Shown: positions 1 through 35,940 of the stretch, in pieces | Layout: each line of letters opens with the position of its first letter | Position numbering within the stretch: position 1 is the first letter of the stretch | Source: Candidatus Altiarchaeota archaeon | GTDB lineage: Archaea; SpSt-1190 | NCBI GenBank assembly: GCA_018221005.1 | Contig: JAAOXW010000015.1 | Location: forward strand, 1 to 35,940 | DNA: 35,940 nt | Direction: 5' to 3' | The notes under the pieces: generated by a model | Database searches by the model: none | What the model was told of the DNA's origin: nothing | What the model saw: the letters and a program-made list of their open reading frames with translations, nothing else | Translations under genes and position numbers: made by a program

Positions 1-413
1 GTATATACGGGCGAAGGTGATGCTCTCGGAATTCCAAATAGCTTTTTCATTACCTTGTCTGCAAGCCACCAAACCCCTGCACCAGTCATAAGGTTGAGGA
101 ATAAACTGGAGGTGTACGACGCACCCACGGCAGTTATGCCCACAGCAACGGGGACACCCTTCACCACGGCATTCTCAATAGAACCCCTCTCATATTTCTT
201 TGACTCCCCCTCCAGTCTCCCAGAACCAACAAACATGGATGCTTGTGAGTAAGAATCATAAACTAAATCCACAGTTGCTTCCTTAATTGAATCCCAATTT
301 TTTGCAACCTTCATCTCAAAACGATTGCCCTCATACAAATGTTCTGGAACTCCCTGTTCCTTGAGGGCATCAAAGTACTGATAAACGACTTTTCTCGCAT
401 CTTCCTTGTCCAT
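1..413 (-). CDS. hypothetical protein, first 137 codons only (ORF open to the left window edge)
   Basis: Not in the supplied track because no stop lies in the window. The reverse-strand ATG at 413-411 gives MDKEDARKVVYQYFDALKEQGVPEHLYEGNRFEMKVAKNWDSIKEATVDLVYDSY... and stays open to position 1. A TATA-like ttttataaatt (431-441, reverse strand) is centred about 23 nt upstream. A hydrophobic segment, VPVAVGITAVGASYTSSLFLNLMTGAGVWWL, lies near the edge. I prefer this over the opposite-strand 55-252 ORF. Confidence 0.55.
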   Translation of the reverse strand, partial: MDKEDARKVVYQYFDALKEQGVPEHLYEGNRFEMKVAKNWDSIKEATVDLVYDSYSQASMFVGSGRLEGESKKYERGSIENAVVKGVPVAVGITAVGASYTSSLFLNLMTGAGVWWLADKVMKKLFGIPRASPSPVY

Positions 414-558
414 AGAGGCTTGAAGTTTCAAATTTATAAAATTAACACAGCTTATTGACGAAGTCTGTGAGTTTTTCGAGCCCCTCAAAAACTATGGGGC
501 AGTTGGAGTTCACAAAGTCAAAGAGCTAAACATCTATAAAAATGATGCGGTGGCCCAG

Positions 559-570
559 TATTTTTATTAA
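559..570 (+). promoter_or_regulatory. TATA-like box for the 591 CDS
   Basis: tatttttattaa is centred about 26 nt upstream of the GTG at 591. The same spacing recurs across the window. Confidence 0.4.
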
Positions 571-590
571 GACGGGTTATGGAGTCTTAA

Positions 591-1238
591 GTGCTGGATT
601 CGGACAGATATGAAGCAGACCGCCAAAGTTTATTCCTGCCACGATGGGACAAGCTGGTGCGATACGTTGATCCAGAACGGTTATTTTTGGTGAAGTTAAG
701 CTTGGGGTCTGTTGCACTTGAAGACAGTTATTGGTCCCTAAATTCGGAAACTGTAACGAATTTGGGCAAAAGTGTCCGTGAACAGCTTTTTGATGCCATC
801 CCCCTCATCAACGACATTGAAGCAGAACGACTGGCCATTTTTGAAACCTATCGATTCGTTGGAAGAAAAATTCTTGAGCCACTACTTAATGTAGAGCCTT
901 GGGTGAAGGAAGGTGTTGTAATGGCATATGCAAGTATTATGTTGCAAGTTTTGAGATATACTTACTTGTATGATGAAGTTGAAGATGAGTATGGCCTTGC
1001 AGTGTACACAACCAAGTTAGGGTTTGAAGAAACTTGGTCCGAGTGGGGGGAGTTGAACCTAACTATGCGACATGCATATGACCTGGTATGTGAACTACAC
1101 GAGGCGAATGAGGACGGAGCACAAAAAGACTTTGAAAAAATCTTTCGAGAGATGCACGCCACAGAAATGAGCTACAGTCTCAGAGACTCAAAAAACCTCA
1201 TACCTTTTGAAGAAAAGTGTGGCCCCCCAGGGAACTGA
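591..1238 (+). CDS. hypothetical protein, paralog A of a tandem pair
   Basis: 215-aa ORF with a GTG start. It is colinear with the next ORF and roughly 45% identical by eye. Shared blocks are DRQxxFLPRWDKLxxYVDPExLFLV, FDAIP, FETY, KEGxVxAYA, EVED, EDGxxKDxEKIF and LIPF. It has no TM segment or signal peptide, and I can assign no family. Confidence 0.65.
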   Translation: MLDSDRYEADRQSLFLPRWDKLVRYVDPERLFLVKLSLGSVALEDSYWSLNSETVTNLGKSVREQLFDAIPLINDIEAERLAIFETYRFVGRKILEPLLNVEPWVKEGVVMAYASIMLQVLRYTYLYDEVEDEYGLAVYTTKLGFEETWSEWGELNLTMRHAYDLVCELHEANEDGAQKDFEKIFREMHATEMSYSLRDSKNLIPFEEKCGPPGN

Positions 1239-1241
1239 AAA

Positions 1242-1251
1242 GTTATAAAAG
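1242..1251 (+). promoter_or_regulatory. TATA-like box for the 1269 CDS
   Basis: gttataaaag is centred about 23 nt upstream of the ATG at 1269. Confidence 0.45.
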
Positions 1252-1268
1252 ATGGCCACTGGGCTTGG

Positions 1269-1913
1269 ATGTTGGACTTAGATAAGTTTGAATCAGATCG
1301 CCAAAATATATTTCTGCCTCGTTGGGACAAGCTAGAACAATACGTGGATCCGGAACAGTTATTTTTAGTAGGGCTAAAGTTGAAAGCGTCGACACTCGTG
1401 GATCTTCAGTTGCCCTTAAATCTTGAAATCATAGAAAATATGGATAAAAGTCTTCGCGATAGTCTTTTTGACGCCATTCCCTCTCTATGTGATGGGGGAG
1501 AAGCAAGAAGGGTTGTCTTTGAAACGTATAAACTCATTGGAGAAAAAATTCTTGACCCCATAAACAACATAGAAACTCCTGTGAAAGAAGGCCTTGTAAT
1601 AGCATATGCTGGAGTAATGTCACTTTTATTGGAATATCAATACTTACACGCCGAAGTTGAAGATGCCCATAACCAAGCGCTATGTGGTGTCAAGTATGGC
1701 CTTGAAATAAACGAGAACTTTGATAATTTTAATCCGAATATGCAAGCTGCATACGAAATAGTATGTGATCTTTACAAGGCAAGTGAGGACGGAGAACCCA
1801 AGGATATTGAAAAGATTTTTCAAGAAATACAATCTGCAGAAATGAACCAGATTCTTGTGGGCTCAAAAAAATTAATACCTTTTGGAGAAAGGACCGGGTC
1901 CCCATATAACTGA
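1269..1913 (+). CDS. hypothetical protein, paralog B of a tandem pair
   Basis: 214-aa ORF with an ATG start and its own TATA-like box. It is colinear with 591-1238. Confidence 0.65.
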   Translation: MLDLDKFESDRQNIFLPRWDKLEQYVDPEQLFLVGLKLKASTLVDLQLPLNLEIIENMDKSLRDSLFDAIPSLCDGGEARRVVFETYKLIGEKILDPINNIETPVKEGLVIAYAGVMSLLLEYQYLHAEVEDAHNQALCGVKYGLEINENFDNFNPNMQAAYEIVCDLYKASEDGEPKDIEKIFQEIQSAEMNQILVGSKKLIPFGERTGSPYN

Positions 1914-1926
1914 TGGCTTTGTGTTC

Positions 1927-2586
1927 TTATACAGAACTCTGATTACAAAAGAGGCGTCTTCCCTTGTAAGTTTGATTAGGGAGAGGGTCAATCAACCCAT
2001 AAACCGAATCCAGCGCGGTCTGAAGGTCCCCTTCATTCTCAACCACGAGGTCCGCATTTTCTTTTGTCATTGTGACATACTTTTCCATCTCAAGTGAACC
2101 ATCAAAGTATTTTTCAACAGTCTCGGCGTCTCTGCCCACTTCAGGCTGTGTGTCTCTTTTTATTTTTCTCTGCTTTCGGAGCTGGGCAGGAGCATCTACA
2201 TAGATACTAAAAATGGTTCCGTTTTCAATAGTTACTCCTCCTGTCTTTTCCTCGAAGTCAGACAAGGCATACAAGCCATCAATCACTAAATTTTTCTGAG
2301 GTTCTATTTCAAGCCAATCCTTAATGTATCCCGGCTCCTTCACATAATTTGGAACAAAAGCGGGGCCCTCTCCATTTAGTTCCGTTAGAAAATCACGAAA
2401 GCGCTCCCAGTTGAAGGCGTCGGGATGATCCCAGTTAACTAGGCCAGCCACCTCCATTTCTCTGGCGGTATTGTAAAAGCTGTCCATTTGAATATGCGTT
2501 GCATTGTACTTCTCAGCAACAGCCCTGCCTATTTCGGATTTTCCGGCGCCTGTTGGGCCGCCGAGTAGAATAATCACACTCCTCAT
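1927..2586 (-). CDS. udk: uridine kinase / phosphoribulokinase-family P-loop kinase
   Basis: The P-loop GGPTGAGKS is followed by MDSFY, NWDHPDAFNW, LVIDGLYAL, IYVDAP..LRKQRKIKRD and ADLVVEN. This is colinear with the Udk pattern (NYDHPxAxD, VIILEG, FVDTPLD..RRIKRD, ADIIV). The track ORF begins at TTG 2598; I prefer ATG 2586 (MRSVIILLGG). Confidence 0.8.
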   Translation of the reverse strand: MRSVIILLGGPTGAGKSEIGRAVAEKYNATHIQMDSFYNTAREMEVAGLVNWDHPDAFNWERFRDFLTELNGEGPAFVPNYVKEPGYIKDWLEIEPQKNLVIDGLYALSDFEEKTGGVTIENGTIFSIYVDAPAQLRKQRKIKRDTQPEVGRDAETVEKYFDGSLEMEKYVTMTKENADLVVENEGDLQTALDSVYGLIDPLPNQTYKGRRLFCNQSSV

Positions 2587-2684
2587 ATGTCCGGTCAATT
2601 AAATGCTCTGTTGCACTTAGAAACAATCAACCGGATATGACCATTGTAACAAGTATGTTGAAGCACAGTAACTTGGAAAAAAAG

Positions 2685-2694
2685 CTTTATAGTT
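2685..2694 (+). promoter_or_regulatory. TATA-like box for the 2714 CDS
   Basis: ctttatagtt is centred about 24 nt upstream of the GTG at 2714, which supports the non-ATG start. Confidence 0.45.
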
Positions 2695-2713
2695 CTGAAG
2701 CTGAACAAAGGAT

Positions 2714-3481
2714 GTGGAAAAAATAAGTTATGGGGACGGAGAAGTTGCGTATAAAATTGTAGGCAAGGGGCGTCCAGTATTATTTATCCACGGAATGTTA
2801 ACGGACCACACAACAACGGGTAAGTTTGTTAATGAGCTTATTCGTAGCGGATTCAAACTCATCCTCCTCGATTTGCCGGGGCATGGTGAGTCCACATACT
2901 GGAACCGTCATGTCGACAAGGTGGTGGACTCCATCCACGAGGTAATGAAAACCCTCAAATTGGGTAAGTACTACGGCATAGGTCATTCCATGGGCACGAC
3001 ACTTGCTTCTGAACTTGCGAGAGTAGATTCAAATATGGAAAAGGTCGTGTTAATCACACCCACCGTTTCAAAAAAGCACACGACTAAATTTTTCATAGAC
3101 CGTTTTTGGGAAGGTGTAAGAGATTTGGACATCTCTTTAGCAAATCTTTCCAGAAAAATTTATATCAAGAATTGGTGGCCTGAATATTCAAAAGTAAAAA
3201 TTGAAAAACGAATTGTAGAAATTTTGGAACAAGATTGGCGAGCCTTTGCATCTGGCTTTCTTTGGGGGAGAACAGTAGATATGGCCAGAAACATAGAAGA
3301 GCTTGGAGACAGGTGCATGGTTATTGCAGGAACTCATGACCAGATTGCCCCCCTAAAATATGTAAAGTTAATTGCTAAAAATCTTGAAATTGTTGACTGC
3401 AACCACTCAAGTATAAGGGGCAAACATCTTGGGAAGGGAAAGAACAATTTATTTGTCAAATTTTTCAACAAGACTACTTAA
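2714..3481 (+). CDS. alpha/beta-fold hydrolase
   Basis: It has an FIHGML oxyanion region, the nucleophile elbow GHSMG, and a C-terminal GTHDQIAP plus NHSS (Asp/His candidates). The length of about 255 aa is typical. Confidence 0.8.
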   Translation: MEKISYGDGEVAYKIVGKGRPVLFIHGMLTDHTTTGKFVNELIRSGFKLILLDLPGHGESTYWNRHVDKVVDSIHEVMKTLKLGKYYGIGHSMGTTLASELARVDSNMEKVVLITPTVSKKHTTKFFIDRFWEGVRDLDISLANLSRKIYIKNWWPEYSKVKIEKRIVEILEQDWRAFASGFLWGRTVDMARNIEELGDRCMVIAGTHDQIAPLKYVKLIAKNLEIVDCNHSSIRGKHLGKGKNNLFVKFFNKTT

Positions 3482-4631
3482 CTGTTCTTGGCCGCGGGGT
3501 CTTTATCCCAAAAATGGTGTGGAGAGGTCTGATTTGCTTCGCAATAAGGTAGGTCAGAATAGTTCCGGAAAAGGTGAGGGCGAGGATGGTCAAGAATTTT
3601 GCGAGGATGCCCCAGTTCAGCTGAACAATGTAGAATGAAGCGATTACTTGGAAAGGGTAGTGGATTAGATAGATGGGATAAGATGCAGGTCCAAGAAATC
3701 TAAGAGCGGGGCTACTTGTATTTAGAAAACGTTTACCGAGCCATAGAATAAACAACACGCAGAACCAAGCTACAAAAGTGAAAATGAAGTATCTGTACAA
3801 CCACAGGAGACCGCCCACGAGTGGAATACCATAAATTATTGGAATCATCGCTAAAAGAAGAAGTCCGGGGCCAAGTAATCCAACTAGTAATTTATGTTTG
3901 ATAAGTGCTTCCTCAAAACGTTTATCTAAAGCAAAGATGTAACCAAGGATGAAGAAAACCAAGAAGTACACTGGATTTCTACCCACTAAGTCAGGTAAGA
4001 GTTGCGCCAAAATCAAAGGAACAACAGGCCACAGAAGAACTAACTTTGAATTGAGAGAAGCGAGAGTCTTAATTTGTAATTGACCTTTCTCACGTCGCAA
4101 ATATTTGAAAAAGGGAATTGAAAGTAAGGACATAATGAGTAAGTAAAAAATAAACCAAAGGTGTCCGGGGCTAAATTGCCCATCATAAATGCCAGACGAT
4201 ATCTTGAAGAGATTATAACCCAATCCAAGAGATGTAGTCTCCACATTCAAGAAAAGTTTGAAGCTATTCAAAAAAGATCCAGAATATCCATTAAGGTGAA
4301 TATTGGAATAATGAGTTGCAGGAAGAATGAAGAGCAAGAGTCCAAAGAGCAAGGGGATTCCCAATCGTTTTAGTCGCTCCTTAGCATATCTCCCAAAGCT
4401 ACGAAAATCCAATGCAAATTTGGTTGAAAACCCAGAAACAAAAAAGAAGAGGGGCATAAACCAAACCCAAGCTGACTTAACAACATAGCCTGCAAGTGGG
4501 ACTTTATCTACATTTTTTATTCGTGCGGTCTCAAAGGGATCAAAAACTTGAATAACATGGAACAACACCAAGAACAAAACGGCAAGAGTCCGCAACCAAT
4601 CGATATCATACCGTCTTGGGGGTTTTGGCAT
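3474..4631 (-). CDS. acyltransferase family 3 integral membrane protein
   Basis: 385 aa with about 10 hydrophobic helices. The N-terminal DWLRTLAVLFLVLFH motif is typical of OafA/OpgC-type acyltransferase_3 proteins. Confidence 0.75.
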   Translation of the reverse strand: MPKPPRRYDIDWLRTLAVLFLVLFHVIQVFDPFETARIKNVDKVPLAGYVVKSAWVWFMPLFFFVSGFSTKFALDFRSFGRYAKERLKRLGIPLLFGLLLFILPATHYSNIHLNGYSGSFLNSFKLFLNVETTSLGLGYNLFKISSGIYDGQFSPGHLWFIFYLLIMSLLSIPFFKYLRREKGQLQIKTLASLNSKLVLLWPVVPLILAQLLPDLVGRNPVYFLVFFILGYIFALDKRFEEALIKHKLLVGLLGPGLLLLAMIPIIYGIPLVGGLLWLYRYFIFTFVAWFCVLFILWLGKRFLNTSSPALRFLGPASYPIYLIHYPFQVIASFYIVQLNWGILAKFLTILALTFSGTILTYLIAKQIRPLHTIFGIKTPRPRTVK

Positions 4632-4644
4632 TACTGAGAACCAC

Positions 4645-5178
4645 TCAGAGTAATTTAAATACCCTAATTATGGCAGGCATCGCCCGGACATAAGTCCACC
4701 CCAGGAAAAATACTTGTAACCACACCGGAACACCAGATACAAACCCAAAAAAAACAATTGAAGCTTTGGCGAACGCATTCAGAATTCGGGAAGCCCCAGA
4801 AGTGTAAATTAATTTGTGCACTTTAGACATAATGTCCTTTTGTTGTTGCTTAGTTTTCAGTACCATCTCAAAGTGCATAGCAAAGTCGTAGAAGATGTGC
4901 CGAGCAGTTAGAAGAACGAAGAATCCAAGAGAGATGCGATCCAAAGTGAGGAAGTAAGCGAGGTAAGAAATATCTACAATTCTATCAATGGAGAGGTCTA
5001 GAAAGCCACCATAGGAGGTGGAGCCAAATTTCCTTGCAATGGGTCCATCTAACAAATCAATCAAGTAGTTAACAAAGGCAATGGTAAGATTGGCGGTGAG
5101 AGAAAGTTGCGAGGCCAGTGAAAGATGAACTGCCAAAATTAGCAGGCGGAAAGTGCTGGCTGTATTTGCAAACTTCAC
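4645..5178 (-). CDS. CDP-alcohol phosphatidyltransferase family protein
   Basis: DLLDGPIARKFGSTSYGGFLDLSIDRIVD matches the D-x2-DG-x2-AR...G-x3-D-x3-D signature. The protein is multi-TM. A TATA-like gaattttatacc (reverse of 5198-5209) lies about 25 nt upstream. Confidence 0.7.
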   Translation of the reverse strand: MKFANTASTFRLLILAVHLSLASQLSLTANLTIAFVNYLIDLLDGPIARKFGSTSYGGFLDLSIDRIVDISYLAYFLTLDRISLGFFVLLTARHIFYDFAMHFEMVLKTKQQQKDIMSKVHKLIYTSGASRILNAFAKASIVFFGFVSGVPVWLQVFFLGWTYVRAMPAIIRVFKLL

Positions 5179-5251
5179 AAGAGGGCTTGAATCCGAGGTA
5201 TAAAATTCTATCGTATGTTAAACCTTAATTACTCCTGAAACATGGATTTCT

Positions 5252-5749
5252 ATGAAAAGAAACGCCATATGGAATACACTTAGGAGTCAAATGTTCATTG
5301 GGCTCATCCTATTTCTGCTACTCGCCCTTGCGGGAGGTATATTCTCAGGGGCACTGACTTTAGACAGTATCAATTTCAGAACAGTTACTTTTCACTTACC
5401 CCTCATGAGTGTGGATTATACGATGAATCCAGACTATGGACTGTGGGTGGGAATCTTAGCCACGTCCGCCACACTTGCTGCGTTCTTAAGCAATTATCTT
5501 GGCAGGCGTTCCTTCATCACTTATAAGTTTGTCAATTATCCTGCAGACCACCTCAAAGTCATGAGGTTTATTCGCGGCAACCCACAGAATGTTCGGGGAG
5601 TTTCCAAGGAATTTGACATTCCAAATTCAGTCGCGCAGAGGGTTCTGGAAGACTTGGAGAAGGGCGGTCTACTTGAGAGAATCAGTGACGGTGATAGAGC
5701 TATCTATTACTTCCCTTTTGAGAAGCATTTAGTCGGTGTTGTGAAGTAA
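5252..5749 (+). CDS. membrane-anchored winged-helix (MarR/TrmB-like) protein
   Basis: The N-terminal half has two hydrophobic helices (IGLILFLLLALAGGIFSGAL and LWVGILATSATLAAFLSNYL). The C-terminal half, RFIRGNPQNVRGVSKEFDIPNSVAQRVLEDLEKGGLLERISDGDRAIYYF, has an HTH-plus-wing pattern. Confidence 0.55.
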   Translation: MKRNAIWNTLRSQMFIGLILFLLLALAGGIFSGALTLDSINFRTVTFHLPLMSVDYTMNPDYGLWVGILATSATLAAFLSNYLGRRSFITYKFVNYPADHLKVMRFIRGNPQNVRGVSKEFDIPNSVAQRVLEDLEKGGLLERISDGDRAIYYFPFEKHLVGVVK

Positions 5750-5796
5750 CTCAAGAGTCGTAAAAATATATAAATGCCAAATGCCTCTCCGGGCTT

Positions 5797-6228
5797 ATGA
5801 AGCCCCGAACCTATACTATTGACATTAATGGTGAGCAGATTGGAGAGTTTTACGCATATAGTATGGTGGACCTTGATGCCTTTGATGACAGGGGAATAGT
5901 AGTCGAACTCCGAAATAAGAATACGGATGACAAACCATCTGAGAATAAGATTGTCAATACAGAAACCAATCACGGGCTTCCCTATGGTGAATTCTTACAC
6001 ATACAGGTCGATGACCTGGGCTATATCAGTCTAAGCGATACACGGGACAGGAACACAAAAAACCAAGAAGGTCCGCTAATGGTTCAGCAAGGAAAACACA
6101 ATCAAAAAATTAGAGATGGAGGGCCATATACTAATGTTCCCCTGGCAGATTGGGAGAGTTTCGATATTGCCCCAAGGGATGGGAAGTACCGAATAACTAT
6201 TGGTGCGGAAGGTCCCTCCTATGAGTGA
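5797..6228 (+). CDS. hypothetical protein
   Basis: 143-aa ORF. The TATA-like aaaatatataaatg is centred about 27 nt upstream of the ATG. I recognise no motif. Confidence 0.5.
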   Translation: MKPRTYTIDINGEQIGEFYAYSMVDLDAFDDRGIVVELRNKNTDDKPSENKIVNTETNHGLPYGEFLHIQVDDLGYISLSDTRDRNTKNQEGPLMVQQGKHNQKIRDGGPYTNVPLADWESFDIAPRDGKYRITIGAEGPSYE

Positions 6229-6249
6229 ATGAACTCACCATAAAAGTTT

Positions 6250-7077
6250 TTGACTAAAAGGTTAAATGTCCCCAGTAATAATGGGGGTATGTTTTGGACG
6301 AACCTCCTCTACGTTGCAGTCCTAGCATTATTCCACATGATTCTTTTCTTTAGCATTGCGATAATGGACAAAAATAATGTGGCCATAGATATGGCGTGGA
6401 GTTTAGGTTTCATGCTGGTGGCGCTAGTTACAATTATACGCACCGGAACTTTTGAGCCGCGCCAAATGTTAATTACAACCCTTGTTTTAATTTGGGGTTT
6501 CCGTTTGACTATTTTCCTATTCTTCCGGGCTCTGCAAATGAAGGGTCTGAGGAACTTCAGCTATAAGCAGCCCAAAGGGACGGTGACCAAGAAGCCGACA
6601 GTTAAAGAGCTTGCACAGGGTGTCTTGGTTCAGATGGGTCTTATGCTCATAGTACTCCTTCCTGTAATATTTGTCAACTCAAGTATGGATTCCACCCTAA
6701 CTGCGTTGGATATAGTTGGTGTGGGGCTTTGGTTTGTAGGTTTCGTTTTCCAGGCGGTTTCGGATTTGCACCTCTATCTGTTCAAGAAAAAACCAAAGAA
6801 CCAAGACAAACTTTTAACAACGGGACTCTGGGCCCTCACTCGACACCCCAACTACTTTGGTGAAATTTGTATGTGGTGGGGTATCTGGTTGATGGCACTC
6901 TCAATCCGAGGGGGCTTCTATACCATAATTGGGCCCCTAACCATTACATACCTCCTGCTCTTTGTATCTGGGGTTCCAATGGTCGAGAAACAATATGAAA
7001 AAAATAAAGCTTATCAAAAGTACAAGCAAAGGACTTCGAAGTTCATACCTTGTTTTAGAAGGAAGGGAAAACAATGA
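6250..7077 (+). CDS. DUF1295 / steroid-5-alpha-reductase-like membrane protein
   Basis: Multi-TM protein. The C-terminal LTTGLWALTRHPNYFGEICMWWGIW motif is characteristic of DUF1295 and ICMT-type membrane enzymes. The track start is TTG 6250; ATG 6289 (MFWTNLLY) is an alternative. Confidence 0.7.
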   Translation: MTKRLNVPSNNGGMFWTNLLYVAVLALFHMILFFSIAIMDKNNVAIDMAWSLGFMLVALVTIIRTGTFEPRQMLITTLVLIWGFRLTIFLFFRALQMKGLRNFSYKQPKGTVTKKPTVKELAQGVLVQMGLMLIVLLPVIFVNSSMDSTLTALDIVGVGLWFVGFVFQAVSDLHLYLFKKKPKNQDKLLTTGLWALTRHPNYFGEICMWWGIWLMALSIRGGFYTIIGPLTITYLLLFVSGVPMVEKQYEKNKAYQKYKQRTSKFIPCFRRKGKQ

Positions 7078-7373
7078 TATTAGTAAGCTCCTGTCTACTG
7101 GGTAATGGTTGTGGTTGCAATCAAAAGGCCATTGTCAACGAGAGGGCCAAGGAACTTGCGGATTCTGGTAAGGCAGTTGTATTTTGCCCAGACAAGAGTA
7201 ATTGGACCTCAGAGCAAGTGGTAAAAATGGTGAGTCATTTTGGAGCGACTGCTGTTGTAGTTGGGAACGGCAACGGGGTAAACCTTGCAAAGGCACTTGC
7301 GGGCAATGGACTAAAAGTATTTTCAGAAGCGGACCTTGAAAGGCCAGACGTTTGGAAGCAACTGAACGCATAA
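7074..7373 (+). CDS. small hypothetical protein with a DUF523-like N-terminal Cys motif
   Basis: Its ATG overlaps the upstream stop (ATGA at 7074-7077). ILVSSCLLGNGCGCN...VVFCPDKS resembles the DUF523 N-terminus (vSaCLlG...vCPE). The remainder, HFGATAVVVGNGNGVNLAKALAGNGLKVF, does not fit that family. The assignment is weak. Confidence 0.45.
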   Translation: MILVSSCLLGNGCGCNQKAIVNERAKELADSGKAVVFCPDKSNWTSEQVVKMVSHFGATAVVVGNGNGVNLAKALAGNGLKVFSEADLERPDVWKQLNA

Positions 7374-7375
7374 GT

Positions 7376-7684
7376 TCACAGATTTCTTTTGAGCCACGCC
7401 ATAAAACACGCATTGCCTTCAATGGGTTCAACTGCAACAATTGGACATTCATCACTGTGGATGGGTTTAATTACTTCAAGAATTTTGTCCTGAAAATCCC
7501 GTCGGGAAAATGCAGAGATGTGACAATCCTGTCGGGACAGAACTTCCCCCTTCCACCAGTAGTGGGACTCCCCCTCGGCAATGAAGGTGCCTGCAACCAG
7601 ATGCTTTTCAATGAGTAACTTCACCATAGCTCTGGCTTCTTCTTTATTGACAGCACTAATCAACATCTTACAAAATTCGACCAT
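7376..7684 (-). CDS. cutA: divalent-cation tolerance protein CutA
   Basis: 102 aa. LVAGTFIAEGESHYWWKGEV..., KT-like middle region and HSDECPIVAVEPIEGNACFMAWL follow the CutA1 pattern (LAACvn...S.Y.W.G.i...H.Y..PEi...g...Y..Wl). Confidence 0.8.
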   Translation of the reverse strand: MVEFCKMLISAVNKEEARAMVKLLIEKHLVAGTFIAEGESHYWWKGEVLSRQDCHISAFSRRDFQDKILEVIKPIHSDECPIVAVEPIEGNACFMAWLKRNL

Positions 7685-7701
7685 AGCTACTCAATCAAAG
7701 G

Positions 7702-7711
7702 GTATTTTTAT
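7702..7711. promoter_or_regulatory. single AT-rich TATA-like element between divergent starts 7684 (-) and 7732 (+)
   Basis: gtatttttat lies about 22 nt from the cutA ATG on the reverse strand and about 25 nt from the GTG at 7732 on the forward strand. Confidence 0.4.
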
Positions 7712-7731
7712 GTCCTACGGTCAGAACCACT

Positions 7732-8265
7732 GTGCGAAAGTGGCTTGGTGCACTGACCTTAGGACTCTTAGTAATCCTCGCGGGGTGTACTGAAGCCCAA
7801 CTATACACTCCAACGGGAGTGCTAACCAAAGTGGTAAACACTTTGCCCATGGGGTGGGAATCAGTTTATGCCCCCCGAAACTCAACTAAGGTTTTTGACA
7901 GTTTCAGACCTTGGCTGGTGAATATGCGCGAGGTTGAAATAAAAAAGAGTGCCAATAATCAGAGTAAGACGTTGAGAATGAGTATTATGGTCTTTGAGAC
8001 CAATCTAGTTGCAGAGCGTTTTATTGCGAAAATAATTGCTGAAAATGCAGGCTATGATTCAGGAATAACTGGCTTGCCAACACACTATAGTTGTTTTGGA
8101 GTCAGACAGGACGAAACGGTGGGTGAAACGGAACTGCAAGAATTGAGTCTTTGCAGAACGGGAGAAATTGTGGTAAGCATGGAAGCGATAGGTGACTTGG
8201 ACGAAACCCTCTCCACCCAAATGATGGGGAAAATCATCTTATTGATTGATAATGGACTCAAATGA
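7732..8265 (+). CDS. putative secreted lipoprotein, unknown function
   Basis: The N-terminus MRKWLGALTLGLLVILAGCTEAQ contains an LAGC lipobox. The start is GTG, 25 nt from the TATA-like box. Confidence 0.55.
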   Translation: MRKWLGALTLGLLVILAGCTEAQLYTPTGVLTKVVNTLPMGWESVYAPRNSTKVFDSFRPWLVNMREVEIKKSANNQSKTLRMSIMVFETNLVAERFIAKIIAENAGYDSGITGLPTHYSCFGVRQDETVGETELQELSLCRTGEIVVSMEAIGDLDETLSTQMMGKIILLIDNGLK

Positions 8266-8281
8266 AGTGGAACGGGGTACT

Positions 8282-8290
8282 GTTATAAAC
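8282..8290 (+). promoter_or_regulatory. TATA-like box for sod
   Basis: gttataaac is centred about 24 nt upstream of the ATG at 8310. Confidence 0.45.
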
Positions 8291-8309
8291 TTAACACTGT
8301 TAATAGTCC

Positions 8310-8942
8310 ATGGTCGAAATTAAAAAAGTAAGTTTGCCCAAATTATCGTATGACTACAATGCTCTTGAACCTGTGATTTCTGAAAAAGTAATGAAGTTGC
8401 ATCACACTAAGCACCATCAAGGTTATGTGAATGGAACTAATAGTATGCTTGGACTCCTCGAAAAACATCGCGCAGGAGATAAGTCAGTTGATCTTGGATC
8501 GATCCTGACTAAACTCAGTTTTCATATGAATGGCCACTTGATGCACAGTTTATTCTGGGAAAATATGCGGGCGCCAAGGGAAAACAATTCGCCCAGTAAG
8601 GAAGTAATAAGCAGAATGAAGCAACACTTCGGAAGTATGGAGCAATTCAAGAAGGAGTTTTCAGAGGCTGCAAAAGGTGTGGAAGGCAGTGGATGGGCAG
8701 TACTGGCAGTAAGGGATAAACTACCCCTGGTAATGCAAGTTCGCAACCACCAATTAATGCATATTGTAGGTGCAAAACCCCTATTGGTGCTGGATGTCTG
8801 GGAACACGCATACTACCTTGACTATGAAAATCGACGCGGGGACTTTGTAGACGCATTCTGGAAGCTTGTAGATTGGGATACCGTAGAAAAACGAATAAAA
8901 GAGTGTTGTTGTGGAACAGACAACGAGTGCAAGGGCCAATAA
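8310..8942 (+). CDS. sod: Fe/Mn superoxide dismutase with a Cys-rich C-terminal tail
   Basis: It carries LPKLSYDYNALEPVIS, KLHHTKHHQGYV, the His-rich FHMNGHLMHSLFW, and DVWEHAYYLDYENRR, which together give the canonical metal ligands. Confidence 0.9.
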   Translation: MVEIKKVSLPKLSYDYNALEPVISEKVMKLHHTKHHQGYVNGTNSMLGLLEKHRAGDKSVDLGSILTKLSFHMNGHLMHSLFWENMRAPRENNSPSKEVISRMKQHFGSMEQFKKEFSEAAKGVEGSGWAVLAVRDKLPLVMQVRNHQLMHIVGAKPLLVLDVWEHAYYLDYENRRGDFVDAFWKLVDWDTVEKRIKECCCGTDNECKGQ

Positions 8943-8996
8943 ACTCTCAAAATCAAATTCCGGAAGGTATTTCTACTTTATTTACACTTAAGTTAT

Positions 8997-10358
8997 ATGG
9001 CGAAAAAAACGCACAGAGTTCTGTTATACTTGATGGTTGGGATTTTGCTCTACTCTCCCGGATGGGCCAGATTAACCATAATTGACGATTCGACAGGGGG
9101 GGACTGTCAACTGATTGGTAGTTGGAATAACAACACCAGTACCTGTACACTTAATGTGGATGTAACGGACGAAGTGCGAATCAACAGTAATGGAATTACA
9201 CTTGATGGCAATGGTCACAGTGTATCCGGAAGTGACGTTGGGGTTTTCGCAAGTGGGGTAGCACACATTGCGATAAGAAATTTCAGAATTTCAAATGTAA
9301 GCTATGGAATAAAACTCAGTGCAATAAGCTACAGCGACATACGGGGGAACATAATTATTGACGCGAGTGAAGAGGGAATTTACCTAAATGCACACAACAG
9401 CAACTTTACAGGAAACACGATTGTGAATACGGGTATTGGTATGAGTCTCAGTAGTTCGCGCCACAACTACATAGCGGGAAACAGTATTTCTGACAGTGAC
9501 TTTGCGATATACTTCTTCTTTTCAGACTTCAATAAAGTATATCAAAATGTTATCCGTAATAATGGGGAGGGGCTGTATCTAAACAGTGCCTCGGATAATT
9601 CAATATACAATAATAATTTTGTGAATAATGTTAACCAAAGTACCTACACAGGTTTTGCGAGCAATACCTATAATATGGCAGCCCCCATTGGAGGCAATTA
9701 CTGGAGTGACTGGACATCACCCGATTCAGATGGAGATGGTTTTGTTGACAGTGCCTATGTTTTTTCTGGAGGTCGAGATGAGCTACCCTGGACTATGATT
9801 GATGGGTGGGCACCCCCAGTGGCTGTAGATGCGGACGGGGATGGTTATGATGAATTGGATGATTGTGACGACAGTAATCCAGAAGTTAACCCAAGTGCAG
9901 AGGAAATTTGCGATAGTATTGACAACAACTGCGATGGGGTACTTGACCAAGTAGATAGTGACGGTGACGGAGTTAGTGATTGTTCCGTTGATAAGTGTCT
10001 TGGAACTGAAGATGAAGGCGCAGGGTGGAGGCGCTTACTTCCACGACACTATGCTGATGTTGACAATGACGGAATTTTTGAAACTCGGAAAGGTTGGAGA
10101 ACGCCCGCAACAGACAGTGATTATACTTTAGAGGACACATTAGGTTGCAACTGTGAACAAATATTAGAGCACTTCTCCGTGGGAAATAGATTTATGGCAG
10201 CCTTTGGATGCCCAAGGGGCGTAATGAGAACCTGGATTGCACAGAGCGGGTGGGCTAAAAGATACACGACCCTTCGAACAAGGGGTGGATTTGTGAAATT
10301 GAGTATGCCTTCTGAAATGTTTGGACTCACCCCACTTCTGTCAGGAATCCTTGAATGA
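8997..10358 (+). CDS. secreted NosD-like parallel beta-helix protein with a MopE-like Cys/Asp repeat (paralog 1)
   Basis: It has a signal-like N-terminus and ITLDGNGHSVSG, followed by repeated about 22-aa N/G/I-rich PbH1-type turns. GGNYWSDWTSPDSDGDGFVDSAYVFSGGRDELPW follows. Next comes DADGDGYDELDDCDDSNPEVNPSAEEICDSIDNNCDG, a putative metal-binding motif of the MopE type. The C-terminal 110 aa are shared with 10543-12006. Confidence 0.75.
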   Translation: MAKKTHRVLLYLMVGILLYSPGWARLTIIDDSTGGDCQLIGSWNNNTSTCTLNVDVTDEVRINSNGITLDGNGHSVSGSDVGVFASGVAHIAIRNFRISNVSYGIKLSAISYSDIRGNIIIDASEEGIYLNAHNSNFTGNTIVNTGIGMSLSSSRHNYIAGNSISDSDFAIYFFFSDFNKVYQNVIRNNGEGLYLNSASDNSIYNNNFVNNVNQSTYTGFASNTYNMAAPIGGNYWSDWTSPDSDGDGFVDSAYVFSGGRDELPWTMIDGWAPPVAVDADGDGYDELDDCDDSNPEVNPSAEEICDSIDNNCDGVLDQVDSDGDGVSDCSVDKCLGTEDEGAGWRRLLPRHYADVDNDGIFETRKGWRTPATDSDYTLEDTLGCNCEQILEHFSVGNRFMAAFGCPRGVMRTWIAQSGWAKRYTTLRTRGGFVKLSMPSEMFGLTPLLSGILE

Positions 10359-10370
10359 GGGGGCGCTTCC

Positions 10371-10514
10371 ATGGTTTTTACCTGTGAAGAGTGCGGGCTC
10401 AAATACAAGGAAAAGGCCCTTGCAGGGCGGTGTGTCGCTTGGTGTAAAGAGCACAAGTCCTGCAATCTAGAAATCATTAAGCACGCCATCCCTCAAAAAG
10501 GCACCAACTTCTAA
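10371..10514 (+). CDS. 47-aa Cys/His-rich small protein (zinc-ribbon-like), not in the supplied track
   Basis: Hand translation gives ATG 10371 to TAA 10512-10514: MVFTCEECGLKYKEKALAGRCVAWCKEHKSCNLEITKHAIPQKGTNF-like sequence (exactly MVFTCEECGLKYKEKALAGRCVAWCKEHKSCNLEIIKHAIPQKGTNF). It contains CxxC, C-x3-C and H-x2-C. It fills the otherwise empty 184-bp gap between the two beta-helix genes on the same strand. Confidence 0.5.
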   Translation: MVFTCEECGLKYKEKALAGRCVAWCKEHKSCNLEIIKHAIPQKGTNF

Positions 10515-10542
10515 AGTCGGGGAAACGCATTTATGTTACTTC

Positions 10543-12006
10543 TTGTCTGATTGTATGGTGGATGTAACTTCAAAAATAATGGCGTTTCTTTTCGTTGGAC
10601 TTTTATTCTCAGTTCCTGCATGGGCAGCTTATTCTATTGTAGATGACGTAACGGGGGGAGCTTGCACAACTATTGGTACGTGGAATGCGGGAACCAAGAC
10701 GTGCACGCTCAACACAGATGTAACAGAACAAATTCAAATTGGTAGTAGTGGCATTGTACTTGATGGAAATGGTCACAGTGTGACTGGAAGCTCAGCTGGG
10801 GTGTCTGCAAGCAGAGTAACAGGTATTGTTGTGAAAAATCTCAAAGTCAGTGGCGCAACCAATGGAATTTTTCTAAATGGGAATTACAATAATATTACTG
10901 GGAATGAAATCGTAAATTGTGGTACGGGAATTAGTCTTAGTTCTGCAAACGACAATTTAATTTTTGAGAATAATGTTTCAAGCAATAACTACGGTATCTA
11001 TTTTTGGTCTTCTTCATTTAACCGAGTATACCGCAACACACTTGCAAGCAACACCTATGGGCTTTACTTGAATGGTGCTGCAGATAATGTAGTTTACAAT
11101 AATGATTTCTTAGGAAATACCAATCAAATTATTTACAGTGGTTATGCCAGCAATACCTATAACTTGGCTGCACCCGTTGGGGGAAATTATTTTAGTGACT
11201 GGAATTCTCCAGATACTGACGCTAACGGCTTTGTGGATTCGCCCTACACGTTTTCGGGCGGACTAGACAATTTACCATGGGCAACAATGACAGGATGGGA
11301 TTCTGCACCAGTAGATGCAGACGAGGACGGTTATGATGAAACGGTGGATTGTAACGACAATAATTCAACCATAAACCCAAATGCAACTGAAACTTGTGAT
11401 GGAATAGACAACAACTGTGATGGGAAGGTGGACGGAATTGATGCGGACGAAGACAGTTATACGGGAATTTGTGGGGATTGTAATGATACTAATTCAACCA
11501 TCAACCCAGGTGCAACTGAAAGTTGTGATGGAGTAGACAATGATTGTGATGGAACTGTGGATGAAGAGTGTGATGAGTGTAGTGATGATGAAGATGGCGA
11601 CGGCATTAATAATTGTGAAGACAAGTGCCCCGGAACTGAAACAGAAGGCGCTGCATGGAAACGACTACTCAATAAACGCTTTGCAGATGTTGATAACGAC
11701 GGCATCTTTGAAACTCGAAAGAAAAAGAAAGCGTCCATCATTGACAGCAAGTACAGTTTTGAGGATACCTTGGGTTGCAGTTGTGAACAAATCTTAGAGT
11801 ACATGCCCGGAAAAAATAAAGGTATGATGTCCTTTGGATGCACACGGAGCATCATGAATGCTTGGACCCATAAAAAGGGGTGGGCCAAAAAGTATGACTT
11901 TGAGTGGAAGGGCAAGTTCAACAAGTGGAAAGGGGACCACAAAGAATGGAAATGGAATCACAAAGGGAACAACGGGGATTCTGAAAAGTGTGATGATGAC
12001 GAATAG
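10543..12006 (+). CDS. secreted NosD-like parallel beta-helix protein with MopE-like Cys/Asp repeats (paralog 2)
   Basis: Same architecture as 8997-10358. It has two full DADEDxY...C(N/G)D.N..INP.ATE.CDG.DN(N/D)CDG repeats plus a third partial one. The track start is TTG 10543; ATG 10555 (MVDVTSKIMAFLFVGLLFSVPAWA) gives a cleaner signal peptide. Confidence 0.75.
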   Translation: MSDCMVDVTSKIMAFLFVGLLFSVPAWAAYSIVDDVTGGACTTIGTWNAGTKTCTLNTDVTEQIQIGSSGIVLDGNGHSVTGSSAGVSASRVTGIVVKNLKVSGATNGIFLNGNYNNITGNEIVNCGTGISLSSANDNLIFENNVSSNNYGIYFWSSSFNRVYRNTLASNTYGLYLNGAADNVVYNNDFLGNTNQIIYSGYASNTYNLAAPVGGNYFSDWNSPDTDANGFVDSPYTFSGGLDNLPWATMTGWDSAPVDADEDGYDETVDCNDNNSTINPNATETCDGIDNNCDGKVDGIDADEDSYTGICGDCNDTNSTINPGATESCDGVDNDCDGTVDEECDECSDDEDGDGINNCEDKCPGTETEGAAWKRLLNKRFADVDNDGIFETRKKKKASIIDSKYSFEDTLGCSCEQILEYMPGKNKGMMSFGCTRSIMNAWTHKKGWAKKYDFEWKGKFNKWKGDHKEWKWNHKGNNGDSEKCDDDE

Positions 12007-12027
12007 ACGCACCAGAAAAGGCCCAAG

Positions 12028-12037
12028 CTTTAATATT
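12028..12037 (+). promoter_or_regulatory. TATA-like box for the parvulin gene
   Basis: ctttaatatt is centred about 24 nt upstream of the ATG at 12057. Confidence 0.45.
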
Positions 12038-12056
12038 GACACGGAATTAAGGTCCC

Positions 12057-12344
12057 ATGGGACCTAATCAAGTAAGAGCAAGCCACATCTTAGTTAGCAC
12101 AGAGGCAGAAGCTAAAGAACTCCTTGAAAAAATACAGGGAGGAGAAAATTTTGTCAACCTCGCACAGGGACGTTCAAAATGCCCATCGGGGAAGAAAGGG
12201 GGCGATTTAGGCTTTTTTAAGAGGCAACAGATGGTGCGGGAGTTTGAAAAGTTCTGTTTCACACATAAACCGGGTGAAATAGGCATTATAAAAACAGAGT
12301 TTGGCTGGCATGTACTTAAAGTTACAGACGCCAAGAAGAAGTAA
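12057..12344 (+). CDS. single-domain parvulin-type peptidyl-prolyl cis-trans isomerase
   Basis: 95 aa. RASHILV, SKCPSGKKGGDLGFF, MVREFE and EFGWHVLKV match the PpiC/Par10 rotamase pattern. Confidence 0.85.
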   Translation: MGPNQVRASHILVSTEAEAKELLEKIQGGENFVNLAQGRSKCPSGKKGGDLGFFKRQQMVREFEKFCFTHKPGEIGIIKTEFGWHVLKVTDAKKK

Positions 12345-12371
12345 TAAATAACAGGTAAACGTGGACTTTAA

Positions 12372-14006
12372 GTGGAAAAGGTCATATTAATTGCCGGGGG
12401 CGCCGGACAGGGAATTGCTAAATCAGCAGAAGTGTTAGCCAAGAGTTTTACCAGACGGGGATACTTTGTCTTCAACTATCGAGATTATCCAAGTTTAATT
12501 AGGGGGGGTCTAAATTTCAATATCTTGAAAATTGGGATTGATCCCGTTGCAAGCCATGAATGGAAAGCCGATTATGCAGTATTCCTGAGTCAACAGGCCT
12601 TTGATGAACACAAAAGTAAGAGTAAACTTTCAATTACTGATTCAAAAATTAAGGGGGGCGATTTGAAAGTTGATTTAGATACTATTGTCCAAAAGGCAGG
12701 TGCTCCAAAAATTGCAGCCAATGCCGCAATGTTGGGTGCACTCTACAAAGCAATGCAACACGACACTCAACCTTTAATGGATGCCATGGCTGACTATGGA
12801 AAGCACGCAGACATCAATCGAAAAGTTGCGTGGGAGGGTTTTCAAGCTTATGATGGCAAGATAAGTAAGTTCTCTGAACTTCAAGGTAAAGATGCTAATT
12901 ATTTTGTGAGCGGTAGCTGGGCAATTAGTATGGGTGCGATTGCATCAGGTCTAGATTTGTACATTGCATACCCAATGACACCCGCCACACCAGTTCTTCA
13001 CATTCTTGCCGAATTGGAAAATGACTTCAATTACAAAACGGTTCAATTAGAAAACGAGCTTGCAGTGGCTAATGGGGCACTTGGAGCCAGTTTTGGGGGC
13101 TCAACTGTGATGATAGGAACGAGCGGCGGTGGACTTGCACTAATGGGTGAAGCTATGAGTTTACAAGGCATGAGTGAACTTCCCCTCGTTGCATATTTAT
13201 CCATGAGAGCAGGACCAGCAACAGGTGTACCAACTTATACGGGGCAGGGAGACATTAACTTTGCATTAAATATTGGACACGGTGAATTTTCGCGAGCGGC
13301 AATTGTTCCCGGAGATGCGAGGGAAGCATATGAAAGAACAGTTGAAGCCTTTTATCTTACTAATAAATTTGGGGTGCTGAGTTTGCTAATTGGAGACAAA
13401 CACATAAGTGAAAGCAACTATACTCACGCATCACTACCAGTGCCAAGAGTAACTCCTGAAAGATTTTTGGTGGGTGCTACGGCAAATCACAAAAATTATG
13501 CAATCACCAGTGATGGTGTGAGTCCACGGGCAGTTCCCGGAAAGAAGGGGGTGCTAAGAGCAACAAGCTATGAGCATGATGAAGCGGGTATGACAGTTGA
13601 AGACGAACCAAGTATTATCAAGATGGTTGAGAAGCGGATTCGAAAGGCGAGAACTCTTGAAAAAGCGGTAAGTAAACTTGAACCAGTTACAGTTTATGGG
13701 GAAGGAAAGCACGCCATTGTTTCTTGGGGTTCAACTAAGGGTGCCATAATTGACGCCTTAAAACACCTCAAGGATGTGAAATTCGTGCAGATTTCGTACT
13801 TGAGGCCTTTCCCTGCTAAAGAAGTTGAAGCGGCACTGAAAGGGGTAAAGAGTGTAACTGCAATTGAAGTTTCAGTAACTTGTGCAATTGCAAATATGTT
13901 GCGAGAGTTTACGGGAACAGTGGTTGATCACAAAATTACTAAGTATGATACTCGTCCATTCACGAGTCATGAGATTGTTTCTAAAATGAGGAGGGTGATA
14001 AAATGA
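12372..14006 (+). CDS. 2-oxoacid:ferredoxin oxidoreductase, fused gamma-alpha subunit
   Basis: The N-terminal gamma-type domain has ILIAGGAGQGI...YPSLIRGG. The alpha domain has GSWAISMGAIASGL..YPMTPATPVLH and ENELAVANGALGASFGG. Its stop overlaps the beta gene (ATGA at 14003-14006). Confidence 0.85.
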   Translation: MEKVILIAGGAGQGIAKSAEVLAKSFTRRGYFVFNYRDYPSLIRGGLNFNILKIGIDPVASHEWKADYAVFLSQQAFDEHKSKSKLSITDSKIKGGDLKVDLDTIVQKAGAPKIAANAAMLGALYKAMQHDTQPLMDAMADYGKHADINRKVAWEGFQAYDGKISKFSELQGKDANYFVSGSWAISMGAIASGLDLYIAYPMTPATPVLHILAELENDFNYKTVQLENELAVANGALGASFGGSTVMIGTSGGGLALMGEAMSLQGMSELPLVAYLSMRAGPATGVPTYTGQGDINFALNIGHGEFSRAAIVPGDAREAYERTVEAFYLTNKFGVLSLLIGDKHISESNYTHASLPVPRVTPERFLVGATANHKNYAITSDGVSPRAVPGKKGVLRATSYEHDEAGMTVEDEPSIIKMVEKRIRKARTLEKAVSKLEPVTVYGEGKHAIVSWGSTKGAIIDALKHLKDVKFVQISYLRPFPAKEVEAALKGVKSVTAIEVSVTCAIANMLREFTGTVVDHKITKYDTRPFTSHEIVSKMRRVIK

Positions 14007-14860
14007 ACGTAACAGAACTAACAACTAAAGTTCCGAACACCTGGTGCCCCGGATGTACCAATTTTATGTTAATGGCTGGGGTGAAAAAAGCAGTTACAGA
14101 GTTAGTGAATGAAGGTGTATTCACCAAAGAACAATTCACAACTGTCGCAGGAATTGGGTGTCATGCTAAAATCTACGACTATCTAAATTTGAGTGGTTTC
14201 TACGGCTTACATGGAAGAGTTCCTCCAGTCATGGCGGGACTTAAATTGGCCAACCCAAACCTAAAGGTGCTTGGTTTCTCTGGGGACGGGGATGCCTTTG
14301 CAGAAGGAATGTCACACTTCATTCACTTCTGTCGATACAATTTAGATGCAACCTACATTATTCACAATAATCAAATTTTTGCATTGACAACAGGACAAGT
14401 TACTCCAACGACAGAGCCGGGCGCAGTAACCAAGAGCACACCTCATGGCAGTCCTTTCCGCCCAATAAACCCAATCACGCTTGCACTGGAGTCCGGTGCA
14501 ACTTTTGTAGCCCGAGAATATGCTTTGGACTTACCCAATCTTTCAGAAACCCTCAAACGGGCCATGAAACATAAGGGTGCGTCAGTTGTAGAAATTTTAC
14601 AACCCTGTATTACTTTCAAGGACGTGCGTGATTTTGTAAAAGATAAAATGTTCAGGATTGAGCCTTCAGACTTGGAAAACGCAGTAAAAACGGCAAGAGG
14701 TTGGAATTATACTAAGGACGATGCTACTCGAATTCCGGTTGGTGTTTTCTATGAAACACAATATCCAACTTTAGAGGAGAAAGTGGGTGTCAAAGTTTGG
14801 CATGAGGAGTTTCCAAAGAGGGAACACAAGGTTGAGGAGCTTTGGGCAAGGTTCAAATGA
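14003..14860 (+). CDS. 2-oxoacid:ferredoxin oxidoreductase, beta (TPP-binding) subunit
   Basis: WCPGCTNF lies near the N-terminus. GFSGDGDAFAEG plus IIHNNQIFALTTGQ form the TPP-binding motif. A T5 tract follows the stop. Confidence 0.9.
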   Translation: MNVTELTTKVPNTWCPGCTNFMLMAGVKKAVTELVNEGVFTKEQFTTVAGIGCHAKIYDYLNLSGFYGLHGRVPPVMAGLKLANPNLKVLGFSGDGDAFAEGMSHFIHFCRYNLDATYIIHNNQIFALTTGQVTPTTEPGAVTKSTPHGSPFRPINPITLALESGATFVAREYALDLPNLSETLKRAMKHKGASVVEILQPCITFKDVRDFVKDKMFRIEPSDLENAVKTARGWNYTKDDATRIPVGVFYETQYPTLEEKVGVKVWHEEFPKREHKVEELWARFK

Positions 14861-14891
14861 TTTTTAAATTAGTCCAGGGTATTAACTACGC

Positions 14892-14927
14892 GCGCTGGTG
14901 AATGCGCTGCGGCGCAAAAACCAGCGC
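14892..14927 (+). other. GC-rich nested hairpin in the OFOR-tRNA spacer
   Basis: GCGCTGGT (14892-14899) pairs with ACCAGCGC (14920-14927). Inside, TGCGC-TGCG-GCGCA forms a stem with a cUGCGg (UNCG-type) loop. A second hairpin, CAACTGA..TCAGTTG (14935-14950), abuts the tRNA 5' end. Confidence 0.5.
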
Positions 14928-14951
14928 CAAGTGTCAACTGATTTCAGTTGT

Positions 14952-15023
14952 GCGACCGTGGTGTAGTGGTTAGCATTTGAGCTTCCCAAGCTTGCGACCC
15001 GGGTTCAACTCCCGGCGGTCGCA
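14952..15023 (+). tRNA. tRNA-Gly (anticodon CCC)
   Basis: Folded by hand. The acceptor stem GCGACCG/CGGTCGC has 7 bp, the D arm is GTGT/GCAT, and the anticodon stem is TGAGC/GCTTG. The loop TTCCCAA has U33 and anticodon CCC. The T arm is CCGGG-TTCAACT-CCCGG and the discriminator is A. No CCA is encoded. Confidence 0.85.
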
Positions 15024-15099
15024 CGAGCTTTTAGAAAAAGCTCGACCAAAATTGCGATGCTCTGCAGAGCATCGCCACCATGCAAAATGTTTATTTTGC
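15024..15099 (+). other. three consecutive perfect hairpins in the tRNA-Gly trailer
   Basis: H1 is CGAGCTTTT-aga-AAAAGCTCG (15024-15044). H2 is the 22-nt perfect palindrome GCGATGCTCTGCAGAGCATCGC (15054-15075). H3 is GCAAAAT-gttt-ATTTTGC (15082-15099). Confidence 0.6.
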
Positions 15100-15118
15100 T
15101 TCAACCCCGGCGGTCGCA
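15100..15118 (+). repeat. direct duplicate of the tRNA-Gly 3' end (T-loop to discriminator)
   Basis: TTCAACCCCGGCGGTCGCA matches TTCAACTCCCGGCGGTCGCA at 15004-15023. It is identical apart from one missing T. Confidence 0.7.
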
Positions 15119-15121
15119 GAG

Positions 15122-15130
15122 GATAAATAC
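15122..15130 (+). promoter_or_regulatory. TATA-like box for the 15151 CDS
   Basis: gataaatac is centred about 25 nt upstream of the ATG at 15151. Confidence 0.4.
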
Positions 15131-15150
15131 GGGGAGTGTGGTTTTTAGAC

Positions 15151-15456
15151 ATGAGTGATTTCGTCACTTCAATTGTGAATACGCCGTATTTGATTGTGCC
15201 TGTATTCCTATGGCTCTGGCAGATGGCCAAATTCCCGAGAATTGATGCCAACAAAATGGGTGTTGGTGTTTTACTTACCTTGTCGGGATTGTTCATGTAT
15301 GGGTTGGCAAATGCCTTCGCACCTTATGCCGGAGAAGGTTGGGGCATAATGTTTGCAGGGCTCTTTAGCTTCCTCGCCATCTTGCTGGATGTTTTGGGTC
15401 TTGTGATTATTGGTGTTTTCGCAGTCGTTGAAGCCATTAATCTTTGGAAGTTCTAG
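15151..15456 (+). CDS. small three-TM membrane protein, unknown function
   Basis: The track ORF starts at GTG 15136. ATG 15151 (MSDFVTSIVNTPYLIVPVFLWLW...) fits the TATA spacing. It has three hydrophobic helices. Confidence 0.5.
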   Translation: MSDFVTSIVNTPYLIVPVFLWLWQMAKFPRIDANKMGVGVLLTLSGLFMYGLANAFAPYAGEGWGIMFAGLFSFLAILLDVLGLVIIGVFAVVEAINLWKF

Positions 15457-15493
15457 GAACCCAGAGAGTTAAACTAGCACGGGTGAATTAGAG

Positions 15494-16588
15494 ATGCATA
15501 AACCTACGAGTGTAGCCAAGTACCTCAAGAACCTTTCAATAAGTAAGGTTGAGGAGAAAAAGTTAAAGGAAGTTAGTGAGCTCCTTCAAAAATCCAGTAT
15601 AATAATTACCGGGGGGAAGGGAAGGTCTGGTTTTGCAGCGCAAATCGGTGCAAGAATGCTGAAAACTTCAAGGACCAATGCGTTCTTCTACAGTGATGTT
15701 GGCTTGCCTTTGGATAAGGACTTGGCCAAAAATAAGACGACTGCAATTCTAATTTCTAGTAGCGGAACTACTGAAGAGATGATTAGACTTGCGGAGGAAT
15801 TGAAAGAACTGGGTGCAAAAATAGTTTGCTTCACTTCCTACATCAACTCACCTCTAGCAAAATTGTCAGACATTAACATGTACTTGCCACAACGGGCACA
15901 AAGTGAAAAGGGCACTTATTTTGAAAGACAAGTTGTGACCACAGAAGAGCCCACCATGGGAGACCTCCCCGAAGAAAGGTCACTCTTCTTACAATACCTT
16001 CTGGCCAAAGACATACGCGGACTCAAACTCTTACCTGCAAAGGAGATTGAAGACTTTCGAAAGTGGATGATGGAAAACATAGATGATATTGTTGAGCTAA
16101 AAAATTGGCTGAAAATTTACTGGAACAGTGGAATTTTGATTGTGAGCAGGGGAACTAGCAATTCGGTTTCGGGCATGATAGCTAATAGAGCCAGCCACTA
16201 CCATATGAATTGTCGTCTGGCAACCAGCCCAACCTCAGCCCCCCTCGACCACCATGAACTCGCACTCATCGTCTCGGGCTCGGCAGACAAGGCATATGCC
16301 AGTTTGGTGCAAAAAATAAGAGAGAAAATGCGCACTAAATTGGGGAAAAAGGAAGTCTCTCCCGCAGTAGTTGCCATCACGGGAAAGGGGGCTAAGTGGG
16401 TGCGTGAGTGTGATGCCAACCTTGTTTTGGGTGGCGCAGACCCGGACGGGAGAATGTTACACACAGAAAAATCACCACAGTCGTTTTACTTTCGAGCACC
16501 AATTGTACTGAATATGATACTAAGGAGTATTGCAACGGAGAAGGGTTTGACCAAGAAATTTGCAGAGCTCCGGCACATTAATCTTTAG
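15494..16588 (+). CDS. SIS-domain sugar-phosphate isomerase-like protein (PHI-like N-terminal domain)
   Basis: IIITGGKGRSGFAAQIGARML...AILISSSGTTEEMIRLAEELKELGAKIVCFTS..SPLAKLSDINMYLP follows the SIS / 6-phospho-3-hexuloisomerase pattern. The second half looks like a degenerate SIS domain. Confidence 0.65.
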   Translation: MHKPTSVAKYLKNLSISKVEEKKLKEVSELLQKSSIIITGGKGRSGFAAQIGARMLKTSRTNAFFYSDVGLPLDKDLAKNKTTAILISSSGTTEEMIRLAEELKELGAKIVCFTSYINSPLAKLSDINMYLPQRAQSEKGTYFERQVVTTEEPTMGDLPEERSLFLQYLLAKDIRGLKLLPAKEIEDFRKWMMENIDDIVELKNWLKIYWNSGILIVSRGTSNSVSGMIANRASHYHMNCRLATSPTSAPLDHHELALIVSGSADKAYASLVQKIREKMRTKLGKKEVSPAVVAITGKGAKWVRECDANLVLGGADPDGRMLHTEKSPQSFYFRAPIVLNMILRSIATEKGLTKKFAELRHINL

Positions 16589-16626
16589 ACAAGGCATTTA
16601 AGCCAAAAAATATAGATAAAACTGAT

Positions 16627-16700
16627 GGGCCAGTAGCCTAGCCTGGAAGGGCGGCAGCCTTCTAAGCTGTAAGTCGCGGGTTCAAATCCCGCCTGGCCCG
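16627..16700 (+). tRNA. tRNA-Arg (anticodon TCT)
   Basis: Folded by hand. The acceptor stem is GGGCCAG/CTGGCCC, the D arm GCCT/GGGC, and the anticodon stem GCAGC/GCTGT. The loop CTTCTAA has U33 and anticodon TCT. The variable region is AAGTC, the T arm is GCGGG-TTCAAAT-CCCGC, and the discriminator is G. Confidence 0.85.
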
Positions 16701-16725
16701 ATCAAAAAGTATGTAAGTCTTAGCT

Positions 16726-16790
16726 GGCTATCACGAGTCTTGCGGGACGAGTGATAGCCACCGTGGCAACTCTCCCGCAGGAGAAGTTGC
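16726..16790 (+). other. two hairpins in the tRNA-Arg trailer
   Basis: In B1, GGCTATCAC (16726-16734) pairs with GTGATAGCC (16751-16759) around an imperfect GTC-ttgcgg-GAC tip. B2 is GCAACTCTCC-cgca-GGAGAAGTTGC (16766-16790), with 10 bp and a 1-nt bulge. Confidence 0.55.
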
Positions 16791-16802
16791 TTCGTTAAGG
16801 TC

Positions 16803-18746
16803 GTGCTCGCAAAAAACATAACTAAGCCCGCTACGTATCCTTCTGTGGGCAGATCTACTATACACTACATGCTTCCCGTCTACTTGATGTTCTTCTCATT
16901 TTTCTCAACAATAGTAGGTCTAAAGATATCACAAGTGTTTACTTCTCCTGAAATGTTCATAGATAGTGCGGCCCATGCTGCCGCAACTACAATTGAAAAT
17001 GTTTGTGCAGATGTTTTTGTAGAAAAAAATATTCCCTCACCCCCAGTGAGGAGTCAGTACCAAATTTCGCGTTGTGATGATGTTGCGGCGCGGACTACGG
17101 TGGGTGCGATATGGTTGGCGGCAGATGTTGCAGATCTTGCAAGTTCATTTCGTCGCGGTGGAATTGATGATTCTGCAGAAGCTACTACAACTGCCCTAAA
17201 TGTTATTGACTCGGGTGGCGACGCAACCCAAGCAATAAAAAAAGCCCTCAGTGCATCCTCAGGTGCCTCCGATGAATTAATACAAAATGGTAGAAAACTG
17301 TCTGCAAAAGGTGGTGAGGCGGGAAAAATTGGGGATGACTTGGTGGACTCGGGAGAAGAAATGAGATTAATACTTGACAGCCCTATGCTGAGTGATGATA
17401 TGAAAGTAATCGAGATGGCACAATACCATGAAAATGTAAAAGATGTCCTTAATTTACTCGAAACCCTTGAAGATGCCAATAGTGTAATGAAAGGTGTTTC
17501 ATTCACAAAATATCTTGTGCGAGATGGGGTTTATTTCTCAGGTAATATAATAAATAAGATTCGAGTGGTATCAAGAGCACCAAAAAGAGCGGTTGTGGCC
17601 ACTCGGCGTGTGGAAAGACCCATTGTTCATGCAACCCAATTCTTAATCTATAATATGGACTTCCTCCCCCTTGTAAACTTAGCACTTCCCACTCTCGAAG
17701 ACCTAAGTATGATTGTAAATGTTCTGAAAGGCCCGCACGTTGGGGTTCAGATATATCCACTAGTTGTTTCTTTGTTCAACATTAGTGATTTTGAGGCATT
17801 CAAGCCTTTCTCGGGCAGGGCTGCGAATATAAGTATAAAATACAATGAGTATGCGGCAGCCAATAGAACTGAGATGATTAGCTTACTAAAAAACCTAAGA
17901 TACTATTCCTCCGCAAACACTGTAAATTCCTTGAAGAATGAGGATATTTTTCCCCTGAGACGCGGAGACTACGTTTCCAGAGATTTAGTATACAATTTAT
18001 TTATCGACTTTGAAGAGCAAGTTGAAACCTACAAAGATAGTGGAAGTCTCTCAGTAGAGGAAGCAAATACTCTGTTGGAGGCTTCCGACGACTTACGATT
18101 TGAAATAATAAACACATCTTCTGATTTTGAAATGATTCGAGAAGAAGTAGGAAGTTGGAGTGTGAACGGTCTAACGGGTGGGCTCCTTGCACTAATGGGG
18201 AGTTTACAAGAAATAAGTGATGGACTTGAAGACATTGCAATGGAGTGGGAAACTTTTCAGAAAGAAGTAGGTCAGCATGTTGTAGGTGAGGGGGATTGTA
18301 ACGCCATAGACTTGTTATCAAGAGCCCCTGAATTGTCAGAACATTATTCCACTCTAAAGGTTGCAGACTGTGGTGTTGTTTTTGATTGTTATCCTGAAAG
18401 TCAGTGCATTGTTGGACTCCCTGTTGTTGAAGCAAACCCATGGATTCCATATTTACCCGTAGATGTACTTGATGCTAGTGAGATTGCAGAAGTTTCAACT
18501 TTAATTGGTTTTAGTTATGGGGCGGATACCAAGACCATGTCAACGGGATTCCTCAATACGTGCATGGGTAAGACTAAAGTTTTGGTATGTGCAAAAACGG
18601 GGGTCTTCAAGAGTTGTAGGGTAGTTGATTGTGGCAAGGAGTTAAACATAGAGTGGGAGTACAACCCAACCATTAAAGTTTCTAGTTCTGAAGACGGGGA
18701 CGGCAACCCAACGGTCACCGTAAAGGGTAACTTCTTAGAATGGTAA
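16803..18746 (+). CDS. large hypothetical membrane-anchored/secreted protein
   Basis: 647-aa ORF with a GTG start; ATG 16869 is an alternative. One N-terminal hydrophobic helix, LPVYLMFFSFFSTIVGLKISQVF, is followed by an Ala/Asp/Ser/Gly-rich segment. The C-terminal third contains Cys. I recognise no family. Confidence 0.6.
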   Translation: MLAKNITKPATYPSVGRSTIHYMLPVYLMFFSFFSTIVGLKISQVFTSPEMFIDSAAHAAATTIENVCADVFVEKNIPSPPVRSQYQISRCDDVAARTTVGAIWLAADVADLASSFRRGGIDDSAEATTTALNVIDSGGDATQAIKKALSASSGASDELIQNGRKLSAKGGEAGKIGDDLVDSGEEMRLILDSPMLSDDMKVIEMAQYHENVKDVLNLLETLEDANSVMKGVSFTKYLVRDGVYFSGNIINKIRVVSRAPKRAVVATRRVERPIVHATQFLIYNMDFLPLVNLALPTLEDLSMIVNVLKGPHVGVQIYPLVVSLFNISDFEAFKPFSGRAANISIKYNEYAAANRTEMISLLKNLRYYSSANTVNSLKNEDIFPLRRGDYVSRDLVYNLFIDFEEQVETYKDSGSLSVEEANTLLEASDDLRFEIINTSSDFEMIREEVGSWSVNGLTGGLLALMGSLQEISDGLEDIAMEWETFQKEVGQHVVGEGDCNAIDLLSRAPELSEHYSTLKVADCGVVFDCYPESQCIVGLPVVEANPWIPYLPVDVLDASEIAEVSTLIGFSYGADTKTMSTGFLNTCMGKTKVLVCAKTGVFKSCRVVDCGKELNIEWEYNPTIKVSSSEDGDGNPTVTVKGNFLEW

Positions 18747-18754
18747 GGCACACC

Positions 18755-19054
18755 TTACTTTGGTGAGTCGCCCATAATCTTCTTTTTCAAATCATCAGAC
18801 AATCTGTCGGGTGTCCATACAGGGTCAAATACAAGTTCAACTTCGGGCTCAAATCCGGCTTTCTTCACTTCCTTTTCCACATCCCCCGTTATTAACGAAC
18901 TGAGCGGACACATTGGTGTTGAAAGAGTCATCTTGATGTGTGCTTTCTTATCTTTCACTTTAACCTCGTATATGAATCCCAAATCGACTATGTTCACCCC
19001 TAACTCAGGGTCCAAAACTTCCTTCAATGCTTTCATTACTTTTTCTTTAGACAT
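18755..19054 (-). CDS. DUF59 (SufT/MIP18-type) Fe-S assembly-related protein
   Basis: MSKEKVMKALKEVLDPELGVNIVDLGFIYEVKV...HIKMTLSTPMCPLSS...VELVFDPVWTP matches the DUF59 pattern. AAGGAGTGA lies 5-13 nt upstream of the ATG (SD-like). The track ORF 18755-19459 is trimmed because its upstream part runs through the tRNA-Ser gene. Confidence 0.75.
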   Translation of the reverse strand: MSKEKVMKALKEVLDPELGVNIVDLGFIYEVKVKDKKAHIKMTLSTPMCPLSSLITGDVEKEVKKAGFEPEVELVFDPVWTPDRLSDDLKKKIMGDSPK

Positions 19055-19111
19055 CTTATCACTCCTTGCTTTTTGGTCGAGGTTTTTGCACCTTGCGGGG
19101 TGGAAAAAGCT

Positions 19112-19192
19112 CGCCAGGAAGGGGATTTGAACCCCTGATCCCAGAGGGACTCGCTTTCGAGGCGAGCGCCTTAACCACTCAGCCATCCTGGC
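19112..19192 (-). tRNA. tRNA-Ser (anticodon CGA)
   Basis: The reverse complement is GCCAGGATGGCTGAGTGGTTAAGGCGCTCGCCTCGAAAGCGAGTCCCTCTGGGATCAGGGGTTCAAATCCCCTTCCTGGCG. The acceptor stem is GCCAGGA/TCCTGGC and the anticodon stem is CTCGC/GCGAG. The loop CTCGAAA gives anticodon CGA. It has a 13-nt long variable arm (class II) and the T arm AGGGG-TTCAAAT-CCCCT. Confidence 0.85.
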
Positions 19193-19210
19193 AGGTGTTG
19201 TTGGGCAGGG

Positions 19211-19222
19211 TTTTTTTAAAAA
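19211..19222 (-). promoter_or_regulatory. TATA-like box for tRNA-Ser
   Basis: The reverse strand reads TTTTTAAAAAAA, centred about 24 nt upstream of the tRNA 5' end (19192). Confidence 0.5.
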
Positions 19223-19234
19223 GCTTGTTTTAGT

Positions 19235-19285
19235 CAAACCCCCGAAGGGGTTTGTTTTGATCAAACTCTCCTGCGGGAGAGCTTG
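19235..19285 (-). terminator. two stable hairpins immediately 3' of the giant gene
   Basis: On the reverse strand, CAAGCTCTCC-cgca-GGAGAGTTTG (19262-19285) starts 1 nt after the TAA. It is followed by CAAACCCC-uucg-GGGGTTTG (19235-19254), an 8-bp stem with a cUUCGg tetraloop. Whether they act in termination or in processing is not established. Confidence 0.45.
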
Positions 19286-19286
19286 T

Positions 19287-22200
19287 TTATTTGAACTGTC
19301 TGTAGTAACCCTTAAACTGCCCGCCCTGACGGTTGTAGTAACCTCGATTATATCCAGACCCATAATACCCTTGCAGGGGCATTCGGTAGGGATTGGTCTT
19401 CTTGACCTTTGAGAAAAATAACTTCCATACACTGAAACCCACACCCAAGATACCTGCAATACTCACTAAAAATTCAAAGGGTTCAAAGATAGTCCCATAA
19501 AGCTCACTCCCCTTAAACAAAGCAAGTGCATCCGCAAAGAAATTAGAAGATTTTACTACAACGGCTATTGTTCCAACATTTAAATCACCTGCTTGACTGC
19601 TACTAGCCAGAACATTAATATTATACGTTCCTTGGCTGCTGGCCTTGGCTCTTATTTCAATATCTTCAAATTCACCCGGGCTCAATTGCTTTCTCTTACT
19701 CCCCAACCAATTGGTTTCAATGCCTGCTGCAATTAAATCTAAATCTACAATCATGGGGACGTTACCTGTGTTTTCGATTGTGAAAGTCACAATCCCATAT
19801 TGACCAATTTTTATATCGTCAAAATTAACTTCGCTCACTGAAAGACTGCAAGTACAATCATTCGGGCTGTTCTCACAAGTTTCTCCCAAAACTAAATCAC
19901 ACTGTCCATTGTCTGAACAAGTATCTGCAGAACAATCAGAAAGACAAATTGAACATTCACCCTCTTCACAGACATTGTTGCCACATACATTAGCAAAGCA
20001 TCCCCGAGAATCTGATTGTGGGCTTGTGGGATTGCAAGATGCACCATAACATGAACAGTCACCACTGTTCTGGCAAGTCTCACCAATTAGAGTGCTGCAT
20101 GTGCCATCATCAATACATTGATCGAGAGTGCAGTCCTCCGTGCATGCGGAACACTCTCCAACTTGGCAAACACCATCCCCGCAACTTTCTGGAGTTTTGC
20201 AAACACTGGTTGTATCATCACAATAAAGGCCTGAACTGCATAATTCGCCACAAGCACAAACTTGTCCGCTTGCAAGTGGGGGGGAGCAGAGTCCCGCCCC
20301 AGAACAGAAGCCTGTTGGGCAAGTAGTTCCACACGCCAAATTAGCTTGGGCGCATTGTCCACCATCGCATACACCTTGGGTACAGTCATTGCTTGCAACA
20401 CAATCATCATCACTCATGCACGTTCCACTAAAAATTCCTGCGGAGGTACACATCAAACCCTCCACGTCCTCACCAAAATTATAATCAAGTCCACACTTCT
20501 TACAAACTCCTTCAGAGCAGGCACCGGACATGATATCGCAAAAGGTTTCACTCTCGATTGCCCACCCATTGTCAGTGCAGTAATAGACTTGACCTGCAAC
20601 GGTCATTGATTGACATAGATTGTCTGTAGTACACTCCACCCAAGTGCCTTGTGAACAAATAGTTCCTTCTTGAAGACCAGAATCAAAACATCCCGCATCC
20701 CAGCATTGTCCATAGTTACAGCAACCACTCGACTCCGCAGGGCCTTGAACGAGGGTGCTTCCAACAAAGAGGGAATTGTCCTGCCAGTTGTCTTGGTGGC
20801 AGTAGTAAGTAGTTGCCCCAATATCTAAAGAATCACAAGCGATTGTGCACATTTGTGCTCCGCCGTCTGCACAAGCATAAGTGCCATTAATTTCAAATTC
20901 GTCCTCTGCGTTATTTCCACAGCAGGTTGTGAGGTCAGTTTCACCTACCCAGTCCTTGCCACAGACTTCTTCACACATAGTTCTTGAGGTATCCCCTTGG
21001 GCTGCACACTCCTCATCTTCCCAAACTTCACCGTTGCAGATGAATTTGGTATCATCTCCATTTATGTTAAGGACTAAGTAGGTGTCCGGTGTTGTGCAAA
21101 CGTTCCAAATAGCGTCATCACTCAAGTATTCATTGAAGTATGTGCCTTTATTGCCGGTGGCAGAGTACCAGATATTATTGTGGCATAGTTCATTTCCATC
21201 CAAACCTTCATTAGCAGAGTAACAGCAAGCACCGTTCCAATCGTATGCTTCGGCTTCGCAAGCACCCTGACAACTGTCTATGGAGAGGGTTTGGGGTGTC
21301 CAGATGGAGCTGAGGCAGTAGTAGGTTTCGGCTTCAACATTTATGGTTGATGAACAGGAAGTTCCTGAACAGGTTTTTGGTACTCCATTCTCACAGGCAG
21401 CTCCTGTGGGCTCGCCATTAAGATAGGGAGTAATGTCATCTCCGGTTTCACAGCAGCCATTGTTTATCCATGACTTACTGCAACCAGTGCAATAATCCTC
21501 CCCAGAATCCAAACTGTGGGGCTCCCAGACCAACTTGCCACGTGTAAGATAAGTGACACATTTAGATGTGTTGTAGTTGTTCCCATTGAAGCAGCTCTGA
21601 TAAGAAGAAGTAGAATGTGTAGCTGAAACTTTGGTTTCGCCAGATAAGTAATATTCTGTAAGTTGCGTTGGTGAAACGCAAGTATCCTTGAATTCTATTT
21701 CGGAATCACAAACACCAGCGGTGCATTTCCCAGATGCTTCAATAACCTTGCCCGCCCTAAAGGGTTGATTTCCAATGTCTCCCACTTCTGAGGAACTTGA
21801 GCATGTCACCTCGTTCGCAGTATCCCACTGAGATCTTCCATATGTTGTGCTATACACACATTGAGTTTTTTCGCCGTTGCCATGGCAGCCCCAACTTCCT
21901 TTGTAATGGGTGCTGACACCATCTGGACAATAGTTGGGATCTGAGCAGACATAATTATTGTAATTCAGTTCAGCCACACATTTTTCACTGTAGCAATTTA
22001 AGTCTTGAGTGCAATCCTCTCCGTTTTTCAAAAGCCACTCACCGCAAGTTACAGAATCTCCAATCTTACAAACGTAAGTTATGCCGCTGACCGTGACGTC
22101 ATCATTGCCATCGTAGCACAGGTCCCCATAAACACAAGCCGATGTTTTGCCTTGAAGCTCACAATACTCAGAGTCGGAACTACAACCAGGAATTCCATCA

Positions 22201-23447
22201 CAAAAGCATTCTGTTCCAAGACCTCCTGTCGCTTCCCATACACCATCCACACAAGTGTAACCGCCACAGGTCTTCGCACCCCCAATAAGTTCAAGTCCGG
22301 AAGTACATTCTTTTATGGTTCCCAAATCACAACAAAAACTACCATCAACAACCCCACTTTCATCTGAATTGCAACAATTTATGGTGCTGGCCAACCATTC
22401 ACCTGTGCTAAGGCATGTGCATGCCGTTGGACTTAAATCTGAATTGGCGGTCCAAGAGCCAGAATTGCAAAACAAATCATCTCCAAAATTTTCGCAGCTT
22501 TGGTCGCCATAACAAGTGCTGCTATATACACAATCATCACTTCCAGCACAACAAGCGTCGTCATTAGAATCAGGAGAGCAACCGCCAGAACAGGCTCTGC
22601 TCAACCAATATTCACTTGCGGCATTACCACAACAAGCATCAGTTCCAAAATATTTGATACCTTTATCACCTAAAGTTTGGTCAGTGCAATCCTCACAAAC
22701 ACTTCCCGCATCTTCGGCACAATCACTACATGCATTAGAGGAAGAAGCCCATCCAGAGGATGAACAGTAGTACGTCCCTTCATCAGTACCCAAATCAATA
22801 GTCATTTCACTGCAAGTATATAATGAATAAGTGCAAGGCTTTGGTTGGCCTGAATTGCAACCATAGTATATTGAGTTGTAAACGCCATCTTCCAAATAAT
22901 AGTCCGTAGTATCGTCACAACACGCAGTTCCTGTCCACGTTTTTCCTTCGTCGACGCAGGCAGCGGGACAACTTTCATGAACATTATCTGCAGATACCCA
23001 AGCGCCGGAGTAACAGTAGAGCTTTACATCTGCGGTAACGGAATCACAGTCCCCTTTTTGAGTTCCTTTGTCAGCAACACCACAACTGTAAAGTGTTCCG
23101 CTCGCACATGCATATTTTCCGGTGTGAAAACTTCTTGAACCTGAACAGGTTGCCCAAACGGAATCAAAACAAAAGTAAGGGCCAGCAGCCCAAAGCTCAC
23201 CAATAAACGTGGCTTCGTTTTGAGACTCACAAACGGGACCTCCCGCAGTATCCGTACAAGTCATTGAAATTCTGTCATCGTCATAAATTACGCTTGGGGC
23301 ACAATCGATAGAACAATCCTCGGAATCGCACTCATCTGCACAGTAATAGCCAGTTTTAGGAAAACAATCAAAAGAGAAACCAATTTCCGTAAACAAACCA
23401 AAAAAGAACACTAAAAACAAAACGGAGAACACAGCTTGCCTTTTCAC
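19287..23447 (-). CDS. giant Cys-rich modular surface protein with a C-terminal TM anchor
   Basis: 1386 aa with a GTG start, 25 nt from a TATA-like box. The signal-like N-terminus is MKRQAVFSVLFLVFFFGLFTEIGFS. By my hand count there are 138 Cys, all within aa 28-1200. CC-containing and (T/V)YYCxxxxW motifs recur. A CARDB-like beta-sandwich segment (VNFDDIKIGQYGIVTFTIENTGNVPMIVDLDL...) is followed by the TM helix FLVSIAGILGVGFSVWKLFF and a Gly/Tyr/Arg tail. Confidence 0.85.
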   Translation of the reverse strand: MKRQAVFSVLFLVFFFGLFTEIGFSFDCFPKTGYYCADECDSEDCSIDCAPSVIYDDDRISMTCTDTAGGPVCESQNEATFIGELWAAGPYFCFDSVWATCSGSRSFHTGKYACASGTLYSCGVADKGTQKGDCDSVTADVKLYCYSGAWVSADNVHESCPAACVDEGKTWTGTACCDDTTDYYLEDGVYNSIYYGCNSGQPKPCTYSLYTCSEMTIDLGTDEGTYYCSSSGWASSSNACSDCAEDAGSVCEDCTDQTLGDKGIKYFGTDACCGNAASEYWLSRACSGGCSPDSNDDACCAGSDDCVYSSTCYGDQSCENFGDDLFCNSGSWTANSDLSPTACTCLSTGEWLASTINCCNSDESGVVDGSFCCDLGTIKECTSGLELIGGAKTCGGYTCVDGVWEATGGLGTECFCDGIPGCSSDSEYCELQGKTSACVYGDLCYDGNDDVTVSGITYVCKIGDSVTCGEWLLKNGEDCTQDLNCYSEKCVAELNYNNYVCSDPNYCPDGVSTHYKGSWGCHGNGEKTQCVYSTTYGRSQWDTANEVTCSSSSEVGDIGNQPFRAGKVIEASGKCTAGVCDSEIEFKDTCVSPTQLTEYYLSGETKVSATHSTSSYQSCFNGNNYNTSKCVTYLTRGKLVWEPHSLDSGEDYCTGCSKSWINNGCCETGDDITPYLNGEPTGAACENGVPKTCSGTSCSSTINVEAETYYCLSSIWTPQTLSIDSCQGACEAEAYDWNGACCYSANEGLDGNELCHNNIWYSATGNKGTYFNEYLSDDAIWNVCTTPDTYLVLNINGDDTKFICNGEVWEDEECAAQGDTSRTMCEEVCGKDWVGETDLTTCCGNNAEDEFEINGTYACADGGAQMCTIACDSLDIGATTYYCHQDNWQDNSLFVGSTLVQGPAESSGCCNYGQCWDAGCFDSGLQEGTICSQGTWVECTTDNLCQSMTVAGQVYYCTDNGWAIESETFCDIMSGACSEGVCKKCGLDYNFGEDVEGLMCTSAGIFSGTCMSDDDCVASNDCTQGVCDGGQCAQANLACGTTCPTGFCSGAGLCSPPLASGQVCACGELCSSGLYCDDTTSVCKTPESCGDGVCQVGECSACTEDCTLDQCIDDGTCSTLIGETCQNSGDCSCYGASCNPTSPQSDSRGCFANVCGNNVCEEGECSICLSDCSADTCSDNGQCDLVLGETCENSPNDCTCSLSVSEVNFDDIKIGQYGIVTFTIENTGNVPMIVDLDLIAAGIETNWLGSKRKQLSPGEFEDIEIRAKASSQGTYNINVLASSSQAGDLNVGTIAVVVKSSNFFADALALFKGSELYGTIFEPFEFLVSIAGILGVGFSVWKLFFSKVKKTNPYRMPLQGYYGSGYNRGYYNRQGGQFKGYYRQFK

Positions 23448-23466
23448 ATAAAATCTAAGCTTCGGC

Positions 23467-23477
23467 GGTATTTTTAC
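23467..23477 (-). promoter_or_regulatory. TATA-like box for the giant gene
   Basis: The reverse strand reads gtaaaaatacc, centred about 25 nt upstream of the GTG at 23447. Confidence 0.45.
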
Positions 23478-23483
23478 TTTACT

Positions 23484-25739
23484 CTAGGTTGAAATCTGGG
23501 CTGTCTGGAATCTTCCTTTACTCTCAATCAAGTAAGGTAAATATTTAATTGATTTGAAAGAAGAAGCAACCCTGTTTGCAGCGTAAGCTGTCATTGCCGG
23601 ACCTACTGCAAAGAAGGCGTACGCCCCCTTTGTGAGCTGTGTGGCGGCATTAAGTGCTTTTTCTGCCACGGGAACCTCGGCCATTGCTTCTGACAAGTCT
23701 AGTTGGTACTCTTTCTGGAGGCCGTGTAATCTTTGTATTTCATTCAAATGACCTGCGAGAACTTGCTGGTAGGTTGCAATTTCAGACAAATCATTCACAA
23801 CATTCTGGCTTTCAATGTTGAAATCATTAGCGAGATTGTATTGCTCAAGGGCCGCCTCGTATTGTGCATAATATCTGTTGATGTACTCATCGCTCGTAAT
23901 GCCCATGTCCTCATAAAGATATCTTGCAAGAGCATATTCATTCACTGGCGCATCCGGATCGAGGGTGTTTAAAGTGTCTGGATCCATGTCTATTTCACCA
24001 TCGTTATCCAAATCCCAGTCTTCAATATAATCCAGTAAGCCATCACCATCCATATCCATTTTTTCGAGCCCCAACTCATTCCAAGTCACATATGTACCCT
24101 GAAGGTCTGCTTGAACTTGTTCAAAGGCAGTTTGAACTTCATCAGAGTAAGTGGTGTACATTGCCATTGAGTCTTGGTCATTAATCTGCCAAATCACCTT
24201 ACCATCACCGTCTTCAACAAAGGTAATGTCAGTAACTCCGTCATTATCCAAATCCCAATCGCCATTTTCGGTGTCAGGAACCCACTCACCATCAACTTTC
24301 TTTAATTTGTAGTCTGCTTTTCCATCGCCATCACTATCAATGAAGAGATTGTCAATAGTGTCCATGATTTCCATTGCGGCTTCATATTTGGCGTGTGCTA
24401 CGAGCCAGTCACCATATTTCTCATTTATTAACGGATCGGTCGTAATGCCCATATCTTCAAATAAGTATCTTGAAAGCGCTTCTTCATTTACGGGCGCATC
24501 CGGATCGAGGGTGTTTAAAGTGTCTGGATCCATGTCTATTTCACCATCGTTATCCAAATCCCAGTCTTCTTCATAATCAATCAGGCCATCTCCATCAATA
24601 TCAGCAACCGCCATGAATTCTGCCATGTAAGTATCATATTGCGCCACTAGGTCTTCGTGCCTTCCGGCACTAATTTCTGCGAGTAGTCGGAGTCTGCCCC
24701 CAGTACCCGAATATTCATCACCTAATTCTTGTTCGGCTAAATCCATAATACCTTGGACTCTTTGAACTTCCGCCTGGGCACCATCATATACACCTTGAGC
24801 CAACATCATTCGTCTCCAAGTGACCCACCATGCAACGGCTGCTGCACCCAGTCCAAAAATAACTGCGGGAACAACTGCCTTCCATTTGACTTTCTTTTCT
24901 TTCTCAAGCGCTTTAACCATGAGTTTCTTATTACCAAGAGGAATCTCACCATAGTTAGTCAGTTGGTCGATTTCACTCTGCATAGTTCCAAGGACTGAAT
25001 TCGCAAGAATTCCTGCTGCATCGCTTTCATATGAAAAAATCACATCGGGAGTTCTACCTGCATTCACAGCAGCTCTAAATTCATCATTAAGTAAAGTGTA
25101 AACATCAGTTCTTGCGGCTTTTTCAAGAGAAAATATTTTATCCTGAACTTTTTTAGTTGTCTTATAACTTTTCAAAAAGTCCTTTCTCAATTTTTTATTG
25201 AAGTCTTGAATCTCCCCTTTGAGCTTACTGATTTGCCCCCTCATCTTCTTGCGGGCTTTTCTTTTGGCCCCCCTCTTTTCAGGAGTATCAATCCACTCAG
25301 AAAGAATTTTCTTATTTTTGGTCCTAAGTGTCTGGAAATATGTGTTTATGTCGCTCTTTAGTTTCTGTCTCTGACCTTCGCCTTCGGTGAGAGAGTGATT
25401 AAGTTTCCCAACTAACTTATCATCCAAAAGCTGGAAGTTGAGCACATATGCGTCTTTTTCAAGAACTTCTGCAGTCTCAGCCCTTGAGTCTTTCAATGAA
25501 AGTCGATAATCTTTATTTTTCAACTCGCCAACCAAACGCCCTTCGGGGCGTCCAGACCACTTATTTTCTATGGGGTCCATGAGAATTCCTTCATCGAAAT
25601 CAAGCTCTTCTTGTTTGAAATGTGCTGCAATTGCAGGATCAATGTTCCTCCAAAAAAGGTTGGCAAAGTAAAAATCAGAATATTGTGCAGTCTCACCGGG
25701 TCGAGTAGTTGCCCTGTGCGTCTGTGTAGTTACCGACAT
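23484..25739 (-). CDS. two-TM coiled-coil protein with extracytoplasmic EF-hand/TSP3-like calcium-binding loops
   Basis: 751 aa. The N-terminal part is Lys/Glu-rich and coiled-coil-like. TM1 is AVVPAVIFGLGAAAVAWWVTW. The following 390-aa Asp-rich domain has DIDGDGLIDYEE (canonical DxDxDGxIxxxE), DLDNDGEIDMD, DSDGDGKADY, DLDNDGVTDI, EDGDGKV and DMDGDGLLDYIE. TM2 is GAYAFFAVGPAMTAYAA, near the C-terminus. Confidence 0.8.
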   Translation of the reverse strand: MSVTTQTHRATTRPGETAQYSDFYFANLFWRNIDPAIAAHFKQEELDFDEGILMDPIENKWSGRPEGRLVGELKNKDYRLSLKDSRAETAEVLEKDAYVLNFQLLDDKLVGKLNHSLTEGEGQRQKLKSDINTYFQTLRTKNKKILSEWIDTPEKRGAKRKARKKMRGQISKLKGEIQDFNKKLRKDFLKSYKTTKKVQDKIFSLEKAARTDVYTLLNDEFRAAVNAGRTPDVIFSYESDAAGILANSVLGTMQSEIDQLTNYGEIPLGNKKLMVKALEKEKKVKWKAVVPAVIFGLGAAAVAWWVTWRRMMLAQGVYDGAQAEVQRVQGIMDLAEQELGDEYSGTGGRLRLLAEISAGRHEDLVAQYDTYMAEFMAVADIDGDGLIDYEEDWDLDNDGEIDMDPDTLNTLDPDAPVNEEALSRYLFEDMGITTDPLINEKYGDWLVAHAKYEAAMEIMDTIDNLFIDSDGDGKADYKLKKVDGEWVPDTENGDWDLDNDGVTDITFVEDGDGKVIWQINDQDSMAMYTTYSDEVQTAFEQVQADLQGTYVTWNELGLEKMDMDGDGLLDYIEDWDLDNDGEIDMDPDTLNTLDPDAPVNEYALARYLYEDMGITSDEYINRYYAQYEAALEQYNLANDFNIESQNVVNDLSEIATYQQVLAGHLNEIQRLHGLQKEYQLDLSEAMAEVPVAEKALNAATQLTKGAYAFFAVGPAMTAYAANRVASSFKSIKYLPYLIESKGRFQTAQIST
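23947..24023 (-). repeat. 77-bp perfect intragenic direct repeat, copy 2 (protein order)
   Basis: Identical to 24493-24569. It encodes EDWDLDNDGEIDMDPDTLNTLDPDAP. Confidence 0.85.
24493..24569 (-). repeat. 77-bp perfect intragenic direct repeat, copy 1 (protein order)
   Basis: Identical to 23947-24023. The offset is 546 bp (182 codons, in frame). Confidence 0.85.
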
Positions 25740-25759
25740 ACAAGCTCACACAAGTTCAA

Positions 25760-25772
25760 CTTATAATATTTT
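25760..25772 (-). promoter_or_regulatory. TATA-like box for the 751-aa gene
   Basis: The reverse strand reads aaaatattataag, centred about 27 nt upstream of the ATG at 25739. Confidence 0.45.
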
Positions 25773-25799
25773 CCCGACTTAGGAAGGGCAAAGAAGGCC

Positions 25800-26039
25800 T
25801 TATTCCTTGTATTCAATAACTTTTGGGGCGTTCATAGCCTCGTAACACTTATCAGAAATTTCAAGATCGGGGTGTGCATAAGGCTTGGCCTCAACTTCCC
25901 CATTTCTTTTCACAACATTTACGAGTCCATCGTCCAGAATGTTAATGGAATTAATGTCGTTTGCAAAGGCACAGTAGCTACCTGGTTTTTCAGCATACTC
26001 GCCGCTTGAAAGCTCCTTTGTCATGTATATCCCACACAT
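25800..26039 (-). CDS. hypothetical small protein
   Basis: 79-aa ORF. It starts 7 nt after the stop of the 279-aa gene, with aaggga just upstream, so the two are probably co-transcribed. I recognise no motif. Confidence 0.45.
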   Translation of the reverse strand: MCGIYMTKELSSGEYAEKPGSYCAFANDINSINILDDGLVNVVKRNGEVEAKPYAHPDLEISDKCYEAMNAPKVIEYKE

Positions 26040-26046
26040 AAGTCCC

Positions 26047-26886
26047 TTATATTTTTTTACGTTTCAGTAATTTCTTGAATTCTGAGCCCAAGTGAGGGGT
26101 GAATCTTCCCTCAGAAAGCTCGTAAACACCGAAGTTAAACCCATTTGGAGTTGGAACCACCCCAACATAAACCGTCGCAAGATTGAACCTATCCAATAGG
26201 TCCTTTGGTTCTGGCGTAATCTCCCTCTCCCTAAAGCCAACAACAACTCCTGATTGATTACGTCCCAAATATGGATAGGCCCGCAAGGCGGGCTTCAAGT
26301 AGTAATCATATATTTCACTTTGTTGTAGGTCGTCCAAGTGGCATTCCCTTGTCCACTCAGGCATATTTCTGCTTGGGGCTATCTTCATATCGTAGCCATC
26401 AAATTCAGCGGTAAATAAAGTCTTTACTGGAAATTTTAAAGAGGAGATGTCATGAGTTTTTCCGCGGGCGCTTCCCTGTCCATCAAGAATATCATAAATT
26501 TCATTATGTGATTGTGCTTGAACCAAATCCCTAAGAACTTTTCTGGCGTCCGGTATTGGTAAATTAGATTTCAATATGTTATAATCAGTCACACCATCCA
26601 AGCTCTCAGAAAGTCTTTCAAAATCAGGCAAAGTGGTGTGTGAAACAATGGTCTCTTTCAAAGTTATAAAATCCTCAATGTCCATAAAATAATATACCAG
26701 ACTCATTTCGAGTTTGTCCTCAATTTCATTGCAGTAAAAACCCTGAGGCATCGCCCTTGCAGAAGCAGGAAGGAAGGCTTTGTGTAAATGAAGCGCAGGT
26801 ACATCTTCTGAATCAACCCCTTGCTCTTCGGCAATGAAGTAGGTGGGTCGCTTAGTACCTTTTGGCATTTTGATAAACGTGGGCAC
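26047..26886 (-). CDS. hypothetical cytoplasmic protein
   Basis: 279-aa ORF with a GTG start, 23 nt from a TATA-like box. It has no TM segment and a basic C-terminus (KKLLKRKKI). I recognise no family. Confidence 0.6.
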   Translation of the reverse strand: MPTFIKMPKGTKRPTYFIAEEQGVDSEDVPALHLHKAFLPASARAMPQGFYCNEIEDKLEMSLVYYFMDIEDFITLKETIVSHTTLPDFERLSESLDGVTDYNILKSNLPIPDARKVLRDLVQAQSHNEIYDILDGQGSARGKTHDISSLKFPVKTLFTAEFDGYDMKIAPSRNMPEWTRECHLDDLQQSEIYDYYLKPALRAYPYLGRNQSGVVVGFREREITPEPKDLLDRFNLATVYVGVVPTPNGFNFGVYELSEGRFTPHLGSEFKKLLKRKKI

Positions 26887-26901
26887 TTCAGTATGAGGGC
26901 G

Positions 26902-26915
26902 TGTATACTATAAAA
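26902..26915 (-). promoter_or_regulatory. TATA-like box for the 279-aa gene
   Basis: The reverse strand reads gttttatagtatac, centred about 23 nt upstream of the GTG at 26886. Confidence 0.45.
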
Positions 26916-27054
26916 CTATTACTATCGAGAGGTAGAGAACAAAAGGGGTAGAACTCCAGAGGTCAATCAGGGGTAGAAGTATTAATGCTATTCGTAAGAA
27001 GTTGGGGTTTGCAAAAAGGGGTTTATTGATAGCTCCTGAACTTATCCATTGTGC

Positions 27055-27190
27055 TTAAACTGGGATTAATCAGGTATAACATGGGCATAACTGAGATTAA
27101 CCACGTATAACTGGGACTAACTGGCCTAAACTGGGATTAACCATGTATAACCGGGGTATAACTGAGATTAGCAAGGCATAAACAGGGATC
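27055..27190. repeat. 13-unit degenerate tandem array with about 10.25-bp period (TAAC-YRGGR-type units)
   Basis: Units start at 27056, 67, 77, 88, 98, 108, 118, 127, 138, 148, 159, 169 and 179. Examples are TAAACTGGGAT, TAACTGAGAT, TAACCACGTA, TAACTGGGAC, TAACCATGTA and TAACCGGGGTA. There is also a higher-order repeat of about 61-71 bp: 27057-27117 against 27128-27188, about 50/61 identical. Confidence 0.8.
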
Positions 27191-27300
27191 TCTGGACAAA
27201 AAAGTTTATTAACCTTCCACGTCCCACCATTACATAAAATCCCTGAGGTGGCCTTCGGGCCATTCTCAGGCCCTATTTTCAATAATTAATTTAATTATGT

Positions 27301-27891
27301 GTGTGTTGTACTTCAATGTCCTCAGACGAAGTGATAATATTTATTGACGGAAGCAACTTGTATCATTCTCTCAAAAGGGGACTGAAAATGAAAAAGCTTA
27401 ATCTTTCTAAATTTGTAGAAATGTTAACAAATAAAAGAAAGCTCAAGGAGGTTAACTACTACAATGCGCCAAAAGTGCCTGCAGGTACGGAAGCTGCAGA
27501 AATTCATAGAAGATTTATTGAGTACGTAAAATCCCTTCCAAAATTTAAAGTTAAACTTGGAAAAATATCCAGAAAAACTAAATTTTGTTTTGCCTGTGAA
27601 AAATATTCAAAGGTTGCTGTTGAGAAAAAAGTTGATGTCATGATTGCGACAGATATGTTTGCTGCAGCAATTAGTGGCAAGTGTGGAACTATTATACTTG
27701 TTTCTGGAGACAATGATTTTACATACGTTGTATCTGAAATCAAAAAGTTGGATATCGATGTTGAGGTTGCTTGTTTTAGGAATAGCCTTGCCGCAGAACT
27801 TAGGGGTTCTGCTACCCATGTAATAACCTTAGACAAACTTAAGTTAGACGAAACCTGTAAACGCAAACCACTAACTGAACTTGGCTTCTAA
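27301..27891 (+). CDS. NYN-domain (LabA/DUF88-like, PIN-fold) protein
   Basis: VIIFIDGSNLYHSL...VDVMIATDMFAAA...IILVSGDNDFTYVV..VEVACF follows the NYN acidic-residue pattern, with an inserted CFACEKYS segment. The track start is GTG 27301. ATG 27316 (MSSDEV) fits an AT-rich box at 27283-27297. Confidence 0.75.
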   Translation: MCCTSMSSDEVIIFIDGSNLYHSLKRGLKMKKLNLSKFVEMLTNKRKLKEVNYYNAPKVPAGTEAAEIHRRFIEYVKSLPKFKVKLGKISRKTKFCFACEKYSKVAVEKKVDVMIATDMFAAAISGKCGTIILVSGDNDFTYVVSEIKKLDIDVEVACFRNSLAAELRGSATHVITLDKLKLDETCKRKPLTELGF

Positions 27892-27896
27892 ATGAG

Positions 27897-28988
27897 TTAA
27901 AATCCCTCACTTCTGACCTTCTTCACCATATCCGTCTTCCCAGGGTCCGTCCCCCTGAATCTGGCCACCCAATAAGTGAGCCATTCAATGGCAATCATCT
28001 GTGTGATGGGACTCAACAGGTCGTCCAAGACGGGGTCTGAAGAAACCTTGACGGGTTCGATTTTGAGGAGTTTGGCCTTTTTCCCCCATAGTTTGGCCAC
28101 CTTTTCCGCGTGCTCCCGTATGGGTGCATAGGTGGGGGGCATGAAAAGGACTAAACCTTGTTTACGTTTATTCGCCTTTTCTAGGGTTTCAATTGAAGAG
28201 TGGAGGAATTCTTCAGTCATTACTGCTGCTGAATCTTCCTTCACTGCTTCCATAGTCATTATCATGGCTGCCTTGTAGGCCATCCCAAATCGAGGGCCAT
28301 CCCCCATGAAATAAGCGGGCAACATTTTGTCAAAAGTTTTGGCCTCTTTCTTCCACTTATCCTCACAATTAATAGTCAGTTCATCAATTAAGAGAGCAAT
28401 TCTTTCCACTTCCTTCGAGATGTCCTGCTTTGCCAGTTCTGACAGAATCATCAGTAGTAAAATCATTGAACTGTGGAAGGTTTGAGTTGAAGGGGTGGGT
28501 TTTTCTGGATACATAGTAGTCGAAGTAGCAAGAACAATACCCTTATGATCTGCAATTTTCCAAATCCCCTCGCCAATGTTATTGGGGTCTGCTTGAAGGT
28601 TAGTTATTGCAATTAATTTGCAACCCTTTTCAATGGCCAGCTCCATGGCATCCATGGTGTCCTTGGTCTTGCCGGACTGAGTTAGAAAAATTACAAGAGT
28701 CTCGGGCCCCAAAGCTTTGGGGGGATAGTCTGCCATAGTTCGAGAGTGAATTACTTCAAGAGGTTTATCTCCAAAGGCCTTGTACAAGTATTGACAGGAG
28801 AGGGGAATTGAAAATTTATCCCCACAGCCCGTAAGAATGATGTGATTAAATTCGAGGAAGCGAAGGGCAGCCACCTTCTCCCTATTGTCTTCCAAAGTTG
28901 TCTTAACTGCCTTCCCTTGCTCCAGTATGAACTTTCGCATTTGAGTTGAATCTTTTCCTAAGTGGGTTGCCATAACGGAGGTACACAT
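27897..28988 (-). CDS. double-SIS protein related to the GlmS isomerase domain (GlmD/AgaS/FrlB-like)
   Basis: HIILTGCGDKFSIPL..., VIFLTQSGKTKDTMDAMELAIEKGCKLIAITN, a second SIS domain (YFMGDGPRFGMAYKAAMIMTMEA...EEFLHS) and a C-terminal GTDPGKTDMVKKV. This resembles the GlmS C-terminus (D.DqPRNLAKSVTVE). Confidence 0.7.
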   Translation of the reverse strand: MCTSVMATHLGKDSTQMRKFILEQGKAVKTTLEDNREKVAALRFLEFNHIILTGCGDKFSIPLSCQYLYKAFGDKPLEVIHSRTMADYPPKALGPETLVIFLTQSGKTKDTMDAMELAIEKGCKLIAITNLQADPNNIGEGIWKIADHKGIVLATSTTMYPEKPTPSTQTFHSSMILLLMILSELAKQDISKEVERIALLIDELTINCEDKWKKEAKTFDKMLPAYFMGDGPRFGMAYKAAMIMTMEAVKEDSAAVMTEEFLHSSIETLEKANKRKQGLVLFMPPTYAPIREHAEKVAKLWGKKAKLLKIEPVKVSSDPVLDDLLSPITQMIAIEWLTYWVARFRGTDPGKTDMVKKVRSEGF

Positions 28989-29002
28989 ATGGAATAAATA
29001 AA

Positions 29003-29260
29003 CTATTCAACCGTGAACCAAGCCAAAAATTGCTCAGGAACCTTAATTTTTCCCAAATGAAGTAGTGCATCAAGGTACGCCCATGCAATTCCAAAGGCTT
29101 CAATGGCATCCTCACGCTCCCCTTTCTCCATAAAATGCACTGCATCATTGGCATAGGCTTGGGAGAGGGTCATAATTTGCTTAACACTTGCCCCAGTATC
29201 AAGGCTCTCAACAACCTTGAGAACTGTCTGCAGCTTGGCTAACTGGGCTTCTAGGTTCAT
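29003..29260 (-). CDS. small helical protein, DUF357-like
   Basis: AYANDAVHFMEKGEREDAIEAFGIAWAYLDALLHLGKI resembles, from memory, the archaeal DUF357 pattern (DA.yF...gd...Al.a..YA.GwLDa...lG.i). I prefer the start at MNLEAQLAKLQ (29260) over the track start at 29296, which overlaps gap. Confidence 0.5.
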   Translation of the reverse strand: MNLEAQLAKLQTVLKVVESLDTGASVKQIMTLSQAYANDAVHFMEKGEREDAIEAFGIAWAYLDALLHLGKIKVPEQFLAWFTVE

Positions 29261-29283
29261 GTAAAGAGGGAGCGCCCATGCTT

Positions 29284-30291
29284 TTAACAGATGCACATCT
29301 GCCTCTTACCAATCTCAAGAGTCCGGTCAGTGACAGGAACACTCTCATCCTTAGGTACCTCATAAATTGCACGAATAGCATCAATGTTGTCAGGCACCAC
29401 AATGGACTCTTGGTGGATGGCTTGAGAAAGGTATATTTTATTGCCATCCACTGTAAAGCCCTTGAAAACCACACTCTCAAAAATGTCGGAGCGAACGCGA
29501 AAGTCACGTGCAAAATCCACTATTTGTGCAGTTGATTTGAAACCAAGCGCAGGGTCTGCTAGTAAAATGCGTGGCTCATCCATAATAGCTTGAATCAAAT
29601 CACCTTCAGTCAACTGCTTCTCAGTTTCAATATACAAGTCATGGGTATGCATGATGGTGGAAGGTACCTTCCAAGCTGTTGTAAATAAATTTACATCCAT
29701 TACAGTCTTTACGTCAGGGGCGTGGTGCGAAATTCCAATTGGGTCAGGAACTATGGCATCAATGGGCCCCTTCTTATACTCCTTCGGATCCGCCGCACGA
29801 CGAATCAGGGTTGCATTGCAGAGCTTAATGCCAAACTTGCTCTGTACCAAGTGAAGAAGCCGGGATAGGCCGGTGGTGTTACAGCTCACCACACGCAAGA
29901 ATTTTTGGCCCATGGCTTCCTCATAGTTGGCGTTGGCATTAAATGACATGGATATGGTTGCCTTTTCGGCCCCTTGAAAAATAGCAGGCTTCCCCGCAGG
30001 AACATAAAATTTATCCTTATTCTCCTGACCATACTTCTTTGGTGCACAGTCAACAAGAATATCTGATTCATCAACCAATTCAGCAACAGAACCCTCAACC
30101 TCAATACCTGAGCCCTCAAACCGGGACTTGTCCATGCAGAAGAGTTTGTGATGGCGGTGTTTGGCAATGAGCGCCCCATAATCTGGGCTGTTTTTTACAA
30201 CACCCACTAACTTCATATCTTTTTGCAGTTCAACCGCATCGGCCACCCTGCGTCCAATCGTACCATATCCAACAATTCCGACTTTAATCAT
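29284..30291 (-). CDS. gap: archaeal type-II glyceraldehyde-3-phosphate dehydrogenase
   Basis: It has MIKVGIVGYGTIGRRVADAV and the catalytic VVSCNTTGLSRLL. The length of 335 aa is typical of archaeal Gap. The start overlaps the pgk stop by 4 nt. Confidence 0.9.
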   Translation of the reverse strand: MIKVGIVGYGTIGRRVADAVELQKDMKLVGVVKNSPDYGALIAKHRHHKLFCMDKSRFEGSGIEVEGSVAELVDESDILVDCAPKKYGQENKDKFYVPAGKPAIFQGAEKATISMSFNANANYEEAMGQKFLRVVSCNTTGLSRLLHLVQSKFGIKLCNATLIRRAADPKEYKKGPIDAIVPDPIGISHHAPDVKTVMDVNLFTTAWKVPSTIMHTHDLYIETEKQLTEGDLIQAIMDEPRILLADPALGFKSTAQIVDFARDFRVRSDIFESVVFKGFTVDGNKIYLSQAIHQESIVVPDNIDAIRAIYEVPKDESVPVTDRTLEIGKRQMCIC

Positions 30292-31337
30292 ACAATCACC
30301 AAACTTTCTCTGCTTTGCACAACCGCTTCAATACCGGGGAGAGTTCCACTCATGAGATATGCAAGAGCTGCCCCCCCAGAAGTGATAACCCCATCAAGGC
30401 CATTCTGATGTGCAATATTACCAGAGTGGCCACCCAAAATGGCAGTGCAGCGTTTCATCATTTCCAAACTACTCCGCACATGCCCTTCCTCATAAATTCC
30501 CAAAGGACCAGAAAATATACCCCCCGACTCATCGAGTATTTTGGAATACAACTTAACGGTCTTTGGACCGACATCAACAATTTTTCCATCTCTTTCAATA
30601 TAATCAACAGGCCCAATGATTTTGTTTTTGTGCTCCATGAGGAGTCCTGTCATCTCATTAGTAATTCCAGCCTTAGCGTCCTTGAACTGAACTGCGGGAA
30701 TTCCCCCTAGCAAAACTTTCCAACCACTCCCTAAAAGTTTTCCAACATACTTGCTCTTGTCCATCTTATTTCCACCCCAAACAAGAATTTTTTCAGGGGA
30801 GTTTCGTAGCGCCTCCAAACGCTGAACCTCCTCCATAAAAATATTACCAAGATGGCCTTCCATATGGAGTGGCATCATAACCGAGGTGTGATTCCGATGA
30901 CTGACTGCAGGGGCATTGTTAACATATACATCAAAGTGATTGGCAAGAAATTCACAAAGGCCATTCCGCCCACCTTCCTTTTCCAAAGTAGAGGCCCGCA
31001 CATTCTTTAGGAGATAAATACCGGGTGCTTGAGTGTCGCGGACAACTGCTTCCCCCATTAATGAATCAACATATTTTATGTCGGGGGCGCCTGAGGCTTT
31101 CAGGAGCTGTACCATAAATTCCATGTTTTCCTTGAAATCCACTTTGCCCTTTCGTCCACAGTGACTTAACAATACAACAGAGCATCCCCCCTCAGCCAGC
31201 TTTGCATACTTCCTTAGTTCTTGGGCATTTCTCCACGCTTTATACCCGCCCTCTTCAGCCCCATTCATATCAATTCGCAGCAAAATTCGCTTCTTCGTGC
31301 CATTTAGAGTTTCGGGCTTGAAGACGTAACGCTCCAC
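30288..31337 (-). CDS. pgk: phosphoglycerate kinase, divergent and short (349 aa)
   Basis: PGK motifs appear in order: LLRIDMN (RxDxN), VVLLSHCGRKG (AHxGRPxG), YLLKNVR (LLENxRF), GGNKMDKSK (GGAKvxDK), FSGPLGIYEEG (NGPxGxFE), and ILGGHSG / ITSGGAALAYL (GGGDs / STGGGAxLe). The GTG start is supported by a TATA-like box 24 nt upstream. Confidence 0.7.
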   Translation of the reverse strand: MERYVFKPETLNGTKKRILLRIDMNGAEEGGYKAWRNAQELRKYAKLAEGGCSVVLLSHCGRKGKVDFKENMEFMVQLLKASGAPDIKYVDSLMGEAVVRDTQAPGIYLLKNVRASTLEKEGGRNGLCEFLANHFDVYVNNAPAVSHRNHTSVMMPLHMEGHLGNIFMEEVQRLEALRNSPEKILVWGGNKMDKSKYVGKLLGSGWKVLLGGIPAVQFKDAKAGITNEMTGLLMEHKNKIIGPVDYIERDGKIVDVGPKTVKLYSKILDESGGIFSGPLGIYEEGHVRSSLEMMKRCTAILGGHSGNIAHQNGLDGVITSGGAALAYLMSGTLPGIEAVVQSRESLVIV

Positions 31338-31354
31338 AATGAGTCAACAAGGAA

Positions 31355-31366
31355 CTCATATAAAAG
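31355..31366 (-). promoter_or_regulatory. TATA-like box for the pgk operon
   Basis: The reverse strand reads cttttatatgag, centred about 24 nt upstream of the GTG at 31337. Confidence 0.45.
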
Positions 31367-31441
31367 TAATACTATGTATTACGTTTGGGTAATTTGCAAA
31401 ATTGTTTCTAACTTTCAAAAAAACTAAAAATTAGTTAGTAC

Positions 31442-32392
31442 TTAGCCGATGTCACGACGATTAAAAATCAAAATGCCAAGGCCTACTAGTAAGAGTGGTA
31501 TTAAGACCCATTTCAAGAAGGAGTGACCAAGGCTGTGGTAAGTTACCATCTGAAGACTCTGAAGAATAAAACCGTGGTCATAGTCAATTAGGAGTCCACC
31601 TTCGGGAACTACAAAGGTTCCAGTAAATGTGCCCACCACCATTTGAACAAAGGGAACTAACCGAGTTCCAACGACTTCAAGGGCCCCAACAAATACGTTG
31701 CCAAGGTCATAACCCAAATCAATTTTGTCGAGCATAAAACTCTCATAGACTCCTGCATCACGGGCAGCTCCACGGATGGGAATGAAAACAAAGAACGTGA
31801 GTACAAGAATAAGAATCATTGGAACTAAAGCCTTCATCCTGCTCGAAAACATAGTGGACAACGCCGCAGACATTGAACCAAAAATCAATGAAACAAAGAC
31901 TGAATAGAAAGTCAGGATGGGGAAAAGTGAAAGAACCCGGAAGAGTGAATAGAAATCAAGGCCAAAAAATGATGCCCAAAGATAAATTGACGCAAACAGT
32001 GAAAGAGCAGAAAGCATGAGGGCAGAAAGGGAAAATGCTAAAAATTTTGAGAGAAGGAGGCTGACTCTCTTAATGGGTTTGCTGACCATCATTAGCAGAG
32101 TGCCATCAGCTTCTTCTTGAGCTACAAAGGACGAACAAATCAAGGAGGACATAATGGCAGGTGCAATACCACAGACCCATACAAAGGCAAAAATTAGGAA
32201 GAAACCAATGAGAAACTCAGTTTTTAAGGCCATTCCTAAATTGGAGAACATTTGGGCCTCTTTGGAAACATTGACAAACAAAAACTGAGGCAGGAGCACA
32301 ACTACCAAATAAATCAACACTCGTTTCAAATTAAGTGCATCTGAAAGTGTCTTCTTGAAGATGGCTTTATTTATTAAGTCCATGATTTTCAC
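31442..32392 (-). CDS. ABC-2-type transporter permease
   Basis: 316 aa with about 6 hydrophobic helices. Its start overlaps the upstream ATPase gene by 26 nt. Confidence 0.7.
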   Translation of the reverse strand: MKIMDLINKAIFKKTLSDALNLKRVLIYLVVVLLPQFLFVNVSKEAQMFSNLGMALKTEFLIGFFLIFAFVWVCGIAPAIMSSLICSSFVAQEEADGTLLMMVSKPIKRVSLLLSKFLAFSLSALMLSALSLFASIYLWASFFGLDFYSLFRVLSLFPILTFYSVFVSLIFGSMSAALSTMFSSRMKALVPMILILVLTFFVFIPIRGAARDAGVYESFMLDKIDLGYDLGNVFVGALEVVGTRLVPFVQMVVGTFTGTFVVPEGGLLIDYDHGFILQSLQMVTYHSLGHSFLKWVLIPLLLVGLGILIFNRRDIG

Positions 32393-33326
32393 CCTCCGCT
32401 TTTTCGATTACTTTCATAAATATATTTTCCAGGGACATAGTGAATGGCGCAAATTCAGTAAGGTCTTGTTCATGCCCTTTGAATGCTGAAAACAAGGCCT
32501 TCTTGAAGGACAAGGGATTTTTGACAGTTGCCTCAATCTTCATGTGCTGGTTCATCCAAGCTTTCTCAACACCGTTAAGCCCGGATATGGTCTTCATAAA
32601 CTTTTCATTGTTGGTTGTATCCACCACAAAATGTTTTTCTGAAAATTTCTTGCGAAGCTCAGTCATATCCCCTTGCATAATCGCATTACCTTTATTCACA
32701 ATTGCCACATGATCCACAACCTTCTCAAGCTCTTGAAGGATGTGACTGCTCACGAAAATAGTTTTATTTTGTTTAGTAGCAAGGGCACGAATTTTGTCGA
32801 GAACCTCATGCCTTCCAATGGGATCTAAATTCGCCGTTGGTTCATCAAGAATTAAAATTTCGGGGTCATGAATTAGTGCCTGTACAATACTCAGCTTCTG
32901 CTTCATCCCTGAACTAAAGTTTCTGGCATTTCTGTCACGGAAATTTTCAAGCCCCATCCAAGCCAGCAACTCATCTGCTTTGCTTCGCGCCTCTTTCTGT
33001 GGCATGCCGCATAATTTAGCACTGTAAACTAAGAAATCAACGGCAGACATGGAGTAAAAGTTAGGGTGCTCTGACGAATATCCAATACTTGCCTTTGCCT
33101 TCACAGTGCCCGCAGAATGCCCAAGAATACTTGCCTTTCCCTTAGTTGCCCTCATAGCACCTACAAGCATTTTTATTGTGGTGGTCTTGCCGGCACCATT
33201 GGGGCCAATAAAACCGTATACAGTTCCTTTTTCGATTGAGAGATTGAGGTTATTAACGGCGGTGAGCCTCTTTCCAAACCTACCAAAGATTTTAGTCAAA
33301 TTGACTGTTTCTATTGCGTTTTCCAT
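32367..33326 (-). CDS. ABC transporter ATP-binding protein
   Basis: It has Walker A GPNGAGKTT, a signature-like FSSGMKQKLSIVQAL, Walker B ILILDEPTANLD and the H-loop VSSHIL, plus a C-terminal accessory domain of about 90 aa. Confidence 0.9.
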   Translation of the reverse strand: MENAIETVNLTKIFGRFGKRLTAVNNLNLSIEKGTVYGFIGPNGAGKTTTIKMLVGAMRATKGKASILGHSAGTVKAKASIGYSSEHPNFYSMSAVDFLVYSAKLCGMPQKEARSKADELLAWMGLENFRDRNARNFSSGMKQKLSIVQALIHDPEILILDEPTANLDPIGRHEVLDKIRALATKQNKTIFVSSHILQELEKVVDHVAIVNKGNAIMQGDMTELRKKFSEKHFVVDTTNNEKFMKTISGLNGVEKAWMNQHMKIEATVKNPLSFKKALFSAFKGHEQDLTEFAPFTMSLENIFMKVIEKAEGENHGLNK

Positions 33327-35940
33327 TTCACCACCCTAAGTACAATATACGCCCCAGCCAACAGAGCAAGTAGCGTATTCAACAAGGAAAGACTGGATGC
33401 TCCAAAAGTATCCACAGTATATCTGAACATTTTTTCATATCCATCTTTATTTGTGAATGATACTGCTACCTCGTGCTCACCATTTGAGAGACGGAGTTCA
33501 ATATACTCGTTTCTGGTTGCTGCTGAAAGTGTCCCGTCAACATATACATTAGTATAAAATTCCTTGCTCACATTTATTTTTACTAAGTTGCCTTCAACAT
33601 TAATTTCAGGTTCCTTTGTTTCCAAAATATCTAAGGTATATATTTCTCCTTGAGGGCCCGTCACTAAAGTTCCATCAGTTACGCCACCCCCATCAAAGTG
33701 GAAGAAGCCTTCAATTTTTCCACTAGTTAAATTATACATGGCAATTTTTCCGTCTTCATTTTCCCAATCCATCCGGGGAAGAGTAAATACCAACATATCA
33801 GTCCCTACTTTACTAATATCAGAAACAAAAGACCACTCCTGAGTATCCCACTCAGGCTCATCAATTTCAACAGTCTTAATCACCTTGTTATTTTGTGAAT
33901 CCCTAAAAACGAGTTTGGATCCTCCACCGCCGTGTGTTACAAGAGGAACTACAAAATCATCAAAGCCGTCACCATTCATATCATCAACAATCACAATGGC
34001 TTCAACCTGCCCATATCGATTCCACACATTCCAAAAAGCGTTGTCCTCTTCATACTCCCACTCGTAATTGGATGAAAATACTTTGATGTGCCCTCCCATC
34101 TCCTCAAAAATAATCGCATGTTCAAGGATGCCATCCCCATTAACATCGCCAAGGTTCTCAATGAAAGAAAATTCATTGAAGCTGCCAGAGTAAATTGTGT
34201 CATGAGTCTTTGTACTAAAAAAGTGAATGAGTGGTGGACGATTGGGTTGGTTAGTAGGTACCATCAAATCCTCAACACCATCCCCATCAATGTCTTCAAT
34301 TTTGGTAACGCCTTCTCTCCAAACATCATTCAAGAATCTCTGCCATACGGGAGTGTAATTTTGTCCGCCATCTAAACTCTCAACAAGTTGATGATTGCCA
34401 TCCCAATCAAACATGACAAATTCAGAAATTTCATCTCCATTAAGGTCGGAAACACAGAAAACAGAGTAGCCACGGTCAAACCAAGAAGCAGTAAACTCGT
34501 CAGTGTAGTTGATGTTGACGGGATTCTCATATCTCCAAGGTTGACTGTCTTTTAGCCACAATTCTTCAAAGCCCGTTGCACCATCTCTCAAAATTACAGT
34601 TCCGTCTGCTGAAATTAAAAGGTCATCAAAACCGTCATTATTGTAGTCACAGGAATCAAAATTATCTACACGGGACCTATACTCCACTTGGTCTAAATTT
34701 TTAAAGTCTATAAATCGAAGCAGTTCAAGGGTCTTCAAATCTGTAGGGTAATTTGAAATTTCATCTAACCACACAGCCACATCAAAATCACCATAAATAT
34801 CTTTTGCCTCTGAGATCCTGCCTTCCTTAAGTTCCCAAGGAATTGTTTCATATCGGTCCCAATTAAATGATTTCATTTCAGAAACAAAAGTTGTATCAAG
34901 AAGGTAATCATCAAGACGGCCCACATACGTTTTGTCTGTTGGATAAAATTGGTGGGTTACTTCTCCCGTTCTCGAATCAATAATAATTATTTCATCTGCT
35001 TCGTCCATGGTCTTATACAATAGGGCAATTCTTGTGCTCAGGTTTCCGCTGTTCAAAATTTTTATGTCAGAAATATATCCATTCGCACTCATTGTATCTG
35101 ACAAGACATACCGCCAAGACAGTTTGTTTTCACTTATACCAATTACAAATTTTGCTTGAGTTTCATCAAAGAATCTTGAATTTGTGTCATCAAAAAAGAC
35201 GCGGACATCTCCCGCCTCTTTATACTTTAAAAATTCACTCCGAGGCAAATACCACAAAGTTTTCCCACTAAAGTCAGTAAACTTGATTTCACAAGACGTT
35301 GTGATGAGTATTCCCTTTTCACTTACGTCCATCAGATATTGAGTTGATCTACAAGAGGGAGACGTAATAAGAATGTCTTCAAGGTGAGTTCCGTCAGAAA
35401 GCGCATATACACCCACTACATCCGTCCCATAGCTACTGGCCCCACCCATCACATAAAGTTGGGAATTATAACTATCCACATCAAGAATTGTTGTGGTCGT
35501 TTCCCATTCAACCTCTTCTCCCGTTAGCACCACCAACTTATCAGAGGCGTAGGCAACAGTCTTACCTTCCACCTCTTCAAGTTTAATATTCTGAAACAAA
35601 CTTCCAGAAGGGCCCATCTCCCCTACCATCTTTGAATATGTGCTGTATAGCACTTGCGTGGAATATTTTTTTATTTCCGTCTTACTTCCGGAAGTAAGCC
35701 AGTAAATGTTGCCATCTTCACAACTTGCTACTAACCCCTTTGTGATTTCCCAAACAGAACGGGTAAAGGTTTTTGAGCTGCTATTTGAAACGGGATCAAC
35801 AACCTCGTATGAGGGACAGACACTTTTTTCTTCACGAACTTGTAAGTTTTGATCCAGCACATATACCTTCCCTTCCTGAGTTGCCAAATAAAAGCTTCCG
35901 GCAGTCTCAACAAAATCCCAAATGTCATTATTGGCAGTAA
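33311..35940 (-). CDS. large surface protein with beta-propeller/FG-GAP-type repeats and a C-terminal TM anchor; 5' end outside the window
   Basis: The track gives a TTG start at 35887. However, the frame stays open upstream to 35940 (...TANNDIWDFVETAGSFYLATQEGKVYVLD), so the N-terminus is probably missing. FG-GAP-like calcium loops are present: DYNNDGFDDLLIS, DLNGDEISEFV, DIDGDGVEDLMV, DVNGDGILEHAI and DMNGDGFDDFVV. A PEGA-like segment (VYVDGTLSAATRNEYIELRLSNGEHEVAV) is followed by the TM helix LSLLNTLLALLAGAYIVL. The gene overlaps the ABC ATPase gene by 16 nt. Confidence 0.8.
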   Translation of the reverse strand, partial: TANNDIWDFVETAGSFYLATQEGKVYVLDQNLQVREEKSVCPSYEVVDPVSNSSSKTFTRSVWEITKGLVASCEDGNIYWLTSGSKTEIKKYSTQVLYSTYSKMVGEMGPSGSLFQNIKLEEVEGKTVAYASDKLVVLTGEEVEWETTTTILDVDSYNSQLYVMGGASSYGTDVVGVYALSDGTHLEDILITSPSCRSTQYLMDVSEKGILITTSCEIKFTDFSGKTLWYLPRSEFLKYKEAGDVRVFFDDTNSRFFDETQAKFVIGISENKLSWRYVLSDTMSANGYISDIKILNSGNLSTRIALLYKTMDEADEIIIIDSRTGEVTHQFYPTDKTYVGRLDDYLLDTTFVSEMKSFNWDRYETIPWELKEGRISEAKDIYGDFDVAVWLDEISNYPTDLKTLELLRFIDFKNLDQVEYRSRVDNFDSCDYNNDGFDDLLISADGTVILRDGATGFEELWLKDSQPWRYENPVNINYTDEFTASWFDRGYSVFCVSDLNGDEISEFVMFDWDGNHQLVESLDGGQNYTPVWQRFLNDVWREGVTKIEDIDGDGVEDLMVPTNQPNRPPLIHFFSTKTHDTIYSGSFNEFSFIENLGDVNGDGILEHAIIFEEMGGHIKVFSSNYEWEYEEDNAFWNVWNRYGQVEAIVIVDDMNGDGFDDFVVPLVTHGGGGSKLVFRDSQNNKVIKTVEIDEPEWDTQEWSFVSDISKVGTDMLVFTLPRMDWENEDGKIAMYNLTSGKIEGFFHFDGGGVTDGTLVTGPQGEIYTLDILETKEPEINVEGNLVKINVSKEFYTNVYVDGTLSAATRNEYIELRLSNGEHEVAVSFTNKDGYEKMFRYTVDTFGASSLSLLNTLLALLAGAYIVLRVVKWKTQ

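Follow-up and report, generated by a model that had tools for sequence, protein, structure and literature searches.

Large cysteine-rich extracellular proteins have been described in the CPR Peribacteria, where a role in attachment or rigidity was proposed (Anantharaman et al. 2016, PMC4736985), and, on the surface of host-associated organisms, as the VSP/HCMP proteins of Giardia and the CRMPs of Spironucleus (PMC3916229). Within the archaea, P0002 and P0020, giant proteins with a LamG domain from another DPANN archaeon, adjoin type-IV-pilus-like genes and carry a signal peptide and 9–10% Cys. LamG proteins also occur in Undinarchaeales (arCOG07813, PMC7414124), and for Undinarchaeota an adhesive role has been proposed for LamG and Ig proteins (PMC7414124). 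Here we compare these systems with a gene in a 35,940-nucleotide stretch of a metagenome-assembled contig (the window), labeled Altiarchaeota at NCBI; the closest relative of the encoded protein in a named genome is labeled Undinarchaeota.

The gene (19287..23447, minus strand; GTG start, TAA stop) is annotated at NCBI with the same length as GOV00_01285 and encodes a type I membrane protein of 1386 residues. A recount confirmed the 138 Cys reported in the initial annotation (9.96%, or 10.0%, of the residues), of which the first is residue 28 and the last residue 1200; in the remaining 27 ORFs of the window, Cys makes up 1.1% of the residues on average. The metagenomic source, the GTG start and the low-complexity-looking composition could raise the suspicion that the ORF is over-called, a pseudogene or the product of chimeric assembly. 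We tested and rejected this reading, to which we assign a negligible probability: the ORF runs for 4161 nt without interruption, six independent assemblies hold relatives that are collinear at full length from the N-terminus to the tail, the neighbors and the upstream element are conserved, the gene has no internal DNA-level repeats able to cause mis-assembly, and its G+C content matches that of its surroundings. Chromosomal synteny with FeS-assembly, SIS and PFOR genes is also kept, indicating a core gene rather than a mobile element. The gene for this 10%-Cys, membrane-anchored surface protein is real and intact.

The overall layout proposed initially, a secreted Cys-rich modular ectodomain followed by a 10-Cys pair, an Ig-like domain, a transmembrane (TM) helix and a short tail, was borne out. 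A signal peptide (residues 1–25, 23373..23447; MKRQ plus a hydrophobic core), recognized by hydropathy and also present in relatives, would direct export, and a single TM helix (residues 1323–1345), which together with a juxtamembrane helix makes up residues 1301–1345 (19413..19547), would retain the protein at the membrane. The remaining 41 residues (1346–1386, with the stop codon 19287..19412) are predicted to form a basic, Tyr/Gly/Arg-rich cytoplasmic tail with a net charge of +9 and the pattern NPY..YYGSGY.RGYY.RQGGQFKGYYRQFK, ending in GYYRQFK. The tail is conserved in the family as NPY..GYY..QGGQFRGYY, and its length sets the protein apart from archaeosortase substrates, in which the TM helix lies at the extreme C-terminus and is followed by only a few residues; C-terminal sorting-signal models (PGF-CTERM etc.) in Pfam/NCBIfam gave no match.

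All of the cysteines lie in a series of modules between the signal peptide and the Ig-like domain. Closest to the membrane are two tandem 10-Cys modules (residues 1085–1200, 19848..20195) with the consensus CGDGxCxxGECSxCPxDCxLxxCxGDGxCxxxxGENCxNSxDCxC, which had already been noticed in the initial annotation. They are clearly duplicates, as residues 1089–1133 and 1155–1200 align with a Smith-Waterman score of 161, whereas the best of 1500 shuffled controls reached 59; their Cys are 100% conserved, their AF2 pLDDT is 78–90, and no Pfam model matches them. Preceding this pair is a Cys-rich spacer (residues 986–1084, 20196..20492; Cys 95% conserved) that is weakly Stig1/DUF7107-like, DUF7107 scoring 17.1 bits (E 0.007), below the cut-off of 24.6, and Stig1 or MXAN_6577-like models matching only 3 of 48 relatives. 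The conserved core (residues 641–985, 20493..21527; Cys identity 80–89%) is built from four hairpin modules that contain CC doublets and YYCxxxGW motifs. AF2 modeled the core as all-beta hairpins, with pLDDT 80–91 over residues ~860–960 and moderate quality overall (mean pLDDT 67, pTM 0.38, 6-sequence alignment), and the model (residues 640–1000) showed no significant match to PDB or BFVD folds.

The distal half (residues 26–640, 21528..23372) is variable and composed of divergent W..CC..YYCxxxGW-type hairpin modules. In the family alignment, Cys identity there is 33–70%, identity at other residues 12–16% and gaps 14–61%, and whole modules are inserted or deleted between relatives. Its best-defined unit is a “CCGDD-type” module (residues 264–351, 22395..22658; CCG..EYW..C..C...DDACC...CVY..CY...C....CNSGSW....C.C....W) that is 46% identical to the P0002 repeats. 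Every CC-doublet motif quoted in the initial annotation was located (residues 176, 272, 665, 741, 842 and 909), together with three more (residues 299, 358 and 372), as was every (Y/L)YCxxxxW motif (residues 143, 226, 709, 881 and 955). Direct similarity among the modules upstream of the 10-Cys pair is weak (scores 60–71 versus a shuffled 99.9th percentile of 56); profile-profile probabilities of 74–94%, and off-diagonal BLAST matches to relatives, for instance of residues 132–338 to a relative's equivalent of residues ~700–914 (E 2.5e-5), suggest that they form one repeat family, real but old and divergent.

Searches of Pfam-A, NCBIfam and PDB returned no significant sequence or fold match for the Cys-rich parts, in agreement with the earlier statement that these repeats belong to no known family. 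The top but weak Foldseek matches were to carbohydrate-binding hairpin repeats such as CROPs and glucansucrase (E 0.028–0.15, probability ≤0.21, not significant). These and the cell-wall-binding repeats resemble the predicted modules in their stacked, aromatic-rich beta-hairpins and YY.xxxGxW turn, but are devoid of disulfides, and the Pfam CW_binding models do not match the 1386-residue protein.

Such a Cys content, combined with a very acidic ectodomain, could also mean that the cysteines bind metal or sulfide and that, in a vent habitat rich in metals, the protein acts as an extracellular metal sponge, detoxifier or redox buffer. Among the products of the window are CutA1 and two NosD/beta-helix proteins that carry MopE copper-binding motifs, and hydrothermal-vent DPANN bins (isolate name DPANNHV) are the source of relatives; both observations fit this possibility. 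However, chelating spacings are few (6 CxxC and 5 CxC among the 138 Cys), the protein itself matches no metal-binding family, and the Cys count is even, with positions fixed in aromatic-rich beta-hairpin modules as in disulfide scaffolds. We consider a metal-binding function improbable.

The membrane-proximal domain (residues 1201–1300, 19548..19847) is the only part that resembles a known fold. AF2 predicts an Ig-like beta-sandwich with pLDDT >90 (residues 1202–1299), and Foldseek aligns it with NBR1 FW, FixG-related, Fsx1/HAP2 domain III, HYDIN PapD-like and CARDB (3idu; E 2.7e-4, TM 0.59–0.63 on the target) structures. The initial description of this domain as a CARDB-like beta-sandwich holds at the level of the fold, a seven-stranded sandwich like that of Pyrococcus furiosus PF1109 (PDB 3idu/2kl6; profile match E 0.004), which is shared with the PapD-like/ASH and choice-of-anchor D domains. 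It does not extend to the CARDB family itself, as Pfam CARDB (PF07705) fails to match the protein even at E ≤10 (gathering cut-off 22.7 bits; the relative P0010 scores 22.2 bits, just under it), and the matches to other Ig-like folds are as good as those to CARDB or better. Pfam/NCBIfam gave weak choice_anch_D and HYDIN Ig matches.

The succession of Cys-rich ectodomain, Ig-like domain, stem, TM helix and basic tail also recalls class II fusogens, in which the Ig-like domain would correspond to domain III of a membrane-interaction or fusion device for host contact. DPANN archaea depend on intimate contact with a host (PMC11291902), and among the Foldseek matches are archaeal Fusexin1 (7p4l, E 1e-5) and HAP2 domain 3 (9yc3, 5ow3). 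These scores are no better than those of generic Ig-like domains (NBR1, FixG-related, CARDB, PapD-like), the model of the Cys-rich core (residues 640–1000) matches neither domain I nor domain II, and no fusion-loop-like segment was identified, which makes a fusogen very improbable.

Using HMMER against 1.84 billion representatives, we found ~8 collinear relatives of 1200–1480 residues with 9–10% Cys and the same architecture, in MAGs labeled Undinarchaeota or Altiarchaeota; distal modules are gained and lost among them. All 49 matches at E ≤1e-3 are members of this family, the two LamG proteins, or carriers of the anchor cassette described below. In the family alignment, Cys positions are 58–100% conserved compared to 12–47% for other residues, and conservation climbs toward the membrane. 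Collinearity, a Cys content of ~9–10%, the conserved tail and an upstream bitopic partner gene are all shared, and the family is very rare and undescribed; its domains are new, within the already known general type of the large Cys-rich extracellular protein. The cassette of 10-Cys modules (1–6 copies per protein), Ig-like domain, TM helix and Tyr-rich tail is common to ~40–45 representative proteins that differ in their heads (LamG, BNR/sialidase, transglutaminase, FGE-sulfatase or TPR); many of these proteins have similar Y/Q/G/R tails.

These comparisons leave standing the initial interpretation as to architecture, unmatched Cys-rich modules and an intact gene, but not the view that such a protein is unexpected for an archaeon. 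That view was overstated, given that P0002 and P0020 in other DPANN are 9–10% Cys giants sharing one module, that the Cys-rich anchor cassette is so widely carried, that Cys-rich giants were already known in CPR Peribacteria (PMC4736985), and that the window encodes an Fe/Mn superoxide dismutase, as would suit an organism exposed to oxygen. The module shared with P0002 and P0020 spans ~85 residues (CCG(D/N)..EY..ACC..CVY..CY..YCNSGxW; 40–46% identity). HMM iteration found 1–3 copies per family member and 5–8 in P0002/P0020, where they are well conserved, compared to one clear copy here; unlike our protein, P0002 and P0020 end in LamG and lack the 10-Cys/Ig/TM/tail cassette.

The Peribacteria proteins likewise belong to ultra-small, presumably symbiotic prokaryotes, exceed 1000 residues, have a signal peptide, at least 7% Cys and no functional annotation, and vary between strains (PMC4736985). 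They are bacterial and encoded in a 14-gene cluster, in contrast to a single archaeal gene with a Cys-free partner, and are likened here by description, no sequence relationship being detected among the 49 HMMER matches. The archaeal protein thus falls within the large Cys-rich extracellular proteins of CPR/DPANN symbionts, which is a descriptive class and not a homologous family. [quoted passage not shown] The Pfam VSP model does not match the archaeal protein.

Directly upstream, on the same strand, lies a gene (23484..25739, minus strand) for a 751-residue protein without Cys. Its basic N-terminal 285 residues lack a signal peptide and are followed by a TM segment (residues 286–308), an acidic outer domain of ~390 residues with six DxDxDG loops, and a C-terminal hydrophobic segment with a basic end. 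A membrane-protein gene of the same layout (450–750 residues, almost Cys-free) occupies this position in 6/6 loci, with homology detectable only within two subgroups. Between the two genes, alignment of the upstream regions of the window, L002 and L006 revealed a conserved 33-nt element (23448..23480, minus strand) containing an invariant GTAAAAATAC at 23467–23476, 20–29 nt before the start codon, which is likely an archaeal TATA box serving a leaderless or short-leader mRNA. Past the stop codon, two G+C-rich stem-loops and a T5 run (19218..19281, minus strand) mark the probable transcript end; tRNA-Ser(CGA) follows at 19111–19193.

This gene pair bears on the main rival to an adhesive role, in which the protein is the main envelope component, an S-layer-like coat or canopy, and the upstream bitopic protein its membrane base in a disulfide-cross-linked two-component layer. 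In Sulfolobales, the S-layer proteins SlaA and SlaB are encoded by adjacent genes, one for a large outer protein and one for a membrane-anchored partner. The two-component principle, with a stalk protein, is cited for Sulfolobales in 10.1101/2021.04.28.441871. There is no sequence or domain similarity to the pair described here, both members of which carry their own membrane anchors. An apparently single copy at a conserved syntenic position, an obligatory partner, its own promoter-like box, and an acidic ectodomain, C-terminal anchor and size typical of archaeal S-layer proteins all favor an envelope role, and PMC7414124 makes no mention of an Undinarchaeota S-layer protein. On the other side, S-layer models of Pfam/NCBIfam are unmatched, and the enzyme- and lectin-like heads on the same cassette fit display better than a lattice. 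Characterized archaeal S-layer proteins are usually heavily glycosylated, whereas N-glycosylation sequons are strongly depleted here (2 versus 13 expected), and no characterized archaeal S-layer protein is known to approach 10% Cys. We regard the envelope role as rather unlikely, yet deserving of serious weight.

We lean, by a modest degree of conviction, toward a surface rod for cell contact or adhesion that is braced by disulfides, with a stalk/anchor that is conserved and a tip that varies. The even Cys total and conserved Cys positions, read as structural cysteines, and the predicted hairpin modules and high-confidence Ig-like domain suggest that the acidic ectodomain (~1300 residues, net charge −145) may consist of small beta-hairpin modules linked in a chain, with up to 69 disulfides holding them together as a stiff, protease-resistant rod. 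A search of the window for a disulfide-forming enzyme (DsbA, VKOR, thioredoxin-like) found none, and disulfide formation is thus assumed. The membrane-proximal third (spacer, 10-Cys pair, Ig-like domain, TM helix and tail) is a conserved stalk-and-anchor cassette, reused under other heads by many related archaeal proteins, and the distal two thirds diverge rapidly, with modules gained and lost, as expected of an exposed, ligand-contacting end; the conservation gradient and distal indels fit this conserved-stalk/variable-tip pattern. The partner gene and promoter-like element also accord with the rod, although a core envelope component would account no less well for an apparently single-copy, syntenic, orthologous gene and its fixed partner. 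The rod probably cooperates with the Cys-free membrane protein encoded upstream, which bears Ca-binding-like loops, and may mediate contact with, or adhesion to, a surface or a partner cell, with glycans as possible targets. Such a role would fit the DPANN affiliation of the organism, which is tiny and probably a symbiont; from architecture and analogy, a contact protein or adhesin at its cell surface, host interaction included, is plausible.

The Cys-rich gene GOV00_01285 (19287..23447, minus strand) is an unbroken open reading frame with a GTG start that encodes 1386 residues, and NCBI lists the same product as [quoted passage not shown]. The gene is real; its G+C content resembles that of its neighbourhood, no DNA-level repeats were found inside it, and the reading as an assembly chimera was rejected. 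Recounting gave 138 cysteines (9.96% of residues), the first at residue 28 and the last at residue 1200, in agreement with the initial annotation, which had confined all 138 to aa 28–1200 and whose quoted motifs were all located where it had placed them. Nine CC doublets are present; the window's remaining 27 ORFs average 1.1% cysteine. Hydropathy analysis identified a signal-like N-terminal segment (aa 1–25) and a single TM helix (aa 1323–1345). Combined with a net charge of −145 for the ectodomain versus +9 for the 41-residue tail, these features define an exported protein of type I topology.

We searched residues 1–1200 against 1.84 billion cluster representatives with HMMER (E ≤ 1e-3) and obtained 49 matches, which fall into three groups: collinear relatives, module sharers, and anchor-cassette sharers. 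Apart from the query, seven collinear relatives were found, comprising P0003–P0007 (1201–1481 aa), the truncated P0008 (whose cluster-mate P0051 has 1264 aa), and the short form P0009 (537 aa); almost all of their clusters have a single member. The collinear relatives share 8.6–9.8% Cys, two 10-Cys modules, an Ig-like domain, a TM helix, and a conserved tail, NPY...YYG..Y.RGYY..QGGQFRGYYRQFK. The module sharers P0002 and P0020 have only the CCGDD module, a Cys-rich hairpin module, in common with the Cys-rich protein, and both end in LamG. On its Rifle aquifer archaeal contig (L001, 351–6356), P0002 neighbours another LamG protein and a set of archaeal type-IV-pilus-like (T2SSE/T2SSF) genes. 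The roughly 40 anchor-cassette sharers (P0010–P0049) are similar only to aa ∼985–1300; in these proteins the Ig-like domain is accompanied by one to six copies of the 10-Cys module and, in many of them, by a TM helix and a basic tail rich in Tyr, Gln, Gly, and Arg, whereas their N-terminal heads are unrelated (LamG, BNR/sialidase, transglutaminase, FGE-sulfatase, and TPR). The anchor cassette looks like an unnamed surface-display anchor. The Cys-rich protein was rejected as an archaeosortase substrate.

Scanning GTDB species genomes and JGI metagenomes yielded only four further loci. Two of the loci bear database titles that name the organism: "Candidatus Undinarchaeota archaeon" (L002) and [quoted passage not shown] (L003). 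Together, the HMMER search and these scans indicate that, within the data sampled, the Cys-rich family occurs only in a rare DPANN lineage; it amounts to about 8 clusters, mostly singletons, among 15 billion proteins. A profile built from the alignment of the CCGDD module had no match in a 5.8-billion-protein collection, where P0002 itself was missed, probably owing to a word-index limit and not to absence. The sole IMG/VR match to a degenerate CCGDDxxEY DNA pattern (L009, 6553–6579) is due to chance, falling out of frame within a gene that resembles a phage tail-fibre gene. An Asgard mobile-element paper also describes cysteine-rich proteins, but these are small viral nucleases unrelated to this family.

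The two membrane-proximal 10-Cys modules (aa 1085–1200) are clear duplicates: they score 161, whereas none of 1500 shuffled comparisons exceeded 59. The upstream modules of the form W..CC...YYCxxxGW are weakly alike (scores 60–71, shuffled 99.9th percentile 56), and comparison of family sub-alignments supports their common ancestry, with profile–profile probabilities of 74–94%. Off-diagonal matches also appear in the relatives, one of them aligning aa 132–338 with a relative's equivalent of aa ∼700–914 (E = 2.5e-5), and the clearest module (aa 264–351) is 40–46% identical to the 5–8 tandem copies in the archaeal giants P0002 and P0020. Taken together, these comparisons show that the CC-doublet/YYC..W modules recognized in the initial annotation are real repeats, yet ancient and divergent. 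The CCGDD-type hairpin module, the 10-Cys module, and the Tyr-rich tail anchor are new module types, all absent from the databases and literature searched.

None of the Cys-rich parts matches a described family, as had been suspected from the sequence. Pfam-A and NCBIfam searches with the whole protein gave nothing above cut-off, the sole matches being weak Ig-like ones at aa 1200–1287. When ten fragments were searched separately against Pfam and NCBIfam, no Cys-rich part matched (best DUF7107, E = 0.007, in the spacer at aa 986–1084). PDB was likewise without a match, both to the Cys-rich protein by sequence and to the module profile. An AF2 model of the core (aa 640–1000, 6-sequence alignment; mean pLDDT 67, pTM 0.38) consists entirely of beta-hairpins, with pLDDT of 80–91 over aa ∼860–960. 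Foldseek found no match to it at E < 0.01 in PDB and BFVD; the top weak matches, which are not significant (E = 0.03–0.15), are hairpin-repeat carbohydrate binders, namely the TcdA/TcdB/TcsH CROPs and DSR-E.

The anchor region was modeled with greater confidence (aa 1085–1320, 15 sequences, mean pLDDT 85). This model shows little regular secondary structure in the 10-Cys modules, which are followed by a confident beta-sandwich (aa 1202–1299) and a juxtamembrane helix. The sandwich matched NBR1 FW, FixG-related, Fsx1 and HAP2 domain III, PmoB, HYDIN PapD-like, and CARDB (3idu) domains with E = 3e-6 to 3e-4, and the anchor-region profile matched the CARDB domain of PF1109 in PDB (2kl6/3idu, E = 0.004). 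The membrane-proximal domain is thus Ig-like, and because so many Ig-like domains match it, the earlier description "CARDB-like" is correct for the fold but not for Pfam membership. A fusogen-like role, in membrane contact or fusion with a host, strikes us as scarcely credible; the Fsx1 and HAP2 domains stand among many other Ig-like matches to the sandwich.

We measured conservation across six full-length family members with the query as reference. Identity is 58–100% at the query's Cys positions and only 12–47% at other residues. Starting at the N-terminus, both values climb steadily towards the membrane, Cys identity reaching 100% in the 10-Cys modules, and alignment gaps cluster in aa 26–365. 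The cysteines are therefore conserved, as are the stalk and anchor, while the tip is variable. This pattern is characteristic of disulfide scaffolds whose surfaces evolve fast and whose distal end is variable. The cysteines would accordingly be expected to form disulfides, and the ectodomain may be a stiff rod. That the cysteines serve instead to bind metal seems very improbable to us, and a metallothionein-like metal sponge was judged unlikely. N-X-S/T sequons are depleted in the Cys-rich protein (2 observed, 13.1 expected; 0/2000 shuffles as low) and in four relatives, whereas P0007 (25 versus 11.9) and P0008 are enriched instead, which suggests that surface glycosylation differs between lineages.

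A partner gene (23484–25739, minus strand) lies 36 nt upstream of the Cys-rich gene on the same strand. Its 751-residue product lacks both cysteine and a signal peptide and comprises a basic N-terminal region of 285 aa, a TM helix (aa 286–308, N-in), an acidic outer domain of ∼390 aa with six DxDxDG Ca-binding-like loops, and, at the C-terminus, a hydrophobic segment with a basic end. Within the gene, a stretch of 179 nt occurs twice as a direct repeat (23878–24056 and 24424–24602, 85% identical). Five other loci (L002, L003, L007, L008, and L010) have a same-strand upstream gene of the same layout, encoding 451–712 aa with 0–1 Cys, so that a partner-type gene is found in 6/6 loci, namely the window and all five others with upstream sequence. 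The partner sequence evolves so fast that homology is visible only within two subgroups, one joining the window to L002 (about 3e-52), with L008 only weakly similar to L002, and the other comprising L003, L007, and L010 (about 1e-20). Against the 5.8-billion-protein collection, the partner protein returned only itself. The Cys-rich protein belongs to a small family whose partner gene is fixed, and it would cooperate with that partner.

Directly before the start codon lies a conserved 33-nt element, AAAGTAAAAATAC...GCTTA..TTT, found at 23448–23480 (minus strand) in the window, 2892–2924 in L002, and ∼234–266 in L006. Its core, GTAAAAATAC, is invariant in all three and is located 20–29 nt before the start codon; the element is probably an archaeal TATA box, and the mRNA that it drives would be leaderless or have a short leader. 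Its position in L006 implies that translation there truly starts 15 nt upstream of the called TTG, at a GTG. The Cys-rich gene's stop codon is followed by two G+C-rich stem-loops and a T-run (19218–19281), beyond which, 94 nt downstream of the gene, lies tRNA-Ser(CGA) (19111–19193, minus strand). A listed 234-aa ORF (18755–19459) over-extends across this tRNA, its 3′ part being the genuine FeS-assembly gene. The downstream order in L006 (FeS-assembly protein, SIS protein, PFOR) is that of the window, indicating that the Cys-rich gene is chromosomal and orthologous. A 647-aa ORF with a hydrophobic N-terminal segment (16803–18746, plus strand) corresponds, by position alone, to a 521-aa ORF in L006; neither has a Pfam match.

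Other genes in the window include archaeal-type GAPDH, PGK, PFOR, Fe/Mn SOD, CutA1, two secreted NosD/MopE-motif proteins, and an FG-GAP membrane protein; none of the window genes was recognised as coding for a disulfide oxidoreductase. The tandem secreted NosD/right-handed beta-helix proteins (8997–10358 and 10543–12006, plus strand) carry MopE-type putative copper-binding motifs and 10 and 19 Cys, respectively, and lie near CutA1 (7376–7684, minus strand) and the Fe/Mn superoxide dismutase (8310–8942, plus strand). The 858-aa FG-GAP repeat protein (33311–35887, minus strand), a candidate surface protein with a C-terminal TM helix, adjoins an ABC-2 transporter pair (31442–33326). Two tandem paralogous ORFs (591–1238 and 1269–1913, plus strand; 215 and 214 aa) share an almost identical N-terminus, LD.D.YE.DRQ..FLPRWDKL, and match nothing in Pfam.

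We lean towards a role for the Cys-rich protein in contact or adhesion, in which the ligand bound by the distal modules would sit on another cell or surface. This reading agrees with the inferred host dependence of Undinarchaeota, for which LamG or Ig proteins have been proposed to act in adhesion (PMC7414124), with the presence of the CCGDD module in LamG giants beside type-IV-pilus-like genes, and with the large extracellular proteins (7% Cys) of CPR Peribacteria, for which attachment was proposed (PMC4736985). That the protein is a structural coat is unlikely in our judgment. A more ambitious proposal, which we hold only tentatively, is that the rod and its Ca-loop partner constitute a lineage-specific two-protein apparatus of Undinarchaeota-like DPANN, either the primary organ of host or substrate attachment or an entire disulfide-cross-linked coat, with distal-module shuffling setting partner specificity and the cassette acting as a general DPANN display anchor. 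The variant surface proteins (VSPs) of Giardia and their relatives (PMC3916229) are a striking architectural analogue, but membership in that group was rejected because the VSP hallmarks, CxxC richness and a tail motif, are absent. Large, Cys-rich extracellular proteins are already known as a kind from ultra-small symbionts, whereas the databases and literature searched contained neither the family, of which we found no published description, nor its three module types, its reusable anchor cassette, or its conserved partner gene.

The Cys-rich protein is one among many uncharacterised giant surface proteins of uncultivated lineages, and its role is proposed from comparative analysis; practical value is limited at present, since the organisms are uncultivated and the family extremely rare. 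DPANN archaea rely on contact with other cells, and to our knowledge most of their lineages, Undinarchaeota included, have no known attachment or envelope protein. The predicted disulfides imply that these archaea would form dozens of them outside the cytoplasm. Profile models of the three module types would better annotate many "hypothetical" DPANN giant proteins. The locus itself, with two conserved genes, a defined stalk and anchor, and a variable tip, is a concrete and testable candidate surface module for a poorly known phylum.

Follow-up and report, generated by a model that had tools for sequence, protein, structure and literature searches.

Four adjacent orphan genes of an Altiarchaeota-like archaeon: probably three ordinary transcription units rather than one conserved system

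Four co-oriented genes on contig JAAOXW010000015.1 were analysed within a window of 35,940 nucleotides (the whole stretch of DNA under study), and are best read, with a probability of roughly 0.6, as a lineage-specific chromosomal patch made up of three ordinary transcription units and no single conserved system. The original prediction had joined the four into one system, for which nothing positive was found beyond adjacency. In the preferred reading, the first unit would be the gene for a 1386-aa protein, termed the giant here, and the second the gene for a 751-aa protein, maybe read through into the first. A pair of genes for soluble orphan proteins of 279 and 79 aa would form the third, tied to the other units by adjacency alone.

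All four genes are real, and each was found on the minus strand at exactly the coordinates first reported for it. Together with the elements that border them, they are as follows.

19111 to 19193, minus strand: tRNA-Ser(CGA), bounding the block
19235 to 19281, minus strand: two GC-rich hairpins, then a T/A run (MFE -28.3 kcal/mol, z = -4.8)
19287 to 23447, minus strand: predicted 1386-aa Cys-rich surface protein, type-I anchored (hydropathy, Cys content, repeated Cys modules)
23484 to 25739, minus strand: predicted 751-aa membrane protein (hydropathy, sequence motifs)
25800 to 26039, minus strand: 79-aa acidic soluble orphan, 7 nt past the 279-aa stop
26047 to 26886, minus strand: 279-aa soluble orphan (ORF, host-like codon usage, no TM segment)
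27053 to 27194, no strand assigned: repeat array between two divergent genes, the 279-aa gene and an NYN gene, in their promoter region

The in-frame codon usage of all four reading frames resembles that of the known genes of the contig, and in GC content the block does not stand out from the contig. The spacers measure 7 nt between the 279- and 79-aa frames, as had been claimed, then 60 nt, and finally 36 nt between the 751- and 1386-aa frames, with no terminator-like site anywhere inside the block. Its probable arrangement into three units is suggested by the promoter-like boxes, which lie ahead of three of the four genes.

26909 to 26915, minus strand: TATA-like TTTTATA, 22 nt upstream of GTG 26886 (279-aa gene)
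25761 to 25768, minus strand: TATA-like TATTATAA, 21 nt upstream of ATG 25739 (751-aa gene)
23469 to 23476, minus strand: TATA-like TAAAAATA, 21 nt upstream of GTG 23447 (giant gene), inside the 36-nt spacer

These distances of 21-22 nt agree with the 20-22 nt that usually separate a TATA box from the leaderless start of first genes on this contig. The TATA-like box that the earlier account had assigned to each of the last two genes was seen 21 nt ahead of both, and its count of at least three transcription units agrees with three such boxes at leaderless distance. No TATA-like box was found ahead of the 79-aa frame, and given this lack of a promoter of its own and the 7-nt spacing, the 79-aa gene is probably co-transcribed with the 279-aa gene. 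As the 36-nt spacer holds no terminator-like site, read-through from the 751-aa gene into the giant gene is possible; so is one long read-through transcript over all four genes, given their shared orientation, their close spacing and the absence of intervening terminator-like sites. The hairpins at 19235 to 19281 would probably end the giant-gene transcript, and the border described earlier, strong hairpins (z = -4.8) followed by the tRNA-Ser(CGA), is indeed present.

The giant is a predicted envelope protein, and its original description as a Cys-rich anchored surface protein stands: 138 of its residues (10%) are Cys, and hydropathy, applied here in place of a dedicated signal-peptide predictor, picks out aa 1-29 and aa 1320-1346 as hydrophobic, the latter followed by a basic R/G/Y tail. 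From N- to C-terminus it comprises a signal-like segment, a mosaic Cys-rich ectodomain, a candidate Ig-like domain, a TM segment and a 40-aa R/G/Y-rich tail, so that the signal-like N-terminus, large ectodomain, single C-terminal TM and short tail expected of a type-I anchored surface protein or adhesin are all present.

19410 to 19490, minus strand: C-terminal TM anchor, aa 1320-1346 (Kyte-Doolittle 1.87)
19587 to 19850, minus strand: membrane-proximal Ig-like beta-sandwich candidate, aa 1200-1287 (sub-threshold profile matches)
19848 to 20183, minus strand: two tandem CGxxVCxxGECSxCxxDC modules, aa 1089-1133 and 1155-1200 (54% identical)
22395 to 22649, minus strand: Cys-rich module of about 85 aa, aa 267-351 (CCGxxxxEYW...DDACC...CVY...CY...CNSGxW)

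The giant would be exported by the Sec route and anchored at its C-terminus, its ectodomain being a Cys-rich mosaic possibly knotted by disulfides or metal. A role as an adhesin or surface coat may be envisaged, of the kind that reduced-genome archaea hold in many fast-evolving versions. The archaeosortase signals PGF-CTERM and PEF-CTERM gave no NCBIfam match on the protein, in which 40 residues follow the TM segment.

The module of about 85 aa is the only stretch of the block with relatives found elsewhere. Besides the giant itself, a word-indexed search of 5.8 billion proteins with this protein returned one match, which is this module, and no relative could be detected for the remainder of the 1386 residues. 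The counterpart is P0004, a 1753-aa archaeal surface protein with a Laminin_G_3 domain (ENA scaffold ANAN16-1...scaffold_3682) and an example of the giant, Cys-rich surface proteins that uncultured archaea anchor at the C-terminus, which resembles the giant in being very large, high in Cys and a mosaic of Cys modules. The giant carries a single copy of the module, 39-46% identical to three aligned P0004 copies, whereas P0004 has 7-8 profile matches to it as well as the Laminin_G_3 lectin domain, which the giant lacks. The P0004 gene adjoins pilus-type T2SSE/F genes.

Further along the giant, aa 1200-1287 recall the CARDB and choice-of-anchor D Ig-like domains known from surface proteins of archaea and bacteria in their length of about 90 aa, their membrane-proximal position and their weak matches (E = 0.0011 for choice-of-anchor D and 0.055 for HYDIN/VesB Ig-like), and come after Cys modules of the CGxxxCxxGE type. 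Membership of either Ig-type family was not reached over these residues, the scores being 19.5 and 14.1 bits against curated cut-offs of 45 and 25.5.

The 751-aa protein is likewise predicted to belong to the envelope, and begins with an N-terminal domain that is basic and helical (aa 1-285), followed by a TM helix, a very acidic ectodomain (24% D+E) and a C-terminal helix.

24816 to 24884, minus strand: strong TM helix, aa 286-308 (Kyte-Doolittle 2.04)
23808 to 24659, minus strand: putative Ca-loop region with three pairs of DxDxDG loops

Two TM segments and a coiled coil had been claimed for this protein. The first TM segment (aa 286-308) is secure, whereas the C-terminal helix (aa 702-726) is weakly hydrophobic, with a Kyte-Doolittle value of 0.84, and does not sustain the second. 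The coiled coil was not upheld either, the heptad periodicity of the long helices being weak (P = 0.036 over aa 86-150, P = 0.58 over aa 156-226). The predicted Ca-loops have fared better: six DxDxDG loops occur, at aa 380, 394, 468, 496, 562 and 576, whereas 2000 shuffled sequences averaged 0.15 and never exceeded 3. An internal duplication spans them, with aa 361-469 matching aa 543-644 at about 70% identity and, at the DNA level, 23878-24056 matching 24424-24602 at 85%.

In their paired 12-residue D-x-D/N-x-D/N-G form, the six loops are reminiscent of EF-hand-like loops, thrombospondin type-3 repeats and the dockerin F-hand, and the first loop of each pair (DIDGDGLIDYEE) resembles the canonical EF-hand loop. 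In Pfam, EF-hand_1 remained below threshold on the protein (E = 0.02; 14.9 bits against a cut-off of 25.4) and the TSP3 and dockerin models gave no match. In contrast to these known systems, the loops here lie in the ectodomain of an archaeal protein that is anchored in the membrane and has a large helical domain on the cytoplasmic side, and we know of no described family that combines a DxDxDG ectodomain, a TM segment and a large cytoplasmic helical domain. The protein would sit in the membrane with its N-terminus inside, keeping the basic helical domain in the cytoplasm, while the six loops of the acidic ectodomain may bind Ca2+; it probably serves as a Ca-stabilised envelope scaffold or in adhesion.

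Of the soluble pair, the 279-aa gene begins at GTG 26886, a start compatible with a leaderless promoter, and is annotated by NCBI in a 273-aa version from ATG 26868; the 79-aa protein shortens to 74 aa if Met6 is the start. The 79-aa gene is called in two sources, and its 90%-identity cluster contains itself alone. That the 279-aa protein is GNAT-like in its C-terminal half was considered and dropped, a PDB match at E = 1.3 being all that spoke for it.

No family could be named for any of the four proteins at the outset, and this holds in Pfam, NCBIfam, PHROGs and PADLOC, where nothing rose above threshold; S-layer families from Pfam and NCBIfam gave no match on them, and a sequence search of the PDB returned chance-level matches only. 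In the word-indexed search of 5.8 billion proteins, the 279- and 751-aa proteins each recovered the query itself only, as did the 279-aa protein in a full HMMER search of 1.84 billion representatives. The 279-aa protein had no match in JGI metagenome contigs, and a look-up of the exact 751-aa sequence gave no record. Any of the proteins might still conceal a fold that is already known, as both single-sequence AF2 predictions, those of the 279-aa protein (pLDDT 36.4) and the 751-aa protein (pLDDT 36.5, usable for secondary structure only), were otherwise unusable.

The host is an archaeon of a DPANN/Altiarchaeota-like lineage. With GAPDH as the anchor, the nearest genomes are Altiarchaeota MAGs (L002 and L003) at 66% identity, neither of which has a further gene in common with the window, and the metagenome scan yielded only relatives that reach at most 53%. 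An orphan look is to be expected of fast-evolving genes here, since the nearest GAPDH is only 66% identical, synteny is lacking and the lineage is poorly sampled. In Nanoarchaeota populations, no gene class is more diversified than that of the cell-surface proteins (PMC6142677), and altiarchaeal hami, the grappling-hook filaments, are built of secreted proteins that have no relatives in pili or archaella, the hamus subunit being a beta-sandwich, S-layer-like protein (PMC4460559). The block is comparable to altiarchaeal hami and the archaeal S-layer as lineage-specific envelope structures, and the phylum of the hami is that of its nearest genomes. It mainly shows a known pattern, in which surface proteins and their neighbours in poorly sampled archaea evolve fast and look orphan, so that adjacency alone is insufficient to call a system. 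The lack of homologs does not by itself establish that the units are independent either, though independence of the soluble pair from the other units would be our inference.

The foremost competitor, which we hold to be unlikely, is a single trans-envelope apparatus in which the 279- and 79-aa proteins would have the 751-aa protein as their target, at its cytoplasmic domain, and the Ca-loaded ectodomain of the latter would hold or position the giant as an adhesin, with the repeat array controlling expression. The common orientation, the short spacers free of terminator-like sites and predicted locations that run from cytoplasm through membrane to exterior would all suit it. The three separate promoter-like boxes speak against it, and co-occurrence cannot be shown: the co-localised homologs that the earlier account had proposed to look for elsewhere were not found, with no homolog at all for the 279- and 751-aa proteins, and with the sole related locus, the neighbourhood of P0004 (L001), having nothing in common with the block and lacking its other three genes. 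The phyletic pattern common to all four genes, which were found only here, is also in its favour, but such a shared orphan pattern is expected at 66% GAPDH identity to the nearest genome. Nor are four unassignable genes together anything unusual here, since 9 of the roughly 30 genes on the contig are unassigned and a run of four arises with P about 0.10.

A new module of small-genome archaea, as originally put forward, is not sustained with the 279- and 751-aa proteins lacking homologs and with envelope and unassigned genes frequent contig-wide; at least seven envelope proteins, transporters excluded, are spread along the contig. A module widespread among such archaea is excluded by the absence of relatives, one module of the giant apart, in searches with the 279-, 751- and 1386-aa proteins. 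Should the four genes cooperate after all, a little-known archaeal lineage would have a new means of constructing or regulating the surface by which it attaches. A fully specified form of this idea would give a deep-branching, Altiarchaeota-like lineage a private trans-envelope apparatus for attachment, with the pair acting on the cytoplasmic helical domain of the 751-aa protein, the Ca-loaded ectodomain docking or presenting the giant, and a factor on six phased TAACTGRGATTAA boxes switching all of them; we consider it unlikely. Of use to others may be the Cys-rich module of about 85 aa common to archaeal giant proteins, a membrane protein whose ectodomain has DxDxDG loops in pairs, and the six-box array as a candidate regulatory site.

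This array lies in the 414-bp non-coding region 26887-27300, and the phased repeats described there are real, running from 27053 to 27194. A 71-nt unit is present in two copies of 76% identity, each with three TAACTGRGATTAA-like boxes at spacings of 31, 20 and 20 nt. The 414-bp spacer had no Rfam match to a non-coding RNA, and single-strand structure was absent from the array (z = -0.18). Beyond the 279-aa gene, the flank is formed by the divergent NYN gene.

With six phased boxes adjoining the first gene, a tRNA-Ser abutting the opposite border and orphans throughout, the block might alternatively be a remnant of a mobile element or provirus integrated at tRNA-Ser, its array serving as iterons or an origin, the 279-aa protein as the initiator, and the surface proteins as cargo or receptor-binding proteins. 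This is very unlikely. Pfam, PHROGs and PADLOC revealed no integrase, capsid, Rep or other mobile family; IMG/VR viral contigs had no match for the 279-, 79- and 751-aa proteins; and tblastn searches of phage records with the 279-aa protein and of plasmid records with the 79-aa protein were both empty. The repeat scan detected no att-like duplicate of the tRNA fragment at the far border and no direct repeat at the borders, and GC content and codon usage are those of the contig. An integrated mobile element was rejected on these grounds: no integrase, no att repeats and a composition that is not foreign.

That the 279- and 79-aa frames are decaying or spurious, which would leave only the two envelope genes, is barely credible: the missing relatives, the lack of a confident fold for the 279-aa protein and the ambiguous starts (GTG 26886 or ATG 26868; Met1 or Met6) might suggest it, but in-frame codon scores equal those of known genes and clearly beat the other five frames, the TATA box is well positioned, independent gene finders call both frames, and the 279-aa frame runs for 840 nt without a stop codon where the surrounding GC is 41%.

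The sole sequencing run that contains this DNA is labelled RNA-Seq, but read depth stays level at about 7.8 over genes, spacers and the two strands alike, which marks the run as a DNA library. Between 17000 and 29500, strain variants number eight and are all synonymous, half of them (4/8) falling in the giant gene.

Four co-oriented minus-strand ORFs occupy 19287-26886 with exactly the coordinates originally claimed, and the bounding features were likewise present, a spacer with a repeat array on one side and hairpins plus a tRNA on the other:

26887-27300, non-coding spacer, 414 bp
27053-27194, repeat array, 71-nt unit in tandem duplicate, 76% identity
26909-26915, minus, TATA-like box TTTTATA upstream of the 279-aa GTG, leaderless pattern
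26047-26886, minus, 279-aa ORF, GTG start
25800-26039, minus, 79-aa ORF
25761-25768, minus, TATA-like box TATTATAA upstream of the 751-aa ATG, leaderless pattern
23484-25739, minus, 751-aa ORF, ATG start
23469-23476, minus, TATA-like box TAAAAATA upstream of the 1386-aa GTG, leaderless pattern
19287-23447, minus, 1386-aa ORF (the giant), GTG start
after the giant gene, two GC-rich hairpins, -28.3 kcal/mol, z = -4.8
19111-19193, tRNA-Ser(CGA)

Under a codon model trained on the contig's 17 family-assigned genes, the in-frame scores of all four ORFs (-3.90 to -4.06 per codon) matched those of the assigned genes, marking them as real, native-looking genes; the other five frames scored clearly worse in every case. 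X1, the sole public sequencing run with DNA of the window, is labelled 'METAGENOMIC RNA-Seq' and behaves as a DNA library, since its depth holds flat at ~7.8 in genes and spacers alike and on both strands. It differs from the window over 17000-29500 at eight positions, four of them in the giant gene and all paired, 6 or 12 nt apart within pairs; each is a synonymous change at a third codon position, a modest yet consistent indication of purifying selection.

The first genes of transcription units on this contig typically carry a TATA-like box ending 20-22 nt before the start codon, a distance that implies leaderless mRNAs, and internal operon genes carry GGAGG/GGTGA-like sites instead. Such boxes fit at the 279-, 751- and 1386-aa starts and are missing from the 79-aa ORF, which begins 7 nt past the 279-aa stop, in agreement with the earlier proposal of at least three transcription units. 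Read-through among the four genes may occur, as no terminator-like sites were found between them on the minus strand. The content of the block is most likely three units, comprising two lineage-specific envelope proteins and a soluble orphan pair: one unit would encode the giant as a Cys-rich, anchored, adhesin-like protein, another the 751-aa Ca-loop membrane protein, and the third the 279- and 79-aa proteins as a bicistronic pair.

The giant begins with a hydrophobic segment (aa 1-29), contains 138 cysteines (10%) and ends in a 40-residue R/G/Y-rich tail after a transmembrane segment at aa 1320-1346. Its Cys-rich modules form a mosaic that includes two internal repeats (aa 144-195/710-761 and 684-725/858-897) and a pair of CGxxVCxxGECSxCxxDC units (aa 1089-1200); Ig-like and choice-of-anchor-D matches in the membrane-proximal segment were both sub-threshold. 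Its one partner found among 5.8 billion proteins is P0004, a 1753-aa archaeal protein (10001-15262 of locus L001) built of ~85-aa CCG..EYW..DDACC Cys-rich modules and a C-terminal Laminin_G_3 lectin domain. The common part is a single such module (aa 267-351 of the giant, 39-46% identity), which has no Pfam family and gave seven to eight profile matches in P0004 against one in the giant. P0004 adjoins pilus-type T2SSE/T2SSF genes and archaeal housekeeping genes, and nothing in that neighbourhood resembles the 279-, 79- or 751-aa proteins.

The 751-aa protein combines a basic N-terminal domain (18.6% K+R), predicted to form long helices, and an ectodomain with 24% D+E, in which six DxDxDG loops form three pairs (0.15 expected by shuffling); ~105 residues are internally duplicated at 70% identity. 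It had been described as a two-TM coiled-coil protein. One strong transmembrane segment (aa 286-308, Kyte-Doolittle 2.04) stands; the second (aa 702-726) and the coiled coil are not established because the former scores only 0.84 and heptad periodicity is weak. Structure prediction, with no alignments to draw on, gave no usable model (pLDDT 36.5). The third Ca-loop segment weakly resembles one MopE region of the NosD paralogs (36% over 64 aa, E = 0.004).

The 279- and 79-aa proteins contain no hydrophobic segments. A full HMMER search of 1.84 billion representatives matched the 279-aa protein only to itself, JGI metagenome contigs and IMG/VR gave no match, and its structure prediction, lacking alignments, was equally unusable (pLDDT 36.4). 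The 79-aa protein is the sole member of its 90% cluster and matched no plasmid record or viral contig.

That none of the four belongs to a nameable family was borne out, with no meaningful match in Pfam, NCBIfam, PHROGs or PADLOC and none among PDB sequences; among 5.8 billion proteins, the 279- and 751-aa proteins each found themselves alone. When GAPDH (29284-30291) was used as a synteny anchor across 185,579 species representatives, the closest sequences came from two 'Candidatus Altiarchaeota' MAGs (66% identity), followed by Thermoproteales (<50%). Neither MAG locus shares a further gene with the window, and a JGI metagenome scan gave nothing closer than 53%, which together place the source organism on a very thinly sampled branch. 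Where a glycolytic enzyme shows just 66% identity to its nearest known counterpart, envelope and accessory proteins that evolve fast can be expected to escape detection; the orphan status of the block is a sampling effect and does not speak for a new type of system. Orphan surface genes here fit reports that, of all genes in Nanoarchaeota populations, those for hypothetical cell-surface proteins have diversified most (PMC6142677) and that the lineage-specific structures on the surface of Altiarchaeota consist of proteins with no pilus relatives (PMC4460559).

A mobile origin of the block is suggested by the bordering tRNA, the orphan gene content and the iteron-like array, but no integrase, viral or plasmid match, att repeats or compositional anomaly was found. 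That the four genes form one apparatus is an unlikely reading, with adjacency as its whole support. Nine of the ~30 contig genes lack a family, and four or more of these stand in a row in 10% of random gene orders. Envelope or secreted proteins other than transporters number at least seven along the contig (two NosD/MopE paralogs, an FG-GAP protein with a C-terminal transmembrane segment, a lipoprotein-like 177-aa protein, a 647-aa orphan, the 751-aa protein and the giant), so the last two lying side by side is unremarkable. The original prediction's sequence-level observation is largely right; its undescribed cell-surface system is backed by no test available, and the total absence of relatives contradicts a module common to small-genome archaea. 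Nor were homologs seen to co-localise elsewhere: the searches gave none for the 279- and 751-aa proteins, and L001 lacks the other three.

The repeat array separates the divergent promoters of the 279-aa and NYN genes. Each 71-nt copy holds three 13-nt TAACTGRGATTAA-like boxes (spacings 31, 20 and 20 nt), which places 'GTTA' at ~10-nt intervals along the minus strand, and the box is essentially confined to the spacer (five matches versus 1.3 expected in the whole window). The array matches no Rfam family, shows no fold as a single strand, and is a candidate multi-site operator for some DNA-binding protein. A GC-rich hairpin at 27242-27273 (CCTGAG..GGCC-CGAA-GGCC..CTCAGG), ~30 nt before the NYN start codon and flanked by T-rich runs on both sides, could act as an operator, could terminate a short transcript, or could be there by chance.

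Two copies of the palindromic hairpin CTCTCCCGCAGGAGAG, matching at 90% over 20 nt, lie at 16770-16789 downstream of tRNA-Arg and at 19262-19281 downstream of the giant gene, adjoining tRNA-Ser; the hairpin may be a terminator-type element that recurs in the genome. A 99-aa FeS_assembly_P (DUF59/MIP18) gene (18755-19054, minus; Pfam E = 3e-20; GGAGTGA ribosome-binding site) was hidden within a mechanical 234-aa ORF running across tRNA-Ser. The 647-aa orphan gene (16803-18746, plus) converges on the block from the far side of the tRNA; with one N-terminal hydrophobic segment, no family match and two synonymous strain variants, its product is a candidate for another lineage-specific envelope protein. 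Two tandem paralogous pairs lie on the plus strand: orphans of 215 and 214 aa (591-1238 and 1269-1913; 49% identical, no Pfam family), and secreted NosD/beta-helix proteins carrying metal-binding motifs of the MopE type (8997-10358 and 10543-12006; 46% identical). GC skew over 1-35940 is positive to ~19 kb and negative beyond, the switch coinciding with the coding-strand change at the convergent point near tRNA-Ser and probably due to coding-strand bias, not to a landmark of replication.
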